From positions 1 through 53,953 of IMG/VR virus record IMGVR_UViG_3300005077_000028: a stretch of DNA of 53,953 bases; one strand, written 5' to 3'. The translations under genes were made by a program, and so were the position numbers. The notes under the pieces are model-generated. The model ran no database searches, was not told where the DNA came from, and was given only the letters and a program-made list of their open reading frames with translations. This DNA is from a virus. Its lineage: Duplodnaviria > Caudoviricetes. This document shows positions 1 through 53,953 of this stretch, piece after piece; the first letter of the stretch is position 1, and each line of letters opens with the position of its first letter.

Positions 1-96
1 CACAATGTAAAATCTTAAATTCAACAGTTTCATTAAAATCATTTATTATATATGAATTAACTTTTTGGGATTTCATTATAATTTCTCATTTTTAAA

Positions 97-172
97 TGGA
101 CCGCCTAGAGGGATTTGAACCCCCGACCTAACGGGTAGAAACCGTTTGTTCTTTCCACTGAACTATAGGCGG
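97..172 (-). tRNA. tRNA-Arg(TCT)
   Basis: The reverse complement folds as a cloverleaf: acceptor CCGCCTA/TAGGCGG, anticodon arm AACGG-TTTCTAC-CCGTT, T-loop GGTTCAAAT, encoded CCA. Confidence 0.93.
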
Positions 173-182
173 TTAATACTTT

Positions 183-257
183 TGGAGCGTATGAGGGGAA
201 TTGAACCCCTATCTTCAGGGTGGAAGCCTGACATAATATCCTTTATACTACACACGC
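183..257 (-). tRNA. tRNA-Gly(TCC)
   Basis: Acceptor GCGTGTG/CATACGC, anticodon arm TCAGG-CTTCCAC-CCTGA, T-loop GGTTCAATT, encoded CCA. Confidence 0.93.
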
Positions 258-265
258 TCTATTTT

Positions 266-541
266 TTACTTAAAATACCTACGAGCTCGATTAGTGAAAT
301 TAATAATTTCATTTTCAATATCAAATGGAAATTCTCTATTTTTATCTTCAAGAGCTCGAATCGTAGCAATCTTAACTCCAAGATGTTTATCGAAAATATC
401 TTTATTCTTGTTAAACCGAGCCCATCCAATATGAATAATCCTATTATGTTTAAATGCTACAAGAGTACCGCGCCGCTGGCCATATTTATCCTTAAAAAAG
501 TGAACCAGCATCTTACCACCTTCAGGGCTTACATACTCCAT
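266..541 (-). CDS. hypothetical protein
   Basis: ORF co-oriented with its neighbours; no recognised motif. Confidence 0.6.
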   Translation of the reverse strand: MEYVSPEGGKMLVHFFKDKYGQRRGTLVAFKHNRIIHIGWARFNKNKDIFDKHLGVKIATIRALEDKNREFPFDIENEIINFTNRARRYFK

Positions 542-545
542 TTCC

Positions 546-1187
546 TCATTCCTTAGAATATATTCCTTGAAGTCTTATATCTGTTATATAAGATTTAAAT
601 TCTTCATTTAATTTTTTTACTTTATTTGAATAAATATTAACTCTATTCTTTCTTTTAGCTTTTTCTAGAAATTCATCATTTTTTATTTTAATTGCAAATC
701 GTGATCCTCGTAACATTTCATATTCATTTTCATATGGAATAATAACTACCCCTTCACATATATTATTTTCTATTCCTAATATTACAGAATTAAATCTAGG
801 ATTATAAAATTTTATTTCTTCAAATGTAATAAGCGATCCTATTTTAGGACTTAAAAGATTTTCACAATTTATACTAATAAAGAATTCTTTTAATTTTTTA
901 TATGAAAGCCATTTTCCATCAAGATACATAGCAAAAAATAAAATTTGTTTATTTTTTCCATAATTTATTTTATTTTGAATTCCTTGACCAAATAATTCAC
1001 CATATAAATTAATATCATGTTTTTCTGACATATTACTTAAATACCAAATTAAATATTGATATTTTTGTTCTTTAATAACATTATATACTCCAAATTTTTC
1101 ATTTGTTAACTCAGGAAAAAATGTTTTCCATCTATCTAGATTCTTTATATTATATGAATTTTCTATATTTGGAAATTTTTTAAACAT
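546..1187 (-). pseudogene. rnl2: RNA ligase 2 (Rnl2 family) with internal deletion of catalytic motif I and truncated C-terminus
   Basis: MFKKFPNIENSY, YGELFGQGIQNKINYG, CEGVVI and AIKIKNDEFLE match T4 Rnl2 motifs. The EKxxG motif I segment expected after LTNEKF (~1091) is absent, and the protein stops at RLQGIYSKE. Confidence 0.75.
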
Positions 1188-1189
1188 TT

Positions 1190-1597
1190 TTAAATTTCCT
1201 CAAAATATGGATAAGAATTTATACTATAAAAAATATTCTTGATACCAGATGCTATAATATGTGTAAAACAATGTTTACAAGGTTTAGCCAAACAAAATGT
1301 ATTTGATTGACTAATTCTTACTACTAGGAGAGAAGCTCCATAAAGTTCAGTTTTAGCTTTAATAATAGCATCCATTTCAGCATGAACTGAAAATCGTTTA
1401 CCCCAAAATATTATTCTTCTATCATGAAAAGTAAACGAATCATAATCAAATACTTTATTATGTCCTTTAGATATTATTTTATGTTTATCAAATATAACAC
1501 ACCCAAGTTTAAAATGAGTTCTTCCTCGATGAACATTAGATTTTAGTGCTTCATTAACTACTATATCTATTATTTTCGAGCTCAATCTCATTATCAC
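1190..1597 (-). CDS. zinc-dependent cytidine/dCMP deaminase-family protein
   Basis: HAE...PCKHC deaminase motif, preceded by GHN. Confidence 0.85.
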   Translation of the reverse strand: MIMRLSSKIIDIVVNEALKSNVHRGRTHFKLGCVIFDKHKIISKGHNKVFDYDSFTFHDRRIIFWGKRFSVHAEMDAIIKAKTELYGASLLVVRISQSNTFCLAKPCKHCFTHIIASGIKNIFYSINSYPYFEEI

Positions 1598-1608
1598 CCA
1601 CTCACTTA

Positions 1609-1752
1609 TTAATAATACAACAAATTACTAACCCCGTAAATAACTAGACTAAGAGTTAAAATAAACCAAAACCCACCAATTTTCACATATTGATTACTAA
1701 CGTGAAAGTAAAAGAAATCAGTAATGGAACCTTTATGAAAATACTTAAACAT
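1609..1752 (-). CDS. small putative membrane protein (47 aa, not in ORF track)
   Basis: ATG after AAGGAG, directly behind an early promoter; hydrophobic C-terminal half GGFWFILTLSLVIYGV. Confidence 0.5.
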   Translation of the reverse strand: MFKYFHKGSITDFFYFHVSNQYVKIGGFWFILTLSLVIYGVSNLLYY

Positions 1753-1786
1753 TTTAGACTCTCCTTTTTTGTTTGTTTATGATATA

Positions 1787-1817
1787 ATTATAACAAGATT
1801 TTTCTAAATGTAAATAG
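1787..1817 (-). promoter_or_regulatory. early (sigma70-type) promoter
   Basis: CTATTTAC-N17-TATAAT with extended -10 TG; same consensus at several other sites. Confidence 0.75.
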
Positions 1818-1822
1818 TTAAA

Positions 1823-2209
1823 TTAATCAGACGAATCAATGTTAATAACATACCCACATTTAGTACATTTATATATATTTTCACATTTTCCTAAATAATA
1901 ATAATTATCAATTTTATAATCATGATTACACCCAAATAAATAATATCGGACTTTCATATTTATCATATCAGGATAAATAACAAACCCAGTTCCATCTATA
2001 AAATAAAATAATTTACATCTAATAGAATTATTAAAACCTAGATTTATAGATCCATCTATAGATTTAAACATTTCTCGAATTTCAGTATTAACTACTTTTT
2101 TAAGAATAATTCCAAAATTAATAAATTCTTTTTCAGAAATTTCTCGAAAATTCTCAGGAAAATAATTATACATATCCATAATGATTTCTCCTCTCTTATA
2201 GCGTAACAA
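1823..2209 (-). CDS. hypothetical protein with C-terminal CxH/CxxC zinc-ribbon (probable start MDMYN near 2179)
   Basis: GCNHDY...YKCTKCG. Confidence 0.6.
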   Translation of the reverse strand: MLRYKRGEIIMDMYNYFPENFREISEKEFINFGIILKKVVNTEIREMFKSIDGSINLGFNNSIRCKLFYFIDGTGFVIYPDMINMKVRYYLFGCNHDYKIDNYYYLGKCENIYKCTKCGYVINIDSSD

Positions 2210-2756
2210 CTTTGAAATCTTTTACCAATTGTCCACAATATTTACACTTACTATATTGATACATTCTAGAAGTTTTAGACATTTTCTTTTTATAATGTAA
2301 TTTACACGCCCCACATTTACATTCATAAATATATTTAACTTGATTATTTTTACAATTTTTTGAAATTTCTGGATTCATTAAACAATTAGAAAATTGACCT
2401 TTAGCATGTAGACTATTCATAGACCCACCGAGTAGTTTACACATTTTTTTAAATTTAATACCATGCCCACATTTTGGACCATAAAGTACATGACAAAAGA
2501 AATGTGCAACTTCATGCATTAATATTCCAAAAACATCATCATAATCAAATTTTAATATATACTCTGAAAGGGTAATAGAAGGTTTAAAAGTTTTATACTG
2601 ATAATACCCTAATGTTATACTAAGTCTTGAAGAATATTTTAATTCTATACTAGGAATTTGTTTTTTATATCCAACTTCTTTATAAATATCTTCAAACATT
2701 TCCAATACGGATTCTAGATCTTCATTAACTTGTTGTTTTTTCTCATCAACTGTCAT
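2196..2756 (-). CDS. SprT-like zinc metalloprotease
   Basis: HEVAH, GHGIKFK and C-terminal YECKCG...CKYCG. Confidence 0.85.
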   Translation of the reverse strand: MTVDEKKQQVNEDLESVLEMFEDIYKEVGYKKQIPSIELKYSSRLSITLGYYQYKTFKPSITLSEYILKFDYDDVFGILMHEVAHFFCHVLYGPKCGHGIKFKKMCKLLGGSMNSLHAKGQFSNCLMNPEISKNCKNNQVKYIYECKCGACKLHYKKKMSKTSRMYQYSKCKYCGQLVKDFKVVTL

Positions 2757-2793
2757 TTTAGATCCTTTTTAGATATGTTTCTGTATATGTATC

Positions 2794-2824
2794 ATTATAT
2801 CATAGAATTGATAATTGTAAATAG
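2794..2824 (-). promoter_or_regulatory. early promoter (leftward of a divergent pair)
   Basis: CTATTTAC-N17-TATAAT with TG extension on the minus strand. Confidence 0.7.
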
Positions 2825-2898
2825 TAAATTAAATATTTACATATTATCAATGCTATAATATAATAATGATACAAGACAGATAAAAAAAATCTAAAAAA

Positions 2899-2929
2899 CT
2901 ATTTACATTTATAGAAATCATGATATAAT
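2899..2929 (+). promoter_or_regulatory. early promoter (rightward of a divergent pair)
   Basis: CTATTTACATTTATAGAAATCATGATATAAT with an A-tract upstream. Confidence 0.75.
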
Positions 2930-2994
2930 AAAATCATAACGGAAAATAAACAAGAAATAATTTTTAACTAATTAAAAGAGAAAGGAATTAAAAA

Positions 2995-3642
2995 ATGCTT
3001 AAGAATGCAAAAAAGAAGGTTGCTTTAGAGATGGCTCTGGCAGGTAAATCTGCTGAGGAGATTCTTATGGAGTCGGGAGTTAAGACTTTCGTTGGTGTAG
3101 TTCTTGCTCTTTATTGGGAAAGTCTTGATCGAAATGAATTAATTCGAGTTGATAATTTAAATGCTAATACTGAAAAACTTGTTAAAAAGGCTTTTAAGAA
3201 AGCAGAAGAATTTGTAAAGGCTGAAATGGATGCAGGAACTGTTTATGACGACTATGATGCTGTAGTTCTTGAAACTGCTCGCCAAGTTATTGTAACTCTT
3301 AAGGAAAATGTTAAGAAGAAAATCAAGGAAAAGGAATTTGTTAAGGCAGATCGTATTGCTAATATGGCCAAGAAGAAGGCTGAAACTCAAAAGCGTAATG
3401 ATATTCGAATGAATATTAAGGAGCTTAAAGAGAAGATTTTTATTGAGCAGAAGTTAATCGACGATGCAAACTTTATGCTCAATAGCGATGATGGTAATAT
3501 GGTTGAGATTAAGAAAGTAAAAAAGCTTGCTATGGATCGTAAACGTACCGCAATGAATCGGCTTGAAACTCTCAAAACTGAACTTGCTGAAATGACTCCT
3601 AAAAAGGTCTTTCAGATTACTGAAAACATCGTTAATGCGTAA
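2995..3642 (+). CDS. coiled-coil early protein, function unknown
   Basis: Own promoter, RBS and terminator; Lys/Glu-rich helical protein. Confidence 0.8.
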   Translation: MLKNAKKKVALEMALAGKSAEEILMESGVKTFVGVVLALYWESLDRNELIRVDNLNANTEKLVKKAFKKAEEFVKAEMDAGTVYDDYDAVVLETARQVIVTLKENVKKKIKEKEFVKADRIANMAKKKAETQKRNDIRMNIKELKEKIFIEQKLIDDANFMLNSDDGNMVEIKKVKKLAMDRKRTAMNRLETLKTELAEMTPKKVFQITENIVNA

Positions 3643-3661
3643 GTAACAAATAACACTTCAT

Positions 3662-3699
3662 GAATGGAATATAAAGAAATTTATATTCCATTCTTTTTT
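3662..3699 (+). terminator. rho-independent terminator
   Basis: GAATGGAATATAAA-gaaa-TTTATATTCCATTC followed by a T run. Confidence 0.8.
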
Positions 3700-3761
3700 C
3701 TAAATATTTAAAAAGTAAAAATTAGTGTTATAATATAATAAAAAATGGAGAAAATCTATAT

Positions 3762-3899
3762 ATGTCTAATACTATTGATAAAATGACTCAAATTGTAGAA
3801 TTTATTAATGATCAAGCAAAGAATGCTCATGTAAATACTTTAATTTGTGGAGTTTCAGGAGGAATAGATTCTGCTGTACCTATTTGTAAAATTAAATAA
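3762..3899 (+). pseudogene. nadE: NAD synthetase remnant (45 aa; not in ORF track)
   Basis: MSNTIDKMTQIVEFINDQAKNAHVNTLICGVSGGIDSAVPICKIK: the SGGIDS PP-loop is followed after only 8 residues by a stop. RBS present; first gene of the pncA-pncB cluster. Confidence 0.75.
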
Positions 3900-3911
3900 A
3901 GGAGAAAAAAA

Positions 3912-4472
3912 ATGAAAGCTATTATTCTAGTTGATTTTCAGAAGGATTTTACTGAAGTGTTTAATGGCTCTCTTGCTGTTCCTGATACTGATCAAGAATA
4001 TGTAAATGAAGTTATTAAAGCATTAAATTCTGCTAAACGAGATAGTTTACCTATTTTTGCAACAAGAGATTATCATCCAGATAATCATTCTAGTTTTAAA
4101 GAATATGGTGGATTATGGCCTAAACATTGTGTAATAAATACTTCTGGTGGAGAATTCTGTTGTGATAAAGATTTTTTTGACGAAATTATCGATAAAGGAA
4201 TTAATCCTAAAATTGATAATTATTCTGGGTTTAGAAATGGAGAAAAATCAAGTAATTTATATGAATTATTAGTAAATAAATATCAAGTTGATTCATTAGT
4301 TATTTTCGGATTAGCTACCGATTTTTGTGTAAAAGATACAGCAATTCAAGCAGCTAAATTAGGATTTAAAGTAGAAGTTGTTACAAATTTATGTAAAGGG
4401 ATTAATACATCTAATGAAATTTGGGATGAATTTAGAAAAGAAAATATTAAATTATCTATTTATCAAGGATAA
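3912..4472 (+). CDS. pncA: nicotinamidase
   Basis: VDFQKDF, GSLAV, TRDYHP.NH.SF, WPKHCV, YSGF, GLATDFCV. Confidence 0.95.
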   Translation: MKAIILVDFQKDFTEVFNGSLAVPDTDQEYVNEVIKALNSAKRDSLPIFATRDYHPDNHSSFKEYGGLWPKHCVINTSGGEFCCDKDFFDEIIDKGINPKIDNYSGFRNGEKSSNLYELLVNKYQVDSLVIFGLATDFCVKDTAIQAAKLGFKVEVVTNLCKGINTSNEIWDEFRKENIKLSIYQG

Positions 4473-4593
4473 TTATTATGTCATATGATCAATTAAAATG
4501 TAATAATTTTAGAAAATTAATTGATCATAATAATACTACTATGTACAAAATGTTTACAAGAAGTAGTTGATATTTTAAAAGGAAAATTAAAAA

Positions 4594-5853
4594 ATGAATA
4601 ATGTTTCTTTTCTAGATAATGATTTATATAAATTTACAATGGGTCAATTTATTTGGCATATGAGTCTAATAAATAAATTGCCTCCAATTCAAGTAAAATA
4701 TGAATTTAAATGTAGAGATAATGTAGATTTTTCTTGGTTAGATTTTGATAAACTTATTAGAGATATTAATATATATAAGAATAAAAAAATAACTAATGAA
4801 GAATATATTTATTTATCAACTTTACAAACAAAAAGTTTTTATTTTCCAAAACCATATAAAATCTTTGATTCTGCATATTTAGAGTTTATTAATGATAAAA
4901 TTAGTGAAAAATTTGAAAACGTAATATTTAAAATTAAAACAAATCTTAATACTTATAATAAAATAGGATTATCATTAAGTATTGAAGGTCCATGGGAAGA
5001 AGCAATTTTCTTTGAAGTTCCTATCCTTAATATGATTAGTGAACAATATACAGAATATATTACTTCTAGATTATCTCCTATTTATCAAAATATGTTTAAT
5101 GAAATTGGGGATAAAAATCTAGATTTTAAGATTCGAAAAATTTGTGCTAATCGTAGTTTACGATTTAGTGATTTTGGTACTAGACGAAGATCGTCATTTA
5201 AAAATCAATGTAAAGTTTTAAAGAAATTAACTAATTTAGGAGATGATGGGTATCATTTATCTGGAACTTCAAATATGTTATTAGCTAAACAATTAAATAT
5301 TCCATGTATTGGTACATTTGCTCATGAATTACCTATGGTATTAGCAAGTATATTTAATGATGATTTAGAAAAAACTTATAAGTTTATTATGGAAGAATGG
5401 ACTCAATATTATAAAGGATATTTATCTATATTCTTAACTGATACATTTACTACTGATCATTTATTTAAAATTTCTGGTAAGAAATTAGTTAATAGTTTCG
5501 AAGGAGTTCGTCAAGATTCTGGAGATCCATTTGAATTTGGTTGTAAATATATTAAATTATGTAAAGAAAATAATATTAATCCTAGAAACAGAGTAATTGT
5601 TTTTTCTGATAATTTAACTTTAGATTTGATGGAGAATTTATTAGATTATTTTAAAGATCAAGTTTGGGTAACATTCGGTTGGGGAACAAATCTTACTAAT
5701 GATTGTGGATTTAAACCATTAAATAACGTTATTAAAGTAAGTGAATGTTATACAGAAGGTAAATATTACAATCCTGTAAAATTATCAGATGATTTAGGTA
5801 AACATACTGGAATTAATCATAGACTCGATATGTATATGGAAAAGGTAAAATAA
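4594..5853 (+). CDS. pncB: nicotinate phosphoribosyltransferase
   Basis: LDNDLYKFTM, DFGTRRR, GTSN, GTFAHE, RQDSGDP, FSDNL, FGWGTNLTND, VKLSDD.GK. Confidence 0.95.
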   Translation: MNNVSFLDNDLYKFTMGQFIWHMSLINKLPPIQVKYEFKCRDNVDFSWLDFDKLIRDINIYKNKKITNEEYIYLSTLQTKSFYFPKPYKIFDSAYLEFINDKISEKFENVIFKIKTNLNTYNKIGLSLSIEGPWEEAIFFEVPILNMISEQYTEYITSRLSPIYQNMFNEIGDKNLDFKIRKICANRSLRFSDFGTRRRSSFKNQCKVLKKLTNLGDDGYHLSGTSNMLLAKQLNIPCIGTFAHELPMVLASIFNDDLEKTYKFIMEEWTQYYKGYLSIFLTDTFTTDHLFKISGKKLVNSFEGVRQDSGDPFEFGCKYIKLCKENNINPRNRVIVFSDNLTLDLMENLLDYFKDQVWVTFGWGTNLTNDCGFKPLNNVIKVSECYTEGKYYNPVKLSDDLGKHTGINHRLDMYMEKVK

Positions 5854-6734
5854 TGTTTGATTTGAATAAAGAGTATTCTGGAATTAGTAAAAGTTCTACT
5901 CCTTCAATGAGTATATTAGTAGGAACTTCAAAATGTAATTTATCATGTAAATATTGTGTAAGTAAATTAACTTAACCGATGAAAAATAATACAGAATTAT
6001 TTTATAGAAATATCGATTTAGCTATTAATGTTGCTAAACAATTTGGGGTATATACTTTACTTTTTACTGGTAAAGGAGAACCGTTATATGATGAATTATT
6101 AGCAAATAAAATATATCAATTAAATAAAAATAATGATTTTATTATTGAAATTCAAACGAATGGAGTTCTTTTAAAAGAACGATTAAAGGTATTATTAAGT
6201 AATGCATCTACTATTCCTAATACTATTGCTATTAGTATGGTTGATTTTGATAGAAATAAAGAAATAATGGGAGAAAATGCTCTTTCATTTGAAGGGTTAA
6301 AAGAACGAATTGAATTATGTAAAAAACATGATATTAATATTAGATTAACATTTGTTTGTATGAAAGGGTTTAATGATACATTAGAAAAAATATATCAAAC
6401 AATTTTTAAGTGTCAAGAATTGGGGGTTGATCAAGTAACATTTAGATTAATGGGAATGCCTAGAAATACAAATAGAAATATCTTTAATTATTGTGTAGAT
6501 AATATTATTAATAAAATGCAATGGAATAGTATTTTAGAATCTATTAATTCTGAGAAACAACATGAATTAATGAGCATATATGATTGGGGAAGTGTTTCTT
6601 GGATTATTGCTGGATTAGAAGTATTGTTTGCTAAGTGTTTAACAAATCCAAGTAAAACTGGAAAAATTAGAAATCTTATTTATGATGGTCATATGAGGAA
6701 ATCTTGGGAATATCCAAAAGCTTTAATTTTTTAA
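5853..6734 (+). pseudogene. radical SAM protein interrupted by an in-frame TAA at 5973-5975
   Basis: ATG 5853 overlaps the pncB stop and reads CNLSCKYC, then TAA, then continues in frame into ORF 5979..6734 (TGKGEP, QTNG). Confidence 0.8.
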
Positions 6735-6750
6735 ATATAGGATAAATAAA

Positions 6751-7140
6751 ATGAATATTGGAATTGATATACACGGTGTAATTGATAAAGATCCAGAGAA
6801 ATGGAAACTGGCAATGAAAATGTATAAACATTATGGGATTAATGTTTATATTATTTCAGGTCCATCTGTTGAGCAATGTATAGATGAATTAGAAAAGTTA
6901 GGGTTTTATCTTTTTGATGATTATCAAAGAATATATTCTATTATAGATACATTAGAAGAAATGAATGATCCTGACCGTTATCTAGATGAGAATGGGCATA
7001 TATGGACTAAAAAAGAAACTTGGGATTCAATTAAAGGTTTACTTTGTTATCAAAATAATATAAAATTTATGTATGATGATACTTTAGATTATAAAAAATA
7101 TATGCCTGAAAAAACTGTATTTATATATATGGGAGACTAA
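6751..7140 (+). CDS. HAD-fold phosphatase-like protein
   Basis: IGIDIHGVI motif I variant, IISG, and MYDD motif IV. Confidence 0.65.
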   Translation: MNIGIDIHGVIDKDPEKWKLAMKMYKHYGINVYIISGPSVEQCIDELEKLGFYLFDDYQRIYSIIDTLEEMNDPDRYLDENGHIWTKKETWDSIKGLLCYQNNIKFMYDDTLDYKKYMPEKTVFIYMGD

Positions 7141-8906
7141 TGAATTTACAAATATATAATAAATATGATTCATTTAGAGAATATCAAGAAAATACTATAA
7201 AAGATATTATCAATTTAATACTTCATACAAATAAGAAATTTATTATATTACAGGCTCCTACTGGGTCTGGTAAATCTTTAATAGCTTATGTATTATCTAA
7301 ATATTTTTCTGATAATTATCAGACTAAATACCCTAATAAAGATTCTAGTTATAAAGGATATAGAACATATATTACTACTTCTTTGAAAATGTTAATGGAT
7401 CAATATGAATCTGAATTTGGTGGAAAAATTCCAATTATAAAAGGGGCAGATAACTATGAATGTCATATTACTGGAGAATTATATAATGATGGACCCTGTC
7501 ATTCATCTAAATCTCCAGTATATAGTTGGCCGTGTTATTCTAAATGTGAATATAGGATAAAAAGATCTAATGCTCGATTATCCCCTATTACTATATCAAA
7601 TTTTCATTATTTACTTTTAGAATTTGATTTTGTTAAACAATTAGGAAAAAGAGATTTATTTATCGCAGATGAAGTACACGAATTAGAAAAAATAATAATG
7701 GAATATGGCTCTGTTAATTTTTCTTTTAATATTATATCTAAATTTAATAATATTCTAGGAAATATAAAAAATAATAAAGAAGAAATATGGGTAAAATGTA
7801 AAAATAAACAATATTCAATTAAAGAATTAAATATACATGATTTTTTATATAAATTAGAGGGATTAGAATATACTGAATTTATTAAAACAATAATAGAACG
7901 ATTTAATATATATATAAAAAATAATATTATTAAATTAATAGAATTACTTAATAAAGTAATTACTGATAAAGTTGCCGAATTAGAAGTAATAAAACGATTA
8001 AATGATGTAGAGATAGGACACGAATTAGTAAAATTAAATTATCATATTTTAAGTAAAAATTTAAAATTCTTTGAGCGAATTTTATGTAAAATAAGTAATT
8101 TTGAAAAAGATAAAGAAAAAACAGAATGGGTTTTAGATGTAGAAAAAGATAATAAATCTATTAAAGGATTTAGTTTAAAACCAATAAAAGTAAATTTTAT
8201 TACTAATGATGTAATATCTACAATGGCAGATAAATTTGTAATGATGAGTGCTACTATTGGAGATTATAAAAGATTTTGTGAAAATCTAGGAATAAATAAA
8301 AATGAAGCTGAATTTATAGATATACCTTCTACATTTCCAGTTCAAAATAGATTATTTCATTTTATTCCTACTGCTAAATTAAATTATTCTAATATTAATT
8401 CTAATATTAATAAAATACTTAATAAATTAGATACAGATATTATTTCAGAATTTAAAAATGATAAGGGAATAATACATAGTATATCTTATAAAAACGCTAA
8501 ATTTATACAAACATACAGTAAACATAGTGATAGAATATTAATACATGATAGTTTTAATAAACACCAAGTAATTGAAAAATTTATGAATTCTAAAAACAAA
8601 ATTCTAGTTAGCCCTAGTATCCTTCAAGGATTAGATTTAAAAGAAGAATTATCTAGATTTCAGGTATTTATAAAGGTTCCATATTTAAGTTTAGGAAGTA
8701 AACAAATAAAACGAAGAATGGAATTAGATGAAGGATGGTACGCTTATCAAGCAATATTATCTATCGTTCAAGGAGCAGGAAGATCAATTAGATCTAAATC
8801 AGATAAAGCTGTAACATTTATTCTAGATGAAAATTTCAAATTTCTATATAATAGATATAGAAATTTATTTCCGAAATATTTTTTAGAATCTATTATTTTA
8901 CATTAA
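7140..8906 (+). CDS. DinG/XPD-like SF2 helicase
   Basis: Q-motif FREYQ, APTGSGKS, Cys cluster, DEVH, SAT, QGLD, QGAGRSIRS. Confidence 0.9.
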   Translation: MNLQIYNKYDSFREYQENTIKDIINLILHTNKKFIILQAPTGSGKSLIAYVLSKYFSDNYQTKYPNKDSSYKGYRTYITTSLKMLMDQYESEFGGKIPIIKGADNYECHITGELYNDGPCHSSKSPVYSWPCYSKCEYRIKRSNARLSPITISNFHYLLLEFDFVKQLGKRDLFIADEVHELEKIIMEYGSVNFSFNIISKFNNILGNIKNNKEEIWVKCKNKQYSIKELNIHDFLYKLEGLEYTEFIKTIIERFNIYIKNNIIKLIELLNKVITDKVAELEVIKRLNDVEIGHELVKLNYHILSKNLKFFERILCKISNFEKDKEKTEWVLDVEKDNKSIKGFSLKPIKVNFITNDVISTMADKFVMMSATIGDYKRFCENLGINKNEAEFIDIPSTFPVQNRLFHFIPTAKLNYSNINSNINKILNKLDTDIISEFKNDKGIIHSISYKNAKFIQTYSKHSDRILIHDSFNKHQVIEKFMNSKNKILVSPSILQGLDLKEELSRFQVFIKVPYLSLGSKQIKRRMELDEGWYAYQAILSIVQGAGRSIRSKSDKAVTFILDENFKFLYNRYRNLFPKYFLESIILH

Positions 8907-8948
8907 CATTTTTACATTATATAATATATATTATTTATTAATCATCTA

Positions 8949-10049
8949 TTGAAAGGTAATATATTAATGTTTATTAGTGAAAATAAAAATTGGAAAACAT
9001 TATCTTCAGAATCTTTTAATTATATTTTCAATAAAATAAACGGTTTTACTGCAATATGGGGAAAAACAAAAGAAGAAAACCCAAAATATTGTGAATTTGG
9101 TCCTATTATTGCTGATATAGAAATATCAACAATTTGTTCTGGATTAGGTAAACCATGCTCTTTTTGTTATAAATCAAATACTCCAAAAGGTAAAAATATG
9201 TCTTTTGGAACATTTAAAACTATTCTAGAAAAATTACCAAAAACTCTAACACAAATTGCTTTTGGTATTGGAGATATAGATTCTAATCTAGATCTATGGA
9301 GAATTTTAGAATATTCTAGAGAACAAGGTATAATTCCTAATATTACTATTAATGGAAATATAAAAGAAGAAGAATATTATAATAAATTAGTAAATTATTG
9401 TGGAGCAGTAGCCGTAAGTCATTATGATGATGATGTATGCTTTAATGCAGTATCTATGCTTACTTCTAAAATTAATAATATTTTTCCAAATAATCTAAAA
9501 CAAGTAAATATCCATCAATTATTATCAGAAGAAACGTTTAATGAATGTATTACTTTATTACATAAAGCCAAAACTGATATTAGATTAAAAGATCTAAATG
9601 CTATTGTATTTCTATTACTTAAACCAAAAGGAAATCGTAATAAATTAAATACTATCAAATCAATAGAAAAATTTAAAATATTATATGATTTAGCTAAAGA
9701 AAATAATATTAAAATTGGATTTGATAGTTGTTCTGCTCCTTGGTTTTTAAATGCTATATCAGATGAACCTGAATTTAAAGAAATAGAACAAATGGTAGAT
9801 TGTTGTGAATCAACTCTATTCTCAATTTATATAAATGTAAATGGAGAATTTTATCCTTGTTCTTTCACCGAAAATGAACAAAATTGGAATAATGGTTTAG
9901 ATATTGTAAATTGTAATAATTTTTTAAATGATATTTGGAATAATGAAAGAACTATTAAATTTAGAAATTCTTTATTAAACCAACAAAACGATTTATCTGA
10001 TACTTATAGAGAATGCCCTACTTTTAAGGAGATTACAATAAAATGTTAA
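8949..10049 (+). CDS. radical SAM enzyme with C-terminal SPASM/twitch-like cysteines (probable start ATG 8967)
   Basis: CSGLGKPCSFCY (CX6CX2C), NITING, and C-terminal CCES...YPCSF...ECP. Confidence 0.85.
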   Translation: MKGNILMFISENKNWKTLSSESFNYIFNKINGFTAIWGKTKEENPKYCEFGPIIADIEISTICSGLGKPCSFCYKSNTPKGKNMSFGTFKTILEKLPKTLTQIAFGIGDIDSNLDLWRILEYSREQGIIPNITINGNIKEEEYYNKLVNYCGAVAVSHYDDDVCFNAVSMLTSKINNIFPNNLKQVNIHQLLSEETFNECITLLHKAKTDIRLKDLNAIVFLLLKPKGNRNKLNTIKSIEKFKILYDLAKENNIKIGFDSCSAPWFLNAISDEPEFKEIEQMVDCCESTLFSIYINVNGEFYPCSFTENEQNWNNGLDIVNCNNFLNDIWNNERTIKFRNSLLNQQNDLSDTYRECPTFKEITIKC

Positions 10050-10506
10050 ATAAAAATGTGAATTTTGTAATAAAGTTACATGATAACTGAAACGATATTA
10101 TTAAGTGTTATAAATTAAATAAAGATAAAGTAAATTGGTATTACTTCCTTCTAATTTTATGTTGAAAAATATTTAATTTAATTAATTTTCAATTATTTAA
10201 AATGATAATATATAAAGAAACTAATATTTATAATTTATTTAAATTACATAAAAAGGTTAATGGTGAATATTATGGATTCAGTAAAAACGCTATTCGTATT
10301 CTTGATTGGTATATTACTGTTAAATCTTATGATATTAGATAGTATTACACATTTTGAAATTAACGATATTAATGTAAATTTCTTAATGTAGAATTATGAA
10401 AAAATATATTCATCCTATTTGTAGTTTTGATAGTAAATCAGTTTATATTATTAGATTTTGTGTCATATGTAAAAATAGTTGAATTTGAAAAAATTGGAGA
10501 ATAAAA

Positions 10507-10866
10507 ATGAAAATAAGACAAGGATTTGTAAGTAATAGCTCAAGTTCTTCTTTTATTATTAGAACTAAATTTAAAGGAAAAATTAGATGTTCATTTGAAT
10601 TAGATTTAAATGAATATGCTGAAGAAAAAATTACTACTGAAGAAGAATTATTATACTATTATTGTAAAGATTTAAATGTTTCTGTAAATAAATTATTAGA
10701 AATTTTTAATAAAAATGAAATTTTATATTCTTCATATTCTAGAGATTTAGACGATATAAGAAAAGGAAATATATTATACGTAATTGATGATTCAAAAGCA
10801 GATAATATGCTTTTAACATTTAATACATTTAATGTTACACCATATTTAAATATTAAGGAGATATAA
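10507..10866 (+). CDS. MKIRxGFVSNSSS-motif protein
   Basis: N-terminus MKIRQGFVSNSSSSSFII. Confidence 0.8.
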   Translation: MKIRQGFVSNSSSSSFIIRTKFKGKIRCSFELDLNEYAEEKITTEEELLYYYCKDLNVSVNKLLEIFNKNEILYSSYSRDLDDIRKGNILYVIDDSKADNMLLTFNTFNVTPYLNIKEI

Positions 10867-11081
10867 TGAATTCCAAACTACAAAATTATATTAATAAACA
10901 ATCAATTAAACAAAACAAAAGTCCTAGTAAATTAACAGAACAAGAATTATTAGATTTTATTGATGCATTTAGAAATAAATCTATTGGGTATACTAAACCT
11001 ACTTTAGAAGCAAGAAAACAACATCGTAGAATGAAAAATAAAATTGCTAAAATTTCTAGAAAACAAAATAGGAGTAAATAA
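10866..11081 (+). CDS. small basic protein
   Basis: Translationally coupled; C-terminus RRMKNKIAKISRKQNR. Confidence 0.7.
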   Translation: MNSKLQNYINKQSIKQNKSPSKLTEQELLDFIDAFRNKSIGYTKPTLEARKQHRRMKNKIAKISRKQNRSK

Positions 11082-11194
11082 TGAGTAGTAAAAAGAAGGT
11101 TACGTCAATTGGAAAAGGTACATTTTCCCGACCAAATAGAAAAAAACGAGATAAAAAACGAGGTGTTAAAAAATATAAAGGACAAGGAAAATGA
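11081..11194 (+). CDS. 37-aa basic peptide ending KKYKGQGK (not in ORF track)
   Basis: MSSKKKVTSIGKGTFSRPNRKKRDKKRGVKKYKGQGK; GGAG RBS; TAATG and ATGA coupling on either side; resembles the small KxYRGQG proteins of T4-like phages. Confidence 0.75.
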   Translation: MSSKKKVTSIGKGTFSRPNRKKRDKKRGVKKYKGQGK

Positions 11195-11562
11195 AAATAA
11201 GATATGGATTTGTAAGTAATAGCTCTAGTACATCTTTTATATTAGATAAATCTAATCCTAGAGTTCAAAAGTTATTACAGAAAATTAATGATGTATCTTC
11301 TTTATCAGGATTGAGTAGACGGACTTGTGTTGGAGTAGGGAAAAAAGTTGTAGAATGGGCAAAAATGTTTAATGAAGAATTTGAAGAAGATAGTTCTTAT
11401 TGGAGTACTATATTAGAATTTGCGAAACAAATTGGTGAAAATAATATTGTATATATAAGAGAATCAGATGAGTATATAGGTGGATCATTATTTGATAATT
11501 ATGATAATCCTTTATATCAAGAATTAGATAACTTAGCTTTACATATAGAAGATTATCATTAA
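11191..11562 (+). CDS. MKIRxGFVSNSSS-motif protein
   Basis: N-terminus MKIRYGFVSNSSSTSFIL. Confidence 0.8.
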   Translation: MKIRYGFVSNSSSTSFILDKSNPRVQKLLQKINDVSSLSGLSRRTCVGVGKKVVEWAKMFNEEFEEDSSYWSTILEFAKQIGENNIVYIRESDEYIGGSLFDNYDNPLYQELDNLALHIEDYH

Positions 11563-11565
11563 AAA

Positions 11566-11604
11566 AAATTCAGGCTATTGAAAAACTCCCAATAGCCTGA
11601 ATTT
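11566..11604. terminator. bidirectional terminator between convergent operons
   Basis: 15-bp inverted repeat AAATTCAGGCTATTG / CAATAGCCTGAATTT. Confidence 0.85.
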
Positions 11605-11626
11605 AATTAATTATTTATTAAATCTA

Positions 11627-12868
11627 TCAAGTAGGTAGATTTAAGATTTTTACTACGCGGTAGAAAAGTCCAGATCCAAAGATATGTGAATGAATTCCAT
11701 AGCGGCTCATTAGACCCATAGCAGGTTGCATAGAGTCTTCAAAGGTGATTTTGTTCATCATTAGTTGGATATAAGGTAGATATACAACACCAGTATCTAA
11801 TGGAGAAGGACCTTTGTAACCAATAAGCATTTGGTCATCTGGAGCAAATGTATCACGATATAGCATAAAGCGGCCATCAATAGAACCGATTCTTGCAACA
11901 CCAGTAAGAGCGGTATTAATATCACTTGCTACTGGAGAAATAGTGAAATTGCTTAGAGATTCTAATGCAGCACAAACTGAAGGAGAGGCAACAATCCAGT
12001 TACCTGATCCACGACGGGTGCTAACTGCAATTTTATTGGCTTCACGAACAGCGCGGTTATACATTGCGCGATATTTTTCAGCTTCCCAACGGCCAGTTGA
12101 AGCAGTTGAGGCGTTGAAATCCCAGTTACCTGAAGTAGCAACTGAGCGAATTTGGTCGATTAATTCACGATCAATTTCAGCTGTAATTTCATAGCTTAAA
12201 ATATCCATCATTTCGGATTCAGCATCGATACCGTGCATCGCTTTAAGGTCTTGTTGAAGTTCAACACTCCAGCGAGCTCTTAATTTACGAGTTACTGCTG
12301 ATACAGTAGCTTTTTCGATTGTTAATCCGATTTCTTTAATATGAGTACCAGCCCCAACACCAAGACCAATATCATTACCTACACCAGATCCAACCTTAGA
12401 ACCAAGGGCTTCCCCTGCAGAGGTTGTATGAGAACCAGAATAGTTCTTATCAATTACATTATATCCCAATTCAGCTTCACCTGCAGCGTAACCAACAGTA
12501 GGATTAACTGTAGTATTGGTATAAGCTTGACCGGCTTTATAGCGAAGGGCAAAAGCTACACCTGCAGGACCAGTCATAGGTTGTACACCTACTAGATCGT
12601 GAGCAATAAGCTCAGGGAAAGTTCTACGAACCATAGGAACAGCAATGTTATAAAATACCCCATTGTTGGAAAAATCTGTTCCAGTTGGGTATAATGAATT
12701 TGATGCCCATGAAGTTGCGCCTGAGGCTTCAACAATATACTTTTGTTCATTTTCTAGAACAATAGCGGTCATCTTTTTCATTTTATCATTCAACTTATCA
12801 AATTTGTCATGATCTAATACATCATTCCATTTTTCGACGAGTTGTTTTACATCGACTTTATCAGACAT
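11627..12868 (-). CDS. gp23: major capsid protein, T4 gp23-like
   Basis: VRRTFPELIAHDLVGVQPMTGP, TRKLRARWSVELQQDLKAMHGIDAE, EITAEIDRE, GYKG, GLMSRYG. Confidence 0.97.
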   Translation of the reverse strand: MSDKVDVKQLVEKWNDVLDHDKFDKLNDKMKKMTAIVLENEQKYIVEASGATSWASNSLYPTGTDFSNNGVFYNIAVPMVRRTFPELIAHDLVGVQPMTGPAGVAFALRYKAGQAYTNTTVNPTVGYAAGEAELGYNVIDKNYSGSHTTSAGEALGSKVGSGVGNDIGLGVGAGTHIKEIGLTIEKATVSAVTRKLRARWSVELQQDLKAMHGIDAESEMMDILSYEITAEIDRELIDQIRSVATSGNWDFNASTASTGRWEAEKYRAMYNRAVREANKIAVSTRRGSGNWIVASPSVCAALESLSNFTISPVASDINTALTGVARIGSIDGRFMLYRDTFAPDDQMLIGYKGPSPLDTGVVYLPYIQLMMNKITFEDSMQPAMGLMSRYGIHSHIFGSGLFYRVVKILNLPT

Positions 12869-12901
12869 TATAATATTTCCTCCTTTATAAATTAAAACTT
12901 A

Positions 12902-13735
12902 TTAACCATTTAATACGCCGACATAACGTCCAAGCATTGTTTTAAATGGATCTTGATTTTCTTTAATATCTTCTTTCTTTTCTTCTTTCTTTTCTTCTTT
13001 CTTTTCTTCTTTCATATCTGTCATTTTAGCTTCGCATTTTGGACAAGAAGTTAATGAGCATTTTTCATTAGAAGATGTTTCTACCCCACATTCAGGACAT
13101 ACACATTTATATTCATCTACTTGTTCATTAACTTTGGTGACTTCCACTAAATTACTAAATTTCTTATCAATAATTTTAGTATCAATTTCGCCTTCTAAAA
13201 TTGACATAATCTTTTTCTTTTGTGTTTCAGGTAGGCCGTCACATTTCTCACGAATATATAACTGGCTTTTGGCTTCCTGTAATTCTTTTTGTAATTCTAG
13301 TTTACTTGTAGATAATGTATTAATTTCCTGATCTTTTTCTAAAATTTCTTCTTTTGCACTTTCTAGAGTTTCTTTAATAGTTTCATCTAAAGTTCCTTCA
13401 TCAATTGATAAACGAATTTTAAATTGTTCAATTAAATCCCCATAAAGTTTTCCATTTTTTGCATACTCTACGAATTCCTCAGGAATTTTTAATTCCTCTT
13501 CAAGAATGCCATCAACGAAATTAGAAAATTTAGAAATAATATCAGTTTTATATTCTTCAAACTTTGTATCATATTTCTCTTCTAATTGTTCCTTTTCAGT
13601 AGCCATTTTTTCTTCAACTTTATCATGAACTTTTGATTCAATTAAAGCCTCAAGTTTTTCAGCTACAGCACTCTTATCGGATTCCTCGAGTTTGTCTATC
13701 CCTAATAATGATAGTACCTCTTGAAGTAAATCCAT
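12902..13735 (-). CDS. gp22: prohead scaffold/core protein, gp22-like
   Basis: Acidic coiled coil between the protease and capsid genes. Confidence 0.85.
   Translation of the reverse strand: MDLLQEVLSLLGIDKLEESDKSAVAEKLEALIESKVHDKVEEKMATEKEQLEEKYDTKFEEYKTDIISKFSNFVDGILEEELKIPEEFVEYAKNGKLYGDLIEQFKIRLSIDEGTLDETIKETLESAKEEILEKDQEINTLSTSKLELQKELQEAKSQLYIREKCDGLPETQKKKIMSILEGEIDTKIIDKKFSNLVEVTKVNEQVDEYKCVCPECGVETSSNEKCSLTSCPKCEAKMTDMKEEKKEEKKEEKKEDIKENQDPFKTMLGRYVGVLNG
12971..13012 (-). repeat. 12-bp tandem repeat (GAAGAAAAGAAA x3, EEKK) in the scaffold gene
   Basis: Directly visible; encodes KEEKKEEKKEEKKE. Confidence 0.85.
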
Positions 13736-13779
13736 ACCTTTTATCCTCCTTACAAAAAAATTTTATTGTATTCTATAAT

Positions 13780-13787
13780 TATTTATA
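13780..13787 (-). promoter_or_regulatory. T4-type late promoter
   Basis: TATAAATA upstream of the scaffold gene RBS. Confidence 0.55.
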
Positions 13788-13874
13788 ATAGAATATAATA
13801 GATACCTAAATATATAAAAAATTTAAGTATCTATTATAAATTTTCTAAATTAAAAATTTTAAATTTGTTTATCT

Positions 13875-14531
13875 TTATTTAATATTTTTTCTAATCATTC
13901 CTGATATAATTTTATGTTCTTCTTTTAAACCTTCTTTTAATGTATAATCTAATGCTTCCCATAAATTATTATATTTTTCTAAAATTATATCTAACTGTGT
14001 CTTTTGATTTTCTTTTTTCTCTACTATATCCCATTCTTTACCTTCATAAATACCATTAATCCATGATGATTTATTACTAGGAGTACCGACCAAATCCCAT
14101 GTTACTAATTTAAAGTCTTCATTAACTTCTTTAGTATTTTCATTAATAGATCCTAATCCTCTAGAAGAAATACCGATTTTTCCTTTTTCTACTAAAGCTT
14201 TAGCAATTTTACCACATGGCGTATCTTCTACTATTTCTGCTTTACCATACACATTATTTTGTTTCCATGATAAATCAGTAATTAAAATTGCAACTCTATC
14301 TAAATTTAAATCAGGAGATGGTGGGTGTCCAAGTTCACCCCAACAACATTTATTATTTACTTGCTCATTAATTTTTTCAACTTCTCTTTCTAAAATAGAT
14401 TTTGGATATTTTCTACCATTAGCAACCATAATATCTGCTGATGAAAATATCCCAGCAATAAATTTAATGTCTTTATTTTTACTTTCATATATTTCTACAT
14501 TATATGAAGCTTCTGTTATTAATTTAGCCAT
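13875..14531 (-). CDS. gp21: prohead protease, gp21-like
   Basis: NGRKYP, WGELGHP, TPCGKI, GISSRGLGS, WDLVGTPS. Confidence 0.95.
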   Translation of the reverse strand: MAKLITEASYNVEIYESKNKDIKFIAGIFSSADIMVANGRKYPKSILEREVEKINEQVNNKCCWGELGHPPSPDLNLDRVAILITDLSWKQNNVYGKAEIVEDTPCGKIAKALVEKGKIGISSRGLGSINENTKEVNEDFKLVTWDLVGTPSNKSSWINGIYEGKEWDIVEKKENQKTQLDIILEKYNNLWEALDYTLKEGLKEEHKIISGMIRKNIK

Positions 14532-14564
14532 TATTACCTCTCATAAATAATTTTTATATATAAT

Positions 14565-14572
14565 TATTTATA
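14565..14572 (-). promoter_or_regulatory. T4-type late promoter
   Basis: TATAAATA upstream of gp21. Confidence 0.55.
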
Positions 14573-14593
14573 TTATTCTTTATTTGATTTATC

Positions 14594-14764
14594 TTAATCA
14601 TAACCTTCTTCTGAATCCTCATCATCTTCATCAGAAATTTTAGAATTAAGAAATTCATCTCTAGCTTTATCAATTTCACCTTTTAAAATTTTTTTTGCAT
14701 TTACATGATCATCATTAACAAAATTATTAAATGCATCTTTAACTTTTTCTGTATCAATCGGCAT
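14594..14764 (-). CDS. small acidic prohead core protein (gp67-like position)
   Basis: Short acidic ORF (start MPIDTEK) between portal and protease, with GGAGG RBS. Confidence 0.6.
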   Translation of the reverse strand: MPIDTEKVKDAFNNFVNDDHVNAKKILKGEIDKARDEFLNSKISDEDDEDSEEGYD

Positions 14765-14879
14765 ATATTTTCCTCCATTATACAATATTAATTATATTGT
14801 CATATTAATCAGATTCTTCTTCACCATTTTTTGGCTCTTCTTCTTGTGAAGGGGGTTCTTTACCAATCGAACCCTCATA

Positions 14880-16445
14880 TCAATAACCATCTGTTTCTTC
14901 TTTAGGTAAATATTTATCCTTAAAAGCTTTATCTTTTAAAAATCCTTTCCAATTCTCTTCAATATCTTTATCAGACATTTCTAAGAAAGTTTTTTGTAAA
15001 TAATATTTACTAAAGTTTTCATCCATTGATAATGTTTGATAGTTTTGAAATTGTGTTTCTTGTGTTTTTTGATGTATTTGTGTTTTATAATTATTAGGAG
15101 TTTGTAAATAAACCATTATATTAGTTCTATTTAACCCATATTGTTGTTTTAAACCTTTAAATTCTAAATGTAATAAAAATAAATCTGTCATTTCTTTTTC
15201 AAATTTATTATTTTGTCGTTCTAAAAATTTTGCCCATTTAATTTCATCTCGTGAAATTTCACCGAAAGTTTGACCCCCAAATATAACTTCACTATCTCTA
15301 CCTTCATGTCTAGCAGAAATTCTAGATATTGGATATTTTAATGCACGATATAATTTCTTTTGGAAATAATAAATATCATCTAATTCAGTAAAACCTGCTG
15401 AATTTCCACCAATCGTTTCAATACTTGATCCACGGCCATCTGAATTAACTGGCATAAAATAGTTATCTAATACAGATATTGCTTCAGGTTCATTAGATAA
15501 TCTTCCAGTAGTAGGATCAAAGGTTTGTTTTTTAGACATTTTAGCTTTAACTTTTTCAACAAAAGCCATTGCTCTATCTAATGGCATTTGACCAGTATCT
15601 ATTCTAAATACAAATCTCTCAGGAGATCTAACTAACCGATATATAATTACAGATGTTTCTAATAATTTTAATTGATTATATGCTACTCTAGCTTTTTCTA
15701 AATATCCTAATATATCTTTTTTACTTATCCCATATAATCCGTAATTAATAAACCCAACTTGTTCTGGTAAAAAAACAATAATATTATTATCTTTTCTAGC
15801 TTCTTCTAATGTTAAATTAGGTTTTAAATTTTTAGGATTTAGTGATTGTATATATGCAATAATTTTATTACTTTTAGGATCTATTATATAATCCATCGTT
15901 TCAGATGGTAATTTTTTTAATGCAACAATTCCATCTTTAGGTTTAGATGTATTAATAATTCTTTCATAAAATACTTTACCATCTACATAATATGAATAAA
16001 ATAAATCCCATATCATTTTATTAATATTTAATGTATCATAAAAGAATTTTTCAAATTCATCATTCAATGTATTAATCGTATTTTGATTTTTAATTAACTC
16101 AGGATCAATTATTTCAAATTCTAAAGTTTTTCCGTCTTCATTTTCTTCTAAGGATTCATTTACTGCATCTTCTATAACATCAGCAATTTCAGGTAATTGT
16201 GCCATTTTACGATATTCATTTAATCTATTAATATTATTAGTAATAATCGTATTTAAAAATTGATTATAAAAATTATTAATACCTGAAACACCGAATTGAC
16301 TATACCCAGATACAGAAAAATCTTCAATACCTTCACCAGAACTTTTTTCAATAACCGATTTATTAGGTATAATTTCACCTTTATTTTCAAATTGTTTTAA
16401 TTCTTCATCTAATTTTTTTTGTCTAAAGAAATCTAGAAATGACAT
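14880..16445 (-). CDS. gp20: portal protein, gp20-like
   Basis: YYVDGK, GYLEKA, NQLKLLETSVIIYRLVRSPERFVFRIDTG, DIYYFQKKLYRALKYPISR, ISRDEIK. Confidence 0.96.
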   Translation of the reverse strand: MSFLDFFRQKKLDEELKQFENKGEIIPNKSVIEKSSGEGIEDFSVSGYSQFGVSGINNFYNQFLNTIITNNINRLNEYRKMAQLPEIADVIEDAVNESLEENEDGKTLEFEIIDPELIKNQNTINTLNDEFEKFFYDTLNINKMIWDLFYSYYVDGKVFYERIINTSKPKDGIVALKKLPSETMDYIIDPKSNKIIAYIQSLNPKNLKPNLTLEEARKDNNIIVFLPEQVGFINYGLYGISKKDILGYLEKARVAYNQLKLLETSVIIYRLVRSPERFVFRIDTGQMPLDRAMAFVEKVKAKMSKKQTFDPTTGRLSNEPEAISVLDNYFMPVNSDGRGSSIETIGGNSAGFTELDDIYYFQKKLYRALKYPISRISARHEGRDSEVIFGGQTFGEISRDEIKWAKFLERQNNKFEKEMTDLFLLHLEFKGLKQQYGLNRTNIMVYLQTPNNYKTQIHQKTQETQFQNYQTLSMDENFSKYYLQKTFLEMSDKDIEENWKGFLKDKAFKDKYLPKEETDGY

Positions 16446-16456
16446 TTATTTTTCCT

Positions 16457-17434
16457 TTATGATACATATACTATTGTATTATCATAGCCATAATAAGCAC
16501 TTCCTGCACTATTATTATAACTTGTATTTTTTGTTAATGAATCAGTTTGTATTGTTCCTTTTACTGAGAAAATTTTTAATGATCCTGCATTACTATATTG
16601 AAAAGATCCTCCTCTAGTATCTATAACACCTGTTAAATTAATTGCCCACGGTCCAGTACAATCTAATAATACTCCACCTCCAGCTCCAGCTCCACCTTGG
16701 GTTCCACCTGTTCCACCGGAACCAGATCCGCCACAATCATTTGAAGATCCTGTTGTATAATTTGTTAATCCAGCTTGGCCATTAGTTATTAAAGATCCAG
16801 CAATATTAATATATGAACTAGCAATTAACCAAATATAAGATCCTCCGGCTCCACCAGCCGCTCCATATCCTCCATAACAAGGGCCAATTTGACCTGAAGA
16901 AGGAGTACCGCATCCTGCTCCATAACATGATGAACAATAACATCCTCCACCTCCACCTGCTCCACCCCCACCAGAACCAGCAGAAATAGATTTATCCGTT
17001 GTATTATCTCCATTAGATGAAGACCCTAAATATCCTCCATCAGAACCCCAAGAACCATTTCCACCATCTACTCCAGCATATGATCTATTTCCACCTGCCC
17101 CACCAGATCCTCCGTAAGTTCCATATCCTGTTCCTCCGGCATATCCAAAAACACCCCATCCAGTAACTGCAGGACAATCTGCCCCAACAGAACAATACCA
17201 AAATCCAGGTTCTCCTCTAGATCCTCCTGAATTTCCTACTGCAGATCCATCAATACTTCCTTGAATATTTATTCCAGCAGCAGAAACCTTTAAATTATTA
17301 GATAATGTTGCAGTAATACCTGTATTTACAGTAAAAACTCCAACATTATAATGGTATCCTGCTATTGTAGTTGGAGAACTAATAGTCCAATCTGAACCCT
17401 CATGATCTCCTCCACCTGTAGCTGTCCATGCCAT
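16457..17434 (-). CDS. glycine-rich tail-fibre/adhesin-like protein
   Basis: Many GGxGG runs separated by variable Cys/Tyr/Trp loops. Confidence 0.65.
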   Translation of the reverse strand: MAWTATGGGDHEGSDWTISSPTTIAGYHYNVGVFTVNTGITATLSNNLKVSAAGINIQGSIDGSAVGNSGGSRGEPGFWYCSVGADCPAVTGWGVFGYAGGTGYGTYGGSGGAGGNRSYAGVDGGNGSWGSDGGYLGSSSNGDNTTDKSISAGSGGGGAGGGGGCYCSSCYGAGCGTPSSGQIGPCYGGYGAAGGAGGSYIWLIASSYINIAGSLITNGQAGLTNYTTGSSNDCGGSGSGGTGGTQGGAGAGGGVLLDCTGPWAINLTGVIDTRGGSFQYSNAGSLKIFSVKGTIQTDSLTKNTSYNNSAGSAYYGYDNTIVYVS

Positions 17435-17444
17435 ATTTTATCTC

Positions 17445-17747
17445 CTAATTATAAGCCCTCAATAATTTACTAATTTCATCATCATCTATTTTTTTAGGTA
17501 AATCTTCAATATTAATTTCTTTATTACAATAAGATTTTTTAAAATAATTTACATCTAAATGTTTACTAGTTTCTTCAAATATATATTCATTAATTAATCT
17601 ATTTAAAGCAATAAATATTTCAATTTCACTAACAGTTTTTCGAAAATGAAGACTTTTTTCTATTTTTTGATTATTAAATGTAAAATAAAAATTTACATCG
17701 ATTCCTTTATTAATATTATTTATATTAGTTATACAAAATTTATTCAC
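17445..17747 (-). CDS. hypothetical protein
   Basis: ORF in late cluster with RBS. Confidence 0.55.
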   Translation of the reverse strand: MNKFCITNINNINKGIDVNFYFTFNNQKIEKSLHFRKTVSEIEIFIALNRLINEYIFEETSKHLDVNYFKKSYCNKEINIEDLPKKIDDDEISKLLRAYN

Positions 17748-17763
17748 GATTTTTTATTTCTCC

Positions 17764-18567
17764 TTATACTAATGCTAACATTAAATCTTGTGCACTCCCG
17801 GCAGCAGTAACATTTAAATTATAAAAATCTGTTTTTGTATAAGTTTTGGCTGATGAATCTAAAGTTGTAGTTGATGCATAATAATTTCCTGATGTAATAG
17901 TTAATGTACATAATGGTGTTCCTGTATCGTTTTTAGTAATTGTTACTGTACAATCACTTGAAGGTGCAGTACCAACTCTAATTACTGCTTCTGTTAATGT
18001 ACCAGATGTTCCAGTTAAAATTCTAAATACATCATTTTGAGTAGTTACTAATCCTTTTAATAATGCTCTCATACCACCAGTAGTAGTCATTCCTTGAATA
18101 TCATTATCTAATTCTGCAATAGCACTTTGAACATTAGTAGATGAAATTGTTCCAGTAGGAGAAAATGTAATATTAGTAGCTGTTAATGACAAACTATCTA
18201 ATGTATTATCAATTTCATCTAAAGCATCTTGTATATTTGTAGCAGTTAATCCTGATATACTATTATCATATGAAATTCCATCCGCATTTGATAATTCATC
18301 TAATGCAGTTTTTACATTAATAGCAGTTAATCCTGATATACTATTATCATATGAAATAGCAGTAGCTGCATGCGCCCCAATCGCATCACTAATATGATCT
18401 GTTAAATCACTATATTTAGCTAATTTAACCCATGATGTTCCATTATCAAAATATGGATATTTCTCTGAACTATTATAAAATAATCTTGCTTCTGTCCCTG
18501 CAGCAGGGTTATTTGTACCTCGAGGTAAAATAAAATTACCTCGCATATCAACTCCATGGAATTTCAT
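17764..18567 (-). CDS. virion structural/fibre protein with internal repeats (probable start MRGN or MKFHG)
   Basis: Repeats ISYDNSISGLTAxNVxxALDE; Thr/Ser-rich beta C-terminal domain. Confidence 0.7.
   Translation of the reverse strand: MKFHGVDMRGNFILPRGTNNPAAGTEARLFYNSSEKYPYFDNGTSWVKLAKYSDLTDHISDAIGAHAATAISYDNSISGLTAINVKTALDELSNADGISYDNSISGLTATNIQDALDEIDNTLDSLSLTATNITFSPTGTISSTNVQSAIAELDNDIQGMTTTGGMRALLKGLVTTQNDVFRILTGTSGTLTEAVIRVGTAPSSDCTVTITKNDTGTPLCTLTITSGNYYASTTTLDSSAKTYTKTDFYNLNVTAAGSAQDLMLALV
18240..18357. repeat. identical 37-bp direct repeat within the fibre gene (18240-18276 and 18321-18357)
   Basis: TAGCAGTTAATCCTGATATACTATTATCATATGAAAT occurs twice. Confidence 0.85.
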
Positions 18568-18706
18568 TATTTTTCTCCTAAATATTATTTGATATTTAAT
18601 AAATTGTTAGGTAGACTGGTCTGTAGTTACTCTTATAGATTATTGAGCACTCGAGTATATGAACCCGTCAGATACCAAATCTTTATTTATATCTTTATAT
18701 TATTAT

Positions 18707-19198
18707 TTATATTCTTTCATCAACTAATCCATGTTCCATTAACATAGATAATTGATTTCCAGTAATTAAATTTGATCCTAAATCTGTTAACATAATCTTC
18801 TCTAAATTTAATTCAACTTCCGATTCTAAAAACCTATTCAACTCTTTTTGACTCTCAATATATATATCAATTTCATTTTTATATTCTTTCTTTAATTCTT
18901 CTATCTCTTTATTAACAACTTTTGAATTTTCTTTAGATAAAGAATACATATTATCAACTATAATAGGATTCCCATTATCATCTTTATCACAATATTTCTC
19001 ATTTAATTTAACTCTTTTTTCATCATATTCTAAAAATCTAGGAGATACAGATAATTTAGATACTTCTTGAAGAGATTCAATTTCAGATTTCAATATTTGT
19101 TTATTTTTAGCAATAAAATATATAAATTTAATTGACCCTTTTGTATCACCTAATGAATTAAATAATGACCACAACTTCATCACATCACTTTTTTTCAT
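18707..19198 (-). CDS. hypothetical protein
   Basis: ORF with GGAGG RBS. Confidence 0.7.
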   Translation of the reverse strand: MKKSDVMKLWSLFNSLGDTKGSIKFIYFIAKNKQILKSEIESLQEVSKLSVSPRFLEYDEKRVKLNEKYCDKDDNGNPIIVDNMYSLSKENSKVVNKEIEELKKEYKNEIDIYIESQKELNRFLESEVELNLEKIMLTDLGSNLITGNQLSMLMEHGLVDERI

Positions 19199-19215
19199 TT
19201 AACCCTCCATTTTTT

Positions 19216-19860
19216 TTATTTATAAAAAAACTTTACAAACTCTATAATTTTATCAAAATATAATATAAATGATGTTATTACACCTACAACCCAAATAAAA
19301 ATCTTTTTTCTAGGAGTCCACCATTCATATCTTTTTTTAGCCCTTCTAGCAAATTCTGCGATATATTGAAAATCATCTATTGTAACTCTATTATTTTGAT
19401 ACCTTATATTCAAAGTATTCGATATTTCATCAATCATATTAACAAATTTATTAATATTATTTATATTTTTACCAATATTTATATCATTCAAATTAGCTTT
19501 TATTTTTTTTATATCATCAAAATGCTCAAAATATTTTAATTTTTCTATATTAGATGCAAAACTTTTTAAATGATTTATATTATTTATTAATGTTTCTAAA
19601 TCTTTTTTAAATGTTTGTTTTTCAATATTTATATTATTTAAATGTTCATGTAATTCACTAGATATATGTTGAATATTTACTTTAATATTTTCAATTTCTT
19701 TCAATAAATCTTTATGATCTCTATTATCTGGTAATTCTTCTACTATCTTATGAAGATTTTGTAACAATGATGCTAAACTAGATTGTACATTAGCAATTTC
19801 TCTAAGATAAATTGTATTTTCAGTTACAAAGTTTTGATTTTCAGAACTCATTATATGCAA
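19216..19860 (-). CDS. coiled-coil protein with single C-terminal transmembrane helix
   Basis: RKKIFIWVVGVITSFILYF near the C-terminus. Confidence 0.7.
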   Translation of the reverse strand: MHIMSSENQNFVTENTIYLREIANVQSSLASLLQNLHKIVEELPDNRDHKDLLKEIENIKVNIQHISSELHEHLNNINIEKQTFKKDLETLINNINHLKSFASNIEKLKYFEHFDDIKKIKANLNDINIGKNINNINKFVNMIDEISNTLNIRYQNNRVTIDDFQYIAEFARRAKKRYEWWTPRKKIFIWVVGVITSFILYFDKIIEFVKFFYK

Positions 19861-20545
19861 ATCTCCTATTAATAATACTATTATTTGTTTTTTCTATTTT
19901 TTCACGAGTAGATTTTAATTCAATTATAGCTTTAGAAATATATTCCTTTTCTTTATTTTGTGCTTCATTTAACATATATATAGTACCAATAATTATAGAG
20001 ACCGCTTTTAATGCATTTAATTCTGTATTTCCCCACTCTCTTTCTTCATCACAATTATCAAACCCAACAAACCCTAATAACATACTATTAGGGCATATCA
20101 AAGGTAATATCAATATCGATTTTGTATCCATTTTACTTAAAATTTTTCTATCTATTTCTGGTAAATCTTTAATAGATGAATTTATACACTTACAATTTTC
20201 AATATTATCAAATATATATGGTACATTATCTTCATAAAAAATAACATTACCAAAATATTGTTTTAACGAAATACACTCATTTTTATCCCATTCATTCTCA
20301 CATTCATAATATATTAAACCATCCTTTTCTACCCGTTTAAAAAAATACGCTCTATTAGCTTTAGTTAACTCTCCAAACCTATATAATATCTTATTATAAT
20401 CTACTATAGATAAATCCTTCTGCTGTAATAACCAATTCAAAGTTTTAACCAACCTAAATAAAATATTATTAGCTCTATCTAAATCTAACATAAATTCAGG
20501 AAAAATCTTTTCATTTAAAATTTTAATTTCATTAGGAGTCATCAT
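19841..20545 (-). CDS. GAF-domain protein
   Basis: ANRAYFF, ENEW, KSILILPL, LLGFVGFDNC..ERE W...E...L resemble GAF sensor domains of histidine kinases. Confidence 0.75.
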   Translation of the reverse strand: MMTPNEIKILNEKIFPEFMLDLDRANNILFRLVKTLNWLLQQKDLSIVDYNKILYRFGELTKANRAYFFKRVEKDGLIYYECENEWDKNECISLKQYFGNVIFYEDNVPYIFDNIENCKCINSSIKDLPEIDRKILSKMDTKSILILPLICPNSMLLGFVGFDNCDEEREWGNTELNALKAVSIIIGTIYMLNEAQNKEKEYISKAIIELKSTREKIEKTNNSIINRRFAYNEF

Positions 20546-20607
20546 AATAAACCTACTTAACTTTTAAATCAAATTTTAATACTTTATATATAATTTTAAA
20601 ATTCATT

Positions 20608-20916
20608 TTATAACTCCAATACTAACAAATTAGTTCTATGAACAAATGTATTAGTATTCTTTACTATATTCCAATATACTAAATATTCAGCCGGGATTTG
20701 TGAAGTATTTTTAGTAATCAAAGCAGTAATAACATTCTCATTTACTCCCCCAGAGGTTCCTATACTTACCGTACAATCCTCAACCTTTTCCCCATCTAAA
20801 TCTGTCACATACACAGATGCACTAGTTGGAATAAACCGAGTCTCATCTTCATTTCTTATAGATAATTCTAATGTTCTTATTTCATTCTGAAATATTGTTG
20901 CATATGTTAAACTCAT
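20608..20916 (-). CDS. small beta-rich (Ig-like) putative structural protein
   Basis: Alternating beta pattern, YLVYW. Confidence 0.55.
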   Translation of the reverse strand: MSLTYATIFQNEIRTLELSIRNEDETRFIPTSASVYVTDLDGEKVEDCTVSIGTSGGVNENVITALITKNTSQIPAEYLVYWNIVKNTNTFVHRTNLLVLEL

Positions 20917-21455
20917 ACTCCATATTCCTTTATGTCTTCTTGACTTAATGTATCCTTTCCTACCCTTTCACTTAATGTGGTATTCTTAATATTTAAAACT
21001 TTACATTTTAAATTTTTATTAATACTCTCCAATTTAGAATTATATGCATATATTTTATTACATTCTATTCCTAGTAAAATTTTTACATTAGTTTTACTAA
21101 TATCTAATGTTTTACATTTTAAATCTTTACTAATACTCTCCAAGTTAGATTTATTTGCATATATTACATCACATTCTATTCCTGGTCAAGCCTATACCAA
21201 ACATCTTTTACATCTTTAACATACCCATATTTAGATAAATTAACATCTACATTTTTTAATACTTTACTAAATACCTCTAAAATATATTTATGGTATTTTT
21301 CAATAGGAAATTTATTTTGTTTTCATCCATTTATCGAAAATAGTAAATTTATTACCTAATCTAGATTTGTAATTCATTGAAATATTAGATATTTCTTGAT
21401 CTATGTCTTGAATGTTAAGAATGTTTCGTTCTACCAAATATTACCGAAACCTCAT
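20913..21455 (-). pseudogene. decayed copy A of the tagged PcfJ/LRR-like gene
   Basis: ATG 21455 reads MRFR*YLVE. Internal deletions remove the PcfJ part. Segments are near-identical to 28277-28753 and 53579-53953. Confidence 0.8.
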
Positions 21456-22132
21456 TTTAATTTGTTTTCTCCATCTAAGTATTGATAAACATATTTTATA
21501 TATTTTTTGAATGCTAAAGAGTTTTTATCAATAGTTAATATATAAGATCGTAAAGATTGTGGTATATTACTATTATCAAGATTGATATTTTTAATATTTT
21601 TTAAAACATTATATGCTTGGTTTTTTGTATAATGTAAATTATAAAATTCTATAGCAGTATCTTTAGCATAAGCCATTATTTCATGTTTATTGTTTAATTG
21701 ATCTATTAATGTATCATCGAGTGTATTATATTTTGCTTTATTATTTGAACGCTTTGTTTGTATAATATGTACTATTTCATGTGATATTATTTCATCTAAT
21801 ACATCAATAAAAATATTTAATCTATCTTTATTCATAAATGTATTAAAAATATTTTTCGAACATTCTATTTCTATTGTATTACTATTTTTTAATTTACTAG
21901 ATCCTTCAATACCAACAAATGATGCTTTTTTACCAGAACTATGTCTATATTTACCTATATCTTCAATATATTTAATATATAATTTTTCTTCATCCATATT
22001 AATAGGTGAAATATTATTTAAATTATTTAATGAATTAAATTTTCTAAATAATTTTTTTATATCATTTAAATATGGTGTTATTATTGAATGATCAAAATTA
22101 ATCATTTCTATTAAATATTGTTGAAATTTCAT
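21452..22132 (-). CDS. tagged putative internal head protein with HExxH metallopeptidase motif
   Basis: MKFQQYLIE; ISHEIVHIIQ...HEIMAYA. Confidence 0.7.
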   Translation of the reverse strand: MKFQQYLIEMINFDHSIITPYLNDIKKLFRKFNSLNNLNNISPINMDEEKLYIKYIEDIGKYRHSSGKKASFVGIEGSSKLKNSNTIEIECSKNIFNTFMNKDRLNIFIDVLDEIISHEIVHIIQTKRSNNKAKYNTLDDTLIDQLNNKHEIMAYAKDTAIEFYNLHYTKNQAYNVLKNIKNINLDNSNIPQSLRSYILTIDKNSLAFKKYIKYVYQYLDGENKLK

Positions 22133-22557
22133 AATTGTTCTTCTTTAATTCTTTTTAATATTGTTTTATAATCTAGTTTTAATATATCTTCAGGATTATC
22201 AAATTTACTAAAATAAATCATTATTTTTTTAATATTTTTAAAAAATGTTAATGTATATGAAAATATAACAATATCAGATAATTCAGATTCTTTAAACCAA
22301 TCTGGGTATTCTATTCTATATTTTATGGCAGCTTGGTATCGTTTTATATTTTCTTCTGAATATGGAATATATAAATCCTTATCAACCGCAAAATTCAAAA
22401 TATATTCTTTTAAATTATCCGAAATCCATTTTTCCATATATTTAATATTTTTATGATCTTTAAGATTTTGATATAATTCTTTTACTAATTGTTCTATTAC
22501 ATCATCAACTGATTTAACATTTAAAATCTTACGATTTATATATTTTTCAAATTTCAT
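22129..22557 (-). CDS. tagged protein homologous to the N-terminal domain of 27594..28753
   Basis: MKFEKYIN; DHKN..KWI..NLK..IL, P.WF and F..NI..IM.YF...L.Y are shared with 27594. Confidence 0.7.
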   Translation of the reverse strand: MKFEKYINRKILNVKSVDDVIEQLVKELYQNLKDHKNIKYMEKWISDNLKEYILNFAVDKDLYIPYSEENIKRYQAAIKYRIEYPDWFKESELSDIVIFSYTLTFFKNIKKIMIYFSKFDNPEDILKLDYKTILKRIKEEQL

Positions 22558-22950
22558 TTATACTCTCTGTAAATAATACCCAGATAATTTAAATGCTAAA
22601 CCTAAAATTGCGGCAATAAATATTGCCCCTAATACAACAACACCTACAGTAATTTTAATTATTTTTAAAAATACATTAGAAAAGAATTTAAATGTTTTAC
22701 CTTCTAATAAAATGCCTTCTTTAATTTCATCTTCTAATTTCATAGCTTTTCTAGTAAATTCTCTATGAAATTCTTCTCTAAGATCTTCAGGTAATCTATC
22801 TTCAAAAAACTCAGAAACTCTATTGATAGCTTTTTCTTTATCCTTGAATTTAGATAACTCTTTAATTAATTGTTTTACCTGTAATGACTTAGAAAATTTA
22901 TCAAAATCTTCTAATTCCAATTCATTTTCTAAAAATAATTTAAATTTCAT
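22558..22950 (-). CDS. tagged protein with C-terminal hydrophobic helix
   Basis: MKFKLFLENE; ITVGVVVLGAIFIAAILGLAF. Confidence 0.7.
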   Translation of the reverse strand: MKFKLFLENELELEDFDKFSKSLQVKQLIKELSKFKDKEKAINRVSEFFEDRLPEDLREEFHREFTRKAMKLEDEIKEGILLEGKTFKFFSNVFLKIIKITVGVVVLGAIFIAAILGLAFKLSGYYLQRV

Positions 22951-22952
22951 TT

Positions 22953-23330
22953 TTATTTTTCCTTTAATGTTTTAATATATTTAGATACTCCTGGAATATA
23001 TCTATCAATAAAACTCCAATTCTTTTTTAAAGATTCATTAATATAATCATCAATAATAATAGATCCAGATGAATAAATCCCACATATAATATTTCCATTA
23101 GAATAATCTTTATAATTAAATAAATGATTAATAACATCTAAATGGAAAGCTAAATCATATTTCCATATATATAAATTTTTATATGGGAAATATGCTAACC
23201 ATCTAAATGTTCTTCCGACTTCTTTAAAATCTATACCTTTAGGATTCTTATATAAATCAAAATCCATCTTTAAAATATCAGATTTAATCGTGGAATGATA
23301 TTGATCTAATAAATATTGTTCAAATTTCAT
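22953..23330 (-). CDS. tagged protein, xNP...R(W/F)...H family
   Basis: MKFEQYLLD; YKNP...FRW...KNLYIW...H. Confidence 0.7.
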   Translation of the reverse strand: MKFEQYLLDQYHSTIKSDILKMDFDLYKNPKGIDFKEVGRTFRWLAYFPYKNLYIWKYDLAFHLDVINHLFNYKDYSNGNIICGIYSSGSIIIDDYINESLKKNWSFIDRYIPGVSKYIKTLKEK

Positions 23331-23776
23331 TTTTTATTCCAAGGATTAACAATATTTTTTTGTACCCAAGTATCTAACCCAGGAAGCCATTTAATTAATT
23401 TTTTAGATAATTCTAATACTTGTTCTGCTTGTTCTTTTGTTTGTATTTTATTAGATTCTATATAAGACCAACTTAATTTAGAATTTTCTATTTTTCCTCT
23501 ATTATTATCAGCATGTCCATATAAATATTTAGGGTTAGACATTTTATCTATTCCTATTGTTTCTCTAAACCCTTCTTTATGTAATATATAATATGCATCC
23601 CAAAAGATAAACTCTTTATGATCTGGATCATAAATCCATCGTAATTTACAATTTTTTTTTACTTCTAACATTGATAATAATTCTTTTAAACTAGGGTTTT
23701 TAAATATTTCTACATATTTGTATATTTTTTTAACACCTTTAACGAATCCGTCAGTAAGATATTGTTGGAATTTCAT
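23327..23776 (-). CDS. tagged protein, xNP...R(W/F)...H family (start moved to ATG 23776)
   Basis: MKFQQYLTD; EIFKNPSLKE...LRW...KEFIFW...H. Confidence 0.7.
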   Translation of the reverse strand: MKFQQYLTDGFVKGVKKIYKYVEIFKNPSLKELLSMLEVKKNCKLRWIYDPDHKEFIFWDAYYILHKEGFRETIGIDKMSNPKYLYGHADNNRGKIENSKLSWSYIESNKIQTKEQAEQVLELSKKLIKWLPGLDTWVQKNIVNPWNKK

Positions 23777-23777
23777 A

Positions 23778-24287
23778 TTATAAATCCTCATCCAAATCAA
23801 CGATTCTCATATGTTCACCTCTAGAGGCCAATTCTTTTCTAATTTCTCTTTCTGTATCAGATTTATTAATTGCTCTATATAAATATTTACGTTTAATTTT
23901 CAATTTTTCTATTTCATGTTTTAATTTCTTAATTAAATCATATCCTTCTCGTTTACATGCAATTGGATCTTCTTGAGATGGACATTCTTTTACAATAATT
24001 TTCTCATATAATTCAATTTTACGAATATTTAATTTCATTAAACATTCTGTTAAGCATGCTTCTTTTTCATCACCAATAAAGTTTTTACATATATCATCAC
24101 ATGTTTCACCTTTTAATACATCTAAATAAATGCTTTTGGGTTTTTTAGTAAATAATTTTTTAAGTAATTGAATAAACCAACCTTCAGTAAGTAAATCTTG
24201 GGATTTTACTTTACTAACTTCTTCATATTCTTTAATTAATTGATCTATTTCCGCAATACAATCAATTTTATTAATTTTATTAATCAT
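23778..24287 (-). CDS. Cys-rich putative head protein
   Basis: LLTE gp21-type site; CDDIC...ACLTEC...EC...AC. Confidence 0.6.
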   Translation of the reverse strand: MINKINKIDCIAEIDQLIKEYEEVSKVKSQDLLTEGWFIQLLKKLFTKKPKSIYLDVLKGETCDDICKNFIGDEKEACLTECLMKLNIRKIELYEKIIVKECPSQEDPIACKREGYDLIKKLKHEIEKLKIKRKYLYRAINKSDTEREIRKELASRGEHMRIVDLDEDL

Positions 24288-24300
24288 TAAAATTCTCCTT

Positions 24301-24657
24301 CTATTTTAATTTATTAAATAATTGTACGATTTTATTAATAGCCGTTTGTTTTGTTTGAGTAATAATTTCAGGCTCAGATTCTTTTTCATTTTTTGTAGAA
24401 TTTAATGTAATCATCCCAGTTTTAGATATTCCTGTTAATACATTTCTTATTCTCTTATAATTCATTCTAGTAGATGAATTAGTTCCCAAATAATATTTTA
24501 ATAAATGAGGTTGAAATCCTCGATTATCTAATAGATCTATAAAGTCATTAAAGTCATCATTTTTAAATTTAATTTCATCTGGATTTAATAAACAATCTAA
24601 TAAAAAACTTATAACCCAATCACCTAAAGAATCATTATTTAGATCAATTTTCGCCAT
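24301..24657 (-). CDS. hypothetical protein
   Basis: First gene of the leftward late operon; AAGGAG RBS. Confidence 0.65.
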   Translation of the reverse strand: MAKIDLNNDSLGDWVISFLLDCLLNPDEIKFKNDDFNDFIDLLDNRGFQPHLLKYYLGTNSSTRMNYKRIRNVLTGISKTGMITLNSTKNEKESEPEIITQTKQTAINKIVQLFNKLK

Positions 24658-24677
24658 AAAATACTACTCCTTATTAA

Positions 24678-24706
24678 TATTTATATTTATATATTTTTTA
24701 TAAATA
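24678..24706. promoter_or_regulatory. divergent late promoters
   Basis: TATAAATA twice on minus (24678-24685, 24684-24691) and once on plus (24699-24706). Confidence 0.55.
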
Positions 24707-24735
24707 TAATTATAAAATAACTCTTGGAGTATAAT

Positions 24736-25575
24736 ATGACTAAAGAAAAATTGATAGAAATTGTTAGACGAAGATTAGGTGAACCGGTTGTAGTAGTAGA
24801 ATTAGATGATAGCCAAATATTAGATAATTTATATGAAGCTAGAGATAAATGGATTAAATGGGCGGCAGGAACAGCAACACAAGAAGTATTTTTCACAATT
24901 GCTTTATCAGGTGGGCAATCAATATATAATCTACCAACAGGAGTAACTAATGTTATCAATTATTCAATTGATGTAGGATTAGGAAATATTAATACGTTAT
25001 TTACTTTAGATAACTACTTATATAATGAAGGATATTATGAAGCATTATTATCTGGTGGCACCGCAGACGGATATTCATTAATAAGTTATCAAATTGCTAG
25101 AGATTTCCTAGATACAGTTGCAAAATATAAAGTAGATGCTTATAATTTCAAATATCATAAATATACAAACCAATTAGAAATTCAGCCAACCCCTAAATGT
25201 GGAAATTCATTAGTCATTCCAGAACAAACTGCATGTAATGGAACTATAATCCCATCTAGAACATTAGATTCACCTGGATTCATTTTATTAGATACATTTA
25301 TGATTGCTGGATCTACATTAAATGATTATGATGCTGATTCAAATAATCAATCTATATTTAATGAAGATTGGATTATTGATTATACATATGCATTAAGTAT
25401 GAGACAATTAGGTATAATCAGACGTAAATTTAGTCAATTTGCATCTTTAGGTAATACTGGGATTGCATTAGATGGTGATCAATTAGTATCAGAAGCAGAT
25501 ACTATGATAGAAAAACTAGATGAAGAATTAAAACTTAAAGAACCATCAATTGGATATGGTATTTTAATCGGATAA
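24736..25575 (+). CDS. gp13: neck protein, gp13-like
   Basis: RRRLGEPVVVVELDDSQI, WIIDYTYAL...G..RRKF, LDGDQLVSEA, ends ILIG. Confidence 0.9.
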   Translation: MTKEKLIEIVRRRLGEPVVVVELDDSQILDNLYEARDKWIKWAAGTATQEVFFTIALSGGQSIYNLPTGVTNVINYSIDVGLGNINTLFTLDNYLYNEGYYEALLSGGTADGYSLISYQIARDFLDTVAKYKVDAYNFKYHKYTNQLEIQPTPKCGNSLVIPEQTACNGTIIPSRTLDSPGFILLDTFMIAGSTLNDYDADSNNQSIFNEDWIIDYTYALSMRQLGIIRRKFSQFASLGNTGIALDGDQLVSEADTMIEKLDEELKLKEPSIGYGILIG

Positions 25576-25592
25576 AAAAGAATTAAAATAAG

Positions 25593-25623
25593 CTATTTAC
25601 ATTTTATATAAACATGTTATAAT
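25593..25623 (+). promoter_or_regulatory. early promoter
   Basis: CTATTTAC-N17-TATAAT with TG extension. Confidence 0.75.
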
Positions 25624-25656
25624 TATATTAAAAGGAGAATTTGTGAAGTGACATAT

Positions 25657-26987
25657 ATGAATACTGCATTCAAGATTCTAGAAAAAATAGAATCTTTAGG
25701 GTATAAAGCATATATTGTCGGTGGTTCAGTTAGAGATTTAATTTTAGATGCCCACTACATGATATAGATATAGCAACAAATTGTCCAATCCAAATTTTAG
25801 AATCTATATATAATATTAATGATATAGGAAAATCAAAAGATTTTGGAATAATAGTAATTAATGTTAATAATTACTCTTTTGAAATTGCTCAATTTAGAAG
25901 TGAATCTGAATATAATGGAAGACACCCTTCTAATGTAAAATTAATATCTTCATTTAAAGAAGATGCTTCCCGTAGAGATTTTACTATTAATGCTATGGGA
26001 TTAAATTCTAAAAATAAAATCATTGATTTTTATAATGGAAAACAAGATATAGAAGATAAAATTATACGAACGGTTGGAAATCCTTATGAAAGATTTTCTG
26101 AAGATTATTTAAGAATTATTAGAGCATGTAGATTTGCAGCTAAATTAAATTTTATTATTGATAAAGGGACATTTAAAGCAGGAAGAAAATTAAGAAGAAA
26201 CATTCTTTATTTATCTAAAGAGCGTATTAAAAATGAATTTATGAAAGCGGCTATAAGTGGTCCAATACTTTCCAGATTCATTAAAAATTTAGATAAAATG
26301 AGAATATTAAGTTTAATTATCCCTGAATTAATTTCAATGAAAGGAATGACTCAACGTAGAGATTATCACCCTGAAGGAGATGTATACGATCATACTCATG
26401 CTGCTTTAAATATTAGTGAAAGTAATGATCCTATTGTAAATTTAGGAATATTATTTCATGATATTGGTAAATGTGTAGCATTCGGTAGAAGTATTCATGG
26501 GACAACCTCATATTATGGACATGACACTCTAGGGGGAAATATTATAAATAATATTAGTAAACGTATAAAATTTAGTAATGAAGAACAAGAAATTCTTCAT
26601 TTTATCGTAATAAATCATATGAAAATTGGTAAAATCAATAAAATGAAGAAGTCTAAAATTTATAAATATGTTATTCACCCTTATTTTGATAAAATTATTC
26701 ATGTTGTAAGAGTAGATAATGCATGCAGAGGTGATATAGCATTAAGTAAAGAAAAACACTTAGAAATTATTAATAAAGCTTTACAATTAAAAGATACATA
26801 TTTTGAAAAAAAAGAAAAATTAGTTGACGGAAACGTTGTAATGCAACTTACAGGATTAACTCCTAGTAAAAATGTTGGATTAATTATTAACAAAGTATCA
26901 GATTGGATAATTGACAATGAAATAAATGATACTAAATTAATAAACAAAAAAATAATGGAGACATATGAAAAATTAAATGAGATTTAA
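25657..26987 (+). pseudogene. cca: CCA-adding enzyme/tRNA nucleotidyltransferase with HD domain, frameshifted near 25750
   Basis: One frame gives YIVGGSVRDLIL and then stops. A second frame gives HDIDIATN...EIAQFRSE...RRDFTINAM and runs into ORF 25995 (EDYLRIIR, ERI..E, HPEGDVYDH, FHDIGK). Confidence 0.85.
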
Positions 26988-27597
26988 TAATTATTTACTA
27001 GAAAATAAAAAATGGGCATATCATTCTGTTATTGGACAGGATAATATACCCATAAATATTGAATTAATTAATGATATTAAAAAGAATTGTTCTGAAATAT
27101 TAAATTTATATAAGAAAAATGATAATTTTTTATATAGAGGAATACATTCTATTGATTTTATAGAATTAAAAACTCCTAGAACTGATAGAAAACCAGTAAG
27201 TACTCCTCCTGAAATACACAGATTTTTAGATAAAGAATTTTATGATTTATATGGGTGGAAAGCAAGATCTGAAGCAGTATTTGCTATTAATAATAAAATG
27301 ACAGCAGGATTATATGGAAACGAATATATCGTTTTACCATTTAATGGATATAAATTTTTATATAATAAAGATGTAGAGGATCTATTAGCATGGTCTAAAG
27401 CTAGTAAAGGATTAGGTACATTAGATGAATATACATATGATGAAATTGTACAAAATATTACTAAAAATAAAATATTAGAGAATTATACAAATAAAAATTT
27501 AGAATATCTATTAAAAACCAAAAGAACAATTGAATTAATGTTTAAATGTTCTAAATATTATTTAATTAAATTTATTGATTGGCAGTGGTTTAAATGA
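26977..27597 (+). CDS. tagged ADP-ribosyltransferase-like paralog 1
   Basis: MRFNNYLLE; FLYRG, DRKP..TP.EIH, YGWKARSEAVFA, YG, IELMFKC. Confidence 0.6.
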   Translation: MRFNNYLLENKKWAYHSVIGQDNIPINIELINDIKKNCSEILNLYKKNDNFLYRGIHSIDFIELKTPRTDRKPVSTPPEIHRFLDKEFYDLYGWKARSEAVFAINNKMTAGLYGNEYIVLPFNGYKFLYNKDVEDLLAWSKASKGLGTLDEYTYDEIVQNITKNKILENYTNKNLEYLLKTKRTIELMFKCSKYYLIKFIDWQWFK

Positions 27598-28753
27598 GAT
27601 TTTGACAATATTTAATAGAAGCTAATATAGTAAATAATTATCATATAGATAAAATATTAGATAATTGCACATTTGCGGTTTCTAATAATCACAGAGATCA
27701 TCAAAATTTAAGATTATTTTTTAAATGGATAAAAACCAATTTAAAAAATTCGATATTAAGACAAAAAGTTAATTCGTTAATATTTACTAAAGTTAAATCT
27801 GAAAAATATATAATGAATATTGATTCGAAATGGAAAAACCCTACATGGTTTGATAATGCAATTAAAAAAAATGATGATTTAATTTTAATTGGACCAGATA
27901 AACCAATAACGTTTTATCAAAATATCAATCATATAATGGATTATTTTGCAAGTTTAAATACCCCTCAAATTATATTCAAATTAGGGTATAATGAAGCATT
28001 ACGAAATGCAAACCAATGGACTAAAGAACTAGCAAAAAGGAAAGGGGATTTAGGCGGAATAGAGTTAATTAGTAAATTATCTGATGGATTTACTTTAGTT
28101 AAATTGTTAACTAAAGCTGCGTGTGAACATGAAGGCAATATCATGGGACACTGTGTTGCTTCTTACGGTGAAAAAGTTGAATTTGGAAAAACATCTGTAT
28201 ATTCAATAAGAGATAATAAAGATGAGTCACATGTCTCAATTGAAATCAAAAATAATACAGTTACCCAAATTAAAAGAAAACAAAATCAATTCCCGGTTGA
28301 AAAATACCATAAATATATTTTAGAGGTATTTAGTAAAATATTGAAAAATGTAGATGTTAATTTATCTGAATATGGGTTTGTTAAAGATGTGAAAGGGGTT
28401 TGGTATAGGATTGAAGATATGCCTGAGGGTATTAAAATAAAAGGTGATTTAGATATTCAAGGAACTAATATGAAGAGTTTACCGGGAATAGAATGTGATA
28501 AAATATATGCATATGGATCTAAATTGGAGAGTATTAGTAAAGATTTAAAATGTAAAGATTTAAGTATTCGTTTTACTAATGTAAAAATTTTACTGGAAAT
28601 AGAATGTGATGAAATATATGCATATAATTCTAAATTGGAGAGTATTAGTAAAGATTTGAAATGTAAAACATTAGATATTGGTAATACACCATTAAGTAAA
28701 AGGTAGGAAAGGATAAATTAAGTCAAGAAGACATAAAGGAATATGGAGTATGA
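27594..28753 (+). pseudogene. tagged PcfJ-like + LRR-like protein (copy B); TGA at codon 4 and a 1-nt deletion near the 3' end
   Basis: ATG AGA TTT TGA CAA TAT TTA ATA GAA is in frame with ORF 27813. EGNIMGHCVASY is PcfJ-like; about 21-aa Leu-rich repeats follow. The tail VGKDKLSQEDIKEYGV is in a shifted frame. Confidence 0.75.
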
Positions 28754-29289
28754 AGTTTTTAAAGTATTTACAAGAGGAGTTTGTTACATCGTTTAAATCT
28801 GAGTATGGTGGGATGTATACTGAGGTATTTGTTAATCCTTCAAGTAAAGAGATGAAAGCCGCGTGTGAATCTGGGGTAATATCTAATAATTTTTTTAGAT
28901 TTACTGCAATGTATAATAGTAAAAAGTTATATATATTTAATCCTGATGTTATACATGATGAGGCAATGACTAAGTTGAGGATTGATTTATGGCCTAGAAG
29001 AAATCCGCCATTGCATTTTTCAGGAATAGCAATATTAAAAGGAAATATTGCATATTATCATAGTAGTGATTGGTTAATGTCACCAGGTTTATTTGCTGGG
29101 GAAATTAAAAAACTATCAATGAATAAAGATGTAGTTAATTGGGCGGTACATTTAGTATATGCAGATTGGTCATGGGCAGAAAATTATATTCAAGGATTAA
29201 ATAAAGCATTATTACCATATAGAAAAGTGTTAAAAAATATTAATATAGATAATTATAAATGGGATAAAAATGTTAAAATTAAAAAGTAG
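28750..29289 (+). CDS. tagged protein, xNP...R(W/F)...H family
   Basis: MKFLKYLQEE; EVFVNPSSKE...FRF...KKLYIF...IH. Confidence 0.7.
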   Translation: MKFLKYLQEEFVTSFKSEYGGMYTEVFVNPSSKEMKAACESGVISNNFFRFTAMYNSKKLYIFNPDVIHDEAMTKLRIDLWPRRNPPLHFSGIAILKGNIAYYHSSDWLMSPGLFAGEIKKLSMNKDVVNWAVHLVYADWSWAENYIQGLNKALLPYRKVLKNINIDNYKWDKNVKIKK

Positions 29290-29683
29290 AAAAAATTTAT
29301 CTAGAGAGAAAACTAAAAAATTAATTGATAGGTGGAAAAAAACTAAAGATGAGGATGAGCCAAATTGGTATCAACCTTTTATATATGAATCTGAGTTAAT
29401 TTTATTTGTAGAAGAAGACAATAAAATTATTGCTGGGTGTTCATTAGTTATAGATTCTAATGAAGCATATATATGTCAAATTACATCTAGAAAACCTGGG
29501 TGTGGATCTATAATGTTACAAACTATATTAGATAAAGTTAAAGTCCCTGAAATATATTGTAATGTTAAAACTAAAGAAGGATATAGGTTAGTTTCTAAAT
29601 TTGGTTTTCAAGAAATTGTAGGGTGGGTTTCACATATTGGCCCTGAAATGAGATATTATACTGGAGTAAAAAATGAAATTTAA
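29270..29683 (+). CDS. GNAT-like acetyltransferase
   Basis: IIAGC, AYICQI.S.KPGCGS.ML, L..KFGF. Confidence 0.65.
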   Translation: MLKLKSRKNLSREKTKKLIDRWKKTKDEDEPNWYQPFIYESELILFVEEDNKIIAGCSLVIDSNEAYICQITSRKPGCGSIMLQTILDKVKVPEIYCNVKTKEGYRLVSKFGFQEIVGWVSHIGPEMRYYTGVKNEI

Positions 29684-29981
29684 CGAATATTTAAATGAAC
29701 AATTGACAAATTTAGATGTTATAACATCTAAATTTTTGATTAAAGGTATAGAATTAACCGATGAAAATATTAAAAAATTTTTAATTAAAAATGGGTACGT
29801 TAAAATTAAATTTGGTAATACAATAAATAAAAAAATATTTAATATAGAATTAACATTTCATCCTTTTGAATTTTCAGATGATGATGGCGATTATTATGGA
29901 ATATATGAACCTACTAAATCATTATTAAAAATGAATAATAAATCATTTATAAATAAAATAAATACATTATTTAAATCATGA
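29673..29981 (+). CDS. tagged hypothetical protein
   Basis: MKFNEYLNE. Confidence 0.65.
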   Translation: MKFNEYLNEQLTNLDVITSKFLIKGIELTDENIKKFLIKNGYVKIKFGNTINKKIFNIELTFHPFEFSDDDGDYYGIYEPTKSLLKMNNKSFINKINTLFKS

Positions 29982-30159
29982 GATATATAAAAGAAAAAAT
30001 ATTTTATATAATATTATAAAAATACCAATTGGAATAATTTAGAATATATTTTTAACCAAAAAATGGCTTAGAATAAAAAATTAGGGTGTAATTGTAACCT
30101 ATCATGGAGATATTATTTTTGAAGATGTAAATAAAAATTTTTAATAAAAGGAAATTTGT

Positions 30160-30987
30160 ATGAGTGGAAATATGTTTCAAGGAACATCACAAATTTGTGA
30201 TGATAATACTTTATATGAAGTTAAATCTTTTATTAATGATGAGTTTTATTTTAGATTATCTTCATTAATATCTGAATATAAATTTGTTGGATCCTCTGCA
30301 CATGAAATCATTAGACCTATTAATGATATAGATATTGTTTATAAAGCTTCAGAAAATACTAAATTAGATTTATATTTTAAACATAATAAAATAAAGACTT
30401 TTAAAGATTTTATTTTATTTCAATTTTCAAAATATGAAACTAGAGTAGTAGGAGATTTAATATCTATCTGTTTAAAACTAGATAATGGAAAAAAATATCA
30501 AGTAGATATTAATTTAGTAGATGATTTAAAATATGCACAATTTTCATATTATTCAGACCCTACATCAAAATATAAAAGTTTATATAGAAATGAACTTTTA
30601 TTTCACCTGGCTCACATAATTAGTTTAAAAAAATTAAATTTATATGAATACTCAAGATATTGGTATGATCTAAATAAAGGATTATTATTTGGTAAAATAT
30701 CATATAAAGGTAAAAATGGGGTTCTTAAAAATCCTAGAAAAATTTGGCAAATTCCTATAACTAAAGATCCATTAACTATTGTTAAAATTTTATTATCAAA
30801 TGAAGCAAAATTAACAGATGCTAATTCATTTGAAAGTATTTTAGATATAATATTATCTCCGAAATTTAATTTTGATTCAATAATATTAAAAGAAGTATTA
30901 GAATTAACTATTAAAGGATTAAAAAAGAAAAAAGTAAATATTCCCGATGAATTATTAAATATAGGAGGTAAAATTGGAATATTTTAA
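30160..30987 (+). CDS. Pol-beta-superfamily nucleotidyltransferase
   Basis: FVGS...NDIDIV and third acidic residue in YQVD. Confidence 0.75.
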   Translation: MSGNMFQGTSQICDDNTLYEVKSFINDEFYFRLSSLISEYKFVGSSAHEIIRPINDIDIVYKASENTKLDLYFKHNKIKTFKDFILFQFSKYETRVVGDLISICLKLDNGKKYQVDINLVDDLKYAQFSYYSDPTSKYKSLYRNELLFHLAHIISLKKLNLYEYSRYWYDLNKGLLFGKISYKGKNGVLKNPRKIWQIPITKDPLTIVKILLSNEAKLTDANSFESILDIILSPKFNFDSIILKEVLELTIKGLKKKKVNIPDELLNIGGKIGIF

Positions 30988-31927
30988 TGATTTAAATGAT
31001 AATTTTAAAAAAATGTTATTAGATGAATATATAGAAATATATGAAAAACTTGATGGAACGGCATTAATAGTAAAAGATGGAAAATTTTATAAAAGAGACG
31101 GAAAAACAGAATTAGATTTAGTTAATAGAATTGTTTCTATTTTATATAATGATGCAATTAAATATTTAAGTAAATTTAATATAAAGAATGCTAGATTTGA
31201 AATTTTTTCACCTTTTGCTACTTATACAATTCCAATAAATCTCCCTTTAAATGGAATCGTGTTATTAGAGTATGAAGGGTGTAATACATATGAGAAATTA
31301 AAAGCAAAAGCAGCGGAATTATTTGTATCATGTGTTCCTTTAGTTTTTTCAGGATTTTTAAATAATACACAAAAAGAATATTTATTAGAATGTAAGTATG
31401 TTAATAAAAAGGTTTTATCAAGATTATTTAATTTTTATCAATTTAAAGGTATTAATGAAATTGAAGGAATTGTTATATCTCAAAAACAAAATAAATATAA
31501 GATTTTTTCTCAAGAATTTGTTTATAGAGAAAAACTAGAAAAAAATGAACAACATGATCTTTATTATGATTATATTGCTAAACATGTAAAACAATTACCA
31601 ATTAATATTCCATCTGGGTATGTTTATTCTGAAACAAATTATATTTCTTTAATATTAGAAAGTATATATAATTATCTCCCGATTTTAATTAATAATGTAC
31701 CTGAAGAAATTTTACAATTAAATTTAAATGATAAAAGTTATATGAATTATACTTATATCCCTATAAAATTATATATGTATATTAAATGTTCTAGATTTAT
31801 AAAAATATTTACACAACATTGTTTATTAAATTATAATAATTATAAGAAAAGAGTTAGTAAACGGTATAATAAAGAATATATTAACATTATTAATAATAAA
31901 ATTAAATTATTAACAAATGAAGGTTAA
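30974..31927 (+). CDS. RNA-ligase-like (covalent nucleotidyltransferase) protein
   Basis: Motif I YEKLDGT, YKR, RFE, VPLVFSG, motif IV EGIVI, motif V KYKI. Confidence 0.7.
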   Translation: MEYFNDLNDNFKKMLLDEYIEIYEKLDGTALIVKDGKFYKRDGKTELDLVNRIVSILYNDAIKYLSKFNIKNARFEIFSPFATYTIPINLPLNGIVLLEYEGCNTYEKLKAKAAELFVSCVPLVFSGFLNNTQKEYLLECKYVNKKVLSRLFNFYQFKGINEIEGIVISQKQNKYKIFSQEFVYREKLEKNEQHDLYYDYIAKHVKQLPINIPSGYVYSETNYISLILESIYNYLPILINNVPEEILQLNLNDKSYMNYTYIPIKLYMYIKCSRFIKIFTQHCLLNYNNYKKRVSKRYNKEYINIINNKIKLLTNEG

Positions 31928-31929
31928 TA

Positions 31930-32427
31930 ATGAAAATAGGTTTATATATAGGAAGATTTCAAGGAATAACTGAAGTGCATAAATATATATTTGATTTAAT
32001 GTCATTTAAATATGATACATCTTATATATGTATTATTGATGGAAAAAAGACATCAAATGATAAAAAATTAAATCCATTTACACTGTCTATTAGATTACGA
32101 TTGATTAATAAAGTTTTAAATTATAATAATATAGTAATAATGTCTAATAGTGGGTATATTCCTGATATAATAAAGCCATTTGAAGATAATGAGATAGATT
32201 TTTATTGCGGTGAAGATAGGATAGAAAGTTATAAAAAACAACAAAAATATTTAAAAACCAAGTTAAATTTTATAAATATTAATAAGTTGAATAAATTTAA
32301 AAGGAATGATATATCTGCTACAATGCTTAGAGAAGCATTAAATACTGGTGATAAAACTAGATATATTAGATTATGTCCTATAGAATTATGGGATGATTTT
32401 GAAAATTTAAGAAAAGAAATCATATAA
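31930..32427 (+). CDS. HIGH-superfamily cytidylyl/adenylyltransferase
   Basis: YIGRFQGITEVH, NPF...R, GEDR..Y, ISATMLREAL. Confidence 0.85.
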   Translation: MKIGLYIGRFQGITEVHKYIFDLMSFKYDTSYICIIDGKKTSNDKKLNPFTLSIRLRLINKVLNYNNIVIMSNSGYIPDIIKPFEDNEIDFYCGEDRIESYKKQQKYLKTKLNFININKLNKFKRNDISATMLREALNTGDKTRYIRLCPIELWDDFENLRKEII

Positions 32428-32494
32428 GTTTTTTACTCGACTTAAATAATAAATTTATCAAGGCGAAAGTCGGGCGTCTTAAAAGGAGGATTAT

Positions 32495-33178
32495 ATGATG
32501 TATAATAATGGCTTGATTTGTGTAATTAAAGTTGGAGGTAAGGTATTACGAGAACAAAATGGAAAAGTTAAATTACCTTTTGGTTCTGAATATGCCATTG
32601 GCTTAAAAAATAAACAATCAAAAAATGTAGTTATATCAATTGAAATTGATGGAGAAATCAAAGGTTCAAAATTTAAATTAGCTCCAAATCAAGAAATAGA
32701 TTTAGAACGCCCACCAACCCAAGGCAATTCAGGAAAAAAATTCAAATTTATAGAAAAAACTGAACAAATATCTGATTATCGTGGAGATAAATTAGATGAT
32801 AGATTAATTGTTATTACTTACCAATTTGAAAGAATTTATGATCCAATAATAATTAATACCCCTAATAATCCATGGGTTAAGGATGATACATATTATGATA
32901 GATGGAATCGATATTATGAACCATATTGTGGGGATAATACAAAAATATGTTCAAATGTAAAGTCTTCTGGTATTACAGTAAACAGTTCACATTCTAATCA
33001 ATCTTTTTCTTATGATAATTATATATATTTAGAAGACTCTAAACACAATATTATATTTGAATTAATAGGATATAATACAATTGTGACAACTAAAAACAAA
33101 ATAACATGTAATATTTGTGGGACTCATAATAATAGTAGAAATATCTATTGTATACAATGTGGAAATAATATTTCATAA
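32495..33178 (+). CDS. conserved hypothetical protein with C-terminal double zinc ribbon
   Basis: VLRE...LPFGSEY.I.LKN; CNICG...YCIQCG; strong RBS. Confidence 0.75.
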   Translation: MMYNNGLICVIKVGGKVLREQNGKVKLPFGSEYAIGLKNKQSKNVVISIEIDGEIKGSKFKLAPNQEIDLERPPTQGNSGKKFKFIEKTEQISDYRGDKLDDRLIVITYQFERIYDPIIINTPNNPWVKDDTYYDRWNRYYEPYCGDNTKICSNVKSSGITVNSSHSNQSFSYDNYIYLEDSKHNIIFELIGYNTIVTTKNKITCNICGTHNNSRNIYCIQCGNNIS

Positions 33179-33181
33179 AAA

Positions 33182-33212
33182 CTATTTACTTTTCTCCGTT
33201 TCTTGTTATAAT
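33182..33212 (+). promoter_or_regulatory. early promoter
   Basis: CTATTTAC-N17-TATAAT with TG extension. Confidence 0.75.
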
Positions 33213-33240
33213 ATAATTATACTTGAAACGGAGGTTTAAA

Positions 33241-33448
33241 ATGAAAAATGGAAATAAGAAAACTGTAAAATTTACTGGATGAATTTACGGCCGAAGAGTG
33301 TGCCATATCACAAAAAATGTATAATAAAATTTTAAAATATAACAATCAAAACGCCACAATTATTGGAAATTCTGGTGATGGATATGTTGACTTAAGATTT
33401 AAAGATGGATATGAAATTTTTATGATTTCTGATTATAATATAGACTAA
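33241..33448 (+). pseudogene. small frameshifted early gene
   Basis: GGAGG then MKNGNKKTVKF; coding-like sequence LLDEFTAEECAIS...DYNID continues in another frame. Confidence 0.5.
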
Positions 33449-33574
33449 TATTTTCAACTACTTTAAATAATTTAATTTTTTATTAAAATATAGAAAATAG
33501 CTAAGTACTTAATTTTATTTGATTTTCTGCTAATTTAATTAAATTTGTTTTATTTTTAAATAATTTGAAAAATA

Positions 33575-33604
33575 GTTTACACTTTAGGTTGATTATGGTA
33601 TAAT
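33575..33604 (+). promoter_or_regulatory. early promoter
   Basis: GTTTAC-N18-TATAAT with TG extension. Confidence 0.55.
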
Positions 33605-33630
33605 ATATTTAAATAAAGGAAAGGGAACAA

Positions 33631-33765
33631 ATGAAAATCTACATGTTGAAGAATAAAGAAACTGGTAGATTATATAATTGTGGATTTAATTATCCCTATT
33701 GGGAAGATAATTTTGCAAAAGTAATGAAACAAAATTTGGTAGAAATTGTTGAGGTGAAGGTTTAA
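33631..33765 (+). CDS. 44-aa hypothetical protein
   Basis: ATG after AAGGAAAGGG, directly behind a promoter. Confidence 0.5.
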   Translation: MKIYMLKNKETGRLYNCGFNYPYWEDNFAKVMKQNLVEIVEVKV

Positions 33766-33822
33766 AATTATTAAATTGTCTAGTAATTGTAAAGATTACT
33801 AATCATTAAAAAAGGTATAATA

Positions 33823-34008
33823 ATGCATTTTACTATACGGTGTCCTCAATGTGGCCGAGAGTTTGAACTTGACCTTGACGAAGTAGAGGTTGAGTTCGAA
33901 GGTGGTACTATACACTTTACTGGATCTTACAGCTGGCGAGCATTAAGTTGTGAGTGCTGATTTAGGCAAGTACAAGAATATGACACTTTTCCAAGTAGGT
34001 ATCGTTAA
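33823..34008 (+). pseudogene. small zinc-ribbon protein with in-frame TGA at 33958
   Basis: MHFTIRCPQCG...LSCEC*FRQVQEY. Confidence 0.55.
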
Positions 34009-34066
34009 ATATTATTAATAAAGCAATTTTATTAATTTTTTTTAAAAATAATTAAGAAGATTTAAA

Positions 34067-34357
34067 ATATTTAATTTTAAAGAAATCGTCGAAAAAATTG
34101 GTATTGAAAATATTAAATTTATTATTCCTTATAGTATTCCTTATAGTTGTTTATTTGAAAAAGATGTATTATGTATTAGTAAAATCGATGAATCTAGATA
34201 TAAAGTTTTTGAAGGATATAAAGTTACTCTTAAACCTATAAATGAAAAATTTAGACCTAAAACATTTTACTAAAGTGATCTTTTTCAATTAATTAAAGAG
34301 AGTCCTAGTAAATTTATAGTTATTAATGATATTGAACAAATTATTGAAGATATTTAA
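34067..34357 (+). pseudogene. decayed ORF (ATA start, in-frame TAA at 34271)
   Basis: IFNFKEIVEKIGIENIKFIIP...TFY*SDLFQLI...EDI* in one frame. Confidence 0.5.
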
Positions 34358-34368
34358 AATCTATTTTT

Positions 34369-34396
34369 AAAAACGCCACAATTTGTGGCGTTTTTT
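34369..34396. terminator. bidirectional terminator
   Basis: AAAAACGCCACA-att-TGTGGCGTTTTTT between convergent genes. Confidence 0.85.
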
Positions 34397-35276
34397 ATTT
34401 TGAATAATCATATAACCATTGTAAGAATATATTATTAGATTTAAATTCTTTGTTATAATATACAGAATGAATTAGTGTACTCATTTCTTTAATTAACATG
34501 TTACATTTTCTATCATATTCATCGGTAAAATCTTCAAATATATTTATATCTATTTTAGGTGTATATCCTGGAATAAAATTTTTACTTATCATATTAGAAA
34601 CTAGATTGAAATGCTTTTCATATAAATGTAAACTATTTGAAGTATGATTATATATTCCCATTTCTAATTTAGGGTATGTTTCTTTTAATTCTAATAACAT
34701 CATTTGATGGATAATATTAAAAAATACATAATCAGTAGGGATTCCAAAAATAATATCAGAAGATCTCATATATATAGAAAAGTTTAATTTATTATCTCTA
34801 ATGTGGAAAATTCCATATAGGGTGCATGGAAAATCTTTTACATTATTGAATTGGTGTTCTATTCCATTGAAGTGTAGAATTGCTTGTCTAGAATCTTTAT
34901 CATTTATTAGAGATTCTTTTGCCCATCTCCATTGAGTATAATTATTATTTTCATGAAGTCTATAGAAAATTAAGTGTCCATAATTAGAATTAATTTTACC
35001 ATCAATTGCTAATTTATTCCATAATGAAGCATGTTTACCTATATAATCAGTAGTTCTATCTCCAGCAAAATACCAAATTAATTCTTTTGCGATATATTCT
35101 ATTTGTGAAGATCTTATAGGATTTAAATATAAATTAACATTTGGGTTTTTAATAGTAAATGAATAATTCATTATTTCTTTAATTTTCATATTCCTAGGAG
35201 AAGTAATATATTCAGGGTAATAAAATATATCAAACAATAATTTTTTATATGCTTCTGTGAAAGTTTTATATATCAT
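34395..35276 (-). CDS. thymidylate-synthase-fold enzyme, predicted dCMP hydroxymethylase/hydroxylase (gp42-like)
   Basis: NSNYG, DSRQA, DFPCT, MRSSDIIFGIPTD (Asp at the pyrimidine specificity position), SLHLYEKH. Confidence 0.8.
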   Translation of the reverse strand: MIYKTFTEAYKKLLFDIFYYPEYITSPRNMKIKEIMNYSFTIKNPNVNLYLNPIRSSQIEYIAKELIWYFAGDRTTDYIGKHASLWNKLAIDGKINSNYGHLIFYRLHENNNYTQWRWAKESLINDKDSRQAILHFNGIEHQFNNVKDFPCTLYGIFHIRDNKLNFSIYMRSSDIIFGIPTDYVFFNIIHQMMLLELKETYPKLEMGIYNHTSNSLHLYEKHFNLVSNMISKNFIPGYTPKIDINIFEDFTDEYDRKCNMLIKEMSTLIHSVYYNKEFKSNNIFLQWLYDYSK

Positions 35277-35776
35277 TTATCCTCCTTATATTGTTCTTTT
35301 AATACATTACAATCAGAATAGAATTTATCTAAAGCAGTTTTATTATTTATTCTATCATATTCATATTTATATACTACTCTTTTAATCTTGGCCGCAATAA
35401 TTGCTTTAGAACAATTCCAGCATGGGTGGTATGTACAATATAATGTACCACCCTCAATTGGTAATCCTTTTCTGGCTGCCCATATTAAATTATTAATTTC
35501 TGAATGAATTTCATATTTATCACTGAAATCTGCATGTATTTTTCTTAATTCAGAATCATGATCTTTTAAATCTTCAATATTTAACCATTTTTTTATAGTA
35601 AGGGTTTTTCTAATAAATTCATCACAATTAATATACCCTTGTGGGGTTCCATTATATCCAGATACTATTATTCTATTATCTATTACAATACATGAACCTA
35701 CTTTATAACTTTGACAGTTAGATAATTTACCAAAATCTTCAACAAAATTTATAAAAACTTTATCAAATTTATTCAT
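35273..35776 (-). CDS. dCMP deaminase
   Basis: VGS.IV...GYNGTP, HSEIN, PCWNC. Confidence 0.9.
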   Translation of the reverse strand: MNKFDKVFINFVEDFGKLSNCQSYKVGSCIVIDNRIIVSGYNGTPQGYINCDEFIRKTLTIKKWLNIEDLKDHDSELRKIHADFSDKYEIHSEINNLIWAARKGLPIEGGTLYCTYHPCWNCSKAIIAAKIKRVVYKYEYDRINNKTALDKFYSDCNVLKEQYKEDK

Positions 35777-36344
35777 ATATAACTCCATCTAAATTATACC
35801 AAAAGTCACTATTACCTAAATATTTAATTTTAGGGTTATTTACTCCACGATTCCAAGGTCTATTAGGCATAAATACTTCAATATCATTATTTACTAAATC
35901 TTCAGCTGTTTCAATATGATCTTCTATAAAATGAGTAATATCATATTTTTTACATAATTCTGATTTAGTATTAGTACCAAATTCATTACTATTATTTACA
36001 CATTTTATTACAAAAGGAGTATTTTGTAAATATTTACTTAACCAAATTTTAGTTTCATCTATAACGTTTTTAGTTCTAGAAGTTATAAAAATTAAAGTAT
36101 TATTTTGACCATATTTAGTTAAAAATTCAATAGCTCCATCATAAGGATATAAAGAATTCCACCAAATAATAGTTCGTCGTACTAATTCTTGATGATCTTC
36201 TTTAGATTTACACCAATTAAATATAGAATAATATTCTTTAATATCGTCTAATGTTTTTACTTTATGATATTTATCATAATATAGACGAATATATTGTTCT
36301 ATAAAATTTACAACACACCCGTCTAAATCAAACCCAAGTTTCAT
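35769..36344 (-). CDS. HAD 5'(3')-deoxyribonucleotidase-like
   Basis: GFDLDG, ITSR, K, FIED, RPWN. Confidence 0.85.
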   Translation of the reverse strand: MKLGFDLDGCVVNFIEQYIRLYYDKYHKVKTLDDIKEYYSIFNWCKSKEDHQELVRRTIIWWNSLYPYDGAIEFLTKYGQNNTLIFITSRTKNVIDETKIWLSKYLQNTPFVIKCVNNSNEFGTNTKSELCKKYDITHFIEDHIETAEDLVNNDIEVFMPNRPWNRGVNNPKIKYLGNSDFWYNLDGVIYE

Positions 36345-36885
36345 TACTATTCCTTTTTAAAAATTCTATAATTTTATTATGTATAATATTAATAGACATT
36401 TTATTACAATTTAATAATAGTTTTTTATTAATATTAGATTGTTTTGTTGAATTTATAAATAAATCTATTTCTTTTTGTTTTTTTTCTAGTTTTATTGAAA
36501 AAGATAAACCATCATCTCTTTTAATTAAATTTTCAGGTTCATCATATAGTGTTATTAAAAATATAGAATTCCAAAAATTTGATTTTATATATTTTTTTTC
36601 AATATCATAAATATATTCTCCATTATAATTTCTATATATTGGTGAATATACATTTTCACCAATATGACTTCGATCAAAAATTAAATAAAAATTATCATTT
36701 AATTTTTTCATTATTTTAAACATTTCATTATATTGAATTTTTGAATATTCATATATATTTTCTGTTAAAATATTACTATATTTAATAATATGAGTAATTT
36801 TATTAATATTTCCAAAATATGTTCTTAATAAATTTATTTGTGTTCCTTTTCCAACATTATCTGGACCTTCAAATATAATAATCAT
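36328..36885 (-). CDS. dNMP (thymidylate-like) kinase
   Basis: MIIIFEGPDNVGKGT, FDRSHIGE.VY..YR, RDDG. Confidence 0.85.
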   Translation of the reverse strand: MIIIFEGPDNVGKGTQINLLRTYFGNINKITHIIKYSNILTENIYEYSKIQYNEMFKIMKKLNDNFYLIFDRSHIGENVYSPIYRNYNGEYIYDIEKKYIKSNFWNSIFLITLYDEPENLIKRDDGLSFSIKLEKKQKEIDLFINSTKQSNINKKLLLNCNKMSINIIHNKIIEFLKRNSNETWV

Positions 36886-36886
36886 T

Positions 36887-38413
36887 TTATATAATTCCTT
36901 TTTTATAATCATTATAACATTTTTCAAATATATTGTAATATATTTGTTGATTTGTTTTATTATGATAATGTAATGGAATCATACTTAAAAATAAACTAGC
37001 AGTTAATATTGTTAAAAATTTTAATTCTTTTTTTGTAAAAGTAGATTCCAATTTATTTTTGAATATTTTTTTAATATTTTCAGTTCCATTATTGAATATT
37101 GTATAATCTTCTATAGAATTAATTATATATAATTCAGAATTAATGAAGTCATAATCATATAATATACTATGTATTAATTTAGCGATATCATAGTAATAAT
37201 TACCATATATAATACCATTTGGATCAATCATATATGGTTTATCATTTTGTAAGTCATATATTATATTTGATAAACAAAAATCACCATGCATTAATGTATT
37301 TTTTAATTTAAATTTTTTAATTTCATTTTTAAAATCTTCAAAAAAATTTTTTAATAGAGGTGTTTTTTCTAAATTTTCACATCTAATTTTTGTTTTATTT
37401 AATATCGTATCAAAAAAATTTATTTCTTTTGATTTATATTTTTTCATTTTATCAATTAAAGAAAATAAAGATTTAAAAATTATTTCCCATGTTTCATTTG
37501 ATCTATCTAGATATAAGTAAACATCTTTTAATGTTGGAAAAGGTAATTGTTCAATTGAATAGTAATTATTATTAAAAAAATTTGAATTTATTATTCTCGG
37601 AGTATATAATTTAATATCATATGGTATAGTTTTAAACCAATTATATTCATTGATTATTTTATTAACATTTTTAGAATATTTATAAGTTATATTATCTTTA
37701 AAAATGATTTTATTAAATATTCTATGAAAAGTTATATTTTTATTTTTTAAGTAATCGTTTAATGTACCATAATCTTTAATATTAATATAGTTTGTATCAT
37801 AAGTAAATAAATCAAAATTATTCATAATAGTAGATAATTGAAATTCTGATGATATTTTTTCATTATTTTTAAATTGTTTTTCTAATTCTAGTTTTAATTT
37901 ATTAGTATTTTTAAAATAATATACACCAGATACCGCTAAATTTGTATTTGGTTTTGTTAATGGTTTATCATAAAATTTTTCTACATATTTATTATTATCA
38001 TTAATTTTTACCATACACCAACGAGAATAATCATTTACTTCTTGTACAGAAATAAAATTATTATCATATGATACATTTTTTATATTAGCAATTATATCAC
38101 CTAATATTATTAGTACAGAGTCATTAATATCATTTTTTATTACTTCATATATTGCACCACTTAAACCATTTAAATTTTCTTGAACTTTAAAAATAATATT
38201 TACTTTAAAATTAAAAATTTTTATAATATTTTTAATTTCATTTTGTTGATGATTTATTACAATATAAATTTTATTACAACCTTGAGATTCTAGTTCTTTA
38301 ATATTATAATAAATAATAGGTTTTTCATTCAATGGTAATATACATTTAGGATAATATTTTCCTAATTCTTTAAATCTTAAACCTTTTCCTGCTGCAGGAA
38401 TAATACCAATCAT
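36887..38413 (-). CDS. sugar-phosphate nucleotidyltransferase fused to an aminoglycoside/choline-kinase-like domain
   Basis: IIPAAGKGLRF...PK, Q..LNGL, GD, SGVY, EFQL, DYGT; C-terminal E..WF, HGDFCLSNI, IDP, YDIAK. Confidence 0.88.
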   Translation of the reverse strand: MIGIIPAAGKGLRFKELGKYYPKCILPLNEKPIIYYNIKELESQGCNKIYIVINHQQNEIKNIIKIFNFKVNIIFKVQENLNGLSGAIYEVIKNDINDSVLIILGDIIANIKNVSYDNNFISVQEVNDYSRWCMVKINDNNKYVEKFYDKPLTKPNTNLAVSGVYYFKNTNKLKLELEKQFKNNEKISSEFQLSTIMNNFDLFTYDTNYINIKDYGTLNDYLKNKNITFHRIFNKIIFKDNITYKYSKNVNKIINEYNWFKTIPYDIKLYTPRIINSNFFNNNYYSIEQLPFPTLKDVYLYLDRSNETWEIIFKSLFSLIDKMKKYKSKEINFFDTILNKTKIRCENLEKTPLLKNFFEDFKNEIKKFKLKNTLMHGDFCLSNIIYDLQNDKPYMIDPNGIIYGNYYYDIAKLIHSILYDYDFINSELYIINSIEDYTIFNNGTENIKKIFKNKLESTFTKKELKFLTILTASLFLSMIPLHYHNKTNQQIYYNIFEKCYNDYKKGII

Positions 38414-38772
38414 ATATAATTCTCCTTTATACATATATTATAATCAGTATTATTTATGAACTGTTTTATGGTTAAATTACGATCATCAATATAAAAAACA
38501 TCTTCTCCCCATGGCTTACCCATTATTAATTCATGATATTTAATATTATACCTGTTTAACCACTCTTCTAATATTGGTCTGGTATATTTATTAATCAATG
38601 TTAAATTACCTTTAAATGTTCTCATATTTCTTGATGTAAATAATATAATTTTATTTCCTTTAAAATATAAACTATTAATTTTATTAATAATAATTATATT
38701 TGGTGTAGAATTAATATAATCATTATTATAAGTTTTACAAATTGTATTATCTATATCAATTATAAAAGTCAT
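38410..38772 (-). CDS. small HAD sugar phosphatase (capsule-biosynthesis phosphatase type)
   Basis: DIDNTIC, FTSR.M, WL, MGKP, YIDDR. Confidence 0.85.
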   Translation of the reverse strand: MTFIIDIDNTICKTYNNDYINSTPNIIIINKINSLYFKGNKIILFTSRNMRTFKGNLTLINKYTRPILEEWLNRYNIKYHELIMGKPWGEDVFYIDDRNLTIKQFINNTDYNICIKENYI

Positions 38773-39902
38773 TTAATCATTTCTTTAAATTTATTTATAA
38801 CAATATTATTTAAATAAGAACCATCTAAATATTCATCTTTAATTAATTTCATTAAATATATTAATAATTTATTATATTCATTTTTATTGTTTTCTAATAA
38901 TTCTATTTTTTTAAATAATTCTTTTGGAGATTTTATTCTTAAAAAATCTGGAATTGGTAAATGTTTTTGATCATCATAATATGGATGTAAAAATGGAATA
39001 ATACCATAATACAACATTTCCCAAAATTTAGCAGTTACCCAACCCTTTTCAATTGGTATTATTAATGTATATTTTACATCATATAAAAGTTTTTGTAAAT
39101 TATTAAATTTTTTAGGACCTTTAAAACGTGAATCTTTTAACCATTCATCTGACCATTTACCATATATTTCAATATCATCTATATTATCTAAAATATATTC
39201 TTTAAGTATTGATCCTCTTGATAATCCACCATTTCCCCCTTCATTTAAAACAATCATCATTTTTTTAGTTTTATTATTTAATTTTGGTTTACTTTTATTA
39301 ATTAAAAATATTTTTTCAATATTAGAATATAATACATCAATACTTTTAAATTTAAAAGTTTTTTGATTATCATATGATATAATAGATTTATATTTATAAG
39401 ATGTATTATATTGTGATAATGAAAATTGTGGAGAATTAATAAAATCTCTACCAGGTTTAATATAACGAGGATCTGGTGATATTAACATATATTTAATTTT
39501 TGATTCATTTAAATAATATATAATTGGTCCAACATACTTTTCAAACATTTGTAAAACTTTAGCATTTTCATTGCTATTAATTTTTAAAATTTTATTGGGT
39601 ATATTTACTTGACTAATTGGACCTGAAAATAATATTCCCCCATCAATTTTTACATTTTTTAACTGATCATATACCCATGTTAAATTATTATTTTTTCTAA
39701 TATCAAAATTTTCCCATATATTAACTATATTAGGTATATTTAAATTATAATCTGTTTTTCCTATAATATAAAATGTATCTTGGGTATTATATTTTGCTAA
39801 ATTTAAATAAAAATTTGAAGGTTCATTATCCCCACCAATTGCTCCCCATTTTTTATCATTAAATAATAATGATCTACCAAATTTACCAATTACAATATTC
39901 AT
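38769..39902 (-). CDS. DNA beta-glucosyltransferase-like GT-B glycosyltransferase
   Basis: Collinear similarity to T4 BGT: DPRY, SQ, IEK, R..ILKEY...IEIYG, FKG, TLII, VTAKFWE, YDDQKH, KELFKKIELL. Confidence 0.75.
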   Translation of the reverse strand: MNIVIGKFGRSLLFNDKKWGAIGGDNEPSNFYLNLAKYNTQDTFYIIGKTDYNLNIPNIVNIWENFDIRKNNNLTWVYDQLKNVKIDGGILFSGPISQVNIPNKILKINSNENAKVLQMFEKYVGPIIYYLNESKIKYMLISPDPRYIKPGRDFINSPQFSLSQYNTSYKYKSIISYDNQKTFKFKSIDVLYSNIEKIFLINKSKPKLNNKTKKMMIVLNEGGNGGLSRGSILKEYILDNIDDIEIYGKWSDEWLKDSRFKGPKKFNNLQKLLYDVKYTLIIPIEKGWVTAKFWEMLYYGIIPFLHPYYDDQKHLPIPDFLRIKSPKELFKKIELLENNKNEYNKLLIYLMKLIKDEYLDGSYLNNIVINKFKEMIK

Positions 39903-40636
39903 TATTTTCCTTTTTCATTTAATAATATATTAACAACATCTTTAAGTAAATTTCTAACTTGATATTCTATACATTGAGACTCTGTTATTTGTACTACTAA
40001 TAACTCTATATCGTTAACATCATAATATTTATTTGATAAAATCATAGCTTTATAAAAATTTAATTGAAGTTCATATTTAGATAACTTACTATCATCTAAA
40101 TGTGTAATAGGAGGTAAACCTAATCCACCTTTAGATTCATCTAATCTACCTTCTGATGTTTTCCAATCTATTAAAAATAATTTCCCTGTAGATTTTTCTT
40201 TAGCCACACAATCAATCATCCCTGCTAAATCTCTATCAGGCCACACAATCTTCTTCTCTAATTCCAATACTTCAAAATTTTCATTAAATTGGTTTACAAT
40301 ATAATCATATGCAACTAAAAAAAATTCTTGTTCTCTTTTATTTTTAGGAATTGGGGCTTTTTCATTTTTTAATAAACACTCTAAAAAATAATGAACATTT
40401 GTTCCAAAATTAGAAGCATCATTACCTACATTTTCCCAAATTTGTTTAATTTCATTAGCAGAATATAATAAATATTTACCTTTATATTCACAAAATTTAG
40501 ACATTTTTTCCATGTCAAATTTAGGAAAATATTTGTTTAATATTTTTGTAACTGAGTTAGTAATCTTTTTTTCATCATAATAATAAACGTGATATTGTTC
40601 ATTAAATTTTATTAAACTTTCATCAATAGTTTTCAT
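39902..40636 (-). CDS. PD-(D/E)xK exonuclease
   Basis: H.Y, SVT, GTNVH...E, LEKKI, AGMIDC, IDWKTS, YELQLNFY. Confidence 0.85.
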   Translation of the reverse strand: MKTIDESLIKFNEQYHVYYYDEKKITNSVTKILNKYFPKFDMEKMSKFCEYKGKYLLYSANEIKQIWENVGNDASNFGTNVHYFLECLLKNEKAPIPKNKREQEFFLVAYDYIVNQFNENFEVLELEKKIVWPDRDLAGMIDCVAKEKSTGKLFLIDWKTSEGRLDESKGGLGLPPITHLDDSKLSKYELQLNFYKAMILSNKYYDVNDIELLVVQITESQCIEYQVRNLLKDVVNILLNEKGK

Positions 40637-41009
40637 ATGTACTAATCCACATATCTAAAAATATTAACGAATACCCAATTAAAGTTAAAATACATTTTTC
40701 ATATTCCTTATATAAATAAGGAATAATTGGGATCTTTTTATATGATTGTTTTATATTAAAAAACTTAAATATTTTATTTTCATATTCTTCTATAAACATA
40801 TCATCAATTAATTTTAAATCTTCTTTTTTATTTGTTCCTATTTTTCTAAGATTCCCAGAAATTTCTATTTTATTTGATAGTATATTAACATTAGATTCAC
40901 TAATATAAAAACAATCAATATATATAAAATCTTTCGGAGGGTTATATGTTAATTGGATTTCCTTTTTGTTAGAATCTATAATAACCCAAACATTTTTTAT
41001 TAATGCCAT
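40623..41009 (-). CDS. hypothetical protein
   Basis: ORF within operon. Confidence 0.55.
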   Translation of the reverse strand: MALIKNVWVIIDSNKKEIQLTYNPPKDFIYIDCFYISESNVNILSNKIEISGNLRKIGTNKKEDLKLIDDMFIEEYENKIFKFFNIKQSYKKIPIIPYLYKEYEKCILTLIGYSLIFLDMWISTYENY

Positions 41010-41011
41010 TT

Positions 41012-41440
41012 TTATTCATCTTCTAATTGCATTATTAATCTTGAAGCCCAAGTGGGGTCATCTGAATTTAATTTTACTTCTTCAGTAAAATCTTCAAAAT
41101 CATGTCCTACTAATTTATAAGGTTGTTTTGCTTCTATATCTACAAAACAATGTCGTAATTCATGTCTAATTAAACGTTCACGATCTTTAGGAGTTTTATC
41201 TGTTATATTCCAAATATTTTCATCAATAAATAAAATATAATCATAATCATCTGGAGATAAAAACTTTTCTAAACTTGATGTCATTTTAATATATGCTAAT
41301 ACAACTCTACCTTTAGATTTCTTAGCTTTTTCATAAAATAAAATTTTAAATTTTGCATTAACTAAATTAGAAAAATATTGTTTTACAACTTGATCTTTTA
41401 ATTCATATACTGAATTTGGAACATCTTTAAATTTTGGCAT
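41012..41440 (-). CDS. putative phage metallopeptidase
   Basis: LIRHELRH...GHDFEDF. Confidence 0.75.
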   Translation of the reverse strand: MPKFKDVPNSVYELKDQVVKQYFSNLVNAKFKILFYEKAKKSKGRVVLAYIKMTSSLEKFLSPDDYDYILFIDENIWNITDKTPKDRERLIRHELRHCFVDIEAKQPYKLVGHDFEDFTEEVKLNSDDPTWASRLIMQLEDE

Positions 41441-41447
41441 CTTTTTA

Positions 41448-41963
41448 TTACTCCTTTATATTTATAATATTATTTTTCCATATTATTTGTAAATCTCTAG
41501 ATAAAAACATAAAAGGCATATACCTTAATGTATATTTTAAATTTTTATCAGAATAAAAAGGATTAAAATTTTCAAAATCTATTATTCTACCATTTCTTCC
41601 AAAAATAAAAATATATTTATAATCTGAATATTTTTTAATATGTTTAAACCGATTTATAATTTTTTCAAAATAAGATTTTTTTATTCTTAAATTAGGATAC
41701 ATAAATAATGTTTTTATCTCTAAAATATCATTATTAAATAATAAATCTTCATATTTTTTATCACAAAATGAAAAATGTTCATTATATATTTGCACTAAAC
41801 AATGTTCTAATAATTCTCCATTTAATCTACTTTCTTCTGTACCATATGGCTTAGACATTATTTCATTGAATATATTATTATAATCTGTTAACTGTTCAGT
41901 GTAAATATATTTGTCTTTAGGAATTAAATCAAATGGAAGTGGATCCAAATCCGCCAGCACCAC
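41448..41963 (-). CDS. hypothetical protein (possible PD-(D/E)xK-like)
   Basis: GELLE...EDLL...LEIKT weak pattern. Confidence 0.45.
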   Translation of the reverse strand: MVLADLDPLPFDLIPKDKYIYTEQLTDYNNIFNEIMSKPYGTEESRLNGELLEHCLVQIYNEHFSFCDKKYEDLLFNNDILEIKTLFMYPNLRIKKSYFEKIINRFKHIKKYSDYKYIFIFGRNGRIIDFENFNPFYSDKNLKYTLRYMPFMFLSRDLQIIWKNNIINIKE

Positions 41964-42378
41964 GAGTAGATTTTTCTAAATATAAATCTTTAAAATCTAC
42001 TTCTACTGGATTTAAATAATTCATTTCAATAAGAATAAATTGAATAATTTTCATTCCTGGAAATATTTCAACATTTTTATCAGATGTATTAATTAAATTA
42101 ATATGTACTTCTCCTTGGTATTCTTGATCCACTACACATGCACCAATCATTAACCCTAATTTAGACGAAATCCCAGATTTATTAAATGCAATTAAAGCAT
42201 ACCCTTCTGGGATATTAAAATGAATTCCACTAGGTATCAAAATATTTTCATGAGGTTTTAATACCTTAACTTTTTTATCATTGAAATCATTAGGAATAAA
42301 TAAATCTATTCCAGCATCAGTATTATGTGCTCTATTAGGACTTTTTACATCTCTAACCTTACTAAAACTAAACTCCAT
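41929..42378 (-). CDS. dut: trimeric dUTPase
   Basis: AGIDL, KSG, VVDQEYQGE, IIQF, RGAGGFGST. Confidence 0.93.
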   Translation of the reverse strand: MEFSFSKVRDVKSPNRAHNTDAGIDLFIPNDFNDKKVKVLKPHENILIPSGIHFNIPEGYALIAFNKSGISSKLGLMIGACVVDQEYQGEVHINLINTSDKNVEIFPGMKIIQFILIEMNYLNPVEVDFKDLYLEKSTRGAGGFGSTSI

Positions 42379-42397
42379 ATTTACTAATTAATCCTCC

Positions 42398-42727
42398 TTA
42401 ATCTATATATTTTATAATCATCTTATCATTTTCTACTTCATCCATTAATTCACTTGAATCCCAGGGAGCATCCATAAAAATAAATAAATCTTTTTCATAA
42501 TTTATTTTATTCATAAATTTATTTTCATCTTTAAAGTTTTCATTAAACTCTTCTTCATCCATTCCATAATTATCTAAAACGTATGATTTATTAACTGGTT
42601 TTCCGATAAACGAATTGACTAATAATTTATAATCTTTATCTGTATTATATTTTTCTTTCATTCCAAATAAAACACAAATAAATGATGATGAACTACTATT
42701 ACTTACAAACCCCATTCTTAATTTCAT
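42398..42727 (-). CDS. MKIRxGFVSNSSS-motif protein
   Basis: N-terminus MKLRMGFVSNSSSSSFIC. Confidence 0.8.
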   Translation of the reverse strand: MKLRMGFVSNSSSSSFICVLFGMKEKYNTDKDYKLLVNSFIGKPVNKSYVLDNYGMDEEEFNENFKDENKFMNKINYEKDLFIFMDAPWDSSELMDEVENDKMIIKYID

Positions 42728-42729
42728 TT

Positions 42730-43029
42730 TTAATCTTCTTCTGGTAAATATTTATCTTCATCATATATATCTTCATATAATAAATAATCTTCAGAGCATA
42801 AATCACATAATTGTTCCCATCCTTGTAATTCATGAATCCAAGATTTATCTGGTGCTTTAAACCATGTATCATGTAAAATTCTACATATATTATTATCTTT
42901 ATTTTCTATTAGAATTTTAGATAATTCTAATTCTTTGTAATTAAATTTATTAATTAATTCTAATAAATTTTTCTTATATTTATTAACAATATTCCACCAT
43001 TCTTCTTTTGTAGTTGGGTATGAATACAT
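42730..43029 (-). CDS. hypothetical protein
   Basis: W..APD..WIH...GW..LCDLCSE. Confidence 0.7.
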   Translation of the reverse strand: MYSYPTTKEEWWNIVNKYKKNLLELINKFNYKELELSKILIENKDNNICRILHDTWFKAPDKSWIHELQGWEQLCDLCSEDYLLYEDIYDEDKYLPEED

Positions 43030-43037
43030 TTATTCTC

Positions 43038-43958
43038 CTAAAAAAAAGTATTAAATGCTAATTGTTTATGTAGATCTAATATATATGTTTTATTTAAAGG
43101 TTCTAATAGCATTTCTATTTTACGAGTAAAGTATTTTTCTATCATAATATTTCTATCTGGGATAATTCCATTTTCTTCAAATTCCTTTGGCCATTCAACA
43201 TAACATATAGAATTCATCCCAAATTGATTATCTTTTAAATATATTACTTTTGCTTTTTCATCACCTTCTAACCATTCATATTGATTTTTTAGATTGAATG
43301 TTTCTAATAATAATCTATAATTAGCTACACCTTTGATATGCCATGGGATTCCTAAAGTTTTTCCAGCTGTATTTTTTAAATCTGTTCTTAATTCTGTATC
43401 TGATTTAAAATAACTTTTTAATGATTTTCTTTCTGAGTTATTTCCTTTAGGTGGTAATGTTATATTAGCAGAAATGTCTTCTAATTCACATATTAACATT
43501 TCTTTTTTACATTTTTCTATTTTATCTACAATTTCATCTTCAGTAGATTTTCTCATTATCATATTTAATATATTATCTAAATATTTTCTAATTATTACGG
43601 GAGTATCAGATCTTATAATTTCAATACCTTTTACTTTTACTTTATCTGTATCTATACCTTCTTCATTTATTGCCCAATATGCATATCTCTTTTTCTTAAT
43701 AAATAATGCGGTTTTTGCAACTAACTCATGTTTTAATCCTATTTTAAAATCTTTTACATTAGAATTATATTGCTCTAATTGTGTTTCATTAAATGTTCTT
43801 TCATTTACATAATCTTGAATCTTATTAGCAATATTTAAAATTAATTTTAATTTTAAATTTTCAGATAATTCTACCCACTTAGGATTAACAGTATCTAAAT
43901 ACTTTCCTATTGCTAAAAATATAGAATCAGTATCTATATATGTAACAAAATCAATCAT
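43038..43958 (-). CDS. family B DNA polymerase, C-terminal subunit (gp43B-like)
   Basis: YIDTDS, KKKRYA, KVKGIEIIRSDTP. Confidence 0.92.
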   Translation of the reverse strand: MIDFVTYIDTDSIFLAIGKYLDTVNPKWVELSENLKLKLILNIANKIQDYVNERTFNETQLEQYNSNVKDFKIGLKHELVAKTALFIKKKRYAYWAINEEGIDTDKVKVKGIEIIRSDTPVIIRKYLDNILNMIMRKSTEDEIVDKIEKCKKEMLICELEDISANITLPPKGNNSERKSLKSYFKSDTELRTDLKNTAGKTLGIPWHIKGVANYRLLLETFNLKNQYEWLEGDEKAKVIYLKDNQFGMNSICYVEWPKEFEENGIIPDRNIMIEKYFTRKIEMLLEPLNKTYILDLHKQLAFNTFF

Positions 43959-45733
43959 TTAGACACCTTTAATAAAGAATCAATAATTTTTGATACTTGT
44001 TTATTTTTGATTTTATCATTCATAAAATCGTTTGCATAATCTTGGGCTCTTAATATAGTATTAACCCCACATGTAGTAATAGCTAATGAAATATCTGGAT
44101 TAAAATATCTAGAATAAGGTACTGATGTTGCCCCATAAGTACTATTAAGTAAAGCTTTTAGAGCTGTTTGATATGAATTTAAAATACTTATTTTTATTTT
44201 TATTATATCTATTTTCTTTTTATCTTTTATTGATTCTAAAGAGTGTTTTAGTTTAAACATTTTTTGTTTTGTTTCTTTACGTTTCATAAAATATGTTTTT
44301 TGAATATCTGCAATTACACCTTTTCTATCATTAACAAAAATAGTACCACATGGGGCAATTGAGAATTTTTTCATTTTTACTGCATTATTAAATTTTAATA
44401 ATAATTCATCTTTAAAATGTTTTACATTTCCAGATTTACTTTTAAACATAAAATCTGGGAATTCTTTTAATTGTGTATATTTAACTATTTGTTCTTCAGT
44501 TTTATCTGTTATTCTTCCATAATATGTTTCAACACTCATATTTAAAGTAATTATATGTGAAGGATATGAAGATGTAATATCTAAATCTATTACATATTCA
44601 TAAAATCCTTTTAAAGGATCTTTTACAATTGCCCCGGTAAACGGGTGTGATGATTGAAATTCATCATGATATGGAGCACATAAATTATTTCTTCTAAAAT
44701 ATGTTAATAAGGCTCCTTCAATCATTTTAGTTTGTGATTCAGTAAATACTAATGGGACTTTAGTTAATAAAGAAACAGCTAACATATTATGTTGAATAAA
44801 TCCACGTTTTTTCTCAATTTGATCTACTCTTCTTACGTCAATTATATTATATTCAACATATTTTTGATAATTTTGTTGATATAAATTTCTTAATCCTATT
44901 GCCCCAGATCCATATTCAGAATAATCTAATTTACCTTCTCCTAATTCTTCTTTAGCAACAGTATCTAACCTAAAATTTTCTAAATTTTTATATGCATATC
45001 GCTTATATGTAGGTAAATAATCTATAATAGAAATTCCAGGAATATCTAATTTATAATCACCTGTAGTTGATTCCCATTGTCTTAATAAATTAATAGGAGA
45101 TAATTGTTCAATTAATTTATCATTACCAGATAACAACCTTGTTCTTTCTATAATATAAGGAAAGTCAAAGTTATATATATTCCACCCAGTAAATATATCC
45201 GGAGGATTTTCATGAATAAAATGAATCATATTTTTTAATAATTCAAAATCATTTGCACATTTGAAATATACAGTTTTATCATCAGGTGTAAAATCATGTA
45301 AACCAAATACATATACTTTATCATTAAAATTATTATGAATTGATATTACTGTAATAGGATATTTAGGATTCTTATAAGATGGAAATTCCTCAGCATCAAT
45401 TTCAATATCTATAGTATAAATTAATAATCTAGGATGTTCTAATTCATCATCTGGAATTCCATAATATCGTTCTGTTAAATATTGAATTTGAGGAGCAACA
45501 TTATTTTCATAAATTCCAGATTTTTTAAATTTTTCATATTTACGTTTATCCCAATATGAATTAAAAGTTTTTTTTGTTGCTTTATTACCATCAATAGTAT
45601 CTACATTACCATCTAAATCTCGAATATATAAATAAGGAGTCCAATCATATATATCATATAATCGTTCACCTTTTACTGTATGCCATAAATGCATTTTAGA
45701 TTTTTTTTGGTCATAATATATATTTCTAAACAA
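43955..45733 (-). CDS. family B DNA polymerase, N-terminal subunit (gp43A-like)
   Basis: ExoI DIE, GWN..FD.PY, YNIID, DITSSYP, KALLNSTYG. Confidence 0.93.
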   Translation of the reverse strand: MFRNIYYDQKKSKMHLWHTVKGERLYDIYDWTPYLYIRDLDGNVDTIDGNKATKKTFNSYWDKRKYEKFKKSGIYENNVAPQIQYLTERYYGIPDDELEHPRLLIYTIDIEIDAEEFPSYKNPKYPITVISIHNNFNDKVYVFGLHDFTPDDKTVYFKCANDFELLKNMIHFIHENPPDIFTGWNIYNFDFPYIIERTRLLSGNDKLIEQLSPINLLRQWESTTGDYKLDIPGISIIDYLPTYKRYAYKNLENFRLDTVAKEELGEGKLDYSEYGSGAIGLRNLYQQNYQKYVEYNIIDVRRVDQIEKKRGFIQHNMLAVSLLTKVPLVFTESQTKMIEGALLTYFRRNNLCAPYHDEFQSSHPFTGAIVKDPLKGFYEYVIDLDITSSYPSHIITLNMSVETYYGRITDKTEEQIVKYTQLKEFPDFMFKSKSGNVKHFKDELLLKFNNAVKMKKFSIAPCGTIFVNDRKGVIADIQKTYFMKRKETKQKMFKLKHSLESIKDKKKIDIIKIKISILNSYQTALKALLNSTYGATSVPYSRYFNPDISLAITTCGVNTILRAQDYANDFMNDKIKNKQVSKIIDSLLKVSK

Positions 45734-45775
45734 TATAATTCACCTCACATATTATATTATATTATATATAAATAT

Positions 45776-46135
45776 TTAATTAATATATATTTCTCGATCT
45801 ATAATTTTTTTAATATTTTCATCTGATAATTTTCTTTGTAAAGATCTTAAATATGCAAATTGAGCTTCTTCTCCCCATAATACATTTTCATTATCTACAT
45901 AATATGAAGAATATACTCTAGTATTTGAATATTTATTATTTAATATAATTGCTATATTAGCAGCTAAAGCTGGTGGCGTAGATAAATCAAAACAAATTTG
46001 TAATTCACTTTCAGTAGGCATAATCAATAAAAACGGAGCAATTACCATACCCGTTTCACACTGTAAATGATTTTCATTAAAAACTTTACACTCAATTAAA
46101 AACTCTTTAATTTCATCTAAAGTAGGAATTTTCAT
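45776..46135 (-). CDS. hypothetical protein
   Basis: Coupled ORF. Confidence 0.65.
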   Translation of the reverse strand: MKIPTLDEIKEFLIECKVFNENHLQCETGMVIAPFLLIMPTESELQICFDLSTPPALAANIAIILNNKYSNTRVYSSYYVDNENVLWGEEAQFAYLRSLQRKLSDENIKKIIDREIYIN

Positions 46136-46515
46136 TTTAATAACCCACGTTCAGGATTAACTAATGACTCCTTTTGATTAAACCCAATTAAATTCCCATA
46201 CCCTTCAAATGATAAAATAGAATCCGTTACAAATTGCATAATCCTAGGATGTTTTGTAATATTTTCAATAGATTCTAACATTGTATTTAATTTAATTTTT
46301 AAATGATAATCTTTATTATCTTTAATTAATTCTTGAATTAATTCTATAGAAGATCTAATCCATACTTTAATATTATCAACTGACATAAATTGCATTTCAT
46401 CATTAAGTATAGTCATTAAAAGAGCAAATGCTTCTCGAGTTGAAATTGGCTGACCTATTGACATACCATTAATTTTTACTCTAACATCTTTAACACTTTT
46501 TGCTGTCATTTCCAT
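46132..46515 (-). CDS. hypothetical protein
   Basis: Coupled ORF. Confidence 0.65.
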   Translation of the reverse strand: MEMTAKSVKDVRVKINGMSIGQPISTREAFALLMTILNDEMQFMSVDNIKVWIRSSIELIQELIKDNKDYHLKIKLNTMLESIENITKHPRIMQFVTDSILSFEGYGNLIGFNQKESLVNPERGLLK

Positions 46516-46865
46516 ATTCCTTTCTCATATTTTTCTTGATAAATATCTGCAAATAATGATTCTAGATCAGTATTTCCTTTTTCTTCATTTAAATTTTCAG
46601 GATACCCTAACATATATATATTATCATCTGGTAATCTATTAATAAATTTCTCGATCAATTCTTTCAAACATTGTGAACATATATATACAATATCACCTTT
46701 TACCAAAGATGTATATTTATTATAACATTCTTGACAAACGGTTGTCCCATCATTCAATAATATCATATTTCTAGCAGAATTATTATTAATATGTTTACAA
46801 ATTGCTCGGATTTTTAAATAATTTTGATGTATCGAACACCTTTCTAATATAAGTTTATCTTTCAT
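46506..46865 (-). CDS. Cys/His-rich hypothetical protein
   Basis: CSIH, CKH, CQEC, CSQC. Confidence 0.65.
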   Translation of the reverse strand: MKDKLILERCSIHQNYLKIRAICKHINNNSARNMILLNDGTTVCQECYNKYTSLVKGDIVYICSQCLKELIEKFINRLPDDNIYMLGYPENLNEEKGNTDLESLFADIYQEKYEKGIWK

Positions 46866-46908
46866 CTTTTTACTCCTTTTATAAATATATATATAAAATG
46901 GGATTTAT

Positions 46909-47004
46909 ATAAAATTTAAAATATTTCTTGAAAATAATAACAAAAAATTGGATGATGATAATTTTAATAAAATAAAATCACATACTAGAAATTTACATAC
47001 ATAA
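46909..47004 (+). pseudogene. remnant of a tagged gene (ATA start)
   Basis: (I)KFKIFLENN...; downstream of TATAAATA at 46880-46887. Confidence 0.45.
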
Positions 47005-47035
47005 AAATATGTGATATATCTAAATAGGAGTTTGA

Positions 47036-47530
47036 ATGAGTGAAATAAATTTAACTAATATGTCAAATATATTTGAATTAGAAAATTCTATTAAAGAAGA
47101 TACTAAAGATCTAGTAAAATCTATTAATAATTTACCAGATAATATAAATGAAGAATCATCTGAGGATATAATAAGAGAAAATATAGATAATGCTAGAGAG
47201 TTATTTGATTTAGTTATGCAACAAATACAGCATGGAAATTTAACTGCGGGTTTAGCTCAAAGTGCTGCAACAATTATTAATGCAATAACTAATGCAGCAA
47301 ATTCTATTCAAACCGTTCAATTAAATGATTTTAATATGGAATTAAAAGAAAGATCATTATCTATTAAAGAAGAAGAATTAAAATTAAAAATTAAAGATGC
47401 TAAAAACCCACAAAATCAAACAAATATTCTAGTTGTTGATACTCGAGAAAAAGTTCTACAAGCATTAAAAGATGTTATTAAATTAGAAACAAAACCACTA
47501 GAATCTGAGGAAAATATAATTGAAATTTAA
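47036..47530 (+). CDS. probable terminase small subunit (gp16-like)
   Basis: Helical IRENI...A..I...L pattern, QTNILVVDTREKVLQAL; size and context fit. Confidence 0.55.
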   Translation: MSEINLTNMSNIFELENSIKEDTKDLVKSINNLPDNINEESSEDIIRENIDNARELFDLVMQQIQHGNLTAGLAQSAATIINAITNAANSIQTVQLNDFNMELKERSLSIKEEELKLKIKDAKNPQNQTNILVVDTREKVLQALKDVIKLETKPLESEENIIEI

Positions 47531-48110
47531 TAAATATTTAACAGAAAATTATTTATCTACTGAGGAATTAAAAAGAACAATATTAATAGAATGTTCAGAT
47601 ATAATTAAAATATATAAGAAAGCTAAATCTTTTTTATATAGAGGAACAAAAATTTATCCATTTGATTATATTAAAAAATCCTCTAGATTGGAAGACCGAA
47701 TCCCTAGAGATACCCCTATTGAAATTCATAATTATATGAATAATTATTTTATGAAAAATTTTGGGTGGAAAGGTAGAAATGGGGTTTTTGCTTCGAATAA
47801 TGATATAACATTATATGGTAGTGATGTTGGTGTATTTTTTCCATATAATGGATTTAAGTTTATATATTCTTCTAAAATAGATGATTTAACTATGTATTTA
47901 GAGTTAGTTAATAAAAAGTATGATAAATTTGATAATAATAAAAAACAAGAAATATATAAAAAACTAAATGAAATATTAATAACATATACTGATAAAAATT
48001 TGTATAAAGTATTAAATCATTATAATAAAATTGAAGTTTCATTTAAATGTGATTATTATTATGTTATAGATTATAAATATTTTGAAGATGAATTTGGAGA
48101 TATTTTTTAA
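47520..48110 (+). CDS. tagged ADP-ribosyltransferase-like paralog 2
   Basis: MKFNKYLTE; FLYRG, DRIPRDTP.EIH, FGWKGRNGVFAS, YG, IEVSFKC. Confidence 0.6.
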   Translation: MKFNKYLTENYLSTEELKRTILIECSDIIKIYKKAKSFLYRGTKIYPFDYIKKSSRLEDRIPRDTPIEIHNYMNNYFMKNFGWKGRNGVFASNNDITLYGSDVGVFFPYNGFKFIYSSKIDDLTMYLELVNKKYDKFDNNKKQEIYKKLNEILITYTDKNLYKVLNHYNKIEVSFKCDYYYVIDYKYFEDEFGDIF

Positions 48111-48820
48111 TGAAAACTTTTGGTGAATATTTAACAGAAAGTATAAATGATATAGGGATTTTTAAATCTGGGTGGATATTAGGATCTCCGGGTTCAGGAA
48201 AATCGTACACATTAAAAAAAATAAAATCTGGATCTATTGAACCTAGAATAATTAATACAGATAAAGTATTTTCATTATATAAAGGTGAGTGGAATAATTG
48301 GGCAAAAATACAATATAAAGTAAAAATATTAAATAAAAAAATATATACTTTATATATTAATTCAATGTTACCATTATTTATAGATAGTACATCTACTTCT
48401 CCTCAAGCTATATTAAGACGAAAATCTATTTTAGATTCTTTAGGATATGATACAGATTTTCTAGTTTTTATTAATACTGATTTAGATATAGCATTAGAAC
48501 GTGCATCAAAAAGAGAAAGAAAAGTAGATTCTGAATTTATTAAATATTCTCATCAAAGATCAGAAGAAGCCAAACAATATTTAAGAAGTAAATTTAAATA
48601 TTTTATTGAAATAAATAATAATGATGGAGAATTAACTAATGATGTAATATTATCTGCTTATAAAAAATTAATTAGATATTATAATTCTCCTATTGAAAAC
48701 CCTATTGGACAAAATATTAAAAAAGATTTACTTGAAATTAAAGGTAAATATTACACAGATTTAGAAAAATATAATATGACATTTATTAAAAAATATATAG
48801 ATTATTGGTATATGGACTAA
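48110..48820 (+). CDS. tagged P-loop kinase (zeta-toxin/AAA_33-like)
   Basis: MKTFGEYLTE; GSPGSGKS, INTD, IDST, ALERASKRER. Confidence 0.8.
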   Translation: MKTFGEYLTESINDIGIFKSGWILGSPGSGKSYTLKKIKSGSIEPRIINTDKVFSLYKGEWNNWAKIQYKVKILNKKIYTLYINSMLPLFIDSTSTSPQAILRRKSILDSLGYDTDFLVFINTDLDIALERASKRERKVDSEFIKYSHQRSEEAKQYLRSKFKYFIEINNNDGELTNDVILSAYKKLIRYYNSPIENPIGQNIKKDLLEIKGKYYTDLEKYNMTFIKKYIDYWYMD

Positions 48821-49437
48821 TGAAATTTAAAGATTATTTACAAAATGAAGATATAACTAAAAGTATTAATACTATATCTAGAGAGTGTTCTGAAATAATA
48901 GAAATTTATAATCAAACTGGGAATTTTTTATTTAGAGGAGAACGAAACAATTTTATTATTAAATTAAAATCTCATTTAAAAGATAGAATCCCGATGCATA
49001 CCCCAAAAGAAATTCATGAATTAGTTAATGATTATTTCATGAAGAATTTTGGGTGGAAAGGTAGAAATGGGGTTTTTGCTTCGAATAAAATAATTCAAAC
49101 TGTATATTATGGATCACAAAATATATTTTTACCAATAAATGAATTTAAATATATTTATTCTCCAATTGTATATGATTTATCTGATCAATTAGGGGTAATA
49201 ACCGATTATAATTTTGATAAATGGTCCCAAAATGATAAAAATGAAACATATATTAAATTATCAAAATTAATAGAAACATATACAGATAAAAATATAAAAT
49301 CTATGATTTGTTCTACTAAAAATATAGAAATATCATTTAATTGTAAATATTATTATTTAATACATTACAAAACTTTAAAATATTATAAAGAAGAATTTAA
49401 ATCTATATTTACTAGGAAATCTTATGCAAACCTTTAA
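48820..49437 (+). CDS. tagged ADP-ribosyltransferase-like paralog 3
   Basis: MKFKDYLQNE; FLFRG, DRIPMHTP.EIH, FGWKGRNGVFAS, YYG, IEISFNC. Confidence 0.6.
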   Translation: MKFKDYLQNEDITKSINTISRECSEIIEIYNQTGNFLFRGERNNFIIKLKSHLKDRIPMHTPKEIHELVNDYFMKNFGWKGRNGVFASNKIIQTVYYGSQNIFLPINEFKYIYSPIVYDLSDQLGVITDYNFDKWSQNDKNETYIKLSKLIETYTDKNIKSMICSTKNIEISFNCKYYYLIHYKTLKYYKEEFKSIFTRKSYANL

Positions 49438-50029
49438 AGATTATTATACAAAAGATAAAATTCATGAATTTAAAAATATAATATCTAAAGAATGTTCTGA
49501 TATATTAAAATTATATATTAATACCTTATCTGTATTTTATAGAGGGTATAATAAAAATATTAGTACATATGAATATATTATTCCTAGAAAAGATAGAAGA
49601 CCATTAGATACTGATCCTATATTACATGAATATATAAATAAAGTGTTTATTAAAGTATTTAAATGGCCAGTTAGAAATGGAATATTTGCTACTGCATCTA
49701 GATATATGGCTTCTTCATATGGTAATATTTATATTATATTTCCTGTAAATGGATTTAAATTTGTATATGGAACTAAAAATATAGATTTATCTGCTGAAAT
49801 AGATGACTTATATGATAAAGATATAGATGATATTAAACCATATTTAGAAAAACGGATTAAAGAAAATTATACAGATAAAAACCTAAAATATTTATTAGAT
49901 AATCATATGTCAAATGAAGTCTCGTTCAATTGTAAAGGATATTATCTATTAAATCCTACCTATTTTAAACATTATAAAATATCTGAATTAGAAATCCTAC
50001 AATTTTTGGATGGAAAACTAGATATTTAA
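49424..50029 (+). CDS. tagged ADP-ribosyltransferase-like paralog 4
   Basis: MQTFKDYY; VFYRG, DRRPLDT...H, W..RNGIFAT, A..YG, NEVSFNC. Confidence 0.6.
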   Translation: MQTFKDYYTKDKIHEFKNIISKECSDILKLYINTLSVFYRGYNKNISTYEYIIPRKDRRPLDTDPILHEYINKVFIKVFKWPVRNGIFATASRYMASSYGNIYIIFPVNGFKFVYGTKNIDLSAEIDDLYDKDIDDIKPYLEKRIKENYTDKNLKYLLDNHMSNEVSFNCKGYYLLNPTYFKHYKISELEILQFLDGKLDI

Positions 50030-50078
50030 TAAATAATTTTCTTATTTATAATTTAATTAATTAAAAGGTTAATGAAAA

Positions 50079-50336
50079 ATGTCATCATATATAGATAAAA
50101 TAAGATCTAAAGGATTGATTTCTCCTCCTTCTTGGATGGAAAATAATGTTGTATATGAAACTATTATGGGATCTGTCGCGTATGGAGTATCTGATGATAC
50201 TTCTGATATGGATATTTATGGAATTGTAATTCCTCCTAAAAGAATTGTTTTCCCTCATACTAATGGATATATTCATGGATTTGATAATCCTGTTAATTTT
50301 GAATCTTATCAACAACATCATATAAAAGATACATAA
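50079..50336 (+). pseudogene. truncated minimal-type (RlaP-like) nucleotidyltransferase
   Basis: MGSVAYG...SDMDIYG, then stops after 85 aa. Confidence 0.65.
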
Positions 50337-50441
50337 TTATTAAGGTAATTGTACATGTGATAAATGTAAAAATATCCTAGATAAAAATAGATTAGGTATA
50401 ATTTTAATGAATATTAGAACATTATTAAAAGTATAATTTCA

Positions 50442-50472
50442 CTATTTACTTTTTTGAAATTTATGTTATAAT
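50442..50472 (+). promoter_or_regulatory. early promoter
   Basis: CTATTTAC-N17-TATAAT with TG extension. Confidence 0.7.
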
Positions 50473-50481
50473 TATATTATA

Positions 50482-50721
50482 ATGAAAGAAGATATAATGT
50501 TTGAAAAATTAGAAATTGAACTAAAAATTTCAGATAAAGCATGTGAAATTGCAAAAAAGTATAAAAATAAAGGATTAGAAAAATATCAATATTTAAACAA
50601 AATTATATCAGAAACCCAAGATTTTGTAATTGAAAATAGGGATGATGTTGAATTATGGAATGAATGTTTTGAAGAGTATATATCAAGAATATTAAATAGA
50701 TTAAAGGAAATATTAAAATGA
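50482..50721 (+). CDS. hypothetical protein
   Basis: ORF behind promoter. Confidence 0.55.
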   Translation: MKEDIMFEKLEIELKISDKACEIAKKYKNKGLEKYQYLNKIISETQDFVIENRDDVELWNECFEEYISRILNRLKEILK

Positions 50722-50927
50722 AATTTTTTTGGGCTTTAATCTTTATTATACTTGTAGGATTTAATATTTTTAATTTAAATATAATTTATAGTTATCAATC
50801 AGAATTTAAAAAATTAAATAAAGAAACGGTAGAAATTTTAAAAGAACGAAATGAACTCCAAAAAAAAGTTTATCTTCTTTCGAAAGAGTTAATTAAATGT
50901 AAAAACCTTAAAATAAAGAGTATTTAA
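50718..50927 (+). CDS. small N-terminal TM + coiled-coil protein
   Basis: MKFFWALIFIILVGF then heptads. Confidence 0.6.
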   Translation: MKFFWALIFIILVGFNIFNLNIIYSYQSEFKKLNKETVEILKERNELQKKVYLLSKELIKCKNLKIKSI

Positions 50928-50928
50928 A

Positions 50929-51537
50929 ATGAAAAATTTTATTAAATATTTGGGTGTTTTTATTATTATATTTTTATCAATTTTAACATTTTTTCTTGGA
51001 GATAAATCTAGTAGATTATCAAATAAAGTTTTAAAATTAGATAATAAAGTTATTCAATTAACAAATCAAAATAAAATTTTAAATAAACAAATATCTAATA
51101 TTAATGATAAAAAAATCGATTTACTTAGTAGTAAAATATATAATTATATATTAGAAAGTAATCAAAAATGTGATCCTTTAATTGCTAAAAAAATTCTAGA
51201 ATCAATTTTAAAATATTCAAAGCATTATAAAATTAATCCTTTATTATTAACGGTAATGATTCAAGTAGAATCATGTTTTAATCCTTTTGAAGTATCTAAA
51301 GATGGTGCTAGAGGATTAATGCAAGTAATGCCAAAAGTTAATAAAGTTAAATTTAATACTTATAAATTACATGAAATCGATTATGGTATAAAAGCTGGGT
51401 GTATTGTTTTCTTAGAAAAATTAGAATTAAAGAAAGATATAGAACAAGCGATTTCTAAATATAATGGAAAAGGAAAAGAAACAAAAAATTTTAAAATTGA
51501 AGTAATGTTAGAATTAGCTAGATTAAATTTTAAATAA
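50929..51537 (+). CDS. membrane-anchored SLT lytic transglycosylase
   Basis: N-terminal TM; QVES.FNP..VS..GARGLMQVMP; YNG. Confidence 0.9.
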   Translation: MKNFIKYLGVFIIIFLSILTFFLGDKSSRLSNKVLKLDNKVIQLTNQNKILNKQISNINDKKIDLLSSKIYNYILESNQKCDPLIAKKILESILKYSKHYKINPLLLTVMIQVESCFNPFEVSKDGARGLMQVMPKVNKVKFNTYKLHEIDYGIKAGCIVFLEKLELKKDIEQAISKYNGKGKETKNFKIEVMLELARLNFK

Positions 51538-51548
51538 AGGAATTATAA

Positions 51549-51959
51549 ATGTCATATTTAATTTTTATTTTTATAATGTTAATATTATCAATGTTAATAT
51601 TACATTTTCAAAATATATATTTAACATTAAAATTTGATAATTATAGAGAATCGTTTAAATATTTAAATATTGTTTTTGAAATATTACGAGTTATTATATT
51701 TAATGGGTATAGTAATGAATCTTTTATAAAAATATATCCATATCAAAAAAATAAAAATGGATATACATATAAACAATGTAGATATATTTTAAAAATGTAT
51801 GATAAACATAAATATGATATAGAAGCATGGGGATTTGCAACAAATGATATTCAATTAAATTTTATGATTAATCAATATTTAATTGATGCTTTAGTTAATT
51901 TAGCTAAATTAAATCACCCTAATATTTATAAAGGAAAGAAATTAATAGAAAAATATTAA
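51549..51959 (+). CDS. hypothetical membrane protein
   Basis: N-terminal hydrophobic helix. Confidence 0.55.
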   Translation: MSYLIFIFIMLILSMLILHFQNIYLTLKFDNYRESFKYLNIVFEILRVIIFNGYSNESFIKIYPYQKNKNGYTYKQCRYILKMYDKHKYDIEAWGFATNDIQLNFMINQYLIDALVNLAKLNHPNIYKGKKLIEKY

Positions 51960-51970
51960 TTATTTTTTTG

Positions 51971-52001
51971 CTCTCCTTATATAAATATATATAAAGGAGA
52001 G
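51971..52001 (+). promoter_or_regulatory. RBS-sequestering hairpin containing a late promoter
   Basis: CTCTCCTT (51971-78) pairs with AAGGAGAG (51994-52001); TATAAATA at 51980-87. Confidence 0.7.
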
Positions 52002-52008
52002 TATTATT

Positions 52009-53565
52009 TTGCCTGTTTCTTATGATAATGAGTATATTAAAGCCCCAGGAATGGAAGTTGAATATACTCCTGAAATGATTACACATTTAAAAAATTCAAT
52101 TAATGATATTAATCATTTTTGTCAATTCGTCAAAATTCTTCATCCAGATCATGGTCGAATTCAATTTATTCCTAGAGATTATCAAACAAAATTATTTAAT
52201 TTATGTGTTAATAATAGGAAAATTATAGGGTTATTTCCTAGACAAGCAGGAAAAACAACTACAGTTGGAGTTTTTGTTTTATGGAAAACTTTGTTTAATA
52301 ATGATTATCATGTAGGTATTGTATCTAATAAAGCAAATTCTGCTAAAGATTTCTTAGATAGAATTAGATTAATGTATGAAGAGTTACCTATATGGATAAA
52401 GCCTGGAGTTTTAACATATGCTAAAACACATATAGAATTTGAAAACGGTTCTAGAATAATGGTTTCTGCTACTTCTGAAAGTGCTTTTCGAGGTAGAACT
52501 TTAAGTTGTCTTTTATGTGACGAATTAGGATTCGTTCCTAGAAATCAATCAGAAGCTTTTTGGGCATCAAACTATCCAACTATTTCTGCATCTAAAACAT
52601 CTAAAATTATTGTTATTTCTACACCAAATGGAATGTTTAATTTATTTCATAGATTATGGATAGGAGCAGAATCTAAAACAAACGGATTTGAACATTTAAA
52701 AATTACATGGAGAGATGTTCCGGGTAGAGATGATACATGGGCAGAAGAAGAAAAAAAAGTTTTAGGAGAAAATCAATTTTTACAAGAAGAAGAAGTACAA
52801 TTTCTAGGATCATCTTCTACATTAATAGATACAACTATGTTAGAAACATTATTAGCATCATATAAACCTCCAATATTATATGATTTAAATAATTCATTTT
52901 ATATATATGAAAAGCCTATAAATAAAGTACAATACGTATTAGGAGTAGATACAGGAAAAGGTATAGGAGGAGATTATTCCGTTATTCAAGTATTTAAATT
53001 AATAAATTCTAATCCTATCAATATGGAACAAGTTGCAGTATATAGATCTAATATAATAGATTCATATTCTTTTGCAGAAATTGTTAATAGAGTTAGTATA
53101 TATTATAATAATGCATATATAATGTGTGAAAATAATGATGAAGGTTCAGTAGTAGTTAATCAATTATGGTGGGAATATGAAAATATGAATTTAATTAATT
53201 ATGAACCTAAAAGAAAAACTAAAGCAAAAAACGAATTAGGTATTAGAGCCACAAAATCTACTAAACCTAAAGGTGCTTTATTAATGAAAAAATTAATAGA
53301 AAATAATAACATAAAATTAAAAGACCAAAATACAATAGAAGAATTAGCAGGATTTATAGAAGAAAAAGGTAAATATTTCGGTAAAGATGTTCATGATGAT
53401 ACTGTAATGGCACTAATATGGGCATGTTTTATTTTTGAAACTAAAATATTAACAGATGAATTCAAAATTGGAAAAAATTATCCTTCTCCTAATAAAGAAG
53501 AAGGATGGGGAATTCTTGCGGATTATGAAACAATAGAAACAGATTGGTCTTGGCTAAACTCTTAA
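52009..53565 (+). CDS. gp17: terminase large subunit, gp17-like
   Basis: RDYQ, PRQAGKTT, FENGS, RGR, CDE, STPNG, GVDTGKG..GDYS, HDDTVMAL. Confidence 0.96.
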   Translation: MPVSYDNEYIKAPGMEVEYTPEMITHLKNSINDINHFCQFVKILHPDHGRIQFIPRDYQTKLFNLCVNNRKIIGLFPRQAGKTTTVGVFVLWKTLFNNDYHVGIVSNKANSAKDFLDRIRLMYEELPIWIKPGVLTYAKTHIEFENGSRIMVSATSESAFRGRTLSCLLCDELGFVPRNQSEAFWASNYPTISASKTSKIIVISTPNGMFNLFHRLWIGAESKTNGFEHLKITWRDVPGRDDTWAEEEKKVLGENQFLQEEEVQFLGSSSTLIDTTMLETLLASYKPPILYDLNNSFYIYEKPINKVQYVLGVDTGKGIGGDYSVIQVFKLINSNPINMEQVAVYRSNIIDSYSFAEIVNRVSIYYNNAYIMCENNDEGSVVVNQLWWEYENMNLINYEPKRKTKAKNELGIRATKSTKPKGALLMKKLIENNNIKLKDQNTIEELAGFIEEKGKYFGKDVHDDTVMALIWACFIFETKILTDEFKIGKNYPSPNKEEGWGILADYETIETDWSWLNS

Positions 53566-53578
53566 AATAATATATAAC

Positions 53579-53953
53579 CTAAACCCCATATCTTATTATA
53601 TCTTTTTGACTTAATTTATCCTTTCCTATCTTTTTACTTAATGGTGTTTTCTCAATATCTAATGTTTTACATTTCAAATCTTTACTAATATTATCCAATT
53701 TAGAATCACCTGCATATATTTTATCACATTCTATTCCTGGTAAACTCTTCACATTCGTTCCTTCAATATCTAAATCACCTTTTATTTTAATACCCTCAGG
53801 TACATTTTCAATCCTATACCAAACCTCTTTCACATCTTTAACAAACCCATATCTAGATAAATCAACATTTACATTTTTCAATACTTTACTAAATACCTCT
53901 AAAATATATTTATGGTATTTTTCAACGGGAAATTTATTTTGTTTTCATCCATT
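53579..53953 (-). pseudogene. copy C of the LRR-like gene, running off the window end
   Basis: Near-identical to 28277-28753; shares the junction TGGATGAAAACAAAATAAATTT with copy A. Confidence 0.75.

Follow-up and report, generated by a model that had tools for sequence, protein, structure and literature searches.

Two groups of phage systems are the closest described relatives of the locus analyzed here. T-even phages glucosylate 5hmC by means of gp42 and BGT, and T4 takes UDP-glucose from the host without sugar-activation genes. The clusters of RB69, DLP3 and HY126 contain a 5hodCMP synthase, AfhE, AfhF, an arabinose-5-phosphate isomerase and GT4-like arabinosyltransferases (PMC13326640). 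According to the available part of that paper, AfhE and AfhF act on arabinose-5-phosphate, and the route to UDP-arabinofuranose was shown in phage HY126. The same part provides residue rules for enzymes with the thymidylate synthase (TS) fold, which come from a single paper and a limited number of assayed enzymes: Asp177 marks dCMP as the substrate, Asp143 marks a hydroxymethyl product, and Asn169 (D169N) was found in every tested producer of 5hoC (PMC13326640).

The window is an entire IMG/VR record of 53,953 nucleotides with a CheckV completeness of 24%. An initial annotation had described seven coupled genes in it, and a check of the open reading frames located all seven at 34395-39902, tightly coupled on the minus strand and with family matches. 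Profile searches of Pfam, PHROGs and NCBIfam were used for the family assignments. The features of the locus are as follows:

34369..34395, no strand: terminator-like hairpin whose 12-bp stem is flanked by runs of A and of T, at the operon 3' end, where convergent gene sets meet
34395..35276, minus strand: TS-fold enzyme, 293 aa (PF00303, E 9e-23, Pfam), predicted dCMP hydroxymethylase (5hm-dCMP synthase)
35273..35788, minus strand: dCMP deaminase, 171 aa (PF00383, E 2.9e-18; phrog_174, E 1e-40)
35769..36344, minus strand: NT5C-type HAD, 5'-deoxynucleotidase-like, 191 aa (PF06941, E 6.6e-7, 29.8 bits with a cut-off of 24.8)
36328..36885, minus strand: Tmk-like P-loop nucleotide kinase (phrog_761, E 4e-12; PF02223, E 1.1e-4, under the cut-off)
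36887..38413, minus strand: AfhE-like fusion of an N-terminal nucleotidyltransferase and a C-terminal APH-type kinase, 508 aa (PF00483, E 5e-20; PF01636, E 2.6e-6)
38410..38772, minus strand: AfhF-like small HAD phosphatase, 120 aa (phrog_1238, E 3.5e-22; TIGR01689, E 4e-32, under the cut-off)
38769..39902, minus strand: GT-B glycosyltransferase (GT), 377 aa (structure model and Foldseek), predicted DNA 5hmC glycosyltransferase
41929..42378, minus strand: trimeric dUTPase-family enzyme (PF00692, E 1.5e-19), a peripheral nucleotide-pool gene 2 kb upstream of the operon

With the open reading frames as listed, neighbouring genes overlap by 1-41 nt. For the kinase a Shine-Dalgarno-like sequence and an ATG favour a start at 36885 over the listed TTG at 36927; for the fusion a Shine-Dalgarno-like sequence favours 38413 over the listed 38434, and the database's own call is 508 aa. 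Using these later starts, all junctions shrink to a few nucleotides or less. The hairpin is the only terminator-like site between 33500 and 47200, and since shuffled sequence gives 1.7 such sites on average, its placement is suggestive and short of significance. The cluster is located near the DNA polymerase, inside a block of replication and nucleotide genes. From sequence, structure models and synteny we assign a probability of about 0.7 to the reading that this T4-like phage, itself deeply divergent, has in the operon a complete pathway of its own to glycosylated 5hmC DNA.

At its C-terminus the TS homolog is extended by about 50 aa, which makes it a long form. It contains the motif RSSDIIFGIPTD, and its final Asp aligns, as the initial annotation had read it, with Asn177 of ThyA and the corresponding Asp of gp42 (alignment A1). 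The checked active-site residues E58, W80, Y94, D143, C146, T147, R166, D169 and D177 (E. coli ThyA numbering) are identical to those of T4 gp42 at all nine positions, and the 120 homologs listed for its ~290-aa subfamily have this signature without exception. A phmmer search of the PDB returned MilA CMP hydroxymethylase (7.2e-20) and T4 dCMP hydroxymethylase (8.1e-20) as the best matches, with thymidylate synthases ranking lower (4.4e-16 or weaker). At GT-linked loci, D143/C146/D169/D177 occurs in 57 of the 60 TS ORFs of alignable length and N169 in none, and the Lazarus enzyme, included as a control, shows E143/N169/D177 as expected. Since Asp169 is kept, Asp143 is present and the D169N exchange is absent, the predicted base is favoured to be 5hmC and not 5hoC, as far as the rules in the available part of PMC13326640 reach. 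The earlier proposal of 5hmC or 5-hydroxy-C is thereby upheld for a modified cytosine and refined to the former. In a phylogeny of the TS homolog, also proposed there, the enzyme does not join the T4 gp42 clade but a distinct long-form group whose base is unresolved, and we count this placement against the main reading.

The GT model (pLDDT 93.8) was compared with the PDB using Foldseek. T4 BGT (1qkj) ranked first with E 2.6e-10 and TMq 0.60, and T4 beta-glucosyltransferase chains occupied ranks 1-5 and 8; BshA, WbnH and fucosyltransferases were also among the fold matches. At the sequence level the relationship is weak, with a BLASTP E of 3e-4 to T4 b-gt and an hhalign probability of 53% to T4 BGT, so that the label BGT-like given initially applies chiefly to the fold. 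The Pfam search yielded a single weak match, to the Glyco_transf_10 C-terminal region (E 7.7e-4), and none to PF09198 at E <= 0.01. The atlas neighbours of the GT include PF09198 clusters. None of its 396 homologs is named. From the model we regard the GT as a distant structural relative of T4 beta-glucosyltransferase and a predicted DNA 5hmC glycosyltransferase; its acceptor could differ, given the missing PF09198 match and the hhalign probability of only 53%.

The sugar-activation enzymes resemble those of the RB69 type. An hhalign comparison of the fusion family profile with Lazarus gp078, an AfhE homolog, gave a probability of 99.6% (E 3e-24) over 396 columns covering both domains. Counted against the main reading, the BLASTP match to the Lazarus homolog has 24% identity and is limited to the kinase domain, and the substrate of AfhE is not transferable to the fusion. 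The fusion was modelled with a pLDDT of 91.9, and its N-terminal domain resembles RmlA and UDP-glucose pyrophosphorylases. The small HAD shares 39% identity with Lazarus gp077 and 39-41% across Acinetobacter AfhF homologs. Together with the fold search and the synteny described below, these homologies support the donor route of kinase, phosphatase and nucleotidyltransferase that had been suggested. The initial annotation had also seen no sugar isomerase in the window, and we found no SIS isomerase in the window (CheckV completeness 24%) and no arabinose-5-phosphate isomerase in 80 related loci, two complete related genomes or the phages 9183 and XG4. As the complete relatives, 9183 and XG4 lack it as well, this absence is more than an effect of contig truncation.

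The GT is encoded on 351 IMG/VR contigs, of which 80 loci were kept for the synteny counts. Near the GT these loci contain the small HAD (76), the TS homolog (60) and the fusion (42); the recurrence of the gene set indicates that the arrangement is not due to chance. Loci without the fusion contain a HAD-kinase fusion and a separate cytidylyltransferase-like gene instead, so that the triad of kinase, phosphatase and nucleotidyltransferase persists in other architectures. The conserved core is four genes: TS homolog, GT, small HAD and kinase/nucleotidyltransferase.

The remaining genes are less evenly distributed. The dCMP deaminase shows the H-x-E and PCxxC zinc motifs in its translation, and 39/80 loci have a homolog next to the GT. 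The NT5C-type HAD has a DxDG motif at its N-terminus and no homolog in the 80 loci; the Tmk-like kinase has one in 7/80, and both genes are thus accessory. The kinase is 27% identical to gp074, the kinase of the Lazarus cluster (E 4e-6), and 29% to phage 9183 ORF043, and its sequence makes it a candidate modified-dCMP kinase; its PF02223 score under the Pfam cut-off and its rarity in the related loci were counted against the main reading. Phage 9183 has a dUTPase homolog, ORF045 (32% identity), within its syntenic cluster. Also counted against the main reading, the window (CheckV completeness 24%) shows no dCTPase and no dNMP kinase of the gp1 type, so that a complete replacement of dC is at most a possibility.

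The pathway that we infer in all its functional steps from sequence, fold and synteny would start with the conversion of dCMP to 5hm-dCMP by the TS-fold enzyme with methylene-tetrahydrofolate, as in T4 gp42. The Tmk-like kinase and host NDP kinase would then produce the triphosphate for incorporation by the phage B-family polymerase, while dCMP deaminase, dUTPase and the NT5C-type nucleotidase may reshape the pyrimidine pools. Meanwhile the fusion would use its kinase domain to phosphorylate a host sugar phosphate at C1, the small HAD would remove the distal phosphate and the nucleotidyltransferase domain would form an NDP-sugar; this is the logic of AfhE and AfhF in the UDP-arabinofuranose route of HY126, as described in the available part of the source. 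After replication the BGT-like GT-B enzyme would attach the sugar to 5hmC in the DNA through its hydroxymethyl group, which may shield the DNA against host nucleases. For arabinose or another pentose we see roughly even odds, glucose seems unlikely, and the remaining probability falls to other sugars. The "non-glucose sugar" of the initial annotation keeps the rank of an inference.

That the base is 5-hydroxycytosine as in RB69/DLP3, and the operon merely a divergent arabinosyl-5hoC cluster, might be argued from the shared gene classes (Tmk-like kinase, TS homolog, HAD, fusion and GT; available part of PMC13326640) and from the homology of HAD and fusion to the RB69/DLP3-type enzymes. We consider this very improbable, as Asp169 is present in the window, in 57/57 GT-linked TS homologs and in 120/120 members of the ~290-aa subfamily among the matches listed, against Asn169 in all 5hoC producers tested in the available part of that paper; furthermore, BLASTP finds no resemblance between the GT and the Lazarus arabinosyltransferase homologs, and the isomerase is absent. 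Reading the TS homolog as a genuine thymidylate synthase or as a dCMP methyltransferase, which would leave no hydroxyl acceptor, would agree with the database annotation of relatives as thymidylate synthase and with the lack of a ThyX or second ThyA in the window (CheckV completeness 24%). Asp instead of Asn at 177 and instead of Leu at 143, scores of 19-70 bits against cut-offs of 108-427 for the NCBIfam thymidylate-synthase equivalog, and a canonical ThyA (339.6 bits) besides the gp42-like copy in one complete relative (G001) make it scarcely credible.

An ordinary glucosyl-5hmC modification, with UDP- or dTDP-glucose made from glucose-6-phosphate via glucose-1,6-bisphosphate independently of host Pgm and GalU, is unlikely. 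It would fit T4 BGT, a UDP-glucose enzyme, as the nearest solved GT structure, the best matches of the fusion N-terminus to glucose-1-phosphate thymidylyl- and uridylyltransferases, and the missing pentose-phosphate isomerase in the window, the 80 loci and two complete relatives. However, AfhE and AfhF, the sole characterised homologs in the available part of PMC13326640, use arabinose-5-phosphate, 76/80 GT loci carry phage sugar-activation genes that a ubiquitous donor would not require, and an NAD-dependent epimerase/dehydratase or a GT9-family enzyme in some relatives points to unusual sugars. An action of the sugar genes and GT on a host surface glycan or virion protein, merely adjoining nucleotide genes, is quite improbable: GT-B acceptors are very diverse, as the additional fold matches illustrate, and the best NCBIfam model of the small HAD, TIGR01689, is a capsule-biosynthesis phosphatase, but the best fold matches are to the DNA-modifying T4 BGT, translational coupling joins the genes within the replication/nucleotide block, and a TS homolog with the gp42 signature is linked to the GT in 57/80 loci across very different phages, a Gram-positive phage included.

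The preferred reading, glycosylated 5hmC, can be compared with cultured phages. Enterococcus phage 9183, whose module also occurs in TJE4 and Planchet, has homologs of six genes in its syntenic cluster, Tmk, TS homolog, dUTPase, HAD (ORF046, 36%), fusion (ORF047, 32%) and GT, with 29-36% identity, and its TS homolog has the D143/D169/D177 signature of the window's enzyme. Pseudoalteromonas phage vB_Psh_XG4 shares TS homolog, HAD (51%), fusion and GT with 26-51% identity. These modules belong to unrelated hosts and lineages, the GT is last in theirs and first in the operon of the window, and their proteins are annotated just as hypothetical, pyrophosphorylase-like or thymidylate synthase; a literature search found no report on the DNA chemistry of the four phages. 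With the T-even system the locus shares the TS signature, GT fold, dCMP deaminase and vicinity to the DNA polymerase. It differs in the fusion and HAD phosphatase coupled to the GT, in the lack of a PF09198 match and in a TS homolog of about 290 aa outside the gp42 clade. With the RB69/DLP3/HY126 clusters, as far as the available part of the source describes them, it shares the sugar-activation logic, the fusion, the small HAD and the presence of a clustered Tmk-like kinase; theirs have Asn169 and 5hoC, whereas the window has Asp169, predicted 5hmC, a BGT-like transferase and no SIS isomerase. The operon would thus mix a T4-type base, RB69-type sugar activation and a BGT-like transferase, a combination that is common in uncultured phages and was previously uncharacterised.

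The initial annotation had placed a cluster of seven coupled genes for cytosine hypermodification between 34395 and 39902, and all seven open reading frames were found there on the minus strand, with the glycosyltransferase (GT) first and the homolog of thymidylate synthase (TS) last.

Genes of the operon, with coordinates in the window, strand and family matches
38769-39902, minus strand, glycosyltransferase (no significant Pfam family)
38410-38772, minus strand, small HAD phosphatase (phrog_1238, E 3.5e-22; TIGR01689, E 4e-32)
36887-38434, minus strand, fusion of an NTP_transferase and an APH-type kinase domain (PF00483, PF01636)
36328-36927, minus strand, Tmk-like P-loop kinase (phrog_761, E 4e-12; Pfam below the cut-off)
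35769-36344, minus strand, NT5C-type HAD protein (29.8 bits versus a cut-off of 24.8)
35273-35788, minus strand, dCMP deaminase (PF00383; phrog_174, E 1e-40)
34395-35276, minus strand, TS homolog (PF00303, E 9e-23)

The genes overlap by 1 to 41 nt. Shine-Dalgarno-like sequences favour start codons further downstream, at 36885 for the kinase and at 38413 for the fusion; the junctions would then shrink to a few nucleotides. The length of the fusion in its database entry, 508 aa, agrees with the start at 38413. A terminator-like hairpin (34369-34395) adjoins the stop codon of the TS homolog gene at the end of the operon. A promoter scan gave 168 sites compared with 154 +/- 11 in shuffled sequences; in DNA so rich in AT (GC about 24%) this does not amount to a signal.

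The window spans the whole of a linear IMG/VR record (53,953 bp), for which CheckV gives a completeness of 24%, and comes from a highly divergent T4-like phage. The window encodes a gp23-like capsid protein (PF07068, E 2e-99), a gp20 portal, a gp21-type prohead protease, a large terminase and a split B-family DNA polymerase. Compared with cultured phages, the capsid protein is only about 35% identical to any counterpart, with the best matches in Stenotrophomonas phage DLP6, Pelagibacter phage HTVC008M and cyanomyophages. The polymerase consists of two overlapping ORFs of 592 aa and 306 aa (43038-45733, minus strand); a split gp43 is also annotated in Acinetobacter phage Lazarus. Elsewhere in the window we noted tRNA genes for Arg(TCT) and Gly(TCC) at the start of the contig (97-257, minus strand) and, far from the operon, a second, shorter gene of the cytidine/dCMP deaminase family (1190-1597, minus strand, 135 aa, PF00383, E 2e-14). 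Two radical SAM proteins (5979-6734 and 8949-10049, both plus strand), of which the latter has a SPASM domain, are encoded on either side of a DEAD/ResIII helicase gene (7140-8906). An isochorismatase/nicotinamidase-like gene and a nicotinate phosphoribosyltransferase gene (3912-5853, plus strand) may form a NAD salvage set, to which a cytidylyltransferase-like gene (31930-32427, plus strand), possibly NMN adenylyltransferase-like, could also belong.

To identify the modified base, the TS homolog was aligned with E. coli ThyA, T4 gp42, ORF044 of Enterococcus phage 9183 and the homolog from Lazarus, which served as control for clusters of the arabinosyl-5-hydroxycytosine (5hoC) type. In this alignment and in a second one of 64 rows the catalytic cysteine corresponds to C146 of E. 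coli ThyA. At ThyA position 177 the window enzyme contains Asp (GIPTD), like T4 (GFRND), versus Asn in E. coli (GLPFN). Position 143 is Asp in the window enzyme (VKDFPC) and in T4 (SDFMC) and Leu in E. coli. Position 169 is Asp in the window enzyme (RSSD) and Asn in the Lazarus control (RSQN), which showed the combination E143/N169/D177 expected of the 5hoC type. According to published work (PMC13326640), N177D marks a dCMP substrate, with cytosine in place of uracil, an acidic residue at 143 admits water and leads to a hydroxymethyl, non-methyl product, and D169N is the mark of flavin-dependent 5-hydroxy-dCMP synthases, present in the RB69 and DLP3 enzymes and in all nine further enzymes tested. 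Asn169, the mark of the RB69 gp48 and DLP3 gp80 type, is absent from the window enzyme, and by these rules D143/D169/D177 is the pattern of T4 gp42 and not that of 5hoC formation.

Database comparisons gave a similar picture. In a phmmer search of the PDB, the CMP hydroxymethylase MilA (7.2e-20) and T4 dCMP hydroxymethylase (8.1e-20) ranked at the top, followed by thymidylate synthases at 4.4e-16 or weaker, and the scores against the thymidylate-synthase equivalogs of NCBIfam were far under the cut-offs. The enzyme falls in a long-form subfamily of about 290 aa with 547 matches; among the matches listed, a nine-position gp42 signature is common to 120 of 120 subfamily members and Asn169 occurs in none of the 120. 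A maximum-likelihood tree, used only for this placement because its deep branches are unresolved and the Lazarus and 9183 sequences join as long branches, put the window enzyme with the long-form group outside the gp42 clade (support 98/99). The best reading of these signatures is a predicted gp42-type dCMP hydroxymethylase. The earlier proposal that the DNA carries 5-hydroxymethylcytosine (5hmC) or 5hoC can therefore be narrowed: the retained Asp169 favours the first base and speaks against the second. The published rules for positions 143, 169 and 177 thus cleanly sort a large, uncharacterised TS subfamily.

The supply of the sugar donor was compared with the pathway of RB69, DLP3 and HY126. 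As described in the same source, a SIS isomerase forms arabinose-5-phosphate, the kinase domain of AfhE converts it to the 1,5-bisphosphate, the HAD protein AfhF removes the 5-phosphate and the nucleotidyltransferase domain of AfhE yields UDP-arabinofuranose (PMC13326640). The fusion of the window has the same architecture as AfhE, with PF00483 at residues 10-231 and PF01636 at 359-422, and its structural model (pLDDT 91.9) shows two domains, the N-terminal one RmlA- or GalU-like. With Lazarus gp078, an AfhE homolog, as proxy for HY126 AfhE, hhalign aligned a profile of the fusion family across both domains (99.6%, E 3e-24, 396 columns); the pairwise comparison with this protein gave only 24% identity, in the kinase domain alone. 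The small HAD contains an N-terminal DIDNT sequence matching the DxDxT motif and is related to Lazarus gp077 (39% identity, E 1.7e-16), to Acinetobacter AfhF homologs in general (39-41%) and to the counterpart in Pseudoalteromonas phage XG4 (51%). Homology to enzymes of the AfhE/AfhF type hence supports the sugar-donor route by kinase, phosphatase and nucleotidyltransferase that had been proposed. None of three further searches points to a specific sugar: phmmer of the PDB with the kinase domain alone returned nothing meaningful (best E 0.92), Foldseek matches of the whole fusion model came mostly from its N-terminal domain (RmlA and GalU types), and NCBIfam gave only sub-threshold matches to generic sugar-1-phosphate nucleotidyltransferases.

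The GT had 396 homologs, none of them named. An AlphaFold2 model built from a 38-sequence alignment (pLDDT 93.8, pTM 0.90) was compared with the PDB by Foldseek, and T4 beta-glucosyltransferase (BGT) occupied ranks 1-5 and 8 (best match 1qkj, E 2.6e-10, TMq 0.60), with BshA and further GT-B enzymes next in the list. Its neighbours in the Atlas are viral clusters only, including those of the T4 BGT family PF09198 (score 0.96, structural TM 0.66-0.68). The sequence similarity is marginal: BLASTP aligned 124 aa with T4 b-gt at E 3e-4, hhalign gave a probability of 53%, and PF09198 was not matched at E <= 0.01. At this 53% the hhalign mapping of the T4 catalytic residues covers the second half only and sets a strand of the T4 enzyme where a helix is predicted. 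Three Lazarus glycosyltransferases, counterparts of the DLP3 arabinosyltransferases, gave no BLASTP match at E <= 0.01 (best 0.014, gp075). The designation "BGT-like" is thus right as a statement on the fold, and we predict a glycosyltransferase acting on 5hmC-DNA.

To see how widely these genes travel together, IMG/VR was scanned with the GT alignment. A GT relative was encoded on 351 contigs, from which 80 loci were retained and their ORFs compared by BLASTP (E < 1e-5); many loci end at a contig edge, so that the counts are lower bounds. The small HAD was matched in at least 76 of the 80 loci, the TS homolog in at least 60, the fusion in at least 42, the dCMP deaminase in at least 39, and the Tmk-like kinase and a dUTPase in at least 7 each; the NT5C-type HAD was found in none. 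The Cas4/RecB-like PD-(D/E)XK exonuclease gene (39902-40636, minus strand), which overlaps the start of the GT gene by 1 nt, had no homolog in any of the 80 loci and probably does not belong to the module. Sixty TS ORFs were aligned, leaving out three contig-end fragments. D143/C146/D169/D177 is present in 57 of them, one each in 57 loci, so the GT is linked to a gene with the gp42 signature in 57/80 loci, and N169 occurs in none of the 60. The remaining three, with D143/D169/N177, are second copies of 330 aa about 7 kb from the GT (L011:14524-15516, L012:11339-12331 and L028:17030-18022). They group with E. coli ThyA (support 100/100). Judged by these residues, Asp143 with Asn177 would suit a dUMP hydroxymethylase, and the three phages may then modify both pyrimidines.

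Loci that lack the fusion encode instead a protein of 340-352 aa. Its N-terminus is the same HAD as the small HAD and its C-terminus resembles the kinase domain of the window, including the HGD...N...IDP motif (hhalign E 1.2e-4, 55%). A cytidylyltransferase-like gene adjoins this HAD fused to an APH-like kinase (L033:11271-13619, L038:7478-9999), and L038 adds an NAD-dependent epimerase/dehydratase; the gene at 31930-32427 of the window, considered as a second nucleotidyltransferase of the pathway, was rejected, as it has no similarity to these cytidylyltransferase-like genes. A further related locus, L021, has kinase and NTP_transf_3 as separate genes and, in addition, a GT9-family gene. The triad of kinase, phosphatase and nucleotidyltransferase therefore persists in variant architectures beside the same GT and gp42-signature enzyme, and the variant module of L033 and L038 suggests that one base receives different sugars in different phages. 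In four of five annotated related loci the GT is closely followed downstream by a gene for a homolog of C-5 cytosine DNA methylases (PF00145, E 5e-11 to 2e-20; L009:11205-12494, L021:11311-12579, L033:13706-14920, L038:11284-12555), without a gap in three and with three genes of the sugar pathway in between in L033. Such a gene is unexpected where 5hmC is predicted to take the place of C; no such methylase was found among window ORFs of at least 90 aa.

The same module is present in the cultured Enterococcus phages 9183, TJE4 and Planchet and in XG4. In phage 9183 (Denvervirus) the order is Tmk, TS homolog, dUTPase, HAD, fusion and GT homolog; the six proteins match their window counterparts at 29-36% identity, and the TS homolog contains D143/D169/D177. 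In XG4 the genes for TS homolog, HAD, fusion and GT are consecutive (100-4263), with a TS homolog 50% identical to T4 gp42. The fusion also occurs outside the module: DLP6 (KU682439.2) encodes a homolog at 6947-8638 (30% identity over 96% of the query), located between recombination genes and a SNF2 gene, and has neither a GT homolog (tblastn) nor a TS homolog. The literature searched contained no description of a cluster with gp42-type, AfhE/AfhF-like and BGT-like enzymes and, including the text of the phage 9183 preprint, no account of the carriers' DNA chemistry. As the module resides in cultured phages, this chemistry is open to direct resolution by LC-MS.

The statement that no sugar isomerase is visible in the window holds and can be extended. 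PF01380 (SIS isomerase) was found neither in the window, which represents 24% of a genome, nor in five related records, two of them rated 100% complete (G001, 205 kb, and G002, 170 kb), nor in phages 9183, DLP6 and XG4; the control search recovered the Lazarus isomerase with only 20.9 bits, below the family cut-off. With the Lazarus arabinose-5-phosphate isomerase as BLASTP query, none of the 80 loci gave a match. For other nucleotide-pool genes, the window, a quarter of a genome, contains no dCTPase and no gp1-type kinase. L009 has a weak MazG-like match after its cluster (E 5.8e-4, below the Pfam cut-off), and G001 encodes a canonical ThyA (339.6 bits) beside the gp42-like gene, as in T4.

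The relatedness of the sugar-donor enzymes to AfhE and AfhF suggests, as substrate, arabinose or some other pentose phosphate derived from the host. To our knowledge arabinose-5-phosphate is normally lacking in Enterococcus, and the constant lack of an isomerase, together with the presence of the module in a phage of a Gram-positive host, speaks for a universal sugar phosphate as the possible substrate. Glucose is also possible, and the RmlA-like N-terminal domain of the fusion would suit it; a ubiquitous donor such as UDP-glucose is, however, difficult to reconcile with sugar-activation genes accompanying the GT in 76 of 80 loci and with the variable extra sugar enzymes of the relatives. We consider, at somewhat below even odds (roughly 0.4), that the DNA contains an undescribed base in which a pentose or another sugar than glucose, made by the phage, is O-linked to 5hmC, such as arabinofuranosyl- or ribofuranosyl-oxymethylcytosine, and that the BGT-like GT family marks a large glycodiverse class of 5hmC hypermodification. 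If true, this class would extend across uncultured T4-like phages and into some phages of Gram-positive bacteria, all of them equipped with a donor pathway of kinase, phosphatase and nucleotidyltransferase of their own. Whether a phage escapes a given restriction, CRISPR or type IV system depends on DNA hypermodification.

Taken together, the observed sequence signatures, folds, homologies and conserved linkage support a cytosine hypermodification operon with its own sugar-donor route, sharpened to 5hmC. In the best reading it combines a T4-type 5hmC pathway, an RB69-type self-made supply of NDP-sugar and a BGT-like DNA glycosyltransferase, with each catalytic step, the acceptor and the sugar predicted from these features. 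Judging from the GT on 351 contigs, this combination is common in metagenomes. We know of two characterised schemes for cytosine glycosylation based on a TS homolog, that of T4 and that of RB69, DLP3 and HY126. T4 uses 5hmC and UDP-glucose of the host. The second scheme uses flavin-made 5hoC and phage-made UDP-arabinose (PMC13326640). The operon shares with T4 the gp42-type base enzyme and the BGT-like fold but, unlike T4, encodes its own sugar activation; with RB69 and DLP3 it shares the AfhE/AfhF-like sugar activation and differs from them in Asn169 and the SIS isomerase, both of which the window lacks.
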